A DNA stretch of 64,000 bases. Source: Alphaproteobacteria bacterium. GTDB lineage: Bacteria; Pseudomonadota; Alphaproteobacteria; Rs-D84. This document shows positions 1 through 64,000 of the stretch, one piece after another (positions within the stretch are counted from its first letter, which is position 1; every line of letters starts with the position of its first letter). The translations under genes were made by a program, and so were the position numbers. The notes beneath the pieces are model-generated. The model ran no database searches. It had not been told where the DNA came from and saw only the letters and a program-made list of their open reading frames with translations. The stretch is from the NCBI GenBank assembly GCA_031555055.1, contig JAVBUT010000002.1:75370-139369 (forward strand), read 5' to 3'.

Positions 1-277
1 CTTGTTTCAGCATATTAAGAAAGTTCGCTTTTTTACCAATCGATTCAATTGCGATCACGTTCCAACCCAGTATCGCCAAAACCACCGCTGGGAATCCTGC
101 CCCGCTGCCCATATCGACAATCTGGACGTCACGTGGCAAAATATCCGCCAATTGCGCGGAATCATCAATATGCCGCGCCTGGATATCATCCAGCGTACTG
201 GGCGCGACCAGGTTCATGCGCACCGACCATTCGCGCAACAGATCAGCATATCTGGCAAATTTCTCTTTATTATTCAT
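1..277 (-). CDS. rsmG: 16S rRNA m7G527 methyltransferase RsmG (GidB), N-terminal part; 3' end lies outside the window
   Basis: Hand translation of the minus strand from ATG 277-275 gives MNNKEKFARYADLLREWSVRMNLVAPSTLDDIQARHIDDSAQLADILPRDVQIVDMGSGAGFPAVVLAILGWNVIAIES... It has the SAM-binding DxGSGAGFP motif. It is absent from the ORF track because it runs off the edge. Confidence 0.8.
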   Translation of the reverse strand, partial: MNNKEKFARYADLLREWSVRMNLVAPSTLDDIQARHIDDSAQLADILPRDVQIVDMGSGAGFPAVVLAILGWNVIAIESIGKKANFLNMLKQ

Positions 278-338
278 GGTCTTTATTGTAACATAGCAAA
301 TACGAATTAGCAAAAAAATTACCAAGCGATAATAAACC

Positions 339-1952
339 ATGAAACATATAGAAAAATTATTTATCGGTATTGGCCTATTCTCGGTTATTTGCATCACAGG
401 CGCCGCGATATGGCAATCCACATCGTCGTCGCACAAAGACGGCCATGTGTATCCTGCGAACAAATACGGTGCATTCCTGGCGGCCCAGCATGCAATATAT
501 GTAAACGATTTCGACAGCGCGTCCAAGTTTGCAAAATCGTTCCAGGACCGCGATCTGCCAATTATAAAAAACACCCTAGTGCTGTCCGATTTTCTGACCG
601 GTCGGTTGCCTGATGATCCCGCACTGGCCAAGGCTGACAGTTCGGCACCAATGCAGCTGATAAACGATGCCTATTCTATCCTGGAAAACGATTGGGCGGC
701 GGTATACGCGCGCCACAAGAAAGACGAATCCACACTGGCCGCACCACTGCGCATATGGTCCGGTGTTGCCACCGGCAAATCGGCCGATGTGTTGAAATTC
801 GTGGATTCTATGGCGACAAACGATTCTTGGAAACACTTTGTTCGCGGGATGATTTATGCCGAAACTGCTAAGCCGGCCGCGGCCGCGAAAGAATTCGCCC
901 AGGTTAAAACCGATTTTTTAAATATCAACGACTATCTGTATCTTATCGCGTTTTATAACGAGCATGACATGGTTGAAAAATCGACCAAACTGCTGACGGA
1001 ATTTACCGAAAAACCGGGCGGAATGTTCATGCTGGATTCGATCATCGCGCCAAAATGGTCCGATTATTCCGGATATAACCACGCACTGACGTTCAGTTTG
1101 GTCCAAAGCGTGTCGCACACCCAGGTAATGCTGTTTTCAGACCTGTCGCTGCTGCTGTTGCGCTTTGCGGAAATAGTGCAGGGCGATAAAACCGCCCAGA
1201 ATGATGCGATCAATTATTATCTGGGCCAGTATTTCTTTAACAACGGCGGCGATTATAAAAAATTCTTTGACGCGATCGATCCGTTAAGCCCGTTTTATCC
1301 GTTCAGCGTTATGAAAACCGCCGAAAAAAGCGGCAAAATCAGCGAGCTGGAACGCGCGACACGCGCGAACCCGCTGTTCGTTCCTGCAATAACAAAACTG
1401 GTTGCGAAATATATCCAGTCCGGCGACCAGAACAAGGCTATACGCGTCGTTAATCGCGCGCTGGATAACAAAAATTTAACCGAAGCAGGCCGGTCGTTTT
1501 TCCTGAAAACACGCGCCCAGATTCATATGACGTTCGGCGATCTTGACGCGGCCCAGGACGACATCCGTGCCGCCGCAGACATTCTGCCGATGGATGCCGG
1601 CATTCTGGCGATCCAGTCGCGCATATGGTCGGGCCAGGGACGCGAACTGGACACTGCATACGAATACGCAATCGCACTGGTGCATAAAAACCCTGCAGAT
1701 GTAGAGCTGTGGGATGTTTTGGGATTGGCTGTCGCCGCGCGCGAAGGCCCCCAGGCCGGACTGGATATCATAGAACGCGTCGGCCAAATATCATACACAT
1801 GTTCGTCTTTGTTCGAACATTTGGGCGATCTGTATGCGGAAATCGGCAATGAAAAACAGGCGCGCGACGCATATTTGCGCGCGATCGATCTGTCCGACGA
1901 CGGCCTGAGCATAGTACCGGTTCTGGAACGTAAATTAAAGAGGTTGAAATGA
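339..1952 (+). CDS. membrane-anchored or secreted TPR-like repeat protein
   Basis: 537-aa ORF with an N-terminal hydrophobic segment (LFIGIGLFSVICITGAAIW). The C-terminal half has TPR-like helical repeats (ELWDVLGLAVAAREG..., LGDLYAEIGNEKQARDAYLRAIDL). Its stop overlaps the gpsA start (ATGA). Confidence 0.5.
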   Translation: MKHIEKLFIGIGLFSVICITGAAIWQSTSSSHKDGHVYPANKYGAFLAAQHAIYVNDFDSASKFAKSFQDRDLPIIKNTLVLSDFLTGRLPDDPALAKADSSAPMQLINDAYSILENDWAAVYARHKKDESTLAAPLRIWSGVATGKSADVLKFVDSMATNDSWKHFVRGMIYAETAKPAAAAKEFAQVKTDFLNINDYLYLIAFYNEHDMVEKSTKLLTEFTEKPGGMFMLDSIIAPKWSDYSGYNHALTFSLVQSVSHTQVMLFSDLSLLLLRFAEIVQGDKTAQNDAINYYLGQYFFNNGGDYKKFFDAIDPLSPFYPFSVMKTAEKSGKISELERATRANPLFVPAITKLVAKYIQSGDQNKAIRVVNRALDNKNLTEAGRSFFLKTRAQIHMTFGDLDAAQDDIRAAADILPMDAGILAIQSRIWSGQGRELDTAYEYAIALVHKNPADVELWDVLGLAVAAREGPQAGLDIIERVGQISYTCSSLFEHLGDLYAEIGNEKQARDAYLRAIDLSDDGLSIVPVLERKLKRLK

Positions 1953-2818
1953 GTATGCGCGTTGGAATAATCGGGACTGGCGCATGGGGGACGGCGCTTG
2001 CAATATCATCGGCGCGCGCAAAAAACATTGTGACGTTGTGGTCATTTGACGGCCAGATGGCCAGTTTTGACGGTGTAAAAATACCGAAAAATATTACTGT
2101 GACCCGCGATATGGCCGATTTGAAAAACACAGATGTTTGGCTGATTGTCACCCCAGCGGCATATTTTCGCGAAACAGTTCAAAAAAGCCGGCTTTTTTAT
2201 AAAAAACAACCGGTAATAATATGCACCAAAGGGATCGAATCTGTAACCAACAAACTGATGTCCGAAGTGCTGATGGACGAATTGCCGGAATGCCTAAACT
2301 ATGGCGTCCTGTCGGGCCCACAATTCGCGGGCGAAGTCGCGTCCGGTGTCCCAACCGGCAGCACGTTGGCCGGAACGAAACGCGCGCGCCGGGCAGGGCA
2401 TACGGCATTGTCCGAATTGCATCTGCATGATTCCGACGATGTTATCGGCGCCGAAATATGCGGCGTTGGCAAGAACGCGGTCGCGTTGATATCCGGATAC
2501 TGCAGCATTGCGGGACGCGGCGAAAACGAAAAAGCGATGATATTCACGCGCGCATGGAACGAAGTCGTAAAATTCGGATTGTCCGGTGGTGCGAAAACCG
2601 AAACGTTTTTGGACCTGTGCGGAATAGGGGACTTGTTCCTGTCGGCAACATCACCAACCAGCCGCAATTATTCCGCCGGTGTCGCAATAGCCCAGAAAAC
2701 GAAAATCGTCGGCACAGTCGAAGGAATAAACGCATTAATCGGTCTGACACATCGCGCGGCCAAGAAAAAAATCAAAACACCAATTTTGACCGAGATGTTA
2801 AATCGTTTAAAAGTATAA
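1949..2818 (+). CDS. gpsA: NAD(P)H-dependent glycerol-3-phosphate dehydrogenase
   Basis: N-terminal Rossmann motif MRVGIIGTGAWGTALA and a GpsA-like core (ICTKGIE, LSGPQFAGEVA, GVGKNAVAL). At 289 aa it is somewhat short. Confidence 0.8.
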   Translation: MSMRVGIIGTGAWGTALAISSARAKNIVTLWSFDGQMASFDGVKIPKNITVTRDMADLKNTDVWLIVTPAAYFRETVQKSRLFYKKQPVIICTKGIESVTNKLMSEVLMDELPECLNYGVLSGPQFAGEVASGVPTGSTLAGTKRARRAGHTALSELHLHDSDDVIGAEICGVGKNAVALISGYCSIAGRGENEKAMIFTRAWNEVVKFGLSGGAKTETFLDLCGIGDLFLSATSPTSRNYSAGVAIAQKTKIVGTVEGINALIGLTHRAAKKKIKTPILTEMLNRLKV

Positions 2819-2953
2819 AAATCAAAAATACGCAAAAAAGCCGGCTTTGGAAAAATAAATCAATTCAATAAAATACCGGCCATTTCATATGAAATTGTTT
2901 ATTTTACCGGCCTTTTTGTGGTATTTTGCATAACAATACTATAAATCGCCTAT

Positions 2954-2980
2954 AAAACGGGCCCATTTTGGGCCCGTTTT
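2954..2980. terminator. bidirectional rho-independent terminator between convergent genes
   Basis: aaaacgggccc-atttt-gggcccgtttt is a perfect GC-rich stem flanked by A and T runs. Confidence 0.6.
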
Positions 2981-3008
2981 ATAAAATTACCGGTGTTTTG
3001 ATCGTTTT

Positions 3009-3464
3009 TTATAATGAATAATAACAAGGGGGTGTTGCATATTCCCAAGCCCCATTCCCATCTGATCCGGTTATCGTCAATGTATAACAACTGGTTATTT
3101 GCGTACCGTTACCACCGGCAGACATGCCACCGGATGGACACGCCGCACATCCGGTCACACCATTTGTTGTGGTACCATAATACCCAGGGGCGCACCTGTA
3201 CTCTGTGCTTGAATTACATATGTTACAATTGCATGTTCGCGCTGTCCTGGATTGGTATCCCGCGCCCAGATTCGCCCATGACGTACTGGTGCAATCAGTG
3301 CATCCAGTACAGGCCAGACAATTACGATTCGACAGGTAATATCCGGCGTTACAGTTTTTGTAATAACTTTGGCCGCACAACGATGCACCATACGCGATCA
3401 CAGGCATTGTGAAAATCAGTAAAAAAACAGACAGTTTTTTTAGCACTGCGCCGGCTCCTCGCAA
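3009..3464 (-). CDS. small secreted cysteine-rich protein (14 Cys)
   Basis: Signal-like KKLSVFLLIFTMPVIAYGA precedes C-x2-C clusters and GYY motifs (CNAGYYLSNRNCLACTGCTDC, CAPGYYGTTTNGVTGCAACPSGG). The track start at 3464 is TTG. GTG at 3446 is an alternative that overlaps the upstream stop by a few nt. Confidence 0.55.
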   Translation of the reverse strand: MRGAGAVLKKLSVFLLIFTMPVIAYGASLCGQSYYKNCNAGYYLSNRNCLACTGCTDCTSTSWANLGAGYQSRTARTCNCNICNSSTEYRCAPGYYGTTTNGVTGCAACPSGGMSAGGNGTQITSCYTLTITGSDGNGAWEYATPPCYYSL

Positions 3465-3724
3465 TTATGGCCACCATCATCGCATACCCATGTCGCCAGC
3501 CCATAACAAACAAGCGTACATATGGTACCTTTGGTATCCTGATGACAATCTTCTGTGGCGCAATATGGATATTCACAGTTTTCCTCGCCCGGCATAACCG
3601 ACTGGCCCAGGGGACATTCATAATGACCGGTCGACGCAAATCCTGGTCGTGAAAACACAATCACAAAAAGCACAAATGATACAATTGTAAAAACTTTCTT
3701 CACAATCACCCCCATAACATTCAA
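3440..3724 (-). CDS. small secreted cysteine-rich protein (9 Cys)
   Basis: The hydrophobic N-terminus VFTIVSFVLFVIVFSRPGFAS is followed by about 64 aa containing 9 Cys. It sits immediately upstream of, and overlaps, the 3009-3464 gene. Confidence 0.5.
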   Translation of the reverse strand: MNVMGVIVKKVFTIVSFVLFVIVFSRPGFASTGHYECPLGQSVMPGEENCEYPYCATEDCHQDTKGTICTLVCYGLATWVCDDGGHNCEEPAQC

Positions 3725-3758
3725 TTAATGATAGTATTATCCGCAAGCCCAACGCAAG

Positions 3759-3788
3759 AAAAAACGGCGTACGATTGTACGCCGTTTT
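3759..3788 (-). terminator. rho-independent terminator downstream of pal
   Basis: aaaaaacggcgtac-gatt-gtacgccgtttt lies directly after the pal stop on the minus strand. Confidence 0.6.
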
Positions 3789-3808
3789 CGATATCGAACA
3801 ATAAACTA

Positions 3809-4222
3809 TTATTTAACAGTTGTTGTCGCGTTACGGTTCTGTGCCCAGACTTCTTCGCCTGTGCCTTTGACGGCCGGACGTTCTTTGCCATAAGAAATGG
3901 TAGAGATACGTTTAGCTTCGACACCGTCGTTAACCATAACGGCCTTGGCTGCGTTTGCACGACGTGCGCCCAGTGCCAAGTTGTATTCTGTGGAACCACG
4001 TTCGTCACAGTTACCAGCGATCTGGATTTTGGTGTCCGCATGATTTTTCATGTACAAAGACTGGCCCAACAGATTATCGCGAGCTTCGCTGTGGATTTCG
4101 GAAGAATCAAAAGCAAAATATACTTTCTGATTGTTCATATCGGCCGGTTCAACGATGTTTGAACCACCGCAAGCAGCCAGAGCCAATACGCCAGCCAACA
4201 TTGCATAGTTTTTAATTTTCAT
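3809..4222 (-). CDS. pal: peptidoglycan-associated lipoprotein (OmpA-like domain)
   Basis: Lipobox LALAAC-GG, then an OmpA/Pal C-terminal domain (VYFAFDSSEI, GNCDERGSTEYNLALGARRA). Confidence 0.85.
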   Translation of the reverse strand: MKIKNYAMLAGVLALAACGGSNIVEPADMNNQKVYFAFDSSEIHSEARDNLLGQSLYMKNHADTKIQIAGNCDERGSTEYNLALGARRANAAKAVMVNDGVEAKRISTISYGKERPAVKGTGEEVWAQNRNATTTVK

Positions 4223-4300
4223 GGAAATACTCCCTTGTATTTTTGTTGCTCAGGTACTAGTGTATACCAAAATATCATAAGAATCAAGAGAAATCGGGAA

Positions 4301-5053
4301 ATGGGATTAAATTCGTTACACGACTTGCATTTGGCTGGCGTAAAGTGGGAACTGGCTGAAAATCCGCATGTTTGCGACGCCACAAAACATTCGGAAAAAA
4401 CGGCGCCCGGAACACCGTCGTTGGGCATTCCGTCAATTTCAGAATCGTCCATAATTCCGGCGATCGCACCAATGACGATCGCAATGGCCCAAGATTCTGC
4501 CGCGCACGCCGCGGACCTGTCGGCGCTGACCAACGCCATAATTGATTTCAAGCATCCGTTAAAACAATTTGCAAAAAACACCGTGCGACCCACATTCTCC
4601 AGTGATTCGAAATTGCTGATTATAACCGACGCACCGTCCGGCGATGATGATGAATGCGGTAATATTCTGTGCGGGGCGGGCGGCGATCTGTTGGACAAGA
4701 TGTTGAATGCCATCGGATTGTCACGCGATAATGTCTCGATCATACCGATGATATTCTGGCGGACGCCGGGCGGACGCGGCGCCACGCGTGAAGAACTGGA
4801 CCTGGCGCGACCATTCGTTGCGCGCGCGATCGAATTACTGGCGCCGCGTGCGATACTGACACTGGGGACGCTGGCCGCACTGGAGATTGCCGGTGCAAAA
4901 TTACCAAAGCAGCACGGTGAATTTGTTGAACGCAGCGGAATGGCGCCAGTTGTTCCGATTTATCATCCGAATTACCTGTTGCTGAAACCGGACGCAAAGC
5001 GCGATGTTTGGAACGCACTGCAAAGCATGCAAAATTTCTTGAAAAACCCATAA
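4301..5053 (+). CDS. uracil-DNA glycosylase superfamily protein (family 4/5-like)
   Basis: LLIITDAPSGDDDE...G..G.LLDKML.AIGL and a C-terminal IYHPNYLL motif resemble family-4 UDGs, although the first motif deviates from GE(A/G)PG. I prefer ATG 4301 to the track start 4235, which would abut the divergent pal start. Confidence 0.6.
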   Translation: MGLNSLHDLHLAGVKWELAENPHVCDATKHSEKTAPGTPSLGIPSISESSIIPAIAPMTIAMAQDSAAHAADLSALTNAIIDFKHPLKQFAKNTVRPTFSSDSKLLIITDAPSGDDDECGNILCGAGGDLLDKMLNAIGLSRDNVSIIPMIFWRTPGGRGATREELDLARPFVARAIELLAPRAILTLGTLAALEIAGAKLPKQHGEFVERSGMAPVVPIYHPNYLLLKPDAKRDVWNALQSMQNFLKNP

Positions 5054-5096
5054 AAATGTTTAATAATCTGCACATAAGCTTATAAAGGAGCATACA

Positions 5097-5645
5097 ATTA
5101 GACCGCCAGTACAACGTGATAACCGCAGGGATTTAGGTCCCCGCATGAACAATAAAATTTTCGCCAAAAGCGTCCAGGTGATTTCTGATACCGGCGCAAA
5201 TCTGGGCATTATGCCAACGCCCCAGGCGCTGTCTATGGCGATGGATGCGGGCTTGGACCTGGTTGAAATCAATGCAACCAACGTGCCGCCGATCGTCAAG
5301 ATCATGGATTACGGCAAGTTCAAATACGATCAGAAAAAACGCGCGAATGAAGCGCGCAAGAACCAGAAAACCACCGAAATGAAGGAAGTCTGGATAAAGC
5401 CGTTTATCGAAGAAAACGATCTGAACGTCAAAATGAAAAAGGTTTTCGAATTCCTGGGCGAAGGCGACAAGGTCAAGATTTCCGTCATGACCAAAGGATC
5501 GAAAAAGGTTTTGGCGCGCGGCAAAGACGCGGTTCCCGAACTGTTTGCACGGGTTATTGAAATCATCGGCGATCATGGAAACTTGGAATCCAAATCAAAG
5601 CCTGATGAACGAACAAAATCGATCATCATCGCACCTGCAAAGTAA
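5097..5645 (+). CDS. infC: translation initiation factor IF-3, probable ATT start
   Basis: The IF-3 core is clear (GIMPTPQALSMAMDAGLDLVEI, PPIVKIMDYGKFKY). In-frame upstream of the track ATG (5145) the frame reads IRPPVQRDNRRDLGPR, like alphaproteobacterial IF-3 N-termini. ATT at 5097 follows AGGAG (5086-5090) by 6 nt. Confidence 0.8.
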   Translation: MRPPVQRDNRRDLGPRMNNKIFAKSVQVISDTGANLGIMPTPQALSMAMDAGLDLVEINATNVPPIVKIMDYGKFKYDQKKRANEARKNQKTTEMKEVWIKPFIEENDLNVKMKKVFEFLGEGDKVKISVMTKGSKKVLARGKDAVPELFARVIEIIGDHGNLESKSKPDERTKSIIIAPAK

Positions 5646-5648
5646 AAA

Positions 5649-5671
5649 ATCCGGCAACTGCCGGATTGTTT
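5649..5671 (+). terminator. hairpin after infC
   Basis: atccggc-aact-gccggat followed by a weak T tract (tgttta). Confidence 0.45.
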
Positions 5672-5722
5672 ATCATATTTTATTTGCAAATGTTTTTTGG
5701 TTTGTTATAATTCGGCGCACAT

Positions 5723-5799
5723 GGGTGTGTAGCTCAGTTGGTTAGAGCGTTACGTTGACATCGTAAAGGTCGTCGGTTCGAGTCCAATCACACCCACCA
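5723..5799 (+). tRNA. tRNA-Val (anticodon GAC)
   Basis: Hand-folded cloverleaf. The acceptor GGGTGTG/CACACCC is followed by ACCA. The D arm is GCTC..GAGC and the anticodon arm is TTACG-TTGACAT-CGTAA. The T loop is TTCGAGT, with one C-A mismatch in the T stem by my fold. Confidence 0.85.
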
Positions 5800-5805
5800 G
5801 ATTAA

Positions 5806-5868
5806 TTTATGATTTCTGATTTACGATTTAATAAAAAAATCAGAAATCAGCAATCATAAATCAGAAAT
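5806..5868. repeat. imperfect hairpin built from 7-nt units (TGATTTN / AATCAGA family) abutting the metG start
   Basis: The left arm is tttatgatttctgatttacgattt. The right arm is aaatcagaaatcagcaatcataaatcagaaat and runs directly into ATG 5869. Confidence 0.85.
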
Positions 5869-7884
5869 ATGAATAACAAATTTTTAATCACATCTGCACT
5901 GCCGTACGTTAACAACGTCTTGCATATCGGACATCTGATCGGTTGCTGGCTGCCATCGGACGTATATGCGCGCTTTTGCCGCAGCATGGGTCGCGATGTC
6001 TTGTTTATATGCGGCGCAGACGAATATGGAACCACCAGCGAAATTGGTGCACTGAAAGAAGGCATGCCCGTCGAAGAATACGTTGACAAGTATCGCACAG
6101 AACACGAAAAATCTGTTCGGGATTTTAATTTGTCATTTGATCTGTACGGGCGCACGCATACAGAACTACATACAAAACTGGTACAATCATTATTCACGCG
6201 TCTGGACGAAGAGGGGTTGATTGAAGAACGTACATCAATTCAACCATATTCAGTAAAAGACAAAATGTTTCTGGCCGATCGGTTTGTTATCGGCACATGC
6301 CCGAAATGCGGGTATGACAATGCGTACGGCAACGAATGTGGCCAGTGCGGCACAACACTGGACCCTGGTGATCTGATCAGTCCGCACAGTGCCGTGAACG
6401 CTGATTCTCCGGTCGAAATGCGCGAAACAAAACATCTGTACATCAAACTGTCCGCTATGCAGGACAAATTGCGCGCATGGATAGACTCACGCGTCGGCTG
6501 GCCAAAAACCGCGCTGACTATTGCGAACAAATGGCTGGACGAAGGGCTGCGCGATACGCCGATTACACGCGATCTCAAATGGGGTATTCCGGTAAACAAG
6601 CCAGGGTACGAGAATAAGGTTTTCTATGTGTGGTTTGATGCGCCGTGGGGATATGTTTCAATTTCACAGGCTGCCACCAAAGACTGGGAATCATGGTGGA
6701 AAAATCCAGACTGCCACTACAGACAATTTATGGGCAAAGATAATGTTGCATTCCACGCCGTAACATTTCCATCGCAGCAATTGGCGATCAATGACGGATG
6801 GAAAATGGTCGATGTGCTAAAGGCTTTGAATTTTCTAAATTTCGAAGGCGCAAAAATATCAAAATCGACCGGCAATGGAATTTTCCTGAACGAGGCAATA
6901 AAAGACGCACCGGCGGACGCGTGGCGTTATGCATTAATGGCGTCCGCGCCGGAAACGGATGATACGGACTTTACTATCCAGCGCTTTGCCGATATTGTCA
7001 ACAAGGACCTGAACGGCATGCTGGGGAACTTTGTTTCGCGCGTATGCAAACTGACCGAAAAGAATTTCGGGAATCAGGTACCCGCAGGGGCGAATAATAT
7101 TCGTCCAAATCATCAGGGCGAATGTGATTCGCCCCTACAAAAATCAATCAATGAAAAATTATCGGAATTGACTGCTGCGCTGGACGCGTGCGAATTTCGA
7201 AACGCCGTATTCGCACTGCGCGGACTGTGGGCGATCGGCAACGAATTTATGACGGAAACAGCGCCATGGACGATGGTTAAAAATGGTGATATGGATGGCG
7301 CTGGGGCCGCATTAAACGAATGTTTTCAGCTGATCGATTTTTATGCACGCGTATCCGCACCGTTTATTCCGGACGCGGCGGGGAAAATGCTTCGCATTTT
7401 CAGGAATCAGGAACCAGGAATCAGTTGGCCAAGCGCGTACGAACGCCGCATTGCGGCCGGCACAGAATTTGTCGTACCTGAAAATCTTTTCGAAAGAATC
7501 GATGATGATAAAATTAAATTGTTAACCGAAAAATACGCGTCAAAGAAACTGGACGCGCCGAAAATTGTTACCGCGAAAATATTGACTGTGGACGCGCACC
7601 CGACCAAGGAAGGCCTGGCGGTTCTGACCGTGGACGCGGGCGATGAAAAACCGCTGACAATCGTCTGTGGCGCGCCGAATGTACGGCCGGGCTTTGTCGG
7701 CGTATTGGCACACGTTGGCGCGATTTTGCCCGGCCAGAAAAAGCCGATCACAAAACGCGCTGTCGCCGGCGTCGAAAGCCATGGCATGATGTGCAGCGCC
7801 GCAGAGCTGGGCGTCGGCCAGGACGGTGACAATATTTTGGAACTGGCCGGCGACAGTATGATCGGCGTAAAGTTTAACGCCTAG
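5869..7884 (+). CDS. metG: methionyl-tRNA synthetase with C-terminal tRNA-binding OB-fold domain
   Basis: HIGH-type motif (PYVNNVLHIGHL), Zn knuckles (CPKCG...CGQCG) and KMSKS-type motif (KISKSTGNG). The C-terminal roughly 105 aa form a tRNA_bind-type domain. Confidence 0.9.
   Translation: MNNKFLITSALPYVNNVLHIGHLIGCWLPSDVYARFCRSMGRDVLFICGADEYGTTSEIGALKEGMPVEEYVDKYRTEHEKSVRDFNLSFDLYGRTHTELHTKLVQSLFTRLDEEGLIEERTSIQPYSVKDKMFLADRFVIGTCPKCGYDNAYGNECGQCGTTLDPGDLISPHSAVNADSPVEMRETKHLYIKLSAMQDKLRAWIDSRVGWPKTALTIANKWLDEGLRDTPITRDLKWGIPVNKPGYENKVFYVWFDAPWGYVSISQAATKDWESWWKNPDCHYRQFMGKDNVAFHAVTFPSQQLAINDGWKMVDVLKALNFLNFEGAKISKSTGNGIFLNEAIKDAPADAWRYALMASAPETDDTDFTIQRFADIVNKDLNGMLGNFVSRVCKLTEKNFGNQVPAGANNIRPNHQGECDSPLQKSINEKLSELTAALDACEFRNAVFALRGLWAIGNEFMTETAPWTMVKNGDMDGAGAALNECFQLIDFYARVSAPFIPDAAGKMLRIFRNQEPGISWPSAYERRIAAGTEFVVPENLFERIDDDKIKLLTEKYASKKLDAPKIVTAKILTVDAHPTKEGLAVLTVDAGDEKPLTIVCGAPNVRPGFVGVLAHVGAILPGQKKPITKRAVAGVESHGMMCSAAELGVGQDGDNILELAGDSMIGVKFNA
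7401..7424 (+). repeat. 7-nt tandem array inside metG
   Basis: caggaat caggaac caggaat cag, translated in-frame as RNQEPGIS. Confidence 0.8.
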
Positions 7885-7890
7885 GTCAAC

Positions 7891-8193
7891 ATGAATCCGA
7901 AGATTTTGCAAATTTACTTGTCGCACGCAAACGTCACATACGCGCCGATATACGGCGAAACATTGTCATGCGCGGATTGCACAAATCTGGGCATTTGCGA
8001 AAAAGATCGATATCTGTTTATGCCGAATTGCGCGGTTGCGAATTTTATTATGGAACGTGTTCCCGGCAACATCAGGTATAACGAAGGCGCACGCACCATG
8101 ATCGTGTCATACCGCGAACCGCGAACGCGACTGACAACGTTGCAGCACGCCGTCGATACAGCAAAACAGCAATTTTTTGCGAAAATGAAATGA
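7891..8193 (+). CDS. hypothetical protein
   Basis: 100-aa ORF filling the metG-queH gap. Its stop overlaps the queH start (ATGA). I recognise no motif. Confidence 0.4.
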   Translation: MNPKILQIYLSHANVTYAPIYGETLSCADCTNLGICEKDRYLFMPNCAVANFIMERVPGNIRYNEGARTMIVSYREPRTRLTTLQHAVDTAKQQFFAKMK

Positions 8194-8852
8194 GAAACTC
8201 TGATATCCGTCTTGTATTAGTATCATGCTGTGCGCCGTGCAGCGCGGGCGCAATCAAACAATTAGTGGATATATGCTCCTTGTCAAACTCCCCCCTTGCG
8301 GGGGAGTCGACCACGCTGTCATGCGGGTCGGTAGGGGGTATAACAAACAATGCAGATACCCCCCACCGGCGCTACGTGTCGACTCCACCACAAGGGGGGA
8401 GTTTAACCGACTTCATCGTATTATTTTATAACCCTAATATTTATCCCGATACGGAATATCAAAAAAGACTGGCCGAGCAGGTTCGATACTGCGAATCACT
8501 TGGCGTGAAATATCATGTCGGCAATTATGATCATACTGCGTGGCTGCGCGAGATTGCAGGTACCGAATCCGAACCGGAACGCGGCGCACGATGTTCCAGA
8601 TGTTTCAAGTATCGCTTTAAATACGCCGCAGAATTCGCACGCACCAACGGATATAATGCAATTGCCAGCGTACTTGGTGTATCACGCCATAAAGATCAAT
8701 CGCAAGTCGATGCCGCTGCCATAAATGTTTTGACCGACATTAAATACATCCCGATTAAGTGGGATGACGAATTAAGATCAAAAATCAATAAAAAAGCCGG
8801 CTTTTACAGGCAAAATTATTGTGGTTGCGAATTCTCTATCCGGAAAGTATAA
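8190..8852 (+). CDS. queH: epoxyqueuosine reductase QueH (DUF208) carrying a 40-codon repeat insertion
   Basis: Conserved Cys motifs CCAPCS, RCSRCF and NYCGCEFS plus FYNPNIYP..EY match QueH. The segment SNSPLAGESTTLSCGSVGGITNNADTPHRRYVSTPPQGGSL is encoded by the palindromic element at 8285-8404. Confidence 0.75.
   Translation: MRNSDIRLVLVSCCAPCSAGAIKQLVDICSLSNSPLAGESTTLSCGSVGGITNNADTPHRRYVSTPPQGGSLTDFIVLFYNPNIYPDTEYQKRLAEQVRYCESLGVKYHVGNYDHTAWLREIAGTESEPERGARCSRCFKYRFKYAAEFARTNGYNAIASVLGVSRHKDQSQVDAAAINVLTDIKYIPIKWDDELRSKINKKAGFYRQNYCGCEFSIRKV
8285..8404. repeat. 120-bp GC-rich palindromic element inserted in-frame in queH (RPE-like)
   Basis: aaactcccccctTG...CAaggggggagttt are the outer arms, and gggggagtcgac/gtcgactcc and ggtagggggta/tacccccc(a)cc are inner arms. 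Related copies lie at 17900-17960 and 44078-44108. Confidence 0.8.
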
Positions 8853-8882
8853 TTTATTTATAATTATAATAAGGAGTATCGC

Positions 8883-9758
8883 ATGTCTTCCATTTTCGTA
8901 TTCCCAGGCCAAGGGTCCCAGACCGTCGGCATGGGCAAAGAACTGTTTGATAACCATGAAATCGCGCGCCGCGTATTCGAAGAAGTTGACGACGCGCTGA
9001 ACCAGAAACTGTCCGATATTATATTCAACGGTCCAATGGAAACACTTACCATGACTGCAAATGTTCAGCCTGCAATTATGGCGGTTTCAATCGCAATGTT
9101 TCGGGCGTCTGGACTTGAAATCACGCCTTATGTCGCGGGCCACAGCCTGGGCGAATATTCCGCGTTGTGCGCGGCGGGATCATTATCACTGACGGATACG
9201 GCGCGTCTGTTGCGTCTGCGCGGTGACGCGATGCAGCGCGCGGTTCCGGTTGGCGTCGGCATGGTGTCTGTTATTATGGGATTGGATATAGACAAGGTCA
9301 CTGACATTTGTCGTGACACCGGGGCCGAAGTCGCAAATGACAACACACCCGGCCAGGTTGTAATATCCGGTCTGAAAGAAAATGTCGAACGCGCAATGGA
9401 AATCGCGAAAGAGCAGGGCGCCAAACGTGCAATGCCACTGCCATTGTCTGCGCCGGTTCACTGTTCGTTGCAAGAGGGGGCCGCGGACGAAATGCGTGCC
9501 GCCTTGGCCGACATTGATATGAAAATGCCAAAGGTTCCATTGATCTCTAACAAAACATGTACACCGCTGCACGGGCCGGCCGACATCAAAGAAGCGCTGG
9601 TATATCAGATAACGCATGGCGTACGCTGGCGCGAATCGGTGTTGGCAATGCCGGCACTGGGGATTACCGAAACAATCGAAGTCGGCCCGGGCAACGTGCT
9701 GACGGGCCTGACACCGCGCATCGTAGATTCCATGACATCCAGAAAGTTGGAGATATAA
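8883..9758 (+). CDS. fabD: malonyl-CoA:ACP transacylase
   Basis: FVFPGQGSQTVGMG and the active site GHSLGEYSAL. Confidence 0.9.
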   Translation: MSSIFVFPGQGSQTVGMGKELFDNHEIARRVFEEVDDALNQKLSDIIFNGPMETLTMTANVQPAIMAVSIAMFRASGLEITPYVAGHSLGEYSALCAAGSLSLTDTARLLRLRGDAMQRAVPVGVGMVSVIMGLDIDKVTDICRDTGAEVANDNTPGQVVISGLKENVERAMEIAKEQGAKRAMPLPLSAPVHCSLQEGAADEMRAALADIDMKMPKVPLISNKTCTPLHGPADIKEALVYQITHGVRWRESVLAMPALGITETIEVGPGNVLTGLTPRIVDSMTSRKLEI

Positions 9759-9762
9759 ACCA

Positions 9763-10029
9763 ATGCCGGAATGGTTGCTGATATTGTCAGAGATTATTAT
9801 ATTCGTCTGTGGCACAGGCGCAATTTGGCTGTTAAACCAGAATAACAAATATTCCAAGTACGGCGTATTGCTGGGGCTGTTTTCGGAACCGTTCTGGTTC
9901 GTATCCGCATACCACAGCCGTTCTTGGGGAATATTCGCGCTGACGTTCATATACACCGTATCATACATCGTTGGCGTATATAATTTCTGGTTCAGAAAAA
10001 AACAAACAAAATCAAAAAGCAAAAGGTAA
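9763..10029 (+). CDS. small integral membrane protein (hypothetical)
   Basis: 88 aa with three hydrophobic segments and a basic tail. It fills the fabD-fabG gap. Confidence 0.4.
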   Translation: MPEWLLILSEIIIFVCGTGAIWLLNQNNKYSKYGVLLGLFSEPFWFVSAYHSRSWGIFALTFIYTVSYIVGVYNFWFRKKQTKSKSKR

Positions 10030-10033
10030 AGAA

Positions 10034-10759
10034 ATGATATTAAAAGATAAAGTCGCGCTAATCACCGGCGCGACCGGCGGAATCGGCGGCGCAATCGCAC
10101 GCGAATTTAAGAATGTCGGCGCGACTGTTGTGGTGACCGGACGTTCTATGGAAAAATTAAACGCGGAATTTGATGACGGCTATATCAAAATCTCGGTTGA
10201 TATTTCCAAAGACGGTGCGGCCGACGAATTAATCAAAAGCACAATCGAGTCAGCTGGAAAAATCGATATCTTGGTCAATAACGCCGGCATTACCAAGGAT
10301 ACATTGTTAATGCGCATGACGGACGAACAGTTCGATGATGTTATCAACACCAACTTGCGCAGCTGTTTTAAACTGTGCCGCGCGGTAATTATGCCGATGA
10401 TCAAAAACAAGGGTGGCCGGATTATAAATATGGCGTCAATTATCGGTGCGATCGGCGGGCCGGGCCAGGCGAACTATGCGGCCAGCAAAGGCGGCATGAT
10501 CGCGATGACAAAATCCATTGCGGCGGAATACGCGTCGCGCGGGATTACTGCGAACTGTGTCGCACCAGGCTTTATCAAAACGCCGATGACGGATGTTTTG
10601 ACCGACGAATTAAAAGACGCGTATCTGAAACAAATCCCCGCCGGCAGATTCGGCGAACCAAGCGACATTGCGAATGCATGTATATTCTTGGCGTCTGATA
10701 TGGCATCGTATATCACCGGCCAGACAATCCACGTAAACGGCGGAATGGGAAGGTTTTAA
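10034..10759 (+). CDS. fabG: 3-oxoacyl-ACP reductase
   Basis: SDR motifs TGATGGIGGAIA, NNAG and YAASKGG in fabD context. I chose ATG 10034 (MILKDKVALITG) over the upstream track start. Confidence 0.85.
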   Translation: MILKDKVALITGATGGIGGAIAREFKNVGATVVVTGRSMEKLNAEFDDGYIKISVDISKDGAADELIKSTIESAGKIDILVNNAGITKDTLLMRMTDEQFDDVINTNLRSCFKLCRAVIMPMIKNKGGRIINMASIIGAIGGPGQANYAASKGGMIAMTKSIAAEYASRGITANCVAPGFIKTPMTDVLTDELKDAYLKQIPAGRFGEPSDIANACIFLASDMASYITGQTIHVNGGMGRF

Positions 10760-10763
10760 AAAC

Positions 10764-10835
10764 TAGCGCATAGCGAGATAGCAAATAGCGCATAGCGTTA
10801 TAGCGAAATCACTAATCACTATACGCTATGCGCTA
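10764..10835. repeat. 7-nt tandem array with palindromic ends (TAGCGCA family)
   Basis: tagcgca tagcgag atagcaa atagcgc atagcgt tatagcg aaatcac taatcac tatacgc tatgcgc ta. The ends tagcgcatagcg and cgctatgcgcta are inverted. The array runs into the candidate mnmG start codons. Confidence 0.85.
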
Positions 10836-12514
10836 TGAACTATATGCTAATGTTAAATTACGACGTAATCATCATCGGTGGGGGGCATGCGGGCGTGGAA
10901 AGCGCAACCGCATCTGCGCGCCGTGGCGCAAACACACTGCTGATTACAAAATCAAAATCCGACCTGGGGGCGATGTCATGCAATCCATCGATCGGTGGTC
11001 CCGGCAAATCACAAATGGTCGCAGAAATGGACGCACTGGGCGGGATTATGCCAATTGCGGCAGATCGCGCGGGAATTCATTGGCGAACGCTGAACGCGAC
11101 CCATGGCGCGGCAACGACGGCCTTGCGCGCGCAGATTGATCGTAAAAAATATCACAACGCGATTGTGGAAATACTATCAGATTATCCGAATTTGACTGTC
11201 GAGTTTGGCGATGTTGAAACATTGGATTTAGAAAATAAAATCGTCAATGGAAACTATTCGGCGCACGCGATTGTTTTAACCACGGGGACTTTCCTGGGCG
11301 GACTGGTCACACGCGGGGCCGAAAAAATCGAATCAGGTCGTCTGCGCGACGATAATACATACCAGGAAAACGATAAAAATATATCAAAAATACTGCAAAA
11401 GGCCGGCTTTTCGATATTAAGATTGAAAACCGGAACGCCCGCACGCATATGGCGCGATTCGATTGATTTTTCCGTCTGCGAAGTGCAATCCAGTGATCTG
11501 GAACACGAATATTTTTCCGGAACGCCACGAATCACGAATCACGAACCACAAATCACGAATTGCTATATCACACACACAAACGAATCTGTTCATCAGTTTA
11601 TCCGCGATAATATTACCGACGCGCCGATGTATAACGGCGATATAACAGGCACCGGGCCGCGATATTGCCCAAGTCTGGAAGACAAGGTCATGCGTTTTCC
11701 GGAACACAAATCGCACCATGTTTTTCTGGAACCCGAAGGCACGGACAGTGATCTGATTTATCCCAACGGAATTTCAACCAGTATGAGTGCCGACGCCCAG
11801 GACAAATGGATACGCATGATCCCAGGACTGGAGAATGCGCGGATCGAACGGTACGGATATGCGATCGAATATGACGCGATTGACGCACGTGCACTGAAAC
11901 CGACGTTGGAATCCAAAGATATTCCGGGACTGTTTTTTGCCGGCCAGATCAACGGCACATCCGGATACGAAGAAGCCGCCGCCCAAGGCATCGTTGCAGG
12001 CGCGAATGCGGCCGGATGTGCGATGGGCGAATATGATTCTCCCATACAAATCGATCGCACGAATTCCATGATCGGGGTTATGATTGACGACATCACAACG
12101 CTGGGCGTGGACGAACCTTACCGTATGTTCACATCACGCGCGGAATTTCGATTGTCGCTGCGCGCGGATAATGCAATTGCGCGTCTGGGTGATATGGCGG
12201 TCAAATTAAATTTGATAACGGAACCCGAACGAAAACAAAAACATGATCAAAAGGCCGGTAAAATCACCGAAAATGATAAATTTTATGCCGGATATATCGC
12301 ACGGAATTTGCGCGAAATCGAAAGTTATAAACGCGATGCAGATTTAAAAATCCCGGAAAATTTCGATTATAAATCATTACCGGGCCTGACCAATGAATTG
12401 GTTGAAAAATTATCCAGAACACGTCCCGCGAATATCGCGTCGCTGGCGCGGATTCCGGGAATTACCCCGGCGGGAATCATGGTCGTACTGCGCAAAATAA
12501 GGACAGGGAATTAA
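10835..12514 (+). CDS. mnmG: tRNA uridine-5-carboxymethylaminomethyl modification enzyme MnmG (GidA)
   Basis: YDVIIIGGGHAGVE FAD motif, GPRYCPSLEDK, and the C-terminal RIPGITPAG. The start is ambiguous (ATG 10835, 10844 or 10850, all in frame). Confidence 0.9.
   Translation: MNYMLMLNYDVIIIGGGHAGVESATASARRGANTLLITKSKSDLGAMSCNPSIGGPGKSQMVAEMDALGGIMPIAADRAGIHWRTLNATHGAATTALRAQIDRKKYHNAIVEILSDYPNLTVEFGDVETLDLENKIVNGNYSAHAIVLTTGTFLGGLVTRGAEKIESGRLRDDNTYQENDKNISKILQKAGFSILRLKTGTPARIWRDSIDFSVCEVQSSDLEHEYFSGTPRITNHEPQITNCYITHTNESVHQFIRDNITDAPMYNGDITGTGPRYCPSLEDKVMRFPEHKSHHVFLEPEGTDSDLIYPNGISTSMSADAQDKWIRMIPGLENARIERYGYAIEYDAIDARALKPTLESKDIPGLFFAGQINGTSGYEEAAAQGIVAGANAAGCAMGEYDSPIQIDRTNSMIGVMIDDITTLGVDEPYRMFTSRAEFRLSLRADNAIARLGDMAVKLNLITEPERKQKHDQKAGKITENDKFYAGYIARNLREIESYKRDADLKIPENFDYKSLPGLTNELVEKLSRTRPANIASLARIPGITPAGIMVVLRKIRTGN
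11526..11560 (+). repeat. 7-nt tandem array inside mnmG
   Basis: cacgaat cacgaat cacgaac cacaaat cacgaat, translated as PRITNHEPQITN. Confidence 0.8.
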
Positions 12515-12515
12515 C

Positions 12516-12977
12516 ATGGCAATATTCAAGACATCTTTGCGTACAGAATATTTTCAAACATATCGTAAATATATGGAAGAAAATATCCCGTCTATAAAAG
12601 CACATTGGGTTTATGGAAACAGTTTGGCAGTTGTAACACTTGAAAACAAGTTTTTTGAAATACGTATGGATGGGCAGAATTTCGGACACAAACCTTTGGA
12701 CTGGACAGATTACGCCTTATTCGGCGACTGGACCACGGTACGTACCGGCGACGGCAAATGGCGAATAATCGCCAGCACCGGCATCATGCACGGGCGCAAA
12801 TTCAATACGAAACCTATATTCATTGATACGGAATCAAACCGGGCCGCAAAGATATATAAAACAATTAATGCAGACGGCAAATACTATGTTATTGATACTG
12901 TAGGCGCCATACGGCCGTGCAATTATTTTTCCGGTGATGATATTGCCAGGCTGTTCGGTGGCAATCCAGGCAAATAA
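12516..12977 (+). CDS. hypothetical protein
   Basis: 153-aa ORF starting 1 nt after the mnmG stop. I recognise no motif. Confidence 0.4.
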   Translation: MAIFKTSLRTEYFQTYRKYMEENIPSIKAHWVYGNSLAVVTLENKFFEIRMDGQNFGHKPLDWTDYALFGDWTTVRTGDGKWRIIASTGIMHGRKFNTKPIFIDTESNRAAKIYKTINADGKYYVIDTVGAIRPCNYFSGDDIARLFGGNPGK

Positions 12978-13037
12978 TTAATACATCATAATTTTATTGA
13001 AAAATCTAAATCCCATGGTTATACTAACGCCGATTAT

Positions 13038-13113
13038 GCCGATGTAGCTCAGCTGGTAGAGCATCTCATTCGTAATGAGGGGGTCGCAAGTTCAAATCCT
13101 GTCATCGGCACCA
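13038..13113 (+). tRNA. tRNA-Thr (anticodon CGT)
   Basis: Acceptor GCCGATG/CATCGGC followed by ACCA. D arm GCTC-AGCTGGTA-GAGC and anticodon loop TTCGTAA. There is one mismatch in the T stem by my fold. Confidence 0.85.
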
Positions 13114-13125
13114 CATAAAATTGTT

Positions 13126-13149
13126 AATGGACGCACTTTTGCGTCCATT
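13126..13149 (+). terminator. hairpin downstream of tRNA-Thr(CGT)
   Basis: aatggacgca-cttt-tgcgtccatt followed by taaaatttt. It is paralogous to the hairpin after tRNA-Thr(GGT). Confidence 0.5.
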
Positions 13150-13331
13150 TAAAATTTTATAGTGCCCACCGTAGTCCGCCAACGGCGCGACGAATGTCGG
13201 GCTATCCAAAAACACATAAAACTTTTTCATCACCGGCTTTTTTGCCGGTTTTTTATTGCGGAATTGCTTCCTGATGATTGTCGGAATCTTTTGTTATAGT
13301 ATTCTGTACAAGTTTACACAAAGGAGAAACT

Positions 13332-13907
13332 ATGAAAAAAATTCTGACCGCAGCATCCGTGCTGTCGGTATTTGCCATACTGCCGGCGTCCGCGGAATTC
13401 TATGGCGCAATCGGCGCTGGTTCAAACCTTAGCAGCGATATAAACGTTTCCGGCCAAGGTGTTGATTTGGACTTGTCGACAGACCCGGGCGTCGCGGCAT
13501 CATTGGCCGTTGGATACCAGATACCGTCATGGTGGCACATACGCGCCGAAGCGGAATATCTGTTTATTGGCGCCAATATTAAAAACCACCCGGTCAGCGA
13601 CGCCATGCAGTTGCGCACCCAAGGCGGAATGTTGAACGCATACATACCGATACCGATTCCCGTGGTCCAGTTGTACGCCGGTGCCGGTATCGGATACATG
13701 ATGGCGACCGGATATGACAAGAACGCCGACATCGGAAACACCAGCGATTTCAAAGTCGCATACCAGGCCATCGTGGGTGTCGAAATCGAAATGCCTGTTA
13801 TCAAGGCACTGGGGATCGAAGCGCGATATTTGCGCGTCGAAGCCGATTTCCCAGGCGTCAATGTTAACGGCGACCACTGGCTGCTGATGCTGCGCGCACG
13901 TTTTTAA
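13332..13907 (+). CDS. outer-membrane beta-barrel protein (OmpW/Opa-like small porin family)
   Basis: AAGGAG (13321-13326) precedes ATG 13332. The signal peptide is MKKILTAASVLSVFAILPASA. Alternating beta-strand patterning ends in a C-terminal aromatic residue (LRARF). Confidence 0.65.
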   Translation: MKKILTAASVLSVFAILPASAEFYGAIGAGSNLSSDINVSGQGVDLDLSTDPGVAASLAVGYQIPSWWHIRAEAEYLFIGANIKNHPVSDAMQLRTQGGMLNAYIPIPIPVVQLYAGAGIGYMMATGYDKNADIGNTSDFKVAYQAIVGVEIEMPVIKALGIEARYLRVEADFPGVNVNGDHWLLMLRARF

Positions 13908-13927
13908 CCGACCAGCTTGACTTTACA

Positions 13928-13953
13928 AAAACCGGCGCATTGCCGGTTTTTTT
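13928..13953 (+). terminator. rho-independent terminator
   Basis: aaaccggc-gcatt-gccggttttttt. Confidence 0.65.
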
Positions 13954-14102
13954 AACTTTTTTGTGGAAATCGCAAAATATATGTACTAAAATTACACCCA
14001 TGAACAAAAAACAGATCATTATAAAATAACTGGCACACGCGCTTTGGCGGTGGCTGGGGCGCACGGCGTCCCTATTTTTTTATAAAAAAGGTATTAAACA
14101 CG

Positions 14103-17100
14103 ATGTCATATAAAAAGACAGATGCAAAAGCGAATTTTACGGCGATCGAACACGAAATGCTGAACGCATGGCGCAGTGGAAATATATTCCATAAATCGCT
14201 GAAACAGACCGAATCCGGAAAACCGTTCAGCTTTTATGACGGACCGCCGTTTGGAAACGGTCTGCCGCACTGGGGGCACTTGGGCGTAACCGCGGTAAAA
14301 GATATGGTATGCAGATACCAGACGATGACTGGTCGCCATGTCCAGCGCGAGCTGGGGTGGGACTGTCACGGATTGCCGGCGGAAAATTCGGTCGAGAAAA
14401 AACAAAAGCGCAGCGCCAAGGATATTGTCGCAAATGACGGCATGGACGTGTTCTGTGATATGTGCCGCATTGACGTCATGACATATACCAAAGAATGGGG
14501 CAGATTTATCGAACGTATGGGTCGCTGGGTTGATATCGGCGACGAATACGGATATCGCACAATGGACCGCGATTATATGGAATCCATGCTGTGGACCTTG
14601 AAAACACTGTATGACCGCGGACTGCTGTACAAGGATTATTCCGTAAACTGGTTCGACTGGGTCAATGGCACAATCGTTTCCAATTCCGAAGCGTCCCAGG
14701 ATTACCGTGATGTTGTCGACGACGCAGTAACGGTATGGTTTGGGCTGGAGAACGGCAGACGGGTTTTGGCATGGACAACGACGCCATGGACGCTGCCTGC
14801 AAACTCTGCCTTGGCCGTGAATCCAAAAATGCAATATGCCGTTATGCGGGACAACGACGGCGCGGAATACATCATCGCAGAATCCAGATTGACCGCCTAT
14901 GAAAAACAGTTCGCAGATGCGACACGCGTCGGCACAATATCTGGCGCGGACCTGGTCGGTTTAAAATATGCACCACTGTTCAATTATTATACCGATGAAA
15001 AGCTGTACCGCATAATTTCCGCCGATTACGTCAGCGACGGCGACGGTACCGGAATCGTGCACATTGCGCCGGCGTATGGCGCCGAAGATTTTTGGGCGGT
15101 AAAGAACATCGACCCGGAATTCCCGGTCATCCTGAACGTCGACAACTATGGAAACTTTACGGCCGATGTTACTGATTTTGCAGGCCAGAATATCTTTGCG
15201 GCCGGGCCACAGATTATCGAAAACCTTAAAAAGGCCGGTAATTTGGTCAAAAAAGAACAATACAAGCACAACTATCCGTACGGCGACCGGTCGCACGAAA
15301 AGTTGATCCAGCGCGCGACTGATTCCTGGTATATCAATGTGCCAAAAATCAAGGATAAACTGCTGGCTAATAATGCAAAGGTTAATTGGACTTCGGCTGG
15401 CGAGCGTTTCCGCGCATGGATTGAAAATGCGCGTCCTTGGGCGATTTCGCGCAACCGTTTCTGGGGAACACCATTGCCGATCTGGACACGTGGCGGCGAA
15501 TTCAAAGTATTCGGATCAATCGCAGAATTGGAAGAATTCTTTGGCGTAAAGATAAACGATCTGCATCGCCCGACATTGGATGCATTGGAAAAAGACGGCT
15601 GGAAACGCATTCCGGACGTTCTGGATTGTTGGGTGGAATCCGGGTCAATGCCATGGGCGTCGCTGCACTATCCGTTCGAAAACACCGACAAATTCAATGC
15701 AACATTTCCGGCGGATTATATTATCGAAGGCCAAGATCAAACCCGCGGATGGTTCTATGCGCTGATGGTTTTGGCGACCGCATTGTTTGATCAGCCTGCA
15801 TTTATGACCGTATCTGCGAACGGTATGATCGTTGATGAAAACAAAAAGAAATTTTCAAAATCATTAGGTAACTTTGTAAATCCCGAAGGACAAATTGAAC
15901 AGTTTGGCGCAGACGCGATCCGCCTGTTCATCCTGGGGTCTAATTTCATGAAGGCCGAGCCTGTCCCCGTCGACAAGGAAGGCAAAGTATTTGCCGAGCC
16001 GATAAAATCGGTCCTGACTCCGTTATGGAATGCGTATCATTTCTTTACGCTGTATGCGAATGCTGGGGATATAAGTGTCAGTGTCAGTGACAGTGTCAGT
16101 GACAGTGTCACCAGAAATATCCTTGACCAATATATTGTCGCAGAATTGGATAGTTTGGTCATCGTCGCGCGCGACGCACTGGACGCATATGCACCAGACC
16201 GTGCACTTGCCAGTGTCACAAGGTTCTTGGACATTTTAAACAACTGGTACATACGTCGTTCACGGGAACGTTTCTGGGACGAAGAGCAGGGCGCATTCGA
16301 TACACTGTACTTTGTTCTGACCGAGCTTTGTAAATTGCTGGCGCCATTCGCACCGTTTATATCAGACTATATCTATAAAAATCTGACAGGCGCAGAATCC
16401 GTGCATCTAGAGAAGTTCCCAGGAATCAAGAATCAAGAATCAGATGCTAATAGTCTGCTGGCCAATATGCGCCAGATTCAAACAATCGTATCCGTCGGGA
16501 AACAGTTGCGTGAAAAGTATGGTATGCGTAATCGCTTGCCGTTGGCATCTATGACGCTGGCTGCGACAAACATCGGCGCGTTTGATAATGCGTACAAAGA
16601 AATTATCGCAGACGAACTGAACGTCAAAAACGTAAACATCGTTGATGAAATTTCATCAGTTGCTGACAGTTTTGTATACCTGATCACGCCGAAAATCGGT
16701 GCGCGTCTGGGTGGCGCGTTGAAAGAAATCATCCCGGCCGTCAAGAATGGAAATTACACTATCGACAACGGGCAACTTATTGTCGATACGATTCACGATT
16801 CACAGTTCACGATTCACGACGATGAATTCGAATCACGTTTAACCATAAAGCCGGGCATCACCGGCGCGGCGCTGCCGGATAATACTGCGGTGGTTGTTCT
16901 GGATACCGAATTGAATTCGGAATTGATCGCCGAAGGTTTGGCAAACGACGCATTGCGCTTTATCCAGGATACGCGCAAGACCGTTGGGTTAAATGTTTCC
17001 GATCGCATAACACTGGAATACAGTGCTGATCCTGCATTGGCGGATGCGATGGAATCGCATCGCGCACGTATCATGGCCGACACATTGGCAACTGATATGA

Positions 17101-17171
17101 TCCGCGGGGCCGGCGAACATTCGACCGAAATCGAAGGATATAATTTTGCAATAACGATCAAAAAGGCATAA
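14103..17171 (+). CDS. ileS: isoleucyl-tRNA synthetase, type 2 (eukaryote-like)
   Basis: FYDGPPFGNGLPHWGH (type-2 style HIGH region) and KFSKSLGN (KMSKS). It is 1022 aa and carries three in-frame short-repeat arrays. Confidence 0.9.
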   Translation: MSYKKTDAKANFTAIEHEMLNAWRSGNIFHKSLKQTESGKPFSFYDGPPFGNGLPHWGHLGVTAVKDMVCRYQTMTGRHVQRELGWDCHGLPAENSVEKKQKRSAKDIVANDGMDVFCDMCRIDVMTYTKEWGRFIERMGRWVDIGDEYGYRTMDRDYMESMLWTLKTLYDRGLLYKDYSVNWFDWVNGTIVSNSEASQDYRDVVDDAVTVWFGLENGRRVLAWTTTPWTLPANSALAVNPKMQYAVMRDNDGAEYIIAESRLTAYEKQFADATRVGTISGADLVGLKYAPLFNYYTDEKLYRIISADYVSDGDGTGIVHIAPAYGAEDFWAVKNIDPEFPVILNVDNYGNFTADVTDFAGQNIFAAGPQIIENLKKAGNLVKKEQYKHNYPYGDRSHEKLIQRATDSWYINVPKIKDKLLANNAKVNWTSAGERFRAWIENARPWAISRNRFWGTPLPIWTRGGEFKVFGSIAELEEFFGVKINDLHRPTLDALEKDGWKRIPDVLDCWVESGSMPWASLHYPFENTDKFNATFPADYIIEGQDQTRGWFYALMVLATALFDQPAFMTVSANGMIVDENKKKFSKSLGNFVNPEGQIEQFGADAIRLFILGSNFMKAEPVPVDKEGKVFAEPIKSVLTPLWNAYHFFTLYANAGDISVSVSDSVSDSVTRNILDQYIVAELDSLVIVARDALDAYAPDRALASVTRFLDILNNWYIRRSRERFWDEEQGAFDTLYFVLTELCKLLAPFAPFISDYIYKNLTGAESVHLEKFPGIKNQESDANSLLANMRQIQTIVSVGKQLREKYGMRNRLPLASMTLAATNIGAFDNAYKEIIADELNVKNVNIVDEISSVADSFVYLITPKIGARLGGALKEIIPAVKNGNYTIDNGQLIVDTIHDSQFTIHDDEFESRLTIKPGITGAALPDNTAVVVLDTELNSELIAEGLANDALRFIQDTRKTVGLNVSDRITLEYSADPALADAMESHRARIMADTLATDMIRGAGEHSTEIEGYNFAITIKKA
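16074..16109 (+). repeat. 6-nt tandem array (AGTGTC/AGTGAC) inside ileS
   Basis: Six hexamer units, translated as SVSVSDSVSDSV. Confidence 0.85.
16421..16444 (+). repeat. 7-nt tandem array inside ileS
   Basis: aggaatc aagaatc aagaatc aga, translated as GIKNQESD. Confidence 0.8.
16788..16820 (+). repeat. 7-nt tandem array inside ileS (inverse orientation of the AATCGTG family)
   Basis: acgattc acgattc acagttc acgattc acgac, translated as TIHDSQFTIHDD. Confidence 0.8.
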
Positions 17172-17174
17172 GGA

Positions 17175-17603
17175 ATGACAAAAAAGAAAGAAATTATAAA
17201 CGCGGCAGAAAAAAAGTTCGTGGGCAAAATGCACCCGATTACAAAAAAGTATCTGGAACAATTGTACGGTATGACCCGAATATTCGCTTCATGCGACGCC
17301 TTTGGAAATTACACAGATACCGAAGATTGTTTCTGCATATACCCAAACAACAAGGACCAGATCGGACAAATTACAAATCTGCTGGCGATGGTAGGTGTTC
17401 AAAAAATAAAAGAAATAACCGTCAAGGCACCGAAAACGGAAACAGTGATTCTGTTGCCATATCTGGCCAGCAATATTGGATTCCAACGCATTGCGGTCGA
17501 AATGATCGCAAAAGAATTCAAAGACATGGCCCATAAAAACAATGACCTGATGTTTTCATCGATAAAACAAATGTACGCCGCCGAACAAGGCAAAAACAGG
17601 TAA
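17175..17603 (+). CDS. hypothetical protein
   Basis: 142-aa ORF tightly packed between ileS and nth. Its stop overlaps the nth start. Confidence 0.4.
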   Translation: MTKKKEIINAAEKKFVGKMHPITKKYLEQLYGMTRIFASCDAFGNYTDTEDCFCIYPNNKDQIGQITNLLAMVGVQKIKEITVKAPKTETVILLPYLASNIGFQRIAVEMIAKEFKDMAHKNNDLMFSSIKQMYAAEQGKNR

Positions 17604-18310
17604 TGAAATTAACACCGGAAATTTATTTTCGCGAAGTGCCCCGGGTTCTGGACATGGATATCCGGACAGAGTTATACACGACAAATGAATTCACATTGGC
17701 GGTGGCGGTGATTTTGTCGGCCCAGACAACCGACAAACAGGTTAACACTGTGACGCCAACGCTGTTCGCGATTGCAGACACGCCGGAAAAGATGTTGGTT
17801 TTGGGCGAAAATGGTTTGAAAAACCATATCAAAACAATTTCATTTTTTAATAACAAGGCAAAAAACATTATCGGATTATCAGTACAACTGGCACAGACTA
17901 ATTACTCCCCCCCTGAGGGGGAGTCGACCGCGCCATCATGCGGGTCGGTGGGGGGTAATTCCGACTGGAAATTTTCACCCGAATACCACAATCGCGACGC
18001 GCTGATGAAATTGCCGGGGATTGGTCAGAAAACCGCGAATGTCATAATGAACGTTTGCTGGGGTGAACCATTGCTGGGGGTGGACACGCACGTATTCCGC
18101 AATGCACACCGTTATGGATGGGTTGATAAATCAGACAATACGCCTGAAAAAGTTGAAGCAAAATTAATGAAATTTATTCCGAAAAAGTACCACGCAATGG
18201 CGAATCACGTAATGGTCTTGCACGGGCGTTATATATGCCAGGCCCGCCACCCAAAATGCGGTGAATGTCCGGTTGCAAAATGGTGCGAATCCAAGGATAA
18301 AATTATTTAA
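17603..18310 (+). CDS. nth: endonuclease III with repeat-encoded insertion
   Basis: HhH-GPD features (LPGIGQKTANVIMN, GVDTHVFR) and the 4Fe-4S motif C..R.PKCGECPVAKWC. There are about 22 extra aa (PPEGESTAPSCGSVGGNS...) between the helices compared with E. coli Nth. Confidence 0.85.
   Translation: MKLTPEIYFREVPRVLDMDIRTELYTTNEFTLAVAVILSAQTTDKQVNTVTPTLFAIADTPEKMLVLGENGLKNHIKTISFFNNKAKNIIGLSVQLAQTNYSPPEGESTAPSCGSVGGNSDWKFSPEYHNRDALMKLPGIGQKTANVIMNVCWGEPLLGVDTHVFRNAHRYGWVDKSDNTPEKVEAKLMKFIPKKYHAMANHVMVLHGRYICQARHPKCGECPVAKWCESKDKII
17900..17960. repeat. GC-rich hairpin element (half-size RPE-like copy) inside nth
   Basis: aattactccccccctgagggggagtcgaccgcgccatcatgcgggtcggtggggggtaatt is nearly identical to the left half of the queH element. 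Confidence 0.8.
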
Positions 18311-18311
18311 C

Positions 18312-18350
18312 AAAAACACCGGCCTTTTCATCAAAAAGGCCGGTGTTTTT
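18312..18350. terminator. bidirectional terminator between nth and pheT
   Basis: aaaaacaccggcctttt-catca-aaaaggccggtgttttt. Confidence 0.7.
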
Positions 18351-20335
18351 TATTTTATAAAATCCGTCGCGTCTTGCATGATTTTTACGATCAGCGCGTT
18401 TATTTCATCGGTCTTGAAATCGCGCGGAACAAATGCCAATGTGTATGTAACATTGCGAACTGATTCTTTTGGCTTTTCAAAAACGTCGGCGATTTTGACA
18501 TCCGCAATCTCTTTGAAATTTTTCAAGATAAATTCGGCGACGTCTCCCGCATGCTTGCCATACGGTACCGCAACGGATACATCGCGAACACTGGCAATTG
18601 TTGCGGACGGCGATTCGTATTTGATTTTGCGCGGCGCCAGATTTAACAATTCTTCACAATCAAAGAATTCAAAAATCACGGGCAGATCATTTTTTATATC
18701 CCATTCGGCCAATAACACCGGGTGTATTTCGCCAAAGATGCAAATTTCCCGGCCTTTTGATACAATTTTGCCGCAACGGGTTGGGTGTATGCATGGTTTT
18801 ACACAAAAATCAGCTGCATTGCCATATTCAATCGAATATTCAATACCTAAATCTTTCATCAGATTTTCCAGCAGTCCTTTGACATCCAGTGGCGATATTT
18901 TCGCACCATTCATAACACCCCACAGGACGTTGTGCTCGCCGTCTTTTTGGAAAACCTTGCCCCATTCATAGCACCGAATTTCGCGATTTTTTACATTGAT
19001 ATTTTTCGCAACCAGTTCTGCGGCCTGGACAATCGCATTGTTTTTCATAAACGCATACCCGCCGTCCACACTGTTTTCCAGCGCGATATGATCCGCAACC
19101 GGCGACATATTGGCGTGTTTCGGCGAATACAGATTATCTGTAAATACCTCGTAAAATCCATTATGAACCATGTACGAATCGATTTCTGATTTACGCAACT
19201 GGGCGGATGTTGGTTCGGCGCCGATTGTAACCTGTGGCAAACGCGACGACAGATTGTTATAGCCAATCGAACGACACAACTCTTCAATCAAATCGGCGCG
19301 TGTACCCTTGATATCCCATACGCGCCATGTTGGAATCATGTATCCGCCGGGCGTTTTTTCAAACCCGTACCGCGCCAGGCGTTCATCAATTTCCTTGTCC
19401 GTGATCTTGATTTCCAGCGCATTGCGAACATAGTCGCCGGACATTTCGATATATTGTTTTTCAATGCGTTTTGACCGCGCAAAACAGAACTGGCCGTTTG
19501 GTTCCCAACCCATGTCCGAATACAGTTTATGCGCACGCGCAGCCCCCGCACATATCGCGGAAATATCGCCACCACGTTCGAATATCTGGGCGGCAATTGT
19601 CGGCTTTTCCAACAACGCACGTTCAGTCCGGCGGATAGATACAGGATCAAACAGCGCGGTTTCAAATAATATATTGGTTGTGTTTTCATCAACGTCCGCG
19701 CCATGGCATCCGATAACGCCACCAACGCATAAAATCTTTTCATCGTCGGCGATTACCACAGTGCCAGCCGGCAATTCGGTCATGCCTTCGTGAAATAACA
19801 GGGCGGCCATTTCGCCCTTTTTTGTTTCGCGTACATGGATTTTGCCAACAATCTTGTCTGCGTCGTATATGTGCGCCGGCTGGCCGTATTCCAACAAGAC
19901 GACATTTGTCACGTCAATTGCCGGCAAAATCACGTTAACACCGCTGGCGGTCAGCATTTCAGTGTAGTTTGCCGGTGTTTTGACATGTTTTTTGAATTTA
20001 TAAGGCGTTAACGAGAACGCGATACACTTATCTGTTTCCAATTCGAACAGGTGTTTTTGACCTGGTGTTTTGATATATTTCGAATCAGCATCATATTCGT
20101 GATCATCCTGCATAACGGGCGTTGATTTCGGAATAGTGATTTTTCCACCCGTGCGTCCAGAAATTTCACGCGCCAATCCCATATAGCAATAATGATCACC
20201 ACGATTGGCCAGCAATTCCAAGTTTATAATATCACCATCGACGGTTTTAACCTCTAACCCGACATCCTCCATCAGATCGATCCAGTCTTTTGGCAGATCG
20301 ACAAATGTTTTTAATGTTTTTAAAAAGAACTTCAT
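18350..20335 (-). CDS. pheT: phenylalanyl-tRNA synthetase beta subunit lacking the N-terminal B2 (tRNA-binding OB) domain
   Basis: MKFFLKTLKTFVDL...GLEVKTVDGDIINLELLANRGDHYCYMGLAREI joins B1 directly to the segment that follows B2 in E. coli PheT. It is 661 aa against about 795 aa. Confidence 0.85.
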   Translation of the reverse strand: MKFFLKTLKTFVDLPKDWIDLMEDVGLEVKTVDGDIINLELLANRGDHYCYMGLAREISGRTGGKITIPKSTPVMQDDHEYDADSKYIKTPGQKHLFELETDKCIAFSLTPYKFKKHVKTPANYTEMLTASGVNVILPAIDVTNVVLLEYGQPAHIYDADKIVGKIHVRETKKGEMAALLFHEGMTELPAGTVVIADDEKILCVGGVIGCHGADVDENTTNILFETALFDPVSIRRTERALLEKPTIAAQIFERGGDISAICAGAARAHKLYSDMGWEPNGQFCFARSKRIEKQYIEMSGDYVRNALEIKITDKEIDERLARYGFEKTPGGYMIPTWRVWDIKGTRADLIEELCRSIGYNNLSSRLPQVTIGAEPTSAQLRKSEIDSYMVHNGFYEVFTDNLYSPKHANMSPVADHIALENSVDGGYAFMKNNAIVQAAELVAKNINVKNREIRCYEWGKVFQKDGEHNVLWGVMNGAKISPLDVKGLLENLMKDLGIEYSIEYGNAADFCVKPCIHPTRCGKIVSKGREICIFGEIHPVLLAEWDIKNDLPVIFEFFDCEELLNLAPRKIKYESPSATIASVRDVSVAVPYGKHAGDVAEFILKNFKEIADVKIADVFEKPKESVRNVTYTLAFVPRDFKTDEINALIVKIMQDATDFIK

Positions 20336-20345
20336 TTTATACTCC

Positions 20346-20394
20346 GTAATTCGTGACTCGTGATTCGTGACTCGAATTACGAATCACGAATTAA
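20346..20394. repeat. 7-nt array hairpin in the pheS-pheT intercistronic gap
   Basis: gtaattc gtgactc gtgattc gtgactc gaattac gaatcac gaattaa, with inverted matches gtaattcg/cgaattac and cgtgattcg/cgaatcacg. Confidence 0.85.
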
Positions 20395-20397
20395 GAG

Positions 20398-21384
20398 TTA
20401 CGACTTTATCTGTTTAAACACCCGCATATCCATTCCGTACAATTCCCGCATATTTGCGCCGGTAAATTCGCCGGCCAGGCGCGATGTGCCGAATCCGAAT
20501 GCAAAGCCAGTCACGCGGTCCGGATCAAACCCGAAATTTCGCATAACACGTGGCGACACCATTCCCGCGCCCACAATTGTAATCCATTTCCCGGACGCGG
20601 TTTTAATGTCTGCGCCGATTGACGGTTCGGTGTATGGGTAATACTTTGGCTTGAATCGCACTTGGACTTCCGGACCATAAATCTCGCGCAGGATATATTC
20701 CAGCGTACCCTTTAATTCTGAAACTTTCATATCATGACCAACCATCAGACCTTCGAATTGATGAAATATCGCCAGGTGGGTTGCATCGACGGCTTCGTTA
20801 CGATAAACGCGGCCCGGGGAAACAATACGTATCGGCAGTTTGGATTCATCACCTTTTAAATCCATCATATAACGGCTTTGCACGGATGTGGTGTGCGTAC
20901 GCAGGACGATTTTATCTTTCTTGATCCAGAAAGTGTCCTGCATATCGCGGGCAGGGTGGTTTTCATCAATATCCAACAGATCGAAATTGTACTTTGGCTC
21001 CTCTACCTCTGGTCCGGTAACCGCGACAAAGCCCAGACGCGCCATGGCGGCGATACACTTTTCTTCGATAACCGACACCGGGTGGCGCGCGCCGCATTCC
21101 GTACCAATACCCGGCAGGGTCATATCAAAGGTATCATTTTGCAATTTCTGATTTATGATTGCCAATTGCTGATTTTTCTTGGCATTCTCGATCAGTTCTT
21201 CAATTTCCATGCGCAGTTTATTAATTTCAGCACCCGCCGCGGCACGTTTATCCGGCGTCAGATCGCGCAAGGCGTCCATTTGCGCCTTGATCTCGCTTTT
21301 TTTGCCCAAGTATTTGGATTTTATATTATCCAAGTCCTGGGGCGTCTTTGCGCCGGCTAATTCTTTTTGCAGTTCTTTGATCAT
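20398..21384 (-). CDS. pheS: phenylalanyl-tRNA synthetase alpha subunit
   Basis: Class II motifs ([19 protein letters not shown]-like [15 protein letters not shown]) and a typical coiled-coil N-terminus. Confidence 0.9.
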
Positions 21385-21752
21385 AATTTATACTCCGTAC
21401 CCGGTTTTGCGTTTTCTGGCAATTCCAATATCCCGCTGTGGTCGTTCGACAGACCCAGTTCCTTGGCCGAACACATCATGCCAAATGATTCCACCCCGCG
21501 CAAGGCAATCGGCGCCAGTGCGTCCGTTTCCCCAGGCAAGATCGCCCCAGGGCGGGCCAATACGCCGACAAACCCCGCACGTACGTTCGGTGCGCCACAG
21601 ACGATCTGCTGTATGTCGCCGCACCCGCAATCAACGCGCAGCACATGCAGCCGGTCCGCATTCGGATGTTTTTCAACCGCGATGATTTTCGCGACGACCA
21701 GTGTCGGTGCGGATTTTTCTTTTTTTGAAAATAATTTTTTTAACCAGTTCAT
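21381..21752 (-). CDS. stand-alone tRNA-binding OB-fold protein equivalent to the PheT B2 domain
   Basis: [25 protein letters not shown]...[11 protein letters not shown]...[29 protein letters not shown] aligns motif for motif with E. coli PheT residues about 45-150. Its stop overlaps the pheS start (ATGA). Confidence 0.8.
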
Positions 21753-21795
21753 ATTCTATCCGTTTTGTCTTTGGGCGAATATAATTCGCCCATAT

Positions 21796-21824
21796 GAAAA
21801 ACAAACCTGCCGATTGGCAGGTTT
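21796..21824 (-). terminator. hairpin with T tract between rplT and the pheS operon
   Basis: On the minus strand this reads aaacctgcc-aatc-ggcaggtttgttttt. Confidence 0.55.
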
Positions 21825-21856
21825 ATTATTACAAATCAAAACCACCCCGCCAAGGC

Positions 21857-22225
21857 TTATTTAGCATCTTTGGAGATAAATCGTTTCGCAGTGTCGCACA
21901 GTGTCGCGAAGTTCGCGTCGCCGGCGTACGCCATTTCGGCCAATACTTTGCGATCCAGTTCGATCCCGGCCTTTTTCATGCCGTTCATGAACTGGCTGTA
22001 TGTCAGACCGTTCGCGCGAACCGCCGCATTGATACGGACGATCCACAATGATCTAAAGTCGCGCTTTTTGGTGCGACGATCACGGTATGCATACTGGCCT
22101 GCCTTTTCGGTCTTTTCACGGGCGGCACGGTATGTCGTGCTGTGACGTCCCAGATAGCCTTTGGCGCGTTGCAGAATTTTATTGTGTTTTTGTTTGACGG
22201 TTGTGCCGCGTTTTACTCTTGCCAT
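21857..22225 (-). CDS. rplT: 50S ribosomal protein L20
   Basis: [18 protein letters not shown]..., typical L20. Confidence 0.95.
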
Positions 22226-22238
22226 TTTACTGCCCCTT

Positions 22239-22445
22239 TTATTTCTTTAGTCCATAAGGGGTCAAGATTTTAGCCTGTCCCATCATATTGTCATTCAGAT
22301 ATTGCGCCTTGGACCCCTGGTTGTTTGAACGCTTGGTCTTTTTGCGCAACAGTTTTTTGTGGCTGTTTCTGGCAACGCGGATTTTGCCGGTTGCAGTAAT
22401 GCTCGCACGTTTTTTCATGTACGATTTTGTTTTCATTTTTGGCAT
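22239..22445 (-). CDS. rpmI: 50S ribosomal protein L35
   Basis: [22 protein letters not shown]..., typical L35. Confidence 0.9.
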
Positions 22446-22465
22446 TTTAAGCTCCTGTTAGTCGC

Positions 22466-22528
22466 CGTGATTCGTAATTAGTGATTCATGATTCGAAAAC
22501 CATAAATCATAAACTACCAATCATAAAT
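22466..22528. repeat. 7-nt tandem array upstream of rpmI
   Basis: cgtgatt cgtaatt agtgatt catgatt cgaaaac cataaat cataaac taccaat cataaat. A second short array (acgaatc acaagtc acgaatc) lies at 22613-22636. Confidence 0.8.
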
Positions 22529-22710
22529 TAAGCTTTGATGGCAACGCCGTGCCATTTCAAGCCCGCCAATTATTGCTTAAAATATAAAAAAAGCAAGTTT
22601 TTTATTCGATTTACGAATCACAAGTCACGAATCACGTTTAAGTTTTTATTGAATGTTATGATTTTAAATATTACCCTGACCCTGTAAAACACATTCCCGG
22701 ACATAATGTT

Positions 22711-23532
22711 ATGAACCAAAAAAAGATATCTTCACGCGTTTATCAGATAGTTAAATCCGCCCTGGCGGCCGCAATTTTGCCGGTGTTTTTGATATATATT
22801 ATGATTGATAAGCCCGATTACAGGATAATGAACGCCGCGTCCCATGTCGTTCTGCCGGTGGCGAACTGGGTCGGTGACGTGGTTTCGTGGCCAATCCGCG
22901 CAATCGGCAATGCTGTTGGCGGAATCCGCGAACTGTCGAATCTGCACGACGAGAACGAAGAACTGCGTGCAAAACTGGACGAAAATCTGCAGGCCCGCCA
23001 CGAATACGATGTCGCAATATCGGAAAACCAGCGTCTGCGCCGGGAATTGGACATTGCGCGCGCCATGCCGCAAAAGGTGATCGTCGCCGGCGTTTCGTAC
23101 GATAATTCCGCATTTCATCATAATACGTTCTTTATAAACAAGGGTGTAAACGCCGGGATAGAAGCCGGCATGGCGGTCGTGTCGTTTGACCGCGTCTTGG
23201 TCGGCATAGTATCCGATGTTGGCGCGAATTTCGCACGGGTGCGCGCGCTGGCCGATTCCAAGTCAAATATTCCGGTCCGCATCGCCGGATCAGAAGTATA
23301 TGGATTTTTGGCCGGCAACGGTTCTGACGGGGCATCAATCGGATTTTTGAGTGATCCGGAATTCCAGGCGACACCAGGGCTAAAACTGATCACCAGCAGC
23401 ATTCGCGGCGTATTGCCGGACGGAATTTATGTCGGCGAAATGACAAACGACAAAGACGTTAACATTCTGCCAATGTCGCGCGTCAGCGATGTAATGGTGC
23501 TGCAGTTTAATAACAAGGACAGATATAAGTGA
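22711..23532 (+). CDS. mreC: rod shape-determining protein MreC
   Basis: N-terminal TM segment, coiled coil (ENEELRAKLDEN...NQRLRREL) and beta-barrel domains (GMAVVS...LVGIVSDV). It sits upstream of mreD, mrdA and rodA. Confidence 0.85.
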   Translation: MNQKKISSRVYQIVKSALAAAILPVFLIYIMIDKPDYRIMNAASHVVLPVANWVGDVVSWPIRAIGNAVGGIRELSNLHDENEELRAKLDENLQARHEYDVAISENQRLRRELDIARAMPQKVIVAGVSYDNSAFHHNTFFINKGVNAGIEAGMAVVSFDRVLVGIVSDVGANFARVRALADSKSNIPVRIAGSEVYGFLAGNGSDGASIGFLSDPEFQATPGLKLITSSIRGVLPDGIYVGEMTNDKDVNILPMSRVSDVMVLQFNNKDRYK

Positions 23533-23591
23533 CAGTGTCAGTGTCAGTTACAGAAAAGGTTACTGACACTGACACTGACACTGACACCGAC
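23533..23591. repeat. hexamer-array hairpin (GTGACA)n / (TGACAC)n in the mreC-mreD gap
   Basis: gtgacagtgtcagtgtcagt-tacagaaaaggtta-ctgacactgacactgacactgacac. A near-identical copy lies at 47906-47968. Confidence 0.85.
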
Positions 23592-24032
23592 ATGAAATAC
23601 ATACGTCTCATCTTTCCGTTTCTGGTCACGATTTTATTGTGGCGGTTATCGGTGCCGTTTTGGAATCCGGCCGGTATTCTGGCCATGATTCCGATATTCT
23701 ATTATTCTTTTATTCGCCCAACGCCATGGTTTGCGCCATTCGCAGGAATTTTTTGTTTTTTGATCGACTATCGGTTTGATACACTGTTGTTTTGGACATC
23801 ATTGTACTGTTTGTTTTACGCGGTGAACGGATTGCAGAACTTTGTCGATCTGACACGGCAAAAGTACGACGGCGCACTGGTGTTCCTGGGATACTTTGGC
23901 GCCGCATTGCTGATACTGGCGCTGATGGGATGGAACTGGACCGGACTGGCGCGCGCTATATGGCTGTTTCTGTGGGCTGGAATATGGTATATGCCTTTTA
24001 CATCATTATCAAAAAGGTTGCTTGATGATTGA
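23592..24032 (+). CDS. mreD: rod shape-determining protein MreD
   Basis: Multi-pass hydrophobic protein of about 146 aa in mreC-mrdA context. I prefer ATG 23592 to GTG 23529, whose extra residues are purely repeat-encoded (TVSVSVTEKVTDTDTDTDTD). Confidence 0.7.
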   Translation: MKYIRLIFPFLVTILLWRLSVPFWNPAGILAMIPIFYYSFIRPTPWFAPFAGIFCFLIDYRFDTLLFWTSLYCLFYAVNGLQNFVDLTRQKYDGALVFLGYFGAALLILALMGWNWTGLARAIWLFLWAGIWYMPFTSLSKRLLDD

Positions 24033-25797
24033 TACCGAAGTAGCACGGCTTTTTGACCGACGCAGCGCGCTGTTTCTGACGGCGGGCGCCGTGCTGACGT
24101 CCGTGCTGGTCATGCGCATGCTGCAGATGCAGGTATTCAATTACGGCGATTATAAAAAGAAATCGGAAAACAATTCATTTCGCATCCAGATAAATATGCC
24201 CGAACGCGGAAAAATCTTATCCGCGCGCGGCATGCCGATATCGCGCGACGCCCCGATTTACCGCATATACATCATCCCCGAAGAATCCGATGACGTGGAA
24301 AAACTGGTCGCGACGGTGGCATCAGAATTAAAACTGCGACAAAAGCGTATCGACAAGATATTCGCACGAATAAAAAAACAGGCACGGTTCCAGCCTGTAC
24401 TGATCAGTGAAAATTCCGACTGGAATACGCTGGCGGGACTGCAGGCGCAAAACCTGGCGGGACTACACATACGCAGCGGATTTGCGCGCATATACGAACT
24501 GGGGCCCGCCGGGGCGCAGATTTTCGGATATGTCGGCGTGCCGGACCGCCCGGTTCCAAACGCGCCGTTCTATGCCACAGGCATAACGGGCCTGGAAAAA
24601 ACATTCAATGATTCCCTGATCGGAAAACCCGGCCAGACAGTGATGATTGCAAACGCGGTCGGACGCATAACCGGCGAAGACAAATCACAGTATATCCCAG
24701 GCGAAGTCGGAACAAATTTAAAAACCACAATCAATGAGAATATCCAGCGCAGACTCCAGGACTCGCTGACTATGAACCGTTCCGGGTGCGGCGTCGCGAT
24801 TGAAATAAAGACCGGAAATATTCTGGCGATGGTATCCGCCCCCAGCTTTGACCCTAATAATTTCAGAAACGACGACGGCGACGAATACATAGCGTCATTG
24901 CGCGATGATCCGGCCAAGCCGTTCATGAACAAGGCACTAGAAGGATTATACCCGCCGGGATCGACATTTAAAATCGTGGTGGCGTTGGCCGCGCTGGAAT
25001 CCGGCGCGCTGTTGCCGTCTGAAAAGATATTCTGTCCGGGCCACTGGGATTACGGCGACCGGCGGTTTAACTGTTGGGAACCAAAGGGCCACGGATACGT
25101 TGACCTGGAAGACGCGTTAAAACATTCGTGCGACACGTATTTCTATCAGATCGCACTGCGCATTGGTATCGACGCGATCAAGGCGATGGGGATACGGCTG
25201 GGGCTGACCGACAAATACATGCACGACATTCTGCCACGCGAAATGGCCGGAATAATCCCGGACCGCCAGTGGAAAGAAAAAAATATCGGATCGCGCTGGA
25301 TGCACGGCGACACGGTTATATCCGGCATCGGCCAGGGATTCATACTGTCCAACTGTCTGGAATTGGCCATAATGATGGCGCGCGTGGCCAGCAATAAAAT
25401 CATATTGCCGCGACTTATTAACGGGAATCAGGAATCAGGCTTCAAGGCTTTGGGTCTGCAGAAAAAAAACATTGATGCGGTGCTCAAAGGACTCGAAGGC
25501 GTTTTGCAGGCCGGCGGTACCGCATCGGGCAGCGCGATCAACGTAGGCGGCAAGAAAATGGGTGGCAAAACCGGCACATCCCAAGTGCGCAGCATATCAC
25601 GCGCAGAGCGCGAAACGGGCGTCCTGACCAACGAACAGTTAAAGTGGAACATGCGAAACCACGGATTGTTTGTGGGATATGCGCCGACAAACAATCCGAA
25701 ATATGTCATATGCACTATAACGGAACATTCCGGCAGCAGCGGTCCCGCCGCGCGCGCCGCCGCGGATGCAATGAAGGAATTATTAAAGGAGATATGA
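24025..25797 (+). CDS. mrdA: penicillin-binding protein 2 (elongasome transpeptidase)
   Basis: Active-site STFK (PPGSTFKIV) and KTGT (GGKTGTSQV), in mreCD-rodA context. Confidence 0.9.
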   Translation: MIDTEVARLFDRRSALFLTAGAVLTSVLVMRMLQMQVFNYGDYKKKSENNSFRIQINMPERGKILSARGMPISRDAPIYRIYIIPEESDDVEKLVATVASELKLRQKRIDKIFARIKKQARFQPVLISENSDWNTLAGLQAQNLAGLHIRSGFARIYELGPAGAQIFGYVGVPDRPVPNAPFYATGITGLEKTFNDSLIGKPGQTVMIANAVGRITGEDKSQYIPGEVGTNLKTTINENIQRRLQDSLTMNRSGCGVAIEIKTGNILAMVSAPSFDPNNFRNDDGDEYIASLRDDPAKPFMNKALEGLYPPGSTFKIVVALAALESGALLPSEKIFCPGHWDYGDRRFNCWEPKGHGYVDLEDALKHSCDTYFYQIALRIGIDAIKAMGIRLGLTDKYMHDILPREMAGIIPDRQWKEKNIGSRWMHGDTVISGIGQGFILSNCLELAIMMARVASNKIILPRLINGNQESGFKALGLQKKNIDAVLKGLEGVLQAGGTASGSAINVGGKKMGGKTGTSQVRSISRAERETGVLTNEQLKWNMRNHGLFVGYAPTNNPKYVICTITEHSGSSGPAARAAADAMKELLKEI

Positions 25798-25850
25798 AAT
25801 AGTAGATAAAATTGATCTTATGCAAATATCTAATATCTAGTATCTAAAAA

Positions 25851-27008
25851 ATGGAGTTTTTTGTGGCACGACAGACAAGAGTTTCTAATGCAAACATGAT
25901 GACACTGTCCGAAAAGCTAAAGCGCTTTTCCTGGGCATTGTTTGTGCCGATGTGTTTGGTTCTGACACTGTCGATCATTGTTCTTTATTCGGCCGGCGGC
26001 GGGTCTTGGCATCCGTTCGCATTGTCCCAGTTAAGCAAAATGGCACTGGGGTTCGCCGTGTTCTTTTTCGCGGCCTTTTCAAACATAAAGCTGTGGGTGA
26101 AATCCGCATACTGGATATATGCGATCGCGTTAATACTGATAATACTGGTGACATTCGTCGGGCATACCGGCATGGGCGCCCAGCGGTGGCTGGACCTGGG
26201 GATCATGCATGTCCAACCGTCCGAATTGATCAAAATTGCGCTGGTTTTGGCATTGGCGCGATACTTTGCATGGATGAATTCTGTCGAATTGTCCCAATTG
26301 AAAAAATATCTGATCCCGTTCGGCATGCTGCTGGTGCCGTTTTTATTGATTGTATTACAGCCGGATTTGGGCACGGCGGTATCATTGGCGCTGATCACGA
26401 TCGGAATGTTCTATATCGTCGGCGCGAACAAGAAATGGTTTTTGGTCGGCGCGATATTGGCCGCGCTGGCCGCGCCGGTTGTGTGGTTTGGCGGAATGCA
26501 TGATTACCAGCGCGAAAGAATCATTACTTTTGTGGATTCCGACCATGATTCCCAAGGGTCCGGATACCAGATAAACCAGGCAAAGATCGCATTCGGGTCC
26601 GGCGGTTTTGTCGGCAAGGGATATATGTCCGGCACCCAGTCCCAACAGCAGTTTCTGCCGGAAAAACAAACCGATTTCATCTTTACCATGCTGGGCGAGG
26701 AATTCGGATTCGCGGGCGCGTTCGCATTATTGATCATCTATTCCGCGATCACGGCGATACTGTTCTGGATGGCGAAAACGTGCAGGAACAGATTCGGCCA
26801 ATTGGTCTGTTTTGGTTTTATGTTGAACTTTTTCATTTATTACTTTATAAATATCGCCATGGTCTTGGGATTGATGCCGACGGTCGGGGTACCGTTGCCG
26901 TTGATGTCATTCGGCGGCAGTTCGCTGTTATCCCTGATGTTTGGGTTCGGCCTGTGCCAGAATGCGCATATAAACAAAGACCAGCAATTAAGCGCCAAGG
27001 GCTTTTAG
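25851..27008 (+). CDS. rodA: peptidoglycan glycosyltransferase RodA (SEDS family)
   Basis: Polytopic SEDS pattern (QPSELIKI, LQPDLGTA, EKQTDFIF, GVPLPLMSFGGSS). Confidence 0.9.
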   Translation: MEFFVARQTRVSNANMMTLSEKLKRFSWALFVPMCLVLTLSIIVLYSAGGGSWHPFALSQLSKMALGFAVFFFAAFSNIKLWVKSAYWIYAIALILIILVTFVGHTGMGAQRWLDLGIMHVQPSELIKIALVLALARYFAWMNSVELSQLKKYLIPFGMLLVPFLLIVLQPDLGTAVSLALITIGMFYIVGANKKWFLVGAILAALAAPVVWFGGMHDYQRERIITFVDSDHDSQGSGYQINQAKIAFGSGGFVGKGYMSGTQSQQQFLPEKQTDFIFTMLGEEFGFAGAFALLIIYSAITAILFWMAKTCRNRFGQLVCFGFMLNFFIYYFINIAMVLGLMPTVGVPLPLMSFGGSSLLSLMFGFGLCQNAHINKDQQLSAKGF

Positions 27009-27064
27009 AGGTTTAAGGTTTGAGGTTTGAGACCTCCTGCCACAAACCTTCTACCTCAAACCTA
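27009..27064. repeat. 7-nt array hairpin (AGGTTTG family) between rodA and topA
   Basis: gaggttt aaggttt gaggttt gag ... tacctcaaacct, with arms inverted. Confidence 0.8.
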
Positions 27065-27077
27065 AAAAGAGTATATA

Positions 27078-29345
27078 ATGAACTTAGTTATAGTTGAATC
27101 ACCGTCCAAAGCAAAAACAATCGAGAAATATCTTGGTCGTGATTGGCGCGTTGTAGCGTCGGTTGGCCATGTGCGCGATCTGGTGCCGGAAAACGGCAGT
27201 GTCGATGTCGATCATGATTTCGCGATGAAGTGGCAGATTATGCCCGGCAAGGAAAAACAAATGAAACTGATTCTGGACGAAGTCAAAAAGGCGGATGCTG
27301 TATATCTGGCAAGCGACCCGGACCGCGAAGGAGAAGCGATCAGCTGGCACATACTTGATATACTGAATGCTAAAAAAGCGCTGAGTGGGAAAAAAGTATA
27401 CCGCGTCGCATTCCATGAAATTACAAAAAAAGCCGTGAACGAAGCAATCTCAAACCCGCGCGAAATCGACCAAAATCTGGTTGATGCATATTTGGTTCGC
27501 CGCGCTTTGGACTATCTGATCGGGTTTGGCGTGTCGCCATTATTGTGGCGCCGCAACCTTGGGAAATCTGCTGGCCGCGTACAATCGGTTGCCGTAAAAC
27601 TGGTCGTTGATCGTGAACGCGAAATCGAAGCATTCAAACCGGTGGAATACTGGTCACTGGATGCGGAATGTAATAAAGATAAAAATAAATTCAATGCGCG
27701 CCTGTCACAATTCAATGGCAAAAAAATTGACAAGATGACCATTGAAAACAAAGAACAAATGGATCGCATTCTGGATGTCTTGAAAACACCGCTGGATGCA
27801 TCAGTGTCTAATGTTGAGCGGAAAAAAGTATCGCGCAAGCCATATGCACCTTTTACCACATCGACACTGCAACAGGAAGCCGCGCGCAAACTATACTTTT
27901 CGTCCAAACGCACAATGTCCGCCGCACAAAAACTGTACGAGCAGGGCTTGATCACATACATGCGTACAGACGCGACCAACCTGTCCAATGACGCGGTTAC
28001 TGAAATACGCGAATTTATTGGTCGCGAATATGGTGATGCGTTCTTGCCAAAATCACCGAACATATATGTCACAAAATCCAAAAATGCCCAAGAAGCGCAC
28101 GAAGCAATACGTCCAACAGGAATCAGTTTAAAGGAATCGGGAATCAGTGGTGACGAAGCAAAACTTTATGATCTGATATGGAAGCGTACCGTTGCATGCC
28201 AGATGACCAATGCGGAATTCGACAGTGTGGCCGTTGACATTGAAACAAAATCCGCCGTATTCCACGCCACCGGCCAGACACGCACATTTGACGGATTTAT
28301 GAAAGTTTATATCGAAGACAAAGATGATTCCGATGACAACGAGGGCGAATCTAAACTGCCGGTATTAAATGTCGGCGATGCGATCAGTATTGAAAAACTG
28401 ACCCCGGATCAGCACTTTACACAACCGCCCGCCAGATATACCGAAGCGTCATTGGTTAAAAAATTGGAAGAGCTGGGGATCGGGCGCCCGTCCACATACG
28501 CGGCGATCATGTCAACGATTGTCGATCGTAATTACGTCGAACAGGACAAGTCGCGCCGCTTTAACCCGACGGCCGGCGGATGGGTGATTTCCGGGTATTT
28601 GACGAAATACTTCCCGGATTTGGTCGATGTGAACTTTACCGCGAAAACCGAAGATAAACTGGACGACGTTTCAAACGGCGATGCACAAAAAATTCCTGTG
28701 CTGACCGGATTCTGGACACCGACGCAAAAGATGATCGACGCGGCAAAAGATATAAAAACCACTGAAATTATAAACGACCTGAATGACAGTATGGCGTATC
28801 ATCTGTTCCAAGACAACGGCAATAAGTGTCCACAGTGCGCGAACGGAACATTAGGATTAAAACTGTCTAAATACGGCGCGTTTATCGGGTGTTCAAATTA
28901 TCCGGAATGCAAATATACACAGAAACTGGATACTGTCGCTGATGGTGTTGTGCACTCTGTCGAAGAAGGCAAACCAGGTGCCAAAGGCCAAGAATCAATC
29001 GATCTGGGCAACGGTGTATTATTCAAAATCGGACGGTTTGGCCCCTATGTTACAAATGGCGAAAAAAACGCCAGTGCCAAGAAATACAACGCAGACACGA
29101 TCACGCTGGAAATTGCAAACGAACTTTTGTCGGGTGAAAAAAAGAAAGCTGTGGGCGAAGAACTTGGTGCCAATCCCGCCAGTGGCAAACCGATTTTATA
29201 CTATGCCGACGGCCGATATGGCGCGTATATTTCCAGTAACAAAGTAAACGTTTCCGTCAAGGAACAACCGACACTGGACGAAGCAATTGAATTGATCAAC
29301 AACAAAAAACCAAGTGCGAAAAAGGGTTGGGGACGCAAAAAGTAA
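27078..29345 (+). CDS. topA: DNA topoisomerase I
   Basis: Toprim N-terminus (LVIVESPSKAKTIEKYLG), active-site region (LITYMRTD) and C-terminal Zn ribbons (CPQCANG...CSNYPEC). Confidence 0.9.
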   Translation: MNLVIVESPSKAKTIEKYLGRDWRVVASVGHVRDLVPENGSVDVDHDFAMKWQIMPGKEKQMKLILDEVKKADAVYLASDPDREGEAISWHILDILNAKKALSGKKVYRVAFHEITKKAVNEAISNPREIDQNLVDAYLVRRALDYLIGFGVSPLLWRRNLGKSAGRVQSVAVKLVVDREREIEAFKPVEYWSLDAECNKDKNKFNARLSQFNGKKIDKMTIENKEQMDRILDVLKTPLDASVSNVERKKVSRKPYAPFTTSTLQQEAARKLYFSSKRTMSAAQKLYEQGLITYMRTDATNLSNDAVTEIREFIGREYGDAFLPKSPNIYVTKSKNAQEAHEAIRPTGISLKESGISGDEAKLYDLIWKRTVACQMTNAEFDSVAVDIETKSAVFHATGQTRTFDGFMKVYIEDKDDSDDNEGESKLPVLNVGDAISIEKLTPDQHFTQPPARYTEASLVKKLEELGIGRPSTYAAIMSTIVDRNYVEQDKSRRFNPTAGGWVISGYLTKYFPDLVDVNFTAKTEDKLDDVSNGDAQKIPVLTGFWTPTQKMIDAAKDIKTTEIINDLNDSMAYHLFQDNGNKCPQCANGTLGLKLSKYGAFIGCSNYPECKYTQKLDTVADGVVHSVEEGKPGAKGQESIDLGNGVLFKIGRFGPYVTNGEKNASAKKYNADTITLEIANELLSGEKKKAVGEELGANPASGKPILYYADGRYGAYISSNKVNVSVKEQPTLDEAIELINNKKPSAKKGWGRKK

Positions 29346-29611
29346 TGAGCATATTCGCAAAACGAAATTTTTATAAAACCCTGTTGAACGCCAAACCGTT
29401 TGATTTTGAGATACATCAAAAAACACTTGATAACCTGATGTTTCATAGAACAGATGTTTTTTATGGAAACATCAGAATAACATTGTGCCGCCTTATGGAT
29501 AATAAACCAAAAGCCTATTATGCCGAAGCATACGAATATGACGAATCTTTGTTTGTATTCCGCGGTCGGCGCGCACGAAAACTATACGAACATTTTAATT
29601 CCGGCCGGTAA
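29345..29611 (+). CDS. hypothetical protein
   Basis: An 88-aa ORF. Its ATG overlaps the topA stop (TAATG). I recognise no motif. Confidence 0.35.
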   Translation: MSIFAKRNFYKTLLNAKPFDFEIHQKTLDNLMFHRTDVFYGNIRITLCRLMDNKPKAYYAEAYEYDESLFVFRGRRARKLYEHFNSGR

Positions 29612-29656
29612 AACAATAAATTTGATTCTTGGAGTTTCCCGGTCTATAATTGGCGC

Positions 29657-31282
29657 ATGGCAAACACCGGGCGCAATTTCACAGACGAGCTACGCGAAAG
29701 ATTATCAATCGTCGACGTTGTTGGGCGGCGCGTGCCGCTGAATAAAAAAGGCCAGAATTTTTGGGGATGCTGTCCGTTTCATAATGAAAAGACCCCCAGT
29801 TTTTCCGTTAATGAAGAAAAAGGTTTTTACCACTGTTTCGGGTGTGGCGAACACGGCGATATAATCTCATTCGTGATGAAGTCAAATAATATGGACTTTA
29901 AGTCCGCGATCGCGGAGCTGGCCCAAATGGCCGGCCTGAAAATGCCGGAATACAAACCAAAAAGCGCAGAGCAGGTAAAGCGCGAAGAAACCTATATCGA
30001 CATCACGGAATCCGCCACCAGATTATATCAGCAAAAGTTGTTTGAGCCCGACGGCGCGGTGGCATTGGCATACGTGCGCAAGCGCGGATTCACCGACGAT
30101 ATGATAAAAAAATACCGCCTGGGGTATGCGCCTAAAAACAACACGATCGCAAACAAATTCGCAAACACCAAACAGGATACTTTGATTGCGACCGGCCTGT
30201 GTCGGCGCGGCGATTACGGAATGTATGACTTTTTCCGCGACAAATTAATGTTCCCGATTATGAACCCAAACGGCCAGGTGATTGCTTTTTCCGGACGTTC
30301 GTTGGACGGATCGGAACCAAAATATATCAACACATCCGACACGGAATTGTTTCATAAAAGAAAAACTGTATTCGGCCTGAACTTTGCGCGCGATTCGATA
30401 CATCGCAGCAACCGCGCAATCGTGGTCGAAGGACAGATCGACGCAATCCAAATGCAATGTCATGGATTCGGCGAAACTGTCGCGCCACTGGGGACCGCAC
30501 TGACCGAAGATCATATCGCGATACTATGCAAACTGAATCGCAACATCACGTTTTGCTTTGACGGCGACAATGCAGGACAAAAGGCTGCGGCGCGCGCATG
30601 TGGCATAATTCTGGCATTTATACGGGATAATTCTGAAATCAAATTTGCGTTTATGCCAAAGGGCTCTGACCCGGACGAGATATTAAGGAATCAGTCTGCT
30701 GGTAATGAAAAAATGAAATCAATCATTGATTGTGCAATACCTTTGGTTGATTTTTTGTGGAACCTGGCAAATACCGGATTTCTGGTATCGACACCGGGCG
30801 GACGCACCCAGTCCGAAAAATTTTTGAAAAAAGAATTGGAAAAAATCACCGATCCGGATTTAAAAAAAGAATTTTCCAAAGAATACGATTCACGAAAATT
30901 CAAACACTGGCACAGCTGGAAAAAGGATGTAGGGGCGAATATAAATTCGCCCGTGCCAAACGTTGACGCAATCACAACAAAAACATTGCGCGAGATTGTT
31001 GAACATTTTCCGGACCTGGCCGAACGTCACGGCGAATTCTTGGCAACCTTAAATATATCGTTTGACGGCGGTCCGGATAAAACAAATATGACTGTCGCAG
31101 ATGCTGAAAAATTCATCGTGTCGTTAAAGTTAAAAAAGTATCTGGAAAAATTAAACGCGGAACGTAAAGCGCTGACCGTAAAAATACTGACCGGCGACAA
31201 CGCCAGCAAAGACAGGATTTCCGCTATCGACGCCGAGATTGCAAAATCAAACGAACGTTTGCAAAAATTGAGCGATATATAG
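29657..31282 (+). CDS. dnaG: DNA primase
   Basis: Zn finger CCPFHNEKTPSFSV...YHCFGCGEHGD and a Toprim core (VVEGQIDAI, FDGDNAGQKAA). Confidence 0.9.
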   Translation: MANTGRNFTDELRERLSIVDVVGRRVPLNKKGQNFWGCCPFHNEKTPSFSVNEEKGFYHCFGCGEHGDIISFVMKSNNMDFKSAIAELAQMAGLKMPEYKPKSAEQVKREETYIDITESATRLYQQKLFEPDGAVALAYVRKRGFTDDMIKKYRLGYAPKNNTIANKFANTKQDTLIATGLCRRGDYGMYDFFRDKLMFPIMNPNGQVIAFSGRSLDGSEPKYINTSDTELFHKRKTVFGLNFARDSIHRSNRAIVVEGQIDAIQMQCHGFGETVAPLGTALTEDHIAILCKLNRNITFCFDGDNAGQKAAARACGIILAFIRDNSEIKFAFMPKGSDPDEILRNQSAGNEKMKSIIDCAIPLVDFLWNLANTGFLVSTPGGRTQSEKFLKKELEKITDPDLKKEFSKEYDSRKFKHWHSWKKDVGANINSPVPNVDAITTKTLREIVEHFPDLAERHGEFLATLNISFDGGPDKTNMTVADAEKFIVSLKLKKYLEKLNAERKALTVKILTGDNASKDRISAIDAEIAKSNERLQKLSDI

Positions 31283-31284
31283 AA

Positions 31285-31306
31285 AAGGGCGCAAATATGC
31301 GCCCTT
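31285..31306. terminator. bidirectional hairpin between dnaG and ychF
   Basis: aagggcgca-aata-tgcgccctt. Confidence 0.55.
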
Positions 31307-31319
31307 ACGTTATCGTGCT

Positions 31320-32414
31320 TTAATTATTAAACAAAAAGTGACAAATGTCGCCGTCGTTCATAACATAATCCCGGCCGACCAGACGCATTTTGCCGGCATC
31401 CTTGACAGCAACCTCGGACCCAAGTGTGATATAATCGCTAGGCGATATGATTTCCGCGCGGATAAAACCTTTTTCAAAATCAGTATGTATCTTGCCGGCG
31501 GCTTGGGGCGCGGTCATCCCGCGACTGATTGTCCATGCGTGCGCTTCCTTAGGGCCGATCGTATAAAACGTCTGCAGACCCAATGTTTCATATCCTGTGC
31601 GGATAATCTGTGACAGGCCGGATTCGGTCAGGCCCAGTTCATCCAAAAACATTTTACGCTCGGCCGGATCGACAATTTGTGAAATTTCCATTTCTATTTT
31701 TGATGAAATTACCAGAACCGGTGATGTATTTCCAAACTTTTCAGTCACAGCGCGCGAATATTCGTTGCCAGTGGCGGCGGCTGATTCTTCGACATTACAC
31801 ACGTAAATTACCGGCTTTTCGGTTAATAAATTGAAAAGATTTCCGATTTCTGATTTCTGATTTCTGATTTGATCCCTGGCCGGTGTTCCGTCCTCTAGCC
31901 CTTTTTTAATTTCATTCGCCAGGTCCAATTGTTTTATCGCTTCCTTGTCCTGGCCGCGGGCCTTTTTGGTTAAATTCGCAATCTGTTTATCCAAAGATTC
32001 CAAGTCAGCCAGCATCAGTTCTGTTTCAATAATATCAATATCGGCCAATGGGTCTATGCGGCCGGCAACATGCACAATATCATCGTTTTGAAAACAACGT
32101 ACGACATGTATGATCGCGTCTGTCGCCAAAATATTGCCCAAGAATTTATTCCCCAAACCTTCGCCAGATGACGCCCCTTTGACCAGGCCCGCTATATCGA
32201 CAATTTCCAGTTGGGTCGGGATTATTTTTTGCGAACCGGCAACCGTGGCCAGTTTGTGCAACGTCTCGTCCGGAACAACCACGCGGCCTGTGTTCGGCTC
32301 TATGGTGCAAAAAGGATAGTTTTGGGCATCGGCTGTGGCACTCATCGTCAATGCGTTAAACAATGTTGATTTACCAACATTCGGCAGTCCTACAATTCCA
32401 CAGTTGAATCCCAT
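31320..32414 (-). CDS. ychF: ribosome-binding ATPase YchF
   Basis: GIVGLPNVGKSTLFNAL P-loop and a TGS-like C-terminus (GFIRAEI). Confidence 0.9.
   Translation of the reverse strand: MGFNCGIVGLPNVGKSTLFNALTMSATADAQNYPFCTIEPNTGRVVVPDETLHKLATVAGSQKIIPTQLEIVDIAGLVKGASSGEGLGNKFLGNILATDAIIHVVRCFQNDDIVHVAGRIDPLADIDIIETELMLADLESLDKQIANLTKKARGQDKEAIKQLDLANEIKKGLEDGTPARDQIRNQKSEIGNLFNLLTEKPVIYVCNVEESAAATGNEYSRAVTEKFGNTSPVLVISSKIEMEISQIVDPAERKMFLDELGLTESGLSQIIRTGYETLGLQTFYTIGPKEAHAWTISRGMTAPQAAGKIHTDFEKGFIRAEIISPSDYITLGSEVAVKDAGKMRLVGRDYVMNDGDICHFLFNN
31838..31872 (-). repeat. 7-nt tandem array inside ychF
   Basis: The forward strand reads gatttcc gatttct gatttct gatttct gatttga. In the sense orientation this is the AATCAGA family, translated as IRNQKSEIGN. 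Confidence 0.8.
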
Positions 32415-32430
32415 TAAAAACTCCGTTTTT

Positions 32431-32465
32431 TATTTATGATTGCTGATTTATGATTTATGATTTAT
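32431..32465. repeat. 7-nt tandem array (GATTTAT family)
   Basis: gattgct gatttat gatttat gatttat, lying between ychF and the SufD-like gene and containing that gene's candidate start codons. Confidence 0.8.
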
Positions 32466-33173
32466 ACTTTGGTTACTATGAACTACTTGTGGCAAGAATT
32501 CAATATAAAAACCTTTCCATCCGAAACGATTGTGTTTCGTGACGGGGTGTTTCAACCCGAATTATCAACTGTCCGCGAATCAGATTTTAATAATCCAGAA
32601 TCAGATATTATTATAAACAAAGTTCATGATCTGCCGATCCATATAATTTATATTGGTGAAATTGATGGACAACATAATATTAAAATTAATTTATCTGCGC
32701 CGGAACAACCGGTGTTTTTAACCGTAAAAATTCAAAATAAAAAGCCGGCTTTTTTAAACATTTTTGTTAAAAACACCGGTAAAAATTCGGAATTTAATGG
32801 GAACATATTGGCACAAAATTATTCTGAACTCTTGGTTGAAACAACCGGTCTGCATATGGCACCAGATACAAATATATTTATAAAAACAAAAGTTGTCGCG
32901 CACAAATCCACAGACACCAAATTAACCGGCGCTGCAATAATTGAACCTGTTTGTAAAAATTGTAAATCTGATATTGAATTTTCTGTTCTGGCCGATCCAT
33001 CCGCAAAAATAATGTTTGAACCAAAACAACTGATATCCGCCGCACCGGAATCAGCTGAACACTCTGCATCCTTATATAAAGGTACTGCGCCACAGATTGA
33101 ATACTTACGCACCACAGGCATGGGCACGTTGGAAATTAAAAAAATTCTGGAAGAAGCGTTTATTAATAATTAA
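32457..33173 (+). CDS. SufD/SufB-family (UPF0051) domain protein, short orphan
   Basis: The C-terminal pattern ...EPKQLISAAPESAEHSASLYKGTAPQIEYLRTTGMGTLEIKKILEEAF parallels the SufD ADDVKcSHGAtvG..d.eqiFYLrsRGi...A..ll..aF segment. There is no sufB, sufC or sufS nearby. The start is uncertain (ATG 32457 or 32478). Confidence 0.45.
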   Translation: MIYTLVTMNYLWQEFNIKTFPSETIVFRDGVFQPELSTVRESDFNNPESDIIINKVHDLPIHIIYIGEIDGQHNIKINLSAPEQPVFLTVKIQNKKPAFLNIFVKNTGKNSEFNGNILAQNYSELLVETTGLHMAPDTNIFIKTKVVAHKSTDTKLTGAAIIEPVCKNCKSDIEFSVLADPSAKIMFEPKQLISAAPESAEHSASLYKGTAPQIEYLRTTGMGTLEIKKILEEAFINN

Positions 33174-33189
33174 TTTAATGACTAATAAA

Positions 33190-33214
33190 AAACCGCCATA
33201 CGGCGGGTTTTCTT
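33190..33214 (+). terminator. rho-independent terminator
   Basis: aaaaaaccgcc-atac-ggcgggttttcttt. Confidence 0.6.
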
Positions 33215-33320
33215 TAAAAATCAATTTATATGTGACGAATGCGGTGTTTTAATCAAGGGAGTGTACAAACAAGTACATAACCGGCCATTAAAACAAGCAG
33301 GCGGCCATAGAAATTGATTT

Positions 33321-33452
33321 TTATTTCTTAAAGCCCTGCTTAGCCTTGAATTTAGGCTTATCCGGGTCGATAAGAATGACTTGCTTACCACGGCGAATTT
33401 GTTTTATGTTACCGCGCTTCTTCCAAGCCTTTAAAGAACTTAAGAACTTCAT
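33321..33452 (-). CDS. rpmJ: 50S ribosomal protein L36 (Cys-less, YkgO-like type)
   Basis: Not in the ORF track because it is under 60 aa. Hand translation gives MKFLSSLKAWKKRGNIKQIRRGKQVILIDPDKPKFKAKQGFKK, which parallels E. coli YkgO [41 protein letters not shown]. AAGGA lies upstream. Confidence 0.8.
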   Translation of the reverse strand: MKFLSSLKAWKKRGNIKQIRRGKQVILIDPDKPKFKAKQGFKK

Positions 33453-33768
33453 AATAATATCCTTTATTGCCATGCGATTATAACGACTTTTTAATAAAAA
33501 TCAAATAAATCTTTGATTATTTATATATATTGTTGTTTTTGTTGTAGCTGTTAGTTTTGTTGAAATTGGTTTTTATAAGATTTTTAACAAATTTTTAACA
33601 AAAATTCCCAGTGTTTCTGCGAGTTTTATAAAAATTGTTAAAAAAACACAAAAATAATTAACAGTTTAAAACAAGACTTTTATTAACATATTTTGACATG
33701 ATTTTTCCAAATTCAGACAATATTGTTAAAAAAGGTTGAAAAACCGAAGACACAAATCACTTTTGTTA

Positions 33769-33797
33769 TTGTTAAAAATTGTTGAAATTGTTATAAT
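33769..33797 (+). promoter_or_regulatory. candidate sigma70-type promoter for virB3-virB4
   Basis: TTGTTA (33769-33774), a 17-nt spacer, then TATAAT (33792-33797). This is followed by AGGAG and ATG 33816. Confidence 0.4.
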
Positions 33798-33815
33798 TTA
33801 ACCACAGGAGAAAGA

Positions 33816-34112
33816 ATGCGTCAGCAGGTTTTGAAAGCTTTGGCGAATCCATCGCGCATATTTTACGTGCCTTATTCTTTGGCTGTGGCCAATTTCGCCA
33901 TACAATTTCTGGTATTTATCGCAATTTTTGTTGCGACTCTGATTGCGACGGGTGGCTCGGCCAGTTTGGACCCACTGACATTTTTAATTTCGGTTATAGT
34001 TGTGCATGTTATTTTGGCCAGTTTTTCAAAATCAGAACCGCAATTAGCCCAAATAATATCTGCAAAAATACAACTTTATAAACACAGGGTGCCAGAACGA
34101 ATGGCAGCATAA
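33816..34112 (+). CDS. virB3: type IV secretion system protein VirB3/TrbD family
   Basis: 98 aa with an N-terminal LKALANPSRIFYVP (the VirB3 L..L.RP....GVP pattern) and two TM segments. It sits immediately upstream of virB4. Confidence 0.7.
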   Translation: MRQQVLKALANPSRIFYVPYSLAVANFAIQFLVFIAIFVATLIATGGSASLDPLTFLISVIVVHVILASFSKSEPQLAQIISAKIQLYKHRVPERMAA

Positions 34113-34114
34113 AA

Positions 34115-36523
34115 ATGAAAGATTTTTTTAATTTTTTCGTCGGTATGGATTTTCCTATAACATCGATAATTCTGGTTATGGCGGTGATTTTGGTGTTTGT
34201 GATTCTTATGCTGTATGTGCCGACATTGACGCTGTGGATTTTTCCAAAATTCGGGTATAAAAAATATTCGGAATATCTGCCGTTCAAGACAATTTATACA
34301 GACAATACCATACAGTTGACCGACGGATCACTGATACGCGCGTATCGCGTCGACGGCGTCCAAACCAGCATGCAGGATGACAAGACACGTGAAAAATTCC
34401 TGGAACTGCGCGCGCAGTTGTTCAATCAGATTCGCGACCCGGGCGTTACTATGCGTTTTTATATGATCCGCGATGCCGCGCCGGACAAAACAGATTATGA
34501 ATTTGATCAGCAGACACTGCAAAGAATTTATGATAAATGGAACAGCCAGGGTCTGAAAATATTCAACAATAACTATTACATTGTGCTGTCGGCGTCCGGC
34601 ACCGGTGCGCGTGAAAAACTGAACCAATATGGAAACTATCTGGAATCCATACTGGCCGCATACAAACCGGTCGTGCTTGCCCATAACAAGCCTGAAAATA
34701 TGGCAAAACTGTTCGGACGGATATTGTCGCCGATTACAAAACCGACCCCGCAAAAATGCGATCAAAAAATGGCCGACACAATAACTGTCGACGATGTAGA
34801 GTTTATGAAAAACGGAACTGTCCGATATATCAGCGGCGGTGTTCAGACTTTCGCTGCAATGGTGTCATTCAAAGTATCCCCGGATTTTCTGGACGAGGAA
34901 TTTTTTAACTCGGTATCCACAATCCAGACAGAAATGATCACGATGAATGGATTTCGAATAATGGGCGGTGCAGATGTAGAGGCTGTGATCCGCCAACGCC
35001 GCGCCACCGTAGAGGAAACAGACACATCATCAGACCAGCAGATAGAAGCCGCACAATCCGCCATGGACGAGAATATCACAGGCACCCAGACACTGATAAA
35101 TTATTATCCATTGTTTGTGCTGTTCGGCGCGACAGAATCTGCGCTGATCGACAGTGTTAACGAATTTAAAAAAATCTGTGCGTCGTTTGGCGTATCGCCG
35201 GTTGTTGAAAACTTTGCAGCCAAAGTATCATGGTTTGCACAGTTGCCAGGATTCGACACTTTTCCGCGCAGCTTTAAAATGCTGTCGAAAACGGCCGCGG
35301 TCAGCATACCGATGTCCAGCACCCCAAAGGGTGTTCCGAATTCCGACTGGGGTCCGGGTCCGCTGGTTGTATTCCCAACCGCCCAGGGCACACCATATCA
35401 ATTCCAATTTCATGTATCCAGCGCGCCTGCGGCGGTCGGACACACGTTGACCATTGGCCCGACAGGTGGTGGTAAAACAACTCTATTCTCTTTCCTGATC
35501 GCGCAATCGTTGCGTCACCCAAAACTAAAAGCTTTCTTTTTCGATCGCAACAAGGGTGCGGAAATATTCACCCTGTCTGTTGGTGGAAAATACGTGACCA
35601 TGCAGGGCAAGGAAAAATCAGCCGGTATGAATTTCGAAGCGCACCTGAACCCGCTGAAGATGGAAGATTCTGTCGCAAACCGCGCATTTTTGCGGCGTTG
35701 GTTCGCAATGATATCTGGACAAAGCGATCCAAAATCTGCGGATGAAATTGCGCGCGCGGTATCGGTGAATTTCGACTATTTGTCCGATGATAACAGAATG
35801 CTGAAAAACCTGTGGGAAAGTTGTTTTTCATCAAATGGCACCATGCGCGCAGCGCTGAAAAAGTGGGTCGATCCGCTGCAATATGGTGAAATATTTAACG
35901 AGGACAAGGATACATTAGACCTGTATTCGCGACTGACAACGTTTGATTTTACTGATATTCTGGCTGATGAAAACCTGGCCCCGGCAGTTATATCGTACAT
36001 ACTGCACAGAATAAACAATACTACGGTGTCCGGCGGAAATCCGTCGCTGATTATGATCGACGAAACGGCACCGATGTTGGAAAACAAAATGTTCCGCGAC
36101 AACTTTATCGTAGGTTTGCAAGAAGGCAGAAAAAACCGCCAGGCATACATGGTTTCTTTCCAGCGCGCAAACGTGCTGGACAAGCTGGGGATTGGCGATG
36201 TTGTCCGCGGCCAGGCCCAAACAGTGCTGTTTTTCCGCAATCCGGCGGCCGATGCGAACGACTATGCGCACTGGAATCTTAACCCGCTGGAAATGGCCTT
36301 TATCCAGGGCAAGGCGTATCCAAACCTTAAACGCGCGGTATTGTTATCGCGGCCCGTAAACGGCGAATCTGTGATATTGAATACAGAGCTGGGCGGACTT
36401 GGCAATCTGCTGCGTCTGTTTGAATCCGGACGTTCCAGCGTCTTGTTGGCCGAAGATTTGTACAAGCAATACGGAAACGCCTTTGTGGATGAATATTTGA
36501 AAAAGCAGGGCGCCGCTGAATAG
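34115..36523 (+). CDS. virB4: type IV secretion system ATPase VirB4/TrbE family
   Basis: 802 aa with an N-terminal TM segment, Walker A GPTGGGKTT, Walker B-like LIMIDETAPML, and the expected size and position after virB3. Confidence 0.85.
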   Translation: MKDFFNFFVGMDFPITSIILVMAVILVFVILMLYVPTLTLWIFPKFGYKKYSEYLPFKTIYTDNTIQLTDGSLIRAYRVDGVQTSMQDDKTREKFLELRAQLFNQIRDPGVTMRFYMIRDAAPDKTDYEFDQQTLQRIYDKWNSQGLKIFNNNYYIVLSASGTGAREKLNQYGNYLESILAAYKPVVLAHNKPENMAKLFGRILSPITKPTPQKCDQKMADTITVDDVEFMKNGTVRYISGGVQTFAAMVSFKVSPDFLDEEFFNSVSTIQTEMITMNGFRIMGGADVEAVIRQRRATVEETDTSSDQQIEAAQSAMDENITGTQTLINYYPLFVLFGATESALIDSVNEFKKICASFGVSPVVENFAAKVSWFAQLPGFDTFPRSFKMLSKTAAVSIPMSSTPKGVPNSDWGPGPLVVFPTAQGTPYQFQFHVSSAPAAVGHTLTIGPTGGGKTTLFSFLIAQSLRHPKLKAFFFDRNKGAEIFTLSVGGKYVTMQGKEKSAGMNFEAHLNPLKMEDSVANRAFLRRWFAMISGQSDPKSADEIARAVSVNFDYLSDDNRMLKNLWESCFSSNGTMRAALKKWVDPLQYGEIFNEDKDTLDLYSRLTTFDFTDILADENLAPAVISYILHRINNTTVSGGNPSLIMIDETAPMLENKMFRDNFIVGLQEGRKNRQAYMVSFQRANVLDKLGIGDVVRGQAQTVLFFRNPAADANDYAHWNLNPLEMAFIQGKAYPNLKRAVLLSRPVNGESVILNTELGGLGNLLRLFESGRSSVLLAEDLYKQYGNAFVDEYLKKQGAAE

Positions 36524-36572
36524 CGCGCAATTTAAGAATTGTTTTATCGGATAATTATTCTATAATCCAATC

Positions 36573-37190
36573 ATGAAACATTTTTTGTTCATCATTATTT
36601 TTGTATTTTCTATCGCGCCTTCTGTTTTTGCCGACGAGTGCCTTTCGTACAAGCTGAATCCGAATATCGAAATACTTGTCCCAGAATGGCGCAAAGAAAT
36701 CGTACAGCCGATAAAACACATGGATTTATGGCATGGAAATGTTGTTGCCACACTGTCTGAAAACTATGACATAACAGGTGACACAACATATATCGAAGAC
36801 GGTATCTGTGTCAGTCTGCGCGATGTTTCCGCCATGGTCGGATACAGCGATTTTCTTGTCCAGGTTGATTCGCGACATATGCCAAATTCATGCACATACA
36901 ACGCGGTTTTGTCTCATGAAGACGAACATATTCGCGCATACTTGTCTGTGATTGATGATTATAAAAACGATATTCGCTCTGCCGTGTCGACGGCGTCTAA
37001 TTCGATAATGCCGGTGTTTGTGCGCGATATATCTGAAATAGACGGTGCTTTGGACATATTGCACGACAAGCTGCAACAACATCCGGAAGTAATATTGATA
37101 AAGCAAAAAATCCAAGCAGAACAAGAAATCCGTAACAAACGTGTCGACCAACACGACCATGGCAATACACTGAAACAGTGTATGAAATAA
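36573..37190 (+). CDS. secreted protein with HExxH motif (possible DUF922-like Zn peptidase)
   Basis: Signal peptide MKHFLFIIIFVFSIAPSVFA and a single HEDEH motif (LSHEDEHIRAY). The family assignment rests on the motif only. Confidence 0.35.
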   Translation: MKHFLFIIIFVFSIAPSVFADECLSYKLNPNIEILVPEWRKEIVQPIKHMDLWHGNVVATLSENYDITGDTTYIEDGICVSLRDVSAMVGYSDFLVQVDSRHMPNSCTYNAVLSHEDEHIRAYLSVIDDYKNDIRSAVSTASNSIMPVFVRDISEIDGALDILHDKLQQHPEVILIKQKIQAEQEIRNKRVDQHDHGNTLKQCMK

Positions 37191-37292
37191 TTAAACAGTA
37201 TTTAACTTTATGTTTCATTCTGCTCCAGAGTTTGTATCTTGAATAATCCGCTCTCTGTATTTTGTAATAAATAAAAGTATTTCACATTTACC

Positions 37293-37363
37293 GTCACCCC
37301 GTCGGACGACGGGGTCCAGAAGTATAAAGTGCCAATCCGTATTCCCGCCTGCGCGGGAATGAC
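37293..37363. repeat. two GC-rich REP-like hairpins
   Basis: gtcaccccgtc-ggac-gacggggtccag and attcccgcctgcgcgggaat (ATTCCC-N8-GGGAAT). Confidence 0.7.
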
Positions 37364-37504
37364 AAAAATAACAAAGTTGTTCTTATAAAAGAGACAAATT
37401 ATTGAACAGAGTAAAATAATTAAATAATGTTTTTCTTTAAATTTTATCGCCTAATAATACATATCCAAAAAAACACAAAACTCACCAAAATAGAATTATA
37501 GAAA

Positions 37505-37530
37505 TAAAAAATCCCCATAAACTGGGGGAA
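37505..37530 (-). terminator. terminator after initiator tRNA
   Basis: On the minus strand this reads ttcccc-cagtttat-ggggatttttt, directly 3' of the tRNA. Confidence 0.55.
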
Positions 37531-37532
37531 TT

Positions 37533-37609
<77 letters not shown>

Positions 37610-38170
37610 TCGAAATTGTTCGAGCAATGCCAAAATATCGTGTTTATTTGATATGGTTCTCTTTAATTTTGTCTTGTTATCTTTATATCCCGATGGATGT
37701 TTTATAACAAACAAAAAACAAAAACGTAATCAACGACATGGCAATATAAATGCGTCGAATAGGTCGTATTATATAGATATGCAGCCAAATGTCAAATAAA
37801 AAATGCCAAGGCGTTCAGTATAACTTTCCTGTCTTGGGTGGGTATCAGTATGTTCTGAATGATATGTAGTTCGTTTGTTGCGTAATGGGGTGTGGCTTGT
37901 TGTTTTATGTTGCAAAACAACCATAAGTTGAGTCGGTTTATATAAAAAACAAAAAGTTTTTAATTTGATAATATTGCCTGTTTCGCTGGATAGTATTCAA
38001 TCTCAGGTTGAATCAATGTTTTTTGTTAATGTAAAAATATTTGTGTTTTAGATGTATCTTCAACGGGTTATTGAATTTACAATTCTTAACTATTTGGAAA
38101 TAATATTTTTTTATTATCTTTATTTTCCAAATCTAGTGTTTATAATCTGGCGGGTAAAAGGACGACAAAA

Positions 38171-38788
38171 ATGAATAAGCCTTTATTAGTCTGGTTGCAT
38201 GGGTTTTGTTTTGATCATAATCGCGACACGGAATTTGTAAATAAACTGCGCGATGCACTGGGTGCGAATTTATTGAATATTGACGCGCCGCATATAGGTT
38301 CCAGACCGCGTGGAGGTTATATGTGGCATGATGTGCCAATAAAGCACCGGGCCGGCATAACACGCGAATTTGTTTCGGAATGCACAAGACAATTAAAAGT
38401 TAGTGCGGATCATATAAGAAAAACTGTAGAGGCAGAACTGGAGCGGTTGGGCCTGTCCTGGGGTGATGTTATTGTGGCCGGACATTCCCAGGGTGCGGAT
38501 ATGGCGGTGCGGTTTATTCTGCAGCATCAGCCGGTAAAGTACGCACTGTCTTTTTGTGGTGCAGATCCAGAATATACAATCCAGAAAAATATTAAATTTA
38601 AAACAACACCAATCATTTGGGTTGCCGGAATTGGTGATATAATTTTGCCACAAGAATATCGGAACTGTTGGATTGTGTATCGTGACGCTGGTGTCCCGGT
38701 TGAATACATGGAAACCGAATGTCGTGACAATGGCCATGATTATCCGCATGATACGATTATTCCAAAAGTTGTAGAGGCGATAAAATGA
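38171..38788 (+). CDS. alpha/beta hydrolase (phospholipase/carboxylesterase-like)
   Basis: LLVWLHGF and the nucleophile elbow GHSQGA, with late Asp/His candidates (GIGDIILP, NGHDYPHD). Confidence 0.6.
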   Translation: MNKPLLVWLHGFCFDHNRDTEFVNKLRDALGANLLNIDAPHIGSRPRGGYMWHDVPIKHRAGITREFVSECTRQLKVSADHIRKTVEAELERLGLSWGDVIVAGHSQGADMAVRFILQHQPVKYALSFCGADPEYTIQKNIKFKTTPIIWVAGIGDIILPQEYRNCWIVYRDAGVPVEYMETECRDNGHDYPHDTIIPKVVEAIK

Positions 38789-39693
38789 CAAAAATTAAAT
38801 TACATATTTCCTGCTTGTCTCCGGTGTCAAAAGACGCATTGGATTTGGTGCAAAATGATAAATATGAATTATCTTTTCAAGAAAAAATGGCATCAAATGA
38901 AGAAGAATTAATCGATCTGATTTCTGACAAGGATGCGGTGTATCTTGGCGGGGATGATTTCTTTTCAGAAAGAGTTTTGTGTGCTACAAAAAATTTAAGA
39001 TTACTTTCGTTTGGCGGAACCGGATATGATGTATTTATAGATTCCGAGGCAGCAAAAAAATTAGGAATCACCATAACAAATACACCGGGCGCTAACTCAC
39101 AATCCGTTGCGGAAATGGCGATAGGATTATGTTTAGACGCTTTACGAAAAATAACATTTACAAATAAAACACAAGTAAGACCTGTATCGCGTGAGCTCGG
39201 CAAGTTGAAAATAGGACTTATTGGATTTGGGAATATAAACAAATCGGTATATAGAATTCTGAAAGAAGGTTTCGGTGCGGATGTTCGCTATTGGAATAGA
39301 CATAGTAACGCAACGTCATTGGATGTTATTCTTTCGGAAAGTGATATTATCTTTATCGCGATTACGTCAAACAAAGAAACTAAAGATTTTATTGATGCGG
39401 ACAAAATAGCAAGAATGAAGGATGGTGTTATTTTGATAAATCCTGCCAGTCCAAGTCTGATAAACCATGAAGCTTTGCTGGCGGCCTTGAAATCTGGCAA
39501 GGTTTCATCAGTGGCGCAGGATGGATATTATGAGGATCAGGAATTTATAAAATTGGGCGCAGATAAATTTATTGCAACACCTCATATCGCTGCGCGCACA
39601 ATTGACGCATGGAACAAAACAGATATGGCAGCATTTCAAAATATTGTTGATTTTTTTGAAACTGGAACCAGCAAAAATATTGTAAACTTATAA
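38785..39693 (+). CDS. D-isomer-specific 2-hydroxyacid dehydrogenase family protein
   Basis: NAD fold GLIGFGNINKSV, catalytic-region pattern (LINPASPSLINHEAL, TPHIAART). The start overlaps the upstream stop (ATGA). Confidence 0.65.
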   Translation: MTKIKLHISCLSPVSKDALDLVQNDKYELSFQEKMASNEEELIDLISDKDAVYLGGDDFFSERVLCATKNLRLLSFGGTGYDVFIDSEAAKKLGITITNTPGANSQSVAEMAIGLCLDALRKITFTNKTQVRPVSRELGKLKIGLIGFGNINKSVYRILKEGFGADVRYWNRHSNATSLDVILSESDIIFIAITSNKETKDFIDADKIARMKDGVILINPASPSLINHEALLAALKSGKVSSVAQDGYYEDQEFIKLGADKFIATPHIAARTIDAWNKTDMAAFQNIVDFFETGTSKNIVNL

Positions 39694-39990
39694 AAACAAG
39701 AATAGAGTTAAAGACAAAATATAATGCTGTTCACGTGTCGTCAACCATAGGTTGAATTAACGGCTTTTAGTCAAATAGTGTTTTTCATTCTGCACAATTT
39801 TACTATAAAAAAACAGAAAGTCAGCAAAAATAAAATTTTTTTAACAGGTGTGATATTTTATGTTGAGTGTGGGAAAACTGTGCTATATTCCAAGTAGAGC
39901 GTATATTTTTCGTCCCCGCTCTGGACGACTAAGTGTGATGCATTCTTAATACCAACCAAGGGTCAGAGTGCTAGAGGGTTCTAAACCTGA

Positions 39991-40018
39991 AATCCCCGCT
40001 AATCACGGGGATTTTTTA
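39991..40018 (+). terminator. rho-independent terminator with no ORF upstream
   Basis: aaatccccg-ctaatca-cggggatttttta. The nearest upstream CDS ends at 39693. Confidence 0.6.
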
Positions 40019-40089
40019 TATTTGTTTTAATTTAAGATTGCTTTTGAATAATTATAGTCTAAAATCCGAAAACTCTAAGAGTCGAATAT

Positions 40090-40764
40090 ATGACCCATTC
40101 ACAAAACTCAATTATTCAATACAAACCGATGGTTGCGATTGCCGGTAAATCCGGGTCAGGAAAAACGACGCTGTTGAATGCGTTGAAAAGCGAATTCCCC
40201 AGTGCGCTGGCGATATCAGGCGGCGGGATTCTGCGCGCGATTGTGCACAGGCTGATCGAAGCAAAAGATAATTTAAATTCGCCGAATGTCGGTTTGATAA
40301 AATACTTTTTGGATAACGATCCGTCGCTGGTTTTGTCTGATATGAATCTGGGTGGCGAAGGTTATGCACAGCTGTCTGGCAAACTGATGTCAAATCCGCA
40401 GATTCAAAAATTGTTTATTGATTATTATGCCAATATCGCATGGCAGCGTGTGGATTGCAGTGCAGTGTTCTTTGATTCTCATTTGGAATACGGACCCGTA
40501 GGTAGAAATAGTGTCGTCGCTTTTCGTTTGATTGCGGAACCAGGCATCCGGGCGATCAGAAAATGGAATGATTATAAATTAAAAGATCCAGATGTATCGT
40601 TGTCGTCAGTTATTAAATCTGTTGAATCGCGTGACGCGGGTGATGCCAAACGTGACGGATATAATCAGAATGCAATAGAAATTGATACCAGTAAAATACC
40701 AGTTAATGCGGTTTGTGATATTGCGGCCGGCGCAATTCGCGATCGATTGCAGATATTGCGATAA
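40090..40764 (+). CDS. P-loop NTPase/kinase-like protein
   Basis: Walker A IAGKSGSGKTTLLNAL near the N-terminus. The rest is unrecognised. Confidence 0.45.
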   Translation: MTHSQNSIIQYKPMVAIAGKSGSGKTTLLNALKSEFPSALAISGGGILRAIVHRLIEAKDNLNSPNVGLIKYFLDNDPSLVLSDMNLGGEGYAQLSGKLMSNPQIQKLFIDYYANIAWQRVDCSAVFFDSHLEYGPVGRNSVVAFRLIAEPGIRAIRKWNDYKLKDPDVSLSSVIKSVESRDAGDAKRDGYNQNAIEIDTSKIPVNAVCDIAAGAIRDRLQILR

Positions 40765-40876
40765 ATTCCAAAAACATATAAAAACACCGGTGTTTTTATA
40801 TAATTTTCATGAAATTCCTAAATTGTTGAAATTTTTGTTTTATCTTGCTAGTATCAGCAATAATTTGAGGATTAGC

Positions 40877-41650
40877 ATGAAAAAGACATTTAGAAAAGTT
40901 TGGAAAGGTTTTTGGGAACCGATTTTACGTCTGCCGGTTATGCAATGGGTTGTGGCGATACTGATGTCGCTGGCGATATGGCTGGTTTATTACACCAGCT
41001 GGCGCAAGATAAACAGGGAAGGTCGCCAAATATTCCGCGCGTATCGCAAAAAAGCCGCAGTATTCGTATTCTGGCACGGGCGATCAATGATGTTGTCGCC
41101 AATTGTACGCCGATACGGAATTCGTGGATACGCGGTGTCATCCCGTCACCGCGACGGCCGCATGATGGCGAAACTGCAGCGGTTGTTCGGATTAAAGCCG
41201 ATCTATGGCAGTACGTCCGAAGGCGGCGTGTCCGTTCTGCGCCAGGGTGTGCGCATTCTGCGCGACGGCAAGAATGTCGTCTGTCTGTCGCCGGACGGCC
41301 CGTCTGGGCCCAGCTTGCGCGTTCAGGACGGCGCGCTGTATTTTGCGAAAATGTCCGGCGCACCGATTATTCCAGTATGCTTTTCATGTTCGCGCCCTTG
41401 GTTTCAAAACCGTTGGGACCGGTATCTGATTGCAAAGCCGCTGTGCCAGATCAGATGTAATGTTGGCAAGCCTGTGTTTGTCGACGCCAAGGCCGGCAAG
41501 GAAGAATTCGAAAAAATAAGAAAAGACCTGGAAGACTTTATGGTATGGCAGACGCGCAGCATGGACGCGCAATTTACCAAGTTCCAAGTCGAACAAGATC
41601 AGGACGCAACAAGCTTTAAAGACAAACAACGCGCACAGAAAAAGAAATAA
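40877..41650 (+). CDS. DUF374-family (lysophospholipid acyltransferase-like) protein
   Basis: GAGGA precedes ATG 40877. It has an N-terminal TM segment, FVFWHGRSMM and LSPDGPSGP, which are typical DUF374 motifs. In alphaproteobacteria this family commonly sits beside lpxK or waaA. Confidence 0.6.
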   Translation: MKKTFRKVWKGFWEPILRLPVMQWVVAILMSLAIWLVYYTSWRKINREGRQIFRAYRKKAAVFVFWHGRSMMLSPIVRRYGIRGYAVSSRHRDGRMMAKLQRLFGLKPIYGSTSEGGVSVLRQGVRILRDGKNVVCLSPDGPSGPSLRVQDGALYFAKMSGAPIIPVCFSCSRPWFQNRWDRYLIAKPLCQIRCNVGKPVFVDAKAGKEEFEKIRKDLEDFMVWQTRSMDAQFTKFQVEQDQDATSFKDKQRAQKKK

Positions 41651-41658
41651 TTTCCATT

Positions 41659-42603
41659 ATGAAAACACCGTCGTGGTTTCTTAAAAAGAATTTTGCGGCA
41701 TACGCTTTGCTGCCGATTGCGGTTTTGTATTATTTGATTTCCAAAACTGTGTATATTTGCCGGTCTTTTGGTCAAAAAACATCAAAAAGGCCGGTAATTT
41801 GCATTGGAAACATTCTGGCCGGCGGGGTCGGCAAAACACCGATAGTCATGCAGGTGGCAAAACGTCTGTCTGCGCCGGTTGTTATGCGTGGGTATAAAAG
41901 GAAAAAGGAATCAGAAATCAGAAATCAGAAACTTGGCGATGAAGCAACGATGATGAAAAATTATGGTATCGATGTATATGTTGGAAATCGGGCAAAAAAT
42001 ATTGCGATTTTAAATCAAAAATCAAAAATCACAAATCACAAATCCCCGATCGTCATGGACGATGGCTTTCAAAATCCGACGGTTAAAAAGGACGTATCGG
42101 TTCTGGTGTTTGATGAAAAGATCGGTGTTGGAAATGGATTTATTCTGCCGGCGGGACCGTTGCGCGAACCGATGTGCGCGATCCGTCGCGCGGATGCGGT
42201 GATAGTTATCAGGAATCAGAAATCAGAAATCAGGAATCAGGAATTTATGGGCAAAATTACGCGTTATGAGAAGCCGGTGTTTTTTGCAACAAATAGAAAT
42301 ATTATGCCCAAGGGTGCAAAGCGTACGATTGCATTCGCCGGTATCGGATATCCGCAGAAATTCTTTGAAGCACTGGATGATAGTGTTATTGACACATATG
42401 CATTCCCGGATCATTATGAATACAAAAAAACAGATATAAGAAAGTTGTTAAGGATTGCGAAAAAACATAATGCGTCGCTTGTCACGACTGCAAAGGACTG
42501 GGTGCGTTTGCCCGAAGATATACAGAACAGGGTACGTGTCGCAAAATTAGAAACAGTGATAGAGCCGGCGTTCTGGACATGGCTGGGGGATAAATTGAAA
42601 TGA
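41659..42603 (+). CDS. lpxK: tetraacyldisaccharide 4'-kinase with three repeat-encoded insertions
   Basis: P-loop GNILAGGVGKTP, DDGFQN, PAGPLREP, and C-terminal TTAKD. Confidence 0.85.
   Translation: MKTPSWFLKKNFAAYALLPIAVLYYLISKTVYICRSFGQKTSKRPVICIGNILAGGVGKTPIVMQVAKRLSAPVVMRGYKRKKESEIRNQKLGDEATMMKNYGIDVYVGNRAKNIAILNQKSKITNHKSPIVMDDGFQNPTVKKDVSVLVFDEKIGVGNGFILPAGPLREPMCAIRRADAVIVIRNQKSEIRNQEFMGKITRYEKPVFFATNRNIMPKGAKRTIAFAGIGYPQKFFEALDDSVIDTYAFPDHYEYKKTDIRKLLRIAKKHNASLVTTAKDWVRLPEDIQNRVRVAKLETVIEPAFWTWLGDKLK
41907..41934 (+). repeat. 7-nt array 1 in lpxK
   Basis: ggaatca gaaatca gaaatca gaaactt, translated as ESEIRNQKL. Confidence 0.85.
42011..42045 (+). repeat. 7-nt array 2 in lpxK
   Basis: aaatca aaaatca aaaatca caaatca caaatcc, translated as NQKSKITNHKS. 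Confidence 0.85.
42211..42245 (+). repeat. 7-nt array 3 in lpxK
   Basis: aggaatc agaaatc agaaatc aggaatc aggaatt, translated as RNQKSEIRNQEF. Confidence 0.85.
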
Positions 42604-43529
42604 GAACATTTGAAAAGCAAATAAAATTCTCTGGTATCGGAATCCATTCCGGTGCGCCGGTGCATGTGACGGTAAAGCCGTCAAAGCGGCCGGGAATATT
42701 CTTTAGGCGCACGGACATGCCGGGCACGAAATTAATTCCGGCAAAATACGACAATGTCGGCGAAAGCAACCTGCGCAACACAACCGTCGGCGATGTTCGC
42801 GGCGCGCATGTACAAACAATAGAACATATGATGGCGGCACTGTTCCTGGTCGGCGTGGATAGCGCGGTGATTGAGATTGACGGCCCAGAGACCCCGATTC
42901 TGGACGGCAGCGCGATGGAATTTTACAATATGTTTTCGTCTGTTAAAACAATCGGAAAGTCCATAAAAAAAATCATTATAAAAAAAGAAATAGTTGTTAA
43001 AAAAAGCGAGATACTAAAACATTTGCCGCTGGTTACGCGGATAATGGTTGTTGTTCACGACTGGGTTCTGGGGCGACGCAACAACGGGTTTATGCGGCTG
43101 TCGCCTAATCCGGCGGGTTTGAACATCAAGGCGACCATGGATTATCCGGACAAGATAATCGGGCGCCAGACATTCGAATATCTGTTTGCAGCGGATAAAA
43201 AATCCATAGATAAGTTTGTTTCAGAAATTGCACCTGCGCGCACGTTCGGAAGATATTCCGAATGGGAATACCTGAAGTCGCGCGGCATGGCGCGCGGCGC
43301 GTCGGAAAAAAATGTGATCGCGCTGAATGACAAGGGCGACGGAACCTTGAACGGGCTTAAATGGCCGGACGAATTCGTGCGGCACCAGATAATCGACGTG
43401 CTGGGCGATATGTTCACGTCCGGCGGAATGATCGTCGGAAACATAGAGTTGTACAAGGGTGGGCACGCGATGAACAACATCGCGCTGAAAAAACTGTTCA
43501 GCGATCGGGCAAATTATGATATAGTATGA
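42600..43529 (+). CDS. lpxC: UDP-3-O-acyl-N-acetylglucosamine deacetylase
   Basis: FSGIGIHSGAPV, QTIEHMMAAL, GPETPILDGSA and a C-terminal HAMNN motif. Confidence 0.9.
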   Translation: MRTFEKQIKFSGIGIHSGAPVHVTVKPSKRPGIFFRRTDMPGTKLIPAKYDNVGESNLRNTTVGDVRGAHVQTIEHMMAALFLVGVDSAVIEIDGPETPILDGSAMEFYNMFSSVKTIGKSIKKIIIKKEIVVKKSEILKHLPLVTRIMVVVHDWVLGRRNNGFMRLSPNPAGLNIKATMDYPDKIIGRQTFEYLFAADKKSIDKFVSEIAPARTFGRYSEWEYLKSRGMARGASEKNVIALNDKGDGTLNGLKWPDEFVRHQIIDVLGDMFTSGGMIVGNIELYKGGHAMNNIALKKLFSDRANYDIV

Positions 43530-43565
43530 TCAGTATTTGGTCACTAGTGAATCAGGAGATTCGAA

Positions 43566-43964
43566 ATGAAAAAAATATTTATTCTGGTGCTTGCGCTTGT
43601 GCTGGTTGGTTGCGGAAACATGGTAAAAAATGAAAACGGCAGCGAATATCTGGTACAGCTGGATTCCGAACCGATCGGTTGCGTATATCTGTACAAGCTG
43701 GAATCCGAAGTGTCCGTATATGACACAGACGATGCGCGCAGATATTTGGAAAACAGGATCGCGGACCAGTCGCGCCCGGGTAACGCCTATTGGATCACCA
43801 GCCAACGCACGCGCCCGAACGAATGGGTCGTGTTTGGTCCGGAACGCGCGTTTGTTTTGAACGCGAACGTTTACGATTGTCCGAATCCTAAAAATATCAA
43901 GACTGCAAAATCAGCCAAGACATCACCGTCGCAACCGGCAGACATGTACGGAATAATGTATTAA
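43566..43964 (+). CDS. lipoprotein (possibly DUF4156-like)
   Basis: Lipobox LVLVGC-GN. The family guess comes only from overall pattern. Confidence 0.5.
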   Translation: MKKIFILVLALVLVGCGNMVKNENGSEYLVQLDSEPIGCVYLYKLESEVSVYDTDDARRYLENRIADQSRPGNAYWITSQRTRPNEWVVFGPERAFVLNANVYDCPNPKNIKTAKSAKTSPSQPADMYGIMY

Positions 43965-43990
43965 AAAAACCGGCCGACCGGCCGGTTTTT
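43965..43990 (+). terminator. rho-independent terminator
   Basis: aaaaaaccggcc-gacc-ggccggtttttt. Confidence 0.7.
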
Positions 43991-44259
43991 TAGTCGATAG
44001 TCATTAGTAGGGGCGCAGTCCGAAACGCGCCCCCTACATAAAAAAAAGTATGTCACCCCCCTCGGTCGCTTTGCGACCACTCCCCCCGCAAGCGGGGTGA
44101 GACGCGACAGAGCGTAGGGGCGCATACTTGCGCCCTTTGTTTCTCGTACGCGCGGGTTTGTAGGGGCGCAGTCCGAAACGCGCCATCTGATTTAACTGGG
44201 TTGCTTCGCGTTCGCTCGCAATGACGGATTTGTTCTTAATCACTAAATACTATCGACTA
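43991..44259. mobile_element. MITE-like composite repeat with 18-bp terminal inverted repeats
   Basis: The left end is tagtcgatagtcattagt (43991-44008). The reverse complement of the right end (44242-44259) is tagtcgatagtatttagt, a 16/18 match. The interior is packed with GC-rich hairpins (gtaggggcgca... three times, plus an RPE-like core at 44078-44108) and has no ORF. Confidence 0.4.
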
Positions 44260-44330
44260 ACGACTAATAACTAATTGCTAAATATTTCATATTTGTGTTA
44301 TAATCATACGTACGCAGAGAGAGAAGCGAA

Positions 44331-45596
44331 TTGGTACAGCAAGTTATTTCCATTGACAGAAAAAAATATGCCGTCAGTTTATTCTGGCAGCCTGTCGCCA
44401 GCGGCTTTGTCGCGCGCAATTACGCGCGCAGCCTGTCACGTTCAGTCGATCGAAAGTTAAATCTTTTTTCAGAGTATCGTGCTATGGTCGGTCTGGGTGC
44501 GCGCCGATTTGGTCATCGGTCCGGTATGCCGTCCGCCGCCGCCGAGGTTATGGAATCTTTCGCAGAATTTTCATCGTTTTTGGCGGCATTCAAGGTGGAA
44601 AATAATTTTTGGATCGTCGCTGTACGCAATGGGATAATTTTACAGGACGCGCTGTTTGAAACAGAATCTGCAGCACGTAACGAATATTTGCGCCTGTCAG
44701 GGATGCCAGATTGGGGGTCTGTTTTTGCGCCGGGGTCTTGGTCCATGCCGCGCGCGGTTGAAAAACGGGTCGAAGATGTGGTGACCGGAAATGTCAAGGC
44801 GACACTGCACACGATCAGCCGATTCAAGGCGAACTTTTTGGCGCTGCTGTTGCTGGGGGCGCTTGTCTTGGGATTGGGGTATTTGTTTCATGAACCGATC
44901 GTCAAGGTTTTTGCGCCAAAGCCGCAAGTGTCAGAAATAGACCCGGTGCTGGCTGAAAAATACAAAAGACAAATCGAAGAAAAAAATAAGGAGTTGGATC
45001 AGAAATACGGTCCGCGCGGTGATGTTTCCGCGCCGGAACCTGTGCTTATGCCATATGACCTGTTGCCCGATCCCCAGGCGCGTGCGCGAATATGCTATGC
45101 GGCGACCGGATTTTTGATGCAGCCGATCCCCGGCTGGGTCCAGACAAGTATCGAATGCAACGAGACGCATGCCATAGCCGTGTTTCAACGCGGATTTGGA
45201 AATCTGGCCGATTTTTACGAAGTGGCATCCGGACTGATGCCTGGTGTTTTTGTCGAAGAAAAATCAGAATCTGAAATTCGTGTCACGGCGAAACTGCCGG
45301 GGTTGGTGACTTATTCGTCACTGGAAGAAAAAGACCCGGACACGATTGCGCGCGAAGTAAACACTGCATTCCAACGTCTGGATATGACCGTCGACACAAA
45401 CATTGCGGTCGATCCGGTTAATGACGTGAATGGCGTGAGAAACCTGAATGTCGTCGAAGTTGGTGCAAAATCAAAACTGATCCCGATGGAATTTATGAAA
45501 ATATTCGGCGATCTGTACGGCGTCTATATGACACTGGCCGCGTGGGATGTAAAAAGCAGAACCTGGAACTATGAGGTGATAATCTATGCAAAATAA
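44331..45596 (+). CDS. bitopic membrane protein, PilO(R64)/PilO2/BfpC-position protein of type IVb pilus systems
   Basis: 421 aa with one central TM segment (FLALLLLGALVLGLGYLF). The N-terminus ISIDRKKYAVSLFWQPV resembles my recollection of the IncI1/ICE PilO family. Its position, two genes upstream of the ATPase, fits. Confidence 0.4.
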   Translation: MVQQVISIDRKKYAVSLFWQPVASGFVARNYARSLSRSVDRKLNLFSEYRAMVGLGARRFGHRSGMPSAAAEVMESFAEFSSFLAAFKVENNFWIVAVRNGIILQDALFETESAARNEYLRLSGMPDWGSVFAPGSWSMPRAVEKRVEDVVTGNVKATLHTISRFKANFLALLLLGALVLGLGYLFHEPIVKVFAPKPQVSEIDPVLAEKYKRQIEEKNKELDQKYGPRGDVSAPEPVLMPYDLLPDPQARARICYAATGFLMQPIPGWVQTSIECNETHAIAVFQRGFGNLADFYEVASGLMPGVFVEEKSESEIRVTAKLPGLVTYSSLEEKDPDTIAREVNTAFQRLDMTVDTNIAVDPVNDVNGVRNLNVVEVGAKSKLIPMEFMKIFGDLYGVYMTLAAWDVKSRTWNYEVIIYAK

Positions 45597-46260
45597 TAAA
45601 AAACGAAAAATGAAAAATGAAAAATGTTTTCTTTTCGCACTGGCGGCAATTTTTCTTGCGACACCCGTGTTCGCAGATGCTTTGGATTCCGAAATGGAAG
45701 ATGTATCGGCTGACGCAATCGCGGTATATGATACGACCGGAACCGTGTTTCAGCGTATCACCGATCTGGAACAGGAAAAAGTCCTGATGCAATTGGAAAA
45801 AGAAAAAGCACAATTGGATCTGGAACTGGATCGTCTGGCGGCTGAAAAGATCAAGCTGCATATGGAAATCGACACGCTGTCGGGACGCGCCGAAGAACAA
45901 CAGGCCGCGCTGGATGCGGAACGCGCGAAGCTGGAAGCCGAAATGGCAAAGCTGGAGCGGGAAAAACAATCCATGACATCGTCTGGTGAAAAGTCCGCGC
46001 CAGCAGTAGCGGCCAAGGTGCAGAAAGAAGAACCGGTTGAGAATTTGATCGCAAAAAAATATGCGCTGGTGGATATTATCGGCGCGGGCCGGCAATTGCA
46101 GGCGACCGTCCAGGACACCGCGAACGGCCAGCGTAAAAAAATCACCGTCGGAAAAACTATCGACGGATACACTGTCAAATCTATATCTTTGGACGACGGC
46201 GTGACGTTTGCCAAAGACGATATTATCGAAACGCTGAATATCGGCAAAGAAGTAAAATAA
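45586..46260 (+). CDS. secreted coiled-coil protein with PilP-like C-terminal domain
   Basis: Signal peptide CFLFALAAIFLATPVFA and a long coiled coil (LEKEKAQLDLELDRLAAEKIKL...). The C-terminus LVDIIGAGRQLQATV....ITVGKTIDGYTVKSISLDDGVTF resembles type IVb PilP. Confidence 0.4.
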   Translation: MQNNKKRKMKNEKCFLFALAAIFLATPVFADALDSEMEDVSADAIAVYDTTGTVFQRITDLEQEKVLMQLEKEKAQLDLELDRLAAEKIKLHMEIDTLSGRAEEQQAALDAERAKLEAEMAKLEREKQSMTSSGEKSAPAVAAKVQKEEPVENLIAKKYALVDIIGAGRQLQATVQDTANGQRKKITVGKTIDGYTVKSISLDDGVTFAKDDIIETLNIGKEVK

Positions 46261-46264
46261 AGCA

Positions 46265-47905
46265 ATGGAAAACGCATTAGACCAAGTCTTGAATAAAAAG
46301 CGCGAAGCAGGCCAGGCATCCATTCCGGCCGGTCTGGAAAACGCGACGCAAAAAGACATTCTGGATTTTTTGTTTTCTAATAACAACCGGCTGTTGACGG
46401 CGACCGCCGCGGAACTGGAATTGTCCAAGGACACCCAAAATCTGGTCGCATATTTTGACCATGGCGAAATCATAATTTCCCGCACGCACAGATATGACGG
46501 CCGTGTGCTGGCTTTTCTGGAACTGTTGGGCAAAGAAAAACGCCCGATGCTGGCGCCGTATTATTCCGACTTGGGGCTGTTGTCGAATATTTATAAAACG
46601 TACGAAGGCAGGCTGGGCGGTCTAGAGTCCAGATCACGTCTGGATTACGACAACCAGATGCAAAAGGATTTTGTCGATATAATCGCGCGCGCCGCGTCGC
46701 AAAAGGTTTCCGACATACATATCGAAGTTGCCGACCAGACGACGATTTATTTCAGACTGGACGGCAGTTTGCAACCGGTACTGGAATACAATTCCGGGTG
46801 GGGCGAATCATTCGTTCGCGCCGCATTTGCGTCCGCGGATATTTCCAATTCAAACTATGCCCAGAATGAATACCAGTCCGCGCAAAAAGATGGGCGCACG
46901 CCGCTGCGCGGGACCAAGGATTTGTATTTGCCGGGCGGGGTAATCGGTATTCGTATGCAGTTTAATCCGATTGCGTTCGGATCGCGCTATGTCGCTATGC
47001 GCCTGCTGTACGACAACCCCAGTGAAGGGATAAAGACCGAACAGGAATTCGGCGAATATGAACAAAAATTATTAATGCGCCTGCGTTCCTTTCCGACGGG
47101 GATGGTGCTGGTCGCGGGTCCTACGGGTTCCGGTAAATCTACGACGCTGTTCCGCAATATGTCGATGATGCTGAAAGAGCGCAACTATGAAATCAATCTG
47201 ATCACCGTCGAAGACCCGGCGGAACAAAAAATATTCGGTGCGCACCAGATGCCCGTCGTGAATACTTATAACGAAGAACAGCGCGAAGAGAAATTCAACG
47301 AAGCTCTGGCGGCCGCATTGCGCAGTGATCCGGACACGCTGATGGTCGGCGAAATAAGAACGCTGTCGGCGGCGCAATTGACCGTGCGCGGCGCGTTGTC
47401 CGGGCATAATGTCTGGACGACGGTGCACGCCAATTCCGCTATGGCCGCGCTGACGCGTCTGCTGGACATGGGTGTCGAAGGATTCAAACTAAAAGACGAA
47501 ACGATGATGCGCGGATTGGTATCTATGCGCTTGTTTAAAAAACTGTGCCCGTTTTGCCGCGAACGTCTGGCGGATCATCCGAACCATCCCGCGTACAAGC
47601 GCGTGTATGACGCGTTCGGCGAAATCGGCCTGCAACAGGTTTATATCCGCGGCGCCGGGTGCGAAGAATGCAAAGGTGCCGGTACAATCGGCCGTATCAA
47701 GGCGGGTGAGATAATTATCGCGGACAGCGAATTCTTGCGCCGCGCACTGGCCGGCGACACTATTGGCGCGACACGCTATTGGCTGGAAGAGTTGGACGGA
47801 CGCACGCTGAAAGAATCTGCGATGGAACTGATGTTGCAGGGTGTGATCGGCGTGGATGAATTGGAACGCTGGGTCGGATTGCTGGACCAGCCGGGGGTTT
47901 ATTAG
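46265..47905 (+). CDS. GspE/PilB-family secretion ATPase (type IVb PilQ/BfpD/TcpT-like)
   Basis: Walker A GPTGSGKST, Asp box ITVEDPAE, Walker B DPDTLMVGEIR, His box GHNVWTTVHAN and the tetracysteine motif CPFC...CEEC. Confidence 0.85.
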   Translation: MENALDQVLNKKREAGQASIPAGLENATQKDILDFLFSNNNRLLTATAAELELSKDTQNLVAYFDHGEIIISRTHRYDGRVLAFLELLGKEKRPMLAPYYSDLGLLSNIYKTYEGRLGGLESRSRLDYDNQMQKDFVDIIARAASQKVSDIHIEVADQTTIYFRLDGSLQPVLEYNSGWGESFVRAAFASADISNSNYAQNEYQSAQKDGRTPLRGTKDLYLPGGVIGIRMQFNPIAFGSRYVAMRLLYDNPSEGIKTEQEFGEYEQKLLMRLRSFPTGMVLVAGPTGSGKSTTLFRNMSMMLKERNYEINLITVEDPAEQKIFGAHQMPVVNTYNEEQREEKFNEALAAALRSDPDTLMVGEIRTLSAAQLTVRGALSGHNVWTTVHANSAMAALTRLLDMGVEGFKLKDETMMRGLVSMRLFKKLCPFCRERLADHPNHPAYKRVYDAFGEIGLQQVYIRGAGCEECKGAGTIGRIKAGEIIIADSEFLRRALAGDTIGATRYWLEELDGRTLKESAMELMLQGVIGVDELERWVGLLDQPGVY

Positions 47906-47968
47906 TGACAGTGACAGTGACAGTGACAAAAGTGGTCGCTGACACTGACACTGACACTGACACTGATT
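47906..47968. repeat. hexamer-array hairpin filling the ATPase-platform intercistronic gap
   Basis: gtgacagtgacagtgacagtgaca-aaagtggtcgc-tgacactgacactgacactgacactg. It is the twin of 23533-23591. Confidence 0.85.
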
Positions 47969-49039
47969 ATGAACAAACTTGAATTATTTTACGCAAAATG
48001 GTCTTTCCGCTTGAATACAGCTAAGCGGATGGCGCTGTATCGCAAGCTGGCGTCGCTGTTGCGTAATAACTTTACGCTGATGGATGCGCTGGGTCGGATC
48101 GAGCGTGTCGAATCCAAAGGTGGCGCAAAACCGGACGAGCCCTTTGCAATCGTTATGCGCGAATGGCAGAAAAGTCTGGAACGCGGACAGTCTTTTTCCG
48201 ACGCTACGCGCGGATGGGTTCCGGTGAATGAAACGCTGATGATGACACTGGGGGATGTGTCCAAGCTGTCGGTCGCGATCGAAAATGTTGTGCGCGTCGG
48301 GACCGGCGCAACACGGATAAAGCGCGCGATGACATCCGCGGTCGCATATCCGCTGTTTCTGCTGGTGCTGACACTGGGGATTATCATAATGGTCGGGTTG
48401 TACCTGGTGCCGCCTCTGGCCGCGGCCGCGGGGTCTGACATAGTGTGGACCGGCACCGCTGCGTCGCTGGTTTGGGTGGCTGATTTTTCAAAACACTATT
48501 GGTATGTTTTTGCGACCGGATTTTTTTCCGTGGTTTTGGCAGTATGGATCAGTATGCCAATATGGTCGGGACGTCTGCGCACATTGTTTGACAATATCCC
48601 ACCGTGGGGTCTGTATAAAATCCAGATATCCGTCGGATGGCTGATGTCATTGTCGTCTATGGTCGGCGCCGGTGGTGCGGTTCCGGTCGCGATGAAAATG
48701 CTGGCGGACAACGCGAATCCGTATCTGAAAAACATTTTGGAATCGGCGCTGCGGTATATCGCGAACGGTGACAATCTGGGCGCTGCGCTGGCGAATACAG
48801 GGCGTAATTTTCCAAACGAAGAGATAATCGGCGATCTGACAATCTATGCCGACATGAATGGGTTTGATCAGAATCTGGCGCAGATTGCGAACGATTATTT
48901 GGATGAATCCGTCCGTAAAATGGAATCAATTTCAGAAACGCTGAACAGCATTGGCATAATGCTGGTGTCTATCATTATCGGCTGGGTTGTTCTGGGGACA
49001 TTCCAGATGCAGGATCAAATCACCGCCGCTTTGACATAG
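47969..49039 (+). CDS. GspF/PilC-family inner-membrane platform protein
   Basis: 356 aa with two repeats of the T2SSF pattern and three TM segments. It follows the ATPase, as in type II secretion and type IV pilus loci. Confidence 0.75.
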   Translation: MNKLELFYAKWSFRLNTAKRMALYRKLASLLRNNFTLMDALGRIERVESKGGAKPDEPFAIVMREWQKSLERGQSFSDATRGWVPVNETLMMTLGDVSKLSVAIENVVRVGTGATRIKRAMTSAVAYPLFLLVLTLGIIIMVGLYLVPPLAAAAGSDIVWTGTAASLVWVADFSKHYWYVFATGFFSVVLAVWISMPIWSGRLRTLFDNIPPWGLYKIQISVGWLMSLSSMVGAGGAVPVAMKMLADNANPYLKNILESALRYIANGDNLGAALANTGRNFPNEEIIGDLTIYADMNGFDQNLAQIANDYLDESVRKMESISETLNSIGIMLVSIIIGWVVLGTFQMQDQITAALT

Positions 49040-49056
49040 TCAAAGCGGCGGTGATT

Positions 49057-49087
49057 AGTGAATAGTTATCAAGTGAAAAGTGATGAG
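49057..49087. repeat. left 31-bp inverted repeat of the ridA cassette
   Basis: agtgaatagttatcaagtgaaaagtgatgag matches the reverse complement of 49842-49872 at 29/31 positions. Confidence 0.85.
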
Positions 49088-49471
49088 TTATTGTTTTGGT
49101 AAAATCGCCGTGACTTCAATTTCGATTTTTGCGCCACAGCGTGTAAATTTATTAACTTCAATAAGTGTTGAAACTGGTTTGGAATTTTGAAAATATTCTG
49201 CCCGGATTTTTGAAACTATGTCAAAATCTGTCATGTTTGTCAGATATATCACAGCTTTGACAATATCGCCCATTGATGCGCCGGCAAAATCTAGACTTTT
49301 TTGAATTTCTTCAAAGACCATTTTTGTTTGTTCGGCAATATCGTCAGTTGTAACAATTTTGTTTTCATTAACGGGCGGTTGTATGCCGGATACAAATATT
49401 AAATAACAATTTCCGATATCAATTTTTTTTGCCTGGGTATATGTTACTCCGGCGCCATAGTTTTGTATCAT
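49088..49471 (-). CDS. ridA: RidA/YjgF-family reactive intermediate deaminase
   Basis: 127 aa with GIQPPVN, KAVIYLTNMTDF and a C-terminal EIEVTAI. Confidence 0.8.
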   Translation of the reverse strand: MIQNYGAGVTYTQAKKIDIGNCYLIFVSGIQPPVNENKIVTTDDIAEQTKMVFEEIQKSLDFAGASMGDIVKAVIYLTNMTDFDIVSKIRAEYFQNSKPVSTLIEVNKFTRCGAKIEIEVTAILPKQ

Positions 49472-49476
49472 AATAC

Positions 49477-49839
49477 TTACCCTTGGTTTTGCTTGTCTTT
49501 CAAAGTTTTTATTGACGAAGCTAGCATCTTTTCTAATTCCAGATTATCCGAATATATAGAATTAAAACTGATTTCTGTTATAAATCCACCAGCTTTTAAT
49601 CTTTTTAGCCAGAACAAAGTTTCTGCACATTCTTTGGCCGCGATTTGTAACTTGTTTATAAAATCTTTTTTGGACGCTGCCAATGCGGCCTCTGCAATAT
49701 TTGCACCAATGCTTGTGCCAGAGCGTAATATTTGATTTGATAATGTGAATTCTTTCTTTTCGGATAATAAATATTTAGACAGTTTTACAATCCGATCTGC
49801 GAAAAGTTCGCTTTTGTCCCTTAATACGCTAGGTTTCAT
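49477..49839 (-). CDS. four-helix-bundle protein (23S rRNA intervening-sequence protein family)
   Basis: The characteristic segment is QILRSGTSIGANIAEA...K.DFINKL.IA.KE..ET.FWL. Confidence 0.75.
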   Translation of the reverse strand: MKPSVLRDKSELFADRIVKLSKYLLSEKKEFTLSNQILRSGTSIGANIAEAALAASKKDFINKLQIAAKECAETLFWLKRLKAGGFITEISFNSIYSDNLELEKMLASSIKTLKDKQNQG

Positions 49840-49841
49840 AA

Positions 49842-49872
49842 CTTATCACTTTTCACTTGTTAACTATTCACT
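49842..49872. repeat. right 31-bp inverted repeat of the ridA cassette
   Basis: cttatcacttttcacttgttaactattcact, lying 3 nt upstream of the four-helix-bundle start codon. Confidence 0.85.
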
Positions 49873-49873
49873 A

Positions 49874-49919
49874 GAAAATCTTCCATTCATGGTCGTCAGA
49901 CCATGAATGGAAGATTTTC
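49874..49919 (-). terminator. perfect 21-bp-stem palindrome containing the stop codon of the 189-aa gene
   Basis: gaaaatcttccattcatggtc-gtca-gaccatgaatggaagattttc. The right arm encodes the last 7 codons (ENLPFMV). Confidence 0.6.
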
Positions 49920-50465
49920 CAATGTTCCTTCTTCGACCCTTACGTTAATGTCCAGCATCATGAACACGGTGTCGCCGTTGCGCGACGCAGTTTCTGCAAA
50001 TAGATGTGTCGATAAAAGGTGGCTGGTGTTGACAGTCAGCTTTGTTACCAAATGATCGTCGTCCAACAGTGTGTAAATCGGGCCAATATTCTTTGGTGTG
50101 TTTTCGCCGATCTCGTGTTCATTCTGGGGACAGCGCAGACCATCCAAAATCGTCTTGACGCGATTATCGATATCGGATCGCGCGACGCCGACGATTTCCG
50201 GATGAAACAGCTGGATTTCAATTTCCGCCAACAGTTTCAAATTCGGCGTGATTATCGGATTCCAGTCGATTCCGCCGATGTGGCGTGTAGAGATCGGGCT
50301 TTTTGTAGCACCCGGCATCATGTATTTTGTCAGGTTGTTCCAAGGGCTGTGTTCCAACAGCTTTTTCAGCTGGGGGTGAAACTGCATGCGTATATCCGCG
50401 ATATGCTGGGCCCGTTTTTTTGGATTGGTTAAAATATCCCCGAAATACAATAGTTTGAACTTCAT
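49896..50465 (-). CDS. hypothetical protein with weak RusA-like D-x-D-N motif
   Basis: 189 aa. SDIDNRVKTILDGL ... LLDDDHLV recalls the RusA DLDN..K...DAL...DD pattern. This is motif-level only. Confidence 0.4.
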   Translation of the reverse strand: MKFKLLYFGDILTNPKKRAQHIADIRMQFHPQLKKLLEHSPWNNLTKYMMPGATKSPISTRHIGGIDWNPIITPNLKLLAEIEIQLFHPEIVGVARSDIDNRVKTILDGLRCPQNEHEIGENTPKNIGPIYTLLDDDHLVTKLTVNTSHLLSTHLFAETASRNGDTVFMMLDINVRVEEGTLENLPFMV

Positions 50466-50504
50466 AAAAAATCACCTTTGTTTTTGTAAATTATACCATA
50501 TTTT

Positions 50505-50546
50505 TAGTCATTAGTCACTAGTCATTAGTCAATAGTCAATAGTGCG
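50505..50546. repeat. 7-nt tandem array (TAGTCAT family) upstream of gyrB
   Basis: tagtcat tagtcac tagtcat tagtcaa tagtcaa tagtgcg. An inverted partial copy (cgactattgactagttgcta) lies at 50571-50590. Confidence 0.85.
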
Positions 50547-50644
50547 AAAATATGCGATAAATCCAATGATCGACTATTGACTAGTTGCTATAAAATTGCT
50601 ATGTTTCAAGGGCAAAAAACACAATAAGAAAATACAGAAAGTAG

Positions 50645-53059
<2,415 letters not shown>

Positions 53060-53076
53060 TAAAAGGATACAAAGAT

Positions 53077-53448
53077 ATGACTTTATATGAAGAAACAATA
53101 AACTTGGTAAATCAAATTATAACCACAGGATCAAGCGGTATAAACGACAGCAAGAGACTTGCGCTGGTTGTCCGTTTAAAAGAACATCTGCAACGCCCAG
53201 AGGTTGCGATACCACAACGTACATTAAAAGCGAATTTAGAAAGAGTTTTAAACAATCGCCAACATTACATGACGACTTCTGATTTTATAAATGATTTAAT
53301 TATGGTAGTTGATGATTTTAAAAAGAAAACGATTTTATTGGATAAGGCAAAACAAAAAATGAAATCTGTTTCTGATTCTGTCCAAGATTTTACAATCGCA
53401 GAAGACGGTACGATAATCCGACATAATTTCAATGATCGGGAAAAATAA
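53077..53448 (+). CDS. hypothetical protein
   Basis: 123-aa ORF. Its stop overlaps the next start (TAATG). I recognise no motif. Confidence 0.35.
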   Translation: MTLYEETINLVNQIITTGSSGINDSKRLALVVRLKEHLQRPEVAIPQRTLKANLERVLNNRQHYMTTSDFINDLIMVVDDFKKKTILLDKAKQKMKSVSDSVQDFTIAEDGTIIRHNFNDREK

Positions 53449-54206
53449 TGTTCACACGCGAATGGTTTTTTGATCTGGATCGGCGTCTGCGTGATGCCGG
53501 CTTGGATTCAGACCGTTCGACGTTTGATGAAATATTAAAAAATCTTCAACCCGCCGCCGCCAAGGCTATGGCGGGCAAAGAAAGCCGGCTTTTGACACCT
53601 GATGAATTCGCACACGAGTGTATTTACGTAATCCTGGCGTCCGGGTTTTCACAAAAAACCGCCAAACGAAAACATACCGAGATTATGGAATATATCAAAA
53701 AGGCCGGTAAAAATCCAATTTTGGAAGAATTGTTAAAAATTTTTAACAACAAAAACAAAATGAATGCGATTATTAAAATTTGGAACAATCGTGAACGGTA
53801 TCAAAACGACTATTATTCAATTAAAAAAAATCATAAATCAGAAATCATAAATCAGAAATTGACTTTTTTATCCACGTTGCCACACATTGGAAAAATAACC
53901 GCGAATCATCTGGCGCGGAATCTGGGTGAAAACGTTGTGAAATACGATATTTGGATTCAGCGACTTGGTGTTTGCTTTGCAAACAAATTCTCAAATTGCA
54001 ATGTTCAAAGTTCAAATATAGATAATGGTAAACTTTGTCCGGAAATTAAATCCGCATGCGATGAAATGTTTGCGCATTTGTCGCGCGAGACAAATCTGCC
54101 AATCGGATATATTGACGTCGTGTTATGGAAGGCAAGCCAGAATAATTTAATTCCACTCCTGCGGAGTGGTGTCGGCGCTGTTTTGCGCGACGGGGAGGGT
54201 TCATGA
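53448..54206 (+). CDS. helix-hairpin-helix protein, possible DNA-glycosylase-like
   Basis: LSTLPHIGKITANHLARNLG looks like an HhH motif. The gene is translationally coupled to ung and contains a 7-nt array. This is a weak call. Confidence 0.3.
   Translation: MFTREWFFDLDRRLRDAGLDSDRSTFDEILKNLQPAAAKAMAGKESRLLTPDEFAHECIYVILASGFSQKTAKRKHTEIMEYIKKAGKNPILEELLKIFNNKNKMNAIIKIWNNRERYQNDYYSIKKNHKSEIINQKLTFLSTLPHIGKITANHLARNLGENVVKYDIWIQRLGVCFANKFSNCNVQSSNIDNGKLCPEIKSACDEMFAHLSRETNLPIGYIDVVLWKASQNNLIPLLRSGVGAVLRDGEGS
53828..53862 (+). repeat. 7-nt tandem array inside the HhH protein gene
   Basis: aaatcat aaatcag aaatcat aaatcag aaattga, translated as NHKSEIINQKL. Confidence 0.85.
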
Positions 54207-54868
54207 ACGTAAAAATAGAAACCTCTTGGAAAGACGCGCTGTCGGCAGAATTTGATAAAGATTATTGGATCAAGCTGACCGATTTTGTGCGCGGTGAATA
54301 TATGGCGGGCAAGAAAATTTATCCCGCGCCCGCTAATATTTTCAATGCGTTCAACCTGTGTCCGCTGGACGCGGTCAAAGTAGTTATCATCGGTCAGGAC
54401 CCGTATCACGAACCGGGCCAGGCGCACGGCCTGTGCTTTTCGGTGCAAGACGGTGTCGCGCTGCCACCGTCTTTGCAAAATATTTATAAAGAAATAGAAG
54501 CGGACCTGGGGCGCAAATCAATAACGCATGGCGATCTGACCCACTGGGCGTCACAGGGTGTTTTGCTGTTAAATTCTACATTGACGGTTATGGCGCATGC
54601 CGCAGCCAGTCACGCCGGCAAGGGGTGGGAGCAATTTACAGATGCCGTGATCCATGCATTGGCAAACCGGCGCAAAAATATTGTCTATATGCTGTGGGGA
54701 TCATACGCCGGGCGCAAGGCCGAATGTGTAAACGCGGATGAAAATTTGATTTTAAAAAGTGTGCACCCGTCGCCATTGTCTGCGCATCGCGGATTCTTTG
54801 GCAATCATCATTTTTCGCGCGCAAACGAATATTTAACCGCGCATGGCAAAACGCCGATCCAGTGGTGA
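54203..54868 (+). CDS. ung: uracil-DNA glycosylase (family 1)
   Basis: VVIIGQDPYH, GVLLLN and HPSPLSA motifs. Confidence 0.9.
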   Translation: MNVKIETSWKDALSAEFDKDYWIKLTDFVRGEYMAGKKIYPAPANIFNAFNLCPLDAVKVVIIGQDPYHEPGQAHGLCFSVQDGVALPPSLQNIYKEIEADLGRKSITHGDLTHWASQGVLLLNSTLTVMAHAAASHAGKGWEQFTDAVIHALANRRKNIVYMLWGSYAGRKAECVNADENLILKSVHPSPLSAHRGFFGNHHFSRANEYLTAHGKTPIQW

Positions 54869-54869
54869 T

Positions 54870-55430
54870 TTAAAAATTATAACCAATCCCCAGTCCGTAA
54901 AACGCGTACGAATTGTTCGCATAGCCGGTATTTCCGTTGGAAAAATGCTGCATAAATATTTCCAGGTTTGTCTGGGGCGCGATTTTATATCCTGCGAATA
55001 ATTTAAATCCGAATATCAGTTTTGATCCGATACGGTCGTTTTCCTTTGCCTGGAATCCGGCGCCCAGGCCGGTTCCGAAATACCATTTGTTCGTATTATA
55101 CAGCGACACATCTTCGGATATTAAAAACATAGGAATCGAATAGTCCGCCCAGTCCCAACCATATTTGTCAGCGTATCCGATCGTCTGGAATATATTCAGT
55201 GATGCGCGCGCAGGCAATGTAAAGAACGTATTCGGGCGCGAATACTGCAAATGCAACATACTGAACGGGACCCATTGTGTCGGTGGCGGGATTAGAAAAC
55301 CGGAATTTACACCTTGGCCGAAATTAAATGTGATCTGGTTAGAATACTTGCCAAAGAAAGGATTGTCGCCAGCCACGGCTGGCGCGGCGCCGACAAACAG
55401 TGCCAGCAAACATAATGCATTTTTTTTCAT
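54870..55430 (-). CDS. outer-membrane lipid A deacylase PagL-like protein
   Basis: Signal peptide MKKNALCLLALFVGAAPAVA, HFSNG (PagL His/Ser motif) and a C-terminal GLGIGYNF. Confidence 0.55.
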   Translation of the reverse strand: MKKNALCLLALFVGAAPAVAGDNPFFGKYSNQITFNFGQGVNSGFLIPPPTQWVPFSMLHLQYSRPNTFFTLPARASLNIFQTIGYADKYGWDWADYSIPMFLISEDVSLYNTNKWYFGTGLGAGFQAKENDRIGSKLIFGFKLFAGYKIAPQTNLEIFMQHFSNGNTGYANNSYAFYGLGIGYNF

Positions 55431-55482
55431 ATTATAAATATAAATAATTCTGCTGAAAATACAATGGGATACTAATCAACTG

Positions 55483-56079
55483 TTAAAAGTTGTATCCAAC
55501 CCCCAGCCCGATAAAATTATAAGAATAGTTCGCCGATCCGCCGGTATCACCGTTGGAAAAATGCTGGGTGAACAGTTCAATATTCCAGCCGTCTGTTATT
55601 CTGTATCCGGTAAATAATTTGAACGGCAGCAGAAATTTCGTTCCTTCGCGGTCGTTTTGCTGTCCCTGGATCGCGACGCCCGCGCCGACCCCGAAATACC
55701 ATCGCTCTGTATGCAGGAAAATCACATCCCATGATATCATGGCGATCTGGGTCGCATAATCGGACCAGTTCCATTCGAACGTGCCGTTATAGTCGGTATA
55801 CTGGTACTTTGATCCGTATCCGATCGTCTGGATCGCACTGAAATTCTGGCGCGCCGGCAGACGGAATACGGTGACCGGCTGGGAATAGGTCAGCTGGATC
55901 ATATTAAAAGGCACGAACATTTCCGGAACCGGGATCAGACCGAAATTATTGACCCCTTGGCCAATGTTCAGTATGATTTGATTTTGGCGTTCGCCAAATA
56001 TCGGGTTTTTAGGCATGTCAGCCGCACCCGCGTTCGCGATCAGCAGCATGGTTAGAAAAAATACAGTTATTTTACGCAT
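55483..56079 (-). CDS. outer-membrane lipid A deacylase PagL-like protein (paralogue)
   Basis: I prefer the start at ATG 56079 (MRKITVFFLTMLLIANAGA). It has the same HFSNG and GLGVGYNF features and is collinear with the neighbouring paralogue. Confidence 0.55.
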   Translation of the reverse strand: MRKITVFFLTMLLIANAGAADMPKNPIFGERQNQIILNIGQGVNNFGLIPVPEMFVPFNMIQLTYSQPVTVFRLPARQNFSAIQTIGYGSKYQYTDYNGTFEWNWSDYATQIAMISWDVIFLHTERWYFGVGAGVAIQGQQNDREGTKFLLPFKLFTGYRITDGWNIELFTQHFSNGDTGGSANYSYNFIGLGVGYNF

Positions 56080-56163
56080 GTGGACCATATTATAGCATAC
56101 AAACAGTCCTTTCAATAATATTTTTGTATAAAAACAAAACCGGGATAACCCCGGTTTAATTTT

Positions 56164-56238
56164 TGGTAGCGGCGGAGGGATTTGAACCCCCGACCAAAGG
56201 ATTATGATTCCTGTGCTCTACCCCTGAGCTACGCCGCC
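56164..56238 (-). tRNA. tRNA with CAT anticodon (elongator Met or lysidine-modified Ile2)
   Basis: The reverse complement is GGCGGCG TA GCTC AGGGGTA GAGC A CAGGA ATCATAA TCCTT TGGTC GGGGG TTCAAAT CCCTC CGCCGCT ACCA. Positions 1 and 72 pair (G-U), so it is not an initiator. Confidence 0.8.
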
Positions 56239-56359
56239 AGTGCGCCCAATTATAACAGTCAAAAATTAAAAATCAATCATGAATTTTACTAAATCGCGAT
56301 TGAATTTCGCCATTGCATACCTATATAGATCGCATGGAAAAGAATCAAAGGAGAATATC

Positions 56360-56734
56360 ATGAACAAGATGAAACAGTTTCTGATCATGCTAACCGTTAT
56401 TGCGGCGCCTTTTGGCGCGAACGCGGGCTTTGTCGGCACCAGCGAACAGGCCGTGATTACCGTGGCCGAAGTTTCGAATATGGGCGACGACAAGGCTGTC
56501 GTTATGCGGGGCAGTATTGAAAAACACCTGAAGAAAGATAAATATCAATTTGTTGATCAAACCGGCAAGATAGTTGTCGAAATCGACGGCGACGAATGGC
56601 GCGGAATTGATGTGACGCCCAATGACACGGTATTGATTATCGGCGAAACGGACAAAGACTGGTTCAGTGATACCAGCGTAGATGTCAAAACGATCCAAAA
56701 GGTCGCAAACGATAATGTAAAACCGAAAAAGTAA
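56360..56734 (+). CDS. periplasmic OB-fold protein, YgiW/YdeI (BOF) family
   Basis: AAAGGAG precedes ATG 56360. The signal peptide is MNKMKQFLIMLTVIAAPFGANA. V.MRGSIEKHLKKDKYQFVDQTGKIVVEID matches the family pattern. Confidence 0.6.
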   Translation: MNKMKQFLIMLTVIAAPFGANAGFVGTSEQAVITVAEVSNMGDDKAVVMRGSIEKHLKKDKYQFVDQTGKIVVEIDGDEWRGIDVTPNDTVLIIGETDKDWFSDTSVDVKTIQKVANDNVKPKK

Positions 56735-56740
56735 CAAAAA

Positions 56741-56765
56741 ACCGGCGAAAAGGCCGGTTTTTTTG
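56741..56765 (+). terminator. rho-independent terminator
   Basis: accggc-gaaaag-gccggttttttt. Confidence 0.7.
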
Positions 56766-56788
56766 AGTAATGTAGTTTATAATTTATT

Positions 56789-56975
56789 AACTGGATTGCC
56801 ACGCTTTGCTCGCAATGACGGATTTGTGCTTTATGCTCTAAAATATTTAAAACTTAGAAACAGCACCAAAATAGTAGGGGCAGAGATCATCTGCCCTTTT
56901 GTATTTTCATAGTCCTGGGTGCCAGCCTTCCAGCCTGCGCCAAGGCTACGGCGGACGCGACGCCGGGATGACGGG
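56789..56975. repeat. cluster of REP-like GC-rich repeats
   Basis: aactggattgccacgctttgctcgcaatgacggatttgt is nearly identical to 44193-44233. gtaggggcagagatcatctgccc belongs to the same family as 44007, 44114 and 44160. gtgccagcc...ggctacggcgg is related to motifs near 58096 and 59655. Confidence 0.75.
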
Positions 56976-56981
56976 TTGTTT

Positions 56982-57719
56982 TTATAAATGTCCGCCATGA
57001 ACCTCTAGTACTGTTCCGTTTACATAACTGGCGTCATCGCTGCATAGAAATACAATTGCTTTTGCGATTTCGTCTGGTTTTGCGATGCGCCCCAACGCGA
57101 TTTTCTCTACTTCATCAGCCATATAGTCTGCAGGCAAGCCTTTGTTCATATCTGTGTCAACCCAGCCTGGCGCCACGGCATTCACATTTATATATGGTGA
57201 GAATTGAATGGCCAGGCTTTTTGTTAATGATATCATACCGGCCTTGCTAGCATTATAATCAATTGCATATGGTGAAAAATCGCGCATGCCGCTGGTGCTG
57301 GATAAATTGACGATTTTTCCAAATTTATTATCCATCATAATTTCACCGACATATTTAGAAACAATAAAGGCACCAAATAAATTTGTTGAAAATGTCTTTT
57401 GCCAATCTGCGATTGTACGATCTGAAAATTCTTTATCATTTGCTATTCCGGCATTATTGATCAAAAAGTCTATATGCCCGAATTCGGCCATTACAATATC
57501 AATCATTGATTCGACTTCGGCTTCGATGCTTATATCTGTGCGGATTGTTATTGCGCGTGCGCCATATTCGGAAATAAGATGTTTTTTCAACTCTTCTGTG
57601 GCTTTTGTATTTTCTTTATAATTTATAATAATATTTGCGCCGCGTTTTGCGAATTCAATTGCAGTTGCGCGTCCAATTCCACGAGATGCGCCTGTAATTA
57701 ATACAACCTTATCTTTCAT
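56982..57719 (-). CDS. short-chain dehydrogenase/reductase (FabG-like)
   Basis: I prefer the start at MKDKVVLITGASRGIGRA. It has NNAG and YNASKAG motifs. Confidence 0.75.
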   Translation of the reverse strand: MKDKVVLITGASRGIGRATAIEFAKRGANIIINYKENTKATEELKKHLISEYGARAITIRTDISIEAEVESMIDIVMAEFGHIDFLINNAGIANDKEFSDRTIADWQKTFSTNLFGAFIVSKYVGEIMMDNKFGKIVNLSSTSGMRDFSPYAIDYNASKAGMISLTKSLAIQFSPYINVNAVAPGWVDTDMNKGLPADYMADEVEKIALGRIAKPDEIAKAIVFLCSDDASYVNGTVLEVHGGHL

Positions 57720-57759
57720 ATTTTCTGCCTTTTTATGGATTTTAGGACAGGGCGCCGCC

Positions 57760-57930
57760 CTGGTCAAGACGTTATTACCCGCCCCAAATGGGCGGGTCGA
57801 AATGCGTCAGCATTTCGGGGTGGGGCAGGAATGTGGAATAATGTATAGTTTTTATAACCACACCCCGAAAAATGCAGCGCATGAGCGGCTTGCATTTTTC
57901 GGCCCGCCCGGGGCGGGCGGGTGATAACAA
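57760..57930. repeat. cluster of four GC-rich hairpins
   Basis: acccgcccc-aaat-gggcgggt, cgaaatgc-gtca-gcatttcg, ccgaaaaatgca...tgcatttttcgg and gcccgccc-gggg-cgggcgggt. Confidence 0.7.
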
Positions 57931-57975
57931 AAATTATTGCAATTTATTGCGGGGCCGTTATAATACACCGCACAC

Positions 57976-58049
57976 GCCCGCATAGTATAGTGGTAGAACA
58001 CGTCCTTGGTAAGGACGAGGCGCAAGTCCGATTCTTGCTGCGGGCACCA
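57976..58049 (+). tRNA. tRNA-Thr (anticodon GGT)
   Basis: Acceptor GCCCGCA/TGCGGGC followed by ACCA, anticodon arm CGTCC-TTGGTAA-GGACG, T arm GCAAG-TCCGATT-CTTGC. Confidence 0.85.
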
Positions 58050-58390
58050 CCAAAAATTGTTGATGGCCGCATTTGCGGCCATTTAGAATTTTTGAGTGCC
58101 CGCCGGAGTTTTAACGAAGGCTGGGCCGGCTTGCCAGACGAAGCGTTCCGCGAAGTTTGGTTGTGATGAAGTCACGAAAACTTGACGTAGACCAAGGTCA
58201 CCAAGAGTTCGGCAAGTCCGATATCTTGGTTTAAAAAATGGTCAGATTTTGATAATTATCGGACTATTTTGCGAAAAGCCTTAGATGCCTTGCCCCGTGC
58301 AAATTTTTAATGCAAATCAGAATTTTTTGATTATAATTATCTCACAAATCAATTTGAGAGAGAAGATTGTAGTTTGGGTGGAATAATAAA

Positions 58391-58747
58391 ATGTTTTTCA
58401 ATACTGTAAAATATAAATTTGCACAGGTAAAACCGATATATAATTTACCTAAAAATGACCCTAATTCCCAACTGGTATCGTATGTGATTTTAGAAAAAGA
58501 TGAAGAGCAGTATAACCTGTTATTAGAGCAAGCAAGACATGATGGTAAGCTTGTTGCAAATATTTTTTACAGTCCGTTAAAAATAATCTTCAAAAACAAT
58601 TTAGTAATTCTTAAAGGAGATGGCGTACTGTCCAAATGTAAAAATATTGATACTGCAACCAATCAAGCAATAGAGCAATCGTTTTCTGATATTGGTAATC
58701 AGTATATTTCAGGATTTCCTGTAAGAACTATTGGTAAACGAAGATAA
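58391..58747 (+). CDS. hypothetical protein (islet cassette 1)
   Basis: 118-aa AT-rich ORF. I recognise no motif. Confidence 0.35.
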   Translation: MFFNTVKYKFAQVKPIYNLPKNDPNSQLVSYVILEKDEEQYNLLLEQARHDGKLVANIFYSPLKIIFKNNLVILKGDGVLSKCKNIDTATNQAIEQSFSDIGNQYISGFPVRTIGKRR

Positions 58748-59005
58748 TAATTTAGCCAAATCAGTCCGATATCGCCACAGCAAGGCGCACCAGGTTGTGA
58801 TGACGCGTCGTAATGGCGCGTTTTTTCATTGTCACCTTGGTCCAGACCCAGTCCGATAATGCGGTTCCAAAAACCAGTCCGATTTGGCAAAATATCGGAC
58901 TATTTATGAAAAAGCCTCAGATTTGCCGATCTGTATAACATTCGATTATCGCTAGCGTTTTTGTAATATATTGATTATTATAATGCCAAGACAAGAGGTT
59001 TTATA

Positions 59006-59554
59006 ATGATTCCAATTATTGAAAGTATTGATGAAAACAAATTAAATCCAGATGCAAAGATGACTGAACGGGATGTTATTATGATTGTTGTAAAGCATCC
59101 AACAGAAGATAAATATTTATACATTCATTATAAAAATTTTGGCTGGAACGTATTGGTCCAGGGTGGTATCGAAGACAATGAAAATTCTTTTATTTCGGCA
59201 GTCCGTGAATTAGAAGAAGAGACAGGTTTTTATGATATTGCAAGTATTGAAAAATTGCCGCTTGAAATGGATAATGTTTTCTATGCTGCACATAAGAAAG
59301 TAAACCGATTGGCAAAAATAAAAACATTTTTTATAAAACTGAATAGTATGGCACAAAAATCTCACGAGGACGAGTTTGATGTAATGTTTGATACATATGA
59401 AAACCTGTATGATATTTTTGGGCCATCGTTCCGCCATCACTATTTCTTGCTGGGGATTGCCGTAGGCAAAGAAAGTATGGATAACCTGGATGTGAATGAC
59501 GAAAATCATTTAGGCAATGTTGAAATGGTTAACCATAAGATTTCATACAGATAA
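59006..59554 (+). CDS. NUDIX hydrolase (islet cassette 2)
   Basis: The Nudix box GGIEDNENSFISAVRELEEETGF fits G-x5-E-x7-REUxEExGU. Confidence 0.7.
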   Translation: MIPIIESIDENKLNPDAKMTERDVIMIVVKHPTEDKYLYIHYKNFGWNVLVQGGIEDNENSFISAVRELEEETGFYDIASIEKLPLEMDNVFYAAHKKVNRLAKIKTFFIKLNSMAQKSHEDEFDVMFDTYENLYDIFGPSFRHHYFLLGIAVGKESMDNLDVNDENHLGNVEMVNHKISYR

Positions 59555-59909
59555 ATTGGATTTGAAGGTCTGGATTTTCGAGTGTAATGTTGTGTAAAGG
59601 TTGCTGTGATTAGCGTGCCGCACGAAGCCCAAAGGGCGAAGTGTGGTCCGATGATGCCACCCAGCCTTCGCCGAGGCTTCGGCGGGCACAGCGGCAAGGC
59701 GCACCACCAAAAATTGTTGATGGCCGCATTCGCGGCCGTTTAAAATTTTTGAGTGCCCGCCGGAGTTTTAACGAAGGCTGGGCCGGCTTGCCAGACGAAG
59801 CCTTGGCGTAGTCTGATTATGATGGCGCGTCCATTGGGCGCGTTTTTTATTATTTTTGCTTGCTATTGACAAATTTTGTTTTAGAATAAGTTGTAAAAGA
59901 GGTGCGATT

Positions 59910-60224
59910 ATGGATAAAAAACAGTACTCGACCGTGGATATTGAAAAAATTATTTCTGAAAACAAGTGCCTGAAAGACAAAGTCGGCAGATTTCCTTTTA
60001 ACGACTGTGGCGGATATGGATGCACAACCACTGTCATAATATGTGCATTATTTTTTCTGACGGGCTGGGGCGCCAGATCATGTTCTGATGATATTAGTCT
60101 GATCCCGTCCAAGAAGAAAACAGTCGTCGCGCCGGCAGATAGGCAATCATGGCTGAACCGGCCGCTTAGCCATGGTCGCATGTGCGATTTTATAACGGCG
60201 TATCGTAAAATGTATTCCAAATAA
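59910..60224 (+). CDS. small membrane protein (hypothetical)
   Basis: AAGAGG precedes ATG 59910 (MDKKQYS...). It has one hydrophobic segment (TTTVIICALFFLTGWG). Confidence 0.35.
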   Translation: MDKKQYSTVDIEKIISENKCLKDKVGRFPFNDCGGYGCTTTVIICALFFLTGWGARSCSDDISLIPSKKKTVVAPADRQSWLNRPLSHGRMCDFITAYRKMYSK

Positions 60225-60452
60225 AAATTAGGTTGAAATTCGGTAATTTTTAGTTAAACATATATGATGTATTGTATGTGGTTTCTGTGGCGATCCGATT
60301 AACGACCGGTGAACAGGAATCTCATTATTCCAAAGGCCGATGTCCCAAGGGAGCACGGCAAAGCAGGGTGGCACCGCGGTTGATAACCGCCCCTGTGGAT
60401 TGCAAGAAAACAAACCGGCAATCCGAAATCAAAAATAACAAAAGGTGTCGAA

Positions 60453-62225
60453 ATGTTAAGCTTAAAATCAAAATACAGAACACATACTTGCGGGGAACTG
60501 AATTCCGCGCATGTGGGGCAAACCGTGACTTTGTCGGGTTGGGTTCATCGCAAGCGCGATCACGGCCAACTGATGTTCATCGATATTCGCGACAATTACG
60601 GAATCACGCAATGCGTGTTCGACAGTGGTTTGGCGGAACTGGAAAAAGTTCGTCCGGAATCCGTTGTCATGATTTCCGGAACAGTGATCGCGCGCGACGG
60701 ATCGGCCGTCAACGACAAGATTCCGACCGGTGCAATCGAAATCAAAGCGACAGAATGGAAGGTTTTGTGCGAATCAGAAGTTTTGCCGTTCCAAGTTTTT
60801 GGTGATGAAGATGTCGGCGAAGATTTGCGCCTGAAGTATCGATACTTGGATTTGCGCCGTGAAAAGATGCATAATAAGATATTATTTCGTAATCGTGTAA
60901 TCAAAGGCATACGTGATAAAATGTGGGATATGGGATTCTCTGAATTCCAGACACCTATCTTGGGTGCGACATCACCCGAAGGCGCTCGCGACTTTATAGT
61001 TCCAAGCCGTCTGCACCATGGGGCTGTATATGCATTGCCACAATCACCACAGCAATGGAAACAGTTGACTCAAATCTCAGGATTTGATCGGTATTTCCAG
61101 ATCGCACCATGTTTCCGAGATGAAGATTTGCGTGCGGACCGCATGTTGGAATTCTATCAGCTGGACATAGAAATGTCTTTTGTGTCCCAACGCGATGTTC
61201 AAGATGTATGCGAATCGTTGTTAGTATCGCTGATAAAACAATTTGCACCCGATGGTAGATTGTATCCGGAAATCCCACAGTTCACATATGCCGAGGCTAT
61301 GTTGAAATACGGTGTTGATAAACCTGATTTGCGTAATCCTATAATAATTAGTGATGTTTCTGAAGTTTTTCGTAACTCTGATTTTGGAATATTTGCCGAT
61401 GCGGTTAAAAACGGTAGTGTTGTTCGTGCAATACCGGCTCCAAATACGGCAGACCAGCCGCGTTCTTGGTTTGACAAGACGGAAGTGTTTGCCAAGGAAG
61501 AGTTGGGATTGGCAGGCCTTGGATACATAGTGTTTGCCGAAGAAGTCAAAGGACCTGTTGCAAAGAAACTAAAATCAACAGAAATAGAACAGTTAAAAAC
61601 CATAACTGGTGCGGAATCTGGAACGACATTATTTTTTGTCTGTGAAAAAGAGAAAGTTGCCGCCAAAGCCGCCGGAAAATTGCGTACTCGTGTTGGTGAA
61701 GAATTGAATTTAATCAATCAGCGTGATTTTCGTTTGTGTTGGGTTGTAGATTTCCCATTCTTTGAAGAGGATGAAAATTCACCGACAGGGATTGGATTTG
61801 GGCATAATCCGTTCGGCATGCCCCAGATAGATTTAGAAAATGCGGATTTATCAGACCCGCTGAAAATACCGGCCTATCAATATGATTTTGTTCTAAATGG
61901 TGAAGAGGTTGGCGGTGGCGGATTGCGTAACTATGATCAGAAAACAATGTTAAAATTGTTTGATATTACCGGATATGACGAAGAAACTGTTAAACAAAAA
62001 TTCGGTGGATTGTACACAGCATTTCAATACGGCACACCTCCGCATGGTGGCTTGGCTATGGGGGTAGACCGTATCGTATGCATATTGTTGGGCGAACCTA
62101 ATTTGCGTGAAATCACAGTATTCCCTACTAACCAGCGTGGACAGGACCTGATGATGGGGTCTCCGAACACACCGACGGAACAGCAGTTGCGTGATGTGCA
62201 TATACAATTTAGAAAAAAGAACTAA
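60453..62225 (+). CDS. aspS: aspartyl-tRNA synthetase
   Basis: N-terminal OB domain (RTHTCGEL...V.LSGWVHRKRDHG.L.FIDIRD) and class II motifs (FRDEDLRADR, GGGLRNYD, GLAMGVDR). Confidence 0.95.
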   Translation: MLSLKSKYRTHTCGELNSAHVGQTVTLSGWVHRKRDHGQLMFIDIRDNYGITQCVFDSGLAELEKVRPESVVMISGTVIARDGSAVNDKIPTGAIEIKATEWKVLCESEVLPFQVFGDEDVGEDLRLKYRYLDLRREKMHNKILFRNRVIKGIRDKMWDMGFSEFQTPILGATSPEGARDFIVPSRLHHGAVYALPQSPQQWKQLTQISGFDRYFQIAPCFRDEDLRADRMLEFYQLDIEMSFVSQRDVQDVCESLLVSLIKQFAPDGRLYPEIPQFTYAEAMLKYGVDKPDLRNPIIISDVSEVFRNSDFGIFADAVKNGSVVRAIPAPNTADQPRSWFDKTEVFAKEELGLAGLGYIVFAEEVKGPVAKKLKSTEIEQLKTITGAESGTTLFFVCEKEKVAAKAAGKLRTRVGEELNLINQRDFRLCWVVDFPFFEEDENSPTGIGFGHNPFGMPQIDLENADLSDPLKIPAYQYDFVLNGEEVGGGGLRNYDQKTMLKLFDITGYDEETVKQKFGGLYTAFQYGTPPHGGLAMGVDRIVCILLGEPNLREITVFPTNQRGQDLMMGSPNTPTEQQLRDVHIQFRKKN

Positions 62226-62234
62226 AAAACATCA

Positions 62235-62258
62235 AAAAGGCCGGTAAAACGGCCTTTT
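62235..62258 (+). terminator. rho-independent terminator after aspS
   Basis: aaaaggccg-gtaaaa-cggcctttttc. Confidence 0.7.
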
Positions 62259-62332
62259 TCTTTGCAAGAAAACAAGCCTATTTTAATCAGTGTTTTTCTG
62301 GTTTATGCTGGGGACCAAGAGAGGATACAGCA

Positions 62333-62659
62333 ATGGACCAATCACGCGTTTCAGCATTGTGCAACCAATTGCAGTTGTCGCCATACCAATCGTATATTCT
62401 GGAAAACAATGCCAAGAAATACGATCTGGAAAAACTGATAAAGCGCGGCGGGATACTGTATGCGCCGCATGCGCACACGTATGAATTGAAAGAATACGTT
62501 GCGCGTGTTCTGGTCGGGCCGCGTGCGGATGTCATCGGGTCCGACAAAATGCTGGTGGCCGACCAGCGTGGTGTCAAAGTTCATACCGGTGGCACTTTTT
62601 CAGCATATAAAAACGGGATCAGATACCATGCGGACGCATTCGGCAACCGTATAAAATAA
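62333..62659 (+). CDS. hypothetical protein
   Basis: 108-aa ORF. I recognise no motif. Confidence 0.35.
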   Translation: MDQSRVSALCNQLQLSPYQSYILENNAKKYDLEKLIKRGGILYAPHAHTYELKEYVARVLVGPRADVIGSDKMLVADQRGVKVHTGGTFSAYKNGIRYHADAFGNRIK

Positions 62660-64000
62660 TCAGAATTTATCATGGGTGGCGACAAAACCACGCAGAAAAT
62701 CAGGATCGAAATTCATCATTATCTGGGACAGAGAATAATTTCGCGTACCATCGGGCATGATCGTGATTGCGATCGGCGATGGATCCGGTGATGTTCCGCG
62801 CATAATCATATTGACTTTCATTTCGACCTGGCCGTCCATAATGCTTAACATTCCAGCCGCGTCCGCGTGGTGCAGTGCCAATGAAAACGGTTCGGTCGAT
62901 GTAAAGTTTCCACCATTGTAATATCCGGTCAAGCGCAGTTTTTTTATACGGCTGGCGCCACTGTCCAATGCGGCGGATAAAATGTATTCCGCGTTCAGCG
63001 TTGTGATATTTCCAACATTTGCATAAAAGTCATCAACCCCCAGACCATGCAGAATTCCACCGTCAAAAGACATATCTAATGTTCCGTTCAAATTGCGCCA
63101 AATGTCATATGCGATCTGTCCGGATGTCGACAGTTTGGCTTCGCCGGTGATCGATGTGTCGGAAATATTGATCGGCAATGCGGTATTCAATAATTTTCCA
63201 GGTATGACGAATTTGTTCAGCTGCAGCACAAGGTTGTATTTGTTCTGGTCTTTGGATATTGTCGCCAACAGGTTGCCACGTTTGCTGTCTGTGATAGAAA
63301 ACGTCTGGCGTTCGTCTTTTAGAGAATATACAAAGTTTGCGAATTCGTTTCCATTGTGGATCAGACGATCCGCGGACACAGACACATTTGTGCCCAGATA
63401 AAATGGCAAAATCATAGGGTCCTGGGCCAGAAACTGGAATTCTTCGTAATTGTCTATGAAAGTCTGGCTGACGAACGCATCCATGTTCAACAGGTCTGTC
63501 TTTAACGTCAGCGTGCCGTCCGCATACGATCCATGAAATGTATGCCCGGCGATTCTGATTTCCAAATTAGAAACGTTGCCGTTCTTATAGTTGCCGGAAA
63601 CAATGTATTCCAAATCGTTCATTGAACGCAGATCAATATTAGGAAACCATTCTTTAGCGTTTTCACCGTTCAGATAAAATGTTCCGCGATTGAATGACAG
63701 CTTCCACCGGCCTGAATCCGGCGTAAAGGTCAATCCGCCGCTGTCCCACACAAAATCGCCAAGTGCGTTCTGCATTGATTCTGGAACAAATCCGATGTCC
63801 GTGCCCAGCCATTTTAACGTCTTGTTTTTTGCAAATGTATAGGACGGTGTCAGCCGGTCTTTGACAATATCGATTGTTCCGCCGACATCGCTGAACTGAA
63901 AGTTTATTTTGCCGCGCGCGCCCAACAGTTTCGCAGTATCAAATGCGCTTGCGTTGTTTGGCATTTCTTTATCTGACTGAATAAATATTTCGAACGTGTC
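62660..64000 (-). CDS. AsmA-family outer-membrane biogenesis protein, C-terminal part (5' end outside the window)
   Basis: The reading frame stays open upstream of the track Met (63964) to the window edge. It is a beta-rich repetitive sequence typical of the AsmA/TamB-like C-terminal region. Confidence 0.55.
   Translation of the reverse strand, partial: DTFEIFIQSDKEMPNNASAFDTAKLLGARGKINFQFSDVGGTIDIVKDRLTPSYTFAKNKTLKWLGTDIGFVPESMQNALGDFVWDSGGLTFTPDSGRWKLSFNRGTFYLNGENAKEWFPNIDLRSMNDLEYIVSGNYKNGNVSNLEIRIAGHTFHGSYADGTLTLKTDLLNMDAFVSQTFIDNYEEFQFLAQDPMILPFYLGTNVSVSADRLIHNGNEFANFVYSLKDERQTFSITDSKRGNLLATISKDQNKYNLVLQLNKFVIPGKLLNTALPINISDTSITGEAKLSTSGQIAYDIWRNLNGTLDMSFDGGILHGLGVDDFYANVGNITTLNAEYILSAALDSGASRIKKLRLTGYYNGGNFTSTEPFSLALHHADAAGMLSIMDGQVEMKVNMIMRGTSPDPSPIAITIMPDGTRNYSLSQIMMNFDPDFLRGFVATHDKF

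What the first reader, a model, noticed from the sequence alone, without database searches (positions are those of the whole stretch)
18350..21752. PheRS beta-subunit B2 (tRNA-binding OB) domain split off and relocated upstream of pheS
PheT here is 661 aa, and its sequence runs from the B1 segment (GLEVKTVDG) directly into the post-B2 segment (INLELLANRGDHYCYMGLAREI). The missing roughly 105-residue domain is encoded as a separate 123-aa gene at 21381-21752. That gene sits upstream of pheS with an ATGA overlap. It matches E. coli PheT B2 motif for motif (HPNADRL, VCGAPN, GV.S.GM.CS..ELG.S.DHSGI.ELP). The operon order is therefore B2, pheS, heptamer hairpin, pheT(deltaB2). This is a gene fission with domain permutation in an essential aaRS.
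Basis: partly seen in the sequence, partly recalled or inferred. Interest (0 to 1): 0.65.

Follow-up and report, generated by a model that had tools for sequence, protein, structure and literature searches.

The report
Free-standing B2-type tRNA-binding gene before pheS
This gut alphaproteobacterium has a phenylalanyl-tRNA synthetase whose beta subunit lacks the B2 tRNA-binding domain and a separate 123-aa B2-like protein encoded just before pheS, but the small gene was added later to an enzyme family that already lacked B2, so it is not a piece split off from PheT.

Summary
PheT (18350-20335, minus strand) lacks exactly the B2 OB domain. A 123-aa B2-type tRNA_bind gene (21381-21752) overlaps pheS by ATGA.

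The 'fission and relocation' reading is not supported.
- pheS and pheT belong to a distinct B2-less bacterial PheRS lineage. It also occurs in Acidobacteriota, Myxococcota and other Alphaproteobacteria. It separates from canonical PheRS with 100% NJ bootstrap for both subunits.
- Among close relatives with the same rpmI-rplT-pheS-pheT operon, only one subclade carries the small gene. The sister subclade, the basal lineage and the outgroup lack it and show no remnant.
- The same window encodes a MetRS (5869-7884) with a C-terminal B2-type domain 51% identical to the 123-aa protein. The two group together in NJ trees (48-72% bootstrap) and share a linker-like motif that PheT lacks.

Best reading: a mobile B2-type OB module was inserted into an already B2-less pheST operon. 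It is translationally coupled to PheS and probably supplies tRNA binding or editing support to PheRS in trans. That function is inferred, not shown.

B2-less PheRS beta subunits and B2 domains fused to other synthetases have been reported before, so interest is moderate.

The parts
18350..20335 (-). pheT, 661 aa. Bacterial-type PheRS beta subunit without the B2 domain (B1, B3/4, B5, B6/7, B8 present).
   Evidence: The editing-site residues recalled from the literature (E. coli H265, G318, E334, A356) align to H155, G209, E225 and A248. H155, G209 and E225 are invariant across 73 B2-less PheTs.
20336..20397 (-). pheS-pheT spacer: two inverted heptamer arrays forming a hairpin of about 25 bp that ends at the pheT Shine-Dalgarno sequence. 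There is no T-run after it.
   Evidence: sequence; dG -31.1 kcal/mol, z -6.3; heptamer repeats.
20398..21384 (-). pheS, 328 aa, of the B2-less PheRS lineage.
   Evidence: NJ tree: 48% identity to partners of other B2-less PheTs, 39% to canonical PheS.
21381..21752 (-). Stand-alone B2-type tRNA-binding OB protein, 123 aa. Lys-rich tail at residues 1-16 ([16 protein letters not shown]), OB domain at 17-121. Its stop overlaps the pheS start (ATGA).
   Evidence: A metatranscriptome contig spans it.
21753..21856 (-). rplT-to-B2 spacer. It holds a terminator-like hairpin (21827-21800) with a T-run, then a second hairpin.
   Evidence: Relatives have an equivalent hairpin directly before pheS.
21857..22445 (-). 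rplT (21857-22225) and rpmI (22239-22445), the usual upstream neighbours of housekeeping pheST.
   Evidence: The order is conserved in all close relatives.
5869..7884 (+). metG, 671 aa. Residues about 549-671 (nt about 7513-7881) form a B2-type tRNA_bind domain paralogous to the 123-aa protein.
   Evidence: 51% identity; best PDB hits are PheT B2; no hit to TIGR00399 metG_C_term. The same fusion occurs in about 48 of 72 related MAGs.

Best explanation
The operon rpmI-rplT-[123-aa gene]-pheS-pheT encodes the housekeeping PheRS of a reduced-genome gut alphaproteobacterium. Its MetRS is about 70% identical to that of Ca. Enterousia, order Rs-D84.

The PheRS belongs to a separate bacterial lineage whose beta subunit has no B2 domain. 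The 123-aa gene is not a fragment of this pheT. It is a B2-type OB-fold module with a short Lys-rich tail, and it was inserted between the rplT terminator and pheS in one subclade, after PheT was already B2-less. Its closest relatives are the B2-type domains appended to the C-terminus of MetRS in the same bacterial group.

Inferred function: the gene is translationally coupled to pheS (ATGA overlap, conserved in relatives), so it is made together with PheS. It probably acts in trans as an accessory tRNA-binding module for PheRS. That would restore the non-essential role B2 has in canonical enzymes, namely extra tRNA affinity and help with editing of mischarged tRNAPhe.

Shown: domain identities, phylogenetic placement, distribution, gene overlap, and an RNA-derived contig covering the gene.
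Inferred: the direction of acquisition, physical association with PheRS, and the biochemical role.
For: Identity of the 123-aa protein:
- Best PDB and representative hits are PheT B2 at positions about 44-148, 50-58% identical.
- The AF2 model has pLDDT 91 and lies 0.9-1.0 A from E. coli and P. aeruginosa B2.

The B2-less lineage:
- All 120 best PheT homologues are 630-720 aa and lack PF01588.
- NJ trees of the PheT body and of PheS separate the B2-less enzymes from canonical ones with 100% bootstrap.

Distribution of the small gene:
- Present upstream of pheS in the window, L013 and L014. P0003, P0017 and P0026 each share a contig, by matching contig length, with an orthologue of the 123-aa protein; adjacency was not checked there.
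- Absent within 4 kb, with no tblastn remnant, in L007-L009, L011, L012, L015, L016, L065 and L071, and in more than 45 B2-less operons of other phyla.
- Only 9 orthologue clusters exist against about 29 PheT clusters of the clade.

Link to MetRS:
- 51% identity to the window MetRS C-domain.
- The stand-alone and MetRS-appended domains form one NJ clade with 72% and 48% bootstrap.
- Both share a motif before the domain, L-x3-[FY]-x2-K...P, where PheT has GLEVE.

Coupling and expression:
- ATGA overlap. Overlap also occurs in L013 and L014.
- A 1080-nt metatranscriptome contig spans rpmI/rplT, the small gene and the pheS start.

The editing-site residues of PheT align as conserved.

Literature:
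- B2 is dispensable for aminoacylation but contributes to editing (Roy & Ibba 2006, PMID 16866361; only the title was seen, as cited in PMC12494982, and the content is from my own knowledge).
- B2 is missing in many CPR PheRS beta subunits and is fused to TyrRS or LysRS in some bacteria (PMC5370408).
Against: - There is no direct evidence that the protein binds PheRS or tRNAPhe. No multimer model could be run.
- Support for the stand-alone plus MetRS clade is only moderate (48-72%). It rests on NJ trees of about 105 columns. Raw identity to canonical B2 (mean 51%, maximum 60%) is as high as to the MetRS domains (mean 50%).
- The stand-alone protein keeps the PheT-like HPNADRL motif, whereas the MetRS domains have HPTRExL. 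So it does not descend from the present-day MetRS domains.
- The subclade that carries the gene has only 53% bootstrap. Ancestral presence with several losses is therefore not excluded.
- Absence of the gene elsewhere in the relatives' genomes was inferred from protein-database counts. Whole genomes were not scanned.
- Many close relatives do without the gene, so any contribution to PheRS is dispensable.
- The RNA contig could include carried-over DNA.
Confidence: 0.55

Rival explanations
1. True gene fission. An ancestral full-length pheT in this lineage lost its internal B2 segment, which was re-established as a separate gene upstream of pheS. The three proteins then rebuild a canonical PheRS.
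For: The small protein is B2-type and keeps the PheT motifs HPNADRL and VCGAPN. It lies in the same operon and is coupled to pheS. B2 is an insertion within B1, so its removal leaves B1 intact. An engineered split PheT is viable in M. pneumoniae (PMC12494982).
Against: PheT and PheS group with 100% bootstrap with B2-less enzymes of other phyla that have no such gene. The gene is absent from the sister subclade, the basal lineage and the outgroup of the same operon type. Its N-terminal tail resembles the MetRS linker, not PheT B1. This view also needs an internal excision plus a transposition across pheS.
Confidence: 0.1
2. General free-standing tRNA-binding factor, working like Trbp111, YtpR or Arc1p. 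It would serve other partners such as MetRS, an amidotransferase or tRNA-modifying enzymes. Its position before pheS would be incidental, or would only provide expression.
For: Stand-alone proteins with the same tail occur unlinked to pheST, between an AddA-like helicase gene and a LysM/M23 peptidase gene (P0145 and P0154). The related YtpR binds GatB (PMC10090944). Relatives with the same PheRS lack the gene.
Against: The 4-nt (14-nt in L013) overlap with pheS is kept in divergent relatives with 53-61% PheT identity. Every pheS-linked copy sits in a genome whose PheT lacks B2.
Confidence: 0.25
3. Relic of a displaced canonical pheT. A B2-less pheST cassette replaced the original genes, and only the B2 segment of the old pheT survived as a gene.
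For: Related gut Alphaproteobacteria have canonical PheT with B2; isolate BRZ_R__bin77 carries both the canonical PheT (L090) and the fused MetRS (L237). The stand-alone protein keeps PheT-like motifs.
Against: The gene order is wrong for a relic, because B2 lies upstream of pheS. The B2 domains of canonical PheTs from gut Alphaproteobacteria never grouped with it (0% bootstrap). The gene is missing in the basal lineage and in the sister subclade of the replaced clade.
Confidence: 0.1

Closest known systems
B2 (EMAPII-like OB) domain of bacterial PheRS beta subunit (Pfam PF01588; TIGR00472 positions about 41-151)
   Same: Same fold and motifs. 47-58% identity. rmsd 0.9-1.0 A to E. coli and P. 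aeruginosa B2.
   Different: It is a separate polypeptide with a Lys-rich tail of 16 residues. It is encoded upstream of pheS, not inside pheT. It is not derived from the adjacent pheT.
B2-type domains fused to other aaRS (B2-TyrRS and LysRS fusions in PMC5370408), and the MetRS C-terminal fusion found here in Rs-D84/Enterousia genomes
   Same: The same B2-type module is used outside PheT. The MetRS fusion is the nearest relative in the trees and shares the linker motif.
   Different: Here the module is free-standing and pheS-linked. The MetRS copies have diverged at the HPNADRL motif (HPTRExL).
YtpR family tRNA-binding protein (NF045760; PDB 3bu2 and 9a77_B)
   Same: A free protein with a B2-like OB domain, 43-44% identical, rmsd 1.6-1.7 A. 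The NCBIfam score of 124.6 exceeds the cut-off of 100.
   Different: Only the C-terminal half of the YtpR model is matched (positions 72-184 of 185). The YtpR N-terminal domain is absent. The model also scores genuine PheT fragments at 108-139 bits, so the hit does not discriminate.
Trbp111 / CsaA / MetRS C-terminal domain (TIGR00399) stand-alone and appended OB proteins
   Same: It works like them in principle: a small tRNA_bind OB module acting beside a synthetase.
   Different: Sequence and fold are distant: 17-28% identity, rmsd 2.9 A or more. NF007492 scores 21 bits against a cut-off of 150, and TIGR00399 scores 28.7 against 116.65.
B2-less bacterial PheRS beta subunits (noted for CPR bacteria in PMC5370408)
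   Same: The PheT here lacks B2 yet is bacterial-type (Foldseek E 1e-47 to bacterial beta subunits, 1e-24 to the human one).
   Different: This lineage is found in Alphaproteobacteria, Acidobacteriota, Myxococcota and others. Its relation to the CPR forms was not tested.

Membership tests
PheRS beta B2 domain (PF01588 tRNA_bind of the PheT type) | OB fold with the HPNADxL, VCGAPN and GxxSxGMxCS motifs | tested here: met
PheRS beta B2 domain (PF01588 tRNA_bind of the PheT type) | Inserted within the B1 domain of the PheT polypeptide | tested here: not met
   It is a separate 123-aa ORF upstream of pheS.
Bacterial PheRS beta subunit (TIGR00472 pheT_bact) | Full domain set B1-B8 scoring above the curated cut-off of 402.65 bits | tested here: not met
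   322.9 bits. The alignment starts at model position 147 and B2 is missing. B1, B3/4, B5, B6/7 and B8 are present.
Bacterial PheRS beta subunit (TIGR00472 pheT_bact) | Editing-site residues in B3/B4 (E. coli H265, G318, E334, A356; residue numbers recalled from the literature) | tested here: met
   They align to H155, G209, E225 and A248. The first three are invariant in 73 B2-less PheTs.
YtpR family (NF045760) | Two-domain protein of about 200 aa: an N-terminal YtpR-specific domain plus a C-terminal tRNA_bind domain | tested here: not met
   Only model positions 72-184 of 185 are matched, and there is no N-terminal domain. The model also hits PheT fragments at 108-139 bits.
Trbp111 / CsaA | Sequence membership (NF007492 cut-off 150 bits) and a C-terminal dimerisation segment | tested here: not met
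   21.2 bits over residues 18-57 only. Foldseek rmsd 3.2-3.6 A at 17-23% identity. Dimerisation was not testable.
MetRS C-terminal domain / MetRS beta (TIGR00399) | Score above 116.65 bits | tested here: not met
   28.7 bits for the 123-aa protein. The window MetRS C-domain does not hit TIGR00399 at all.
TapR (NF045867, TyrS-associated protein related to the PheT N-terminal domain) | Score above 120 bits and linkage to tyrS | tested here: not met
   54 bits. The neighbour is pheS, not tyrS.
Third subunit of PheRS (functional claim) | Physical association with PheS/PheT and an effect on charging or editing | not testable with these tools
   Only gene overlap and co-transcription evidence is available.

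The most novel reading that the evidence does not exclude
The 123-aa protein is a genuine third subunit of a B2-less PheRS. In this reading a lineage that lacks B2 regained it in trans by capturing a mobile B2-type module, and the same module was fused in cis to MetRS in the same genome. This would be a natural example of modular exchange of a tRNA-binding domain between synthetases.
Probability: 0.35. Interest if true: 0.6.

Novelty: new variant of a known kind. Interest (0 to 1): 0.42.

Why it matters
It corrects an attractive but wrong evolutionary story. An essential synthetase was not split here.

It also documents three linked facts:
- a multi-phylum lineage of bacterial PheRS that works without B2;
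- a free B2-type protein translationally coupled to pheS in one reduced-genome gut clade;
- a B2-type domain appended to MetRS across Rs-D84/Enterousia genomes.

Together these give a natural test system for what B2 does (tRNA affinity or editing), and for how accessory tRNA-binding modules move between synthetases. Relatives with and without the small gene serve as built-in controls.

Tried and rejected
- Single-protein scan of GTDB genomes with PheT found nothing. An alignment-based scan worked.
It cannot be used to show absence.
- Base composition of the 123-aa gene (GC3 0.60, against 0.48-0.60 for the neighbouring genes) gives no sign of recent foreign origin.
- The YtpR hit above cut-off was rejected as a family assignment, because the model scores true PheT fragments equally well.
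- Cluster look-up gave almost no organism names.
- Rfam found no known leader or riboswitch near the operon.
- The spacer hairpin is not a terminator, because no T-run follows it.
- Assembly or frameshift artefact was rejected.
- No multimer prediction was possible with the tools.
Full report
**Observation.** The three ORFs are exactly as described: pheT 18350-20335(-), 661 aa; pheS 20398-21384(-), 328 aa; and a 123-aa ORF at 21381-21752(-). The stop of the 123-aa ORF overlaps the pheS start as ATGA. rplT and rpmI lie directly upstream, so this is the usual housekeeping context.

Pfam finds B3_4, B5, the catalytic-like module and a weak B8 match in PheT, but no tRNA_bind domain. The 123-aa protein is tRNA_bind, 81 bits. 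TIGR00472 aligns PheT only from model position 147. Canonical PheTs align residues 1-34 to their residues 2-38, and residues 31 onward to their 154 onward. About 115 residues, the B2 domain, are therefore missing.

An AF2 model of PheT (pLDDT 88) shows a tight beta-hairpin, E27-33/E36-41, at the site where B2 is normally inserted. The model matches bacterial PheRS beta chains far better than eukaryotic ones (E 1e-47 against 1e-24).

**What the 123-aa protein is.**
- Its best solved relatives are the B2 domains of Acinetobacter, E. coli and Pseudomonas PheT (86-90 bits). The YtpR-like protein 3bu2 follows at 72 bits. MetRS-C and EMAPII-type chains score 24-33 bits.
- An exhaustive search of 1.8 billion representatives gives hits almost all at positions about 44-148 of roughly 800-aa PheTs or their N-terminal fragments, 50-58% identical.
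- Ten candidates that looked YtpR-like turned out to be PheT fragments or MetRS C-terminal fragments. The NCBIfam YtpR model scores genuine PheT fragments at 108-139 bits, so the 124.6-bit YtpR hit of the query does not discriminate.
- The AF2 model (pLDDT 91; residues 1-16 have low confidence) superposes on E. coli and P. aeruginosa B2 at 0.9-1.0 A over 104 columns. YtpR lies at 1.6-1.7 A, and Trbp111, CsaA and MetRS-C at 2.9 A or more.

The protein is B2-type.

**Why this is not a fission of this PheT.**

First, all 120 best PheT homologues are 630-720 aa and lack PF01588. A scan of GTDB genomes found such B2-less pheS-pheT pairs in Thermoanaerobaculia and other Acidobacteriota, Myxococcota, Caedibacter, Micavibrio, Phycisphaerae and others. 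They are 31-42% identical to the window PheT. Canonical alphaproteobacterial PheTs are only 25-28% identical. NJ trees of the PheT body (554 columns) and of PheS (311 columns) separate all B2-less enzymes from all canonical ones with 100% bootstrap. Lack of B2 is thus a property of a whole lineage of both subunits.

Second, none of these other operons has a B2 gene nearby.

Third, all 12 close relatives for which the upstream DNA is held (51-64% PheT identity) share rpmI-rplT-pheS-pheT. The small gene was confirmed upstream of pheS only in the window, L013 and L014. P0003, P0017 and P0026 each share a contig, by matching contig length, with an orthologue of the 123-aa protein; adjacency was not checked there. 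It is absent, with a spacer of about 80 nt (about 140 nt in L007) and no tblastn remnant, from L007-L009, L011, L012, L015, L016, L058 and L065 (a complete 716-kb chromosome), and from the outgroup L071.

On the PheT tree all carriers fall in one subclade. The sister subclade, the basal lineage and the outgroup lack the gene. Bootstrap support is 53% and 57% for the two subclades and 100% for their union. The protein database holds only 9 orthologue clusters of the small protein, against about 29 PheT clusters of the clade. The most economical history is a later insertion between the rplT terminator and pheS.

**The MetRS link.** The window itself encodes MetRS (5869-7884, 671 aa). Its last 120 residues or so form a B2-type domain 51% identical to the 123-aa protein.
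- The best PDB hits of this domain are again PheT B2, and it does not match the usual MetRS C-terminal model TIGR00399.
- The same fusion is present in about 48 of 72 related MetRS genes from gut Alphaproteobacteria, including Ca. Enterousia (59-72% identity). The others have a short MetRS of about 540 aa.
- One of these genomes (BRZ_R__bin77) carries a canonical PheT with B2, the same contig holding L090 and L237, so the fusion is independent of PheT type.
- In NJ trees of the domain, the pheS-linked stand-alone proteins and the MetRS-appended domains form one clade, with 72% bootstrap for 63 taxa and 48% for 135 taxa. The B2 domains of canonical PheTs from gut Alphaproteobacteria never join it (0%).
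- The stand-alone tail, [16 protein letters not shown], aligns with the MetRS linker, VxxLTEKYAPKKxDxxP. Canonical PheT has IGLEVEEV at that position.
- The stand-alone protein keeps HPNADRL while the MetRS domains have HPTRExL. The two are therefore sister groups, and neither derives from the other's present-day forms.
- A relative syntenic with the window (L249) has metG split into genes of 547 and 122 aa that overlap by 13 nt.
- Stand-alone proteins with the same tail also occur unlinked to pheST in another lineage.

**Function (inferred).** The overlap with pheS is conserved in L013 and L014. That points to co-production with PheS.

In an invertebrate-gut metatranscriptome, a 1080-nt contig runs from rpmI/rplT across the terminator-like hairpin and the small gene into pheS. 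This is consistent with co-transcription, but carried-over DNA cannot be excluded.

In canonical PheRS, B2 is dispensable for aminoacylation and contributes to editing (Roy & Ibba 2006, PMID 16866361; only the title was seen, as cited in PMC12494982, and the content is from my own knowledge). The editing-site residues of the window PheT align as conserved.

I therefore propose that the protein acts in trans as an accessory tRNA-binding module for PheRS. Its contribution would be dispensable, because close relatives live without it. No tool here could test binding.

**Comparison with what is known.** B2 missing from many CPR PheRS beta subunits, and B2 fused to TyrRS and LysRS, were noted in PMC5370408. 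An engineered split of PheT is viable in M. pneumoniae (PMC12494982). YtpR is a free B2-like protein that binds GatB (PMC10090944). The case here is a new variant: a free B2-type protein without the YtpR N-terminal domain, coupled to pheS of a B2-less PheRS, with a paralogue fused to MetRS.

**Organism.** The source is an invertebrate gut metagenome. The window MetRS is about 70% identical to MetRS of Ca. Enterousia MAGs of order Rs-D84, a group with genomes below about 1 Mb (PMC12306168). A second PheRS in such a genome is unlikely, but this was not checked.

Noticed in passing
window 5869-7884 (+): MetRS carries a C-terminal PheT-B2-type tRNA_bind domain (residues about 549-671) instead of the usual MetRS C-domain. 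The same fusion is widespread but patchy in Rs-D84/Enterousia MAGs.
   Followed up: yes
window, e.g. 5837-5868, 11526-11560, 16788-16819, 20345-20403, 22465-22491, 22611-22637, 31838-31870, 42012-42244, 50504-50543, 53828-53859: Many short heptamer tandem arrays (3-6 copies), mostly at gene boundaries. Inverted arrays form strong hairpins. The motif TCACGAATCACGA (up to 2 mismatches) occurs 22 times against 2.4 expected. Relative L007 has similar arrays in its rplT-pheS spacer.
   Followed up: partly
L002 (pheS 2979-3989, pheT 4001-6094) and L003 (pheS 2980-3996, pheT 4001-6100): Some B2-less pheS-pheT pairs sit inside biosynthetic neighbourhoods: next to a cyclodipeptide synthase gene in L002, and next to radical SAM, aminotransferase and NRPS genes in L003. 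They may be second, dedicated or resistance copies of PheRS.
   Followed up: no
L249 3370-5369: A relative syntenic with window 5.8-12.5 kb has metG split into a 547-aa gene and an overlapping 122-aa B2-type gene. This is either a natural fission of MetRS or a frameshift error.
   Followed up: partly
L247 4232-4603 and L006 5001-5375: Stand-alone B2-type proteins of 123-124 aa with the same N-terminal tail (MSFFSKLFSKK) lie in a conserved context unrelated to pheST: AddA-like helicase, a 133-aa ORF, the B2-type gene, a 97-aa ORF, then a LysM/M23 peptidase gene.
   Followed up: partly
window 21749-21793 (-): A 14-codon upstream ORF ([14 protein letters not shown]) lies within the second hairpin. 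Its stop overlaps the start of the 123-aa gene as ATGA. It has no Phe codons, so it is not a pheM-type leader, and it may be chance.
   Followed up: no
window 21800-21827 (-) and the equivalent sites in L008, L009, L014, L065: A terminator-like hairpin with a T-run after rplT is conserved across the clade. An RNA-derived contig nevertheless reads through it, which could indicate attenuation-type control of pheST.
   Followed up: no
window 16074-16110 (in ileS), 23562-23592, 47904-47966: Hexamer repeats lie inside or at the start of ORFs and encode runs such as SVSDSVSDSV and TDTDTDTD.
   Followed up: no
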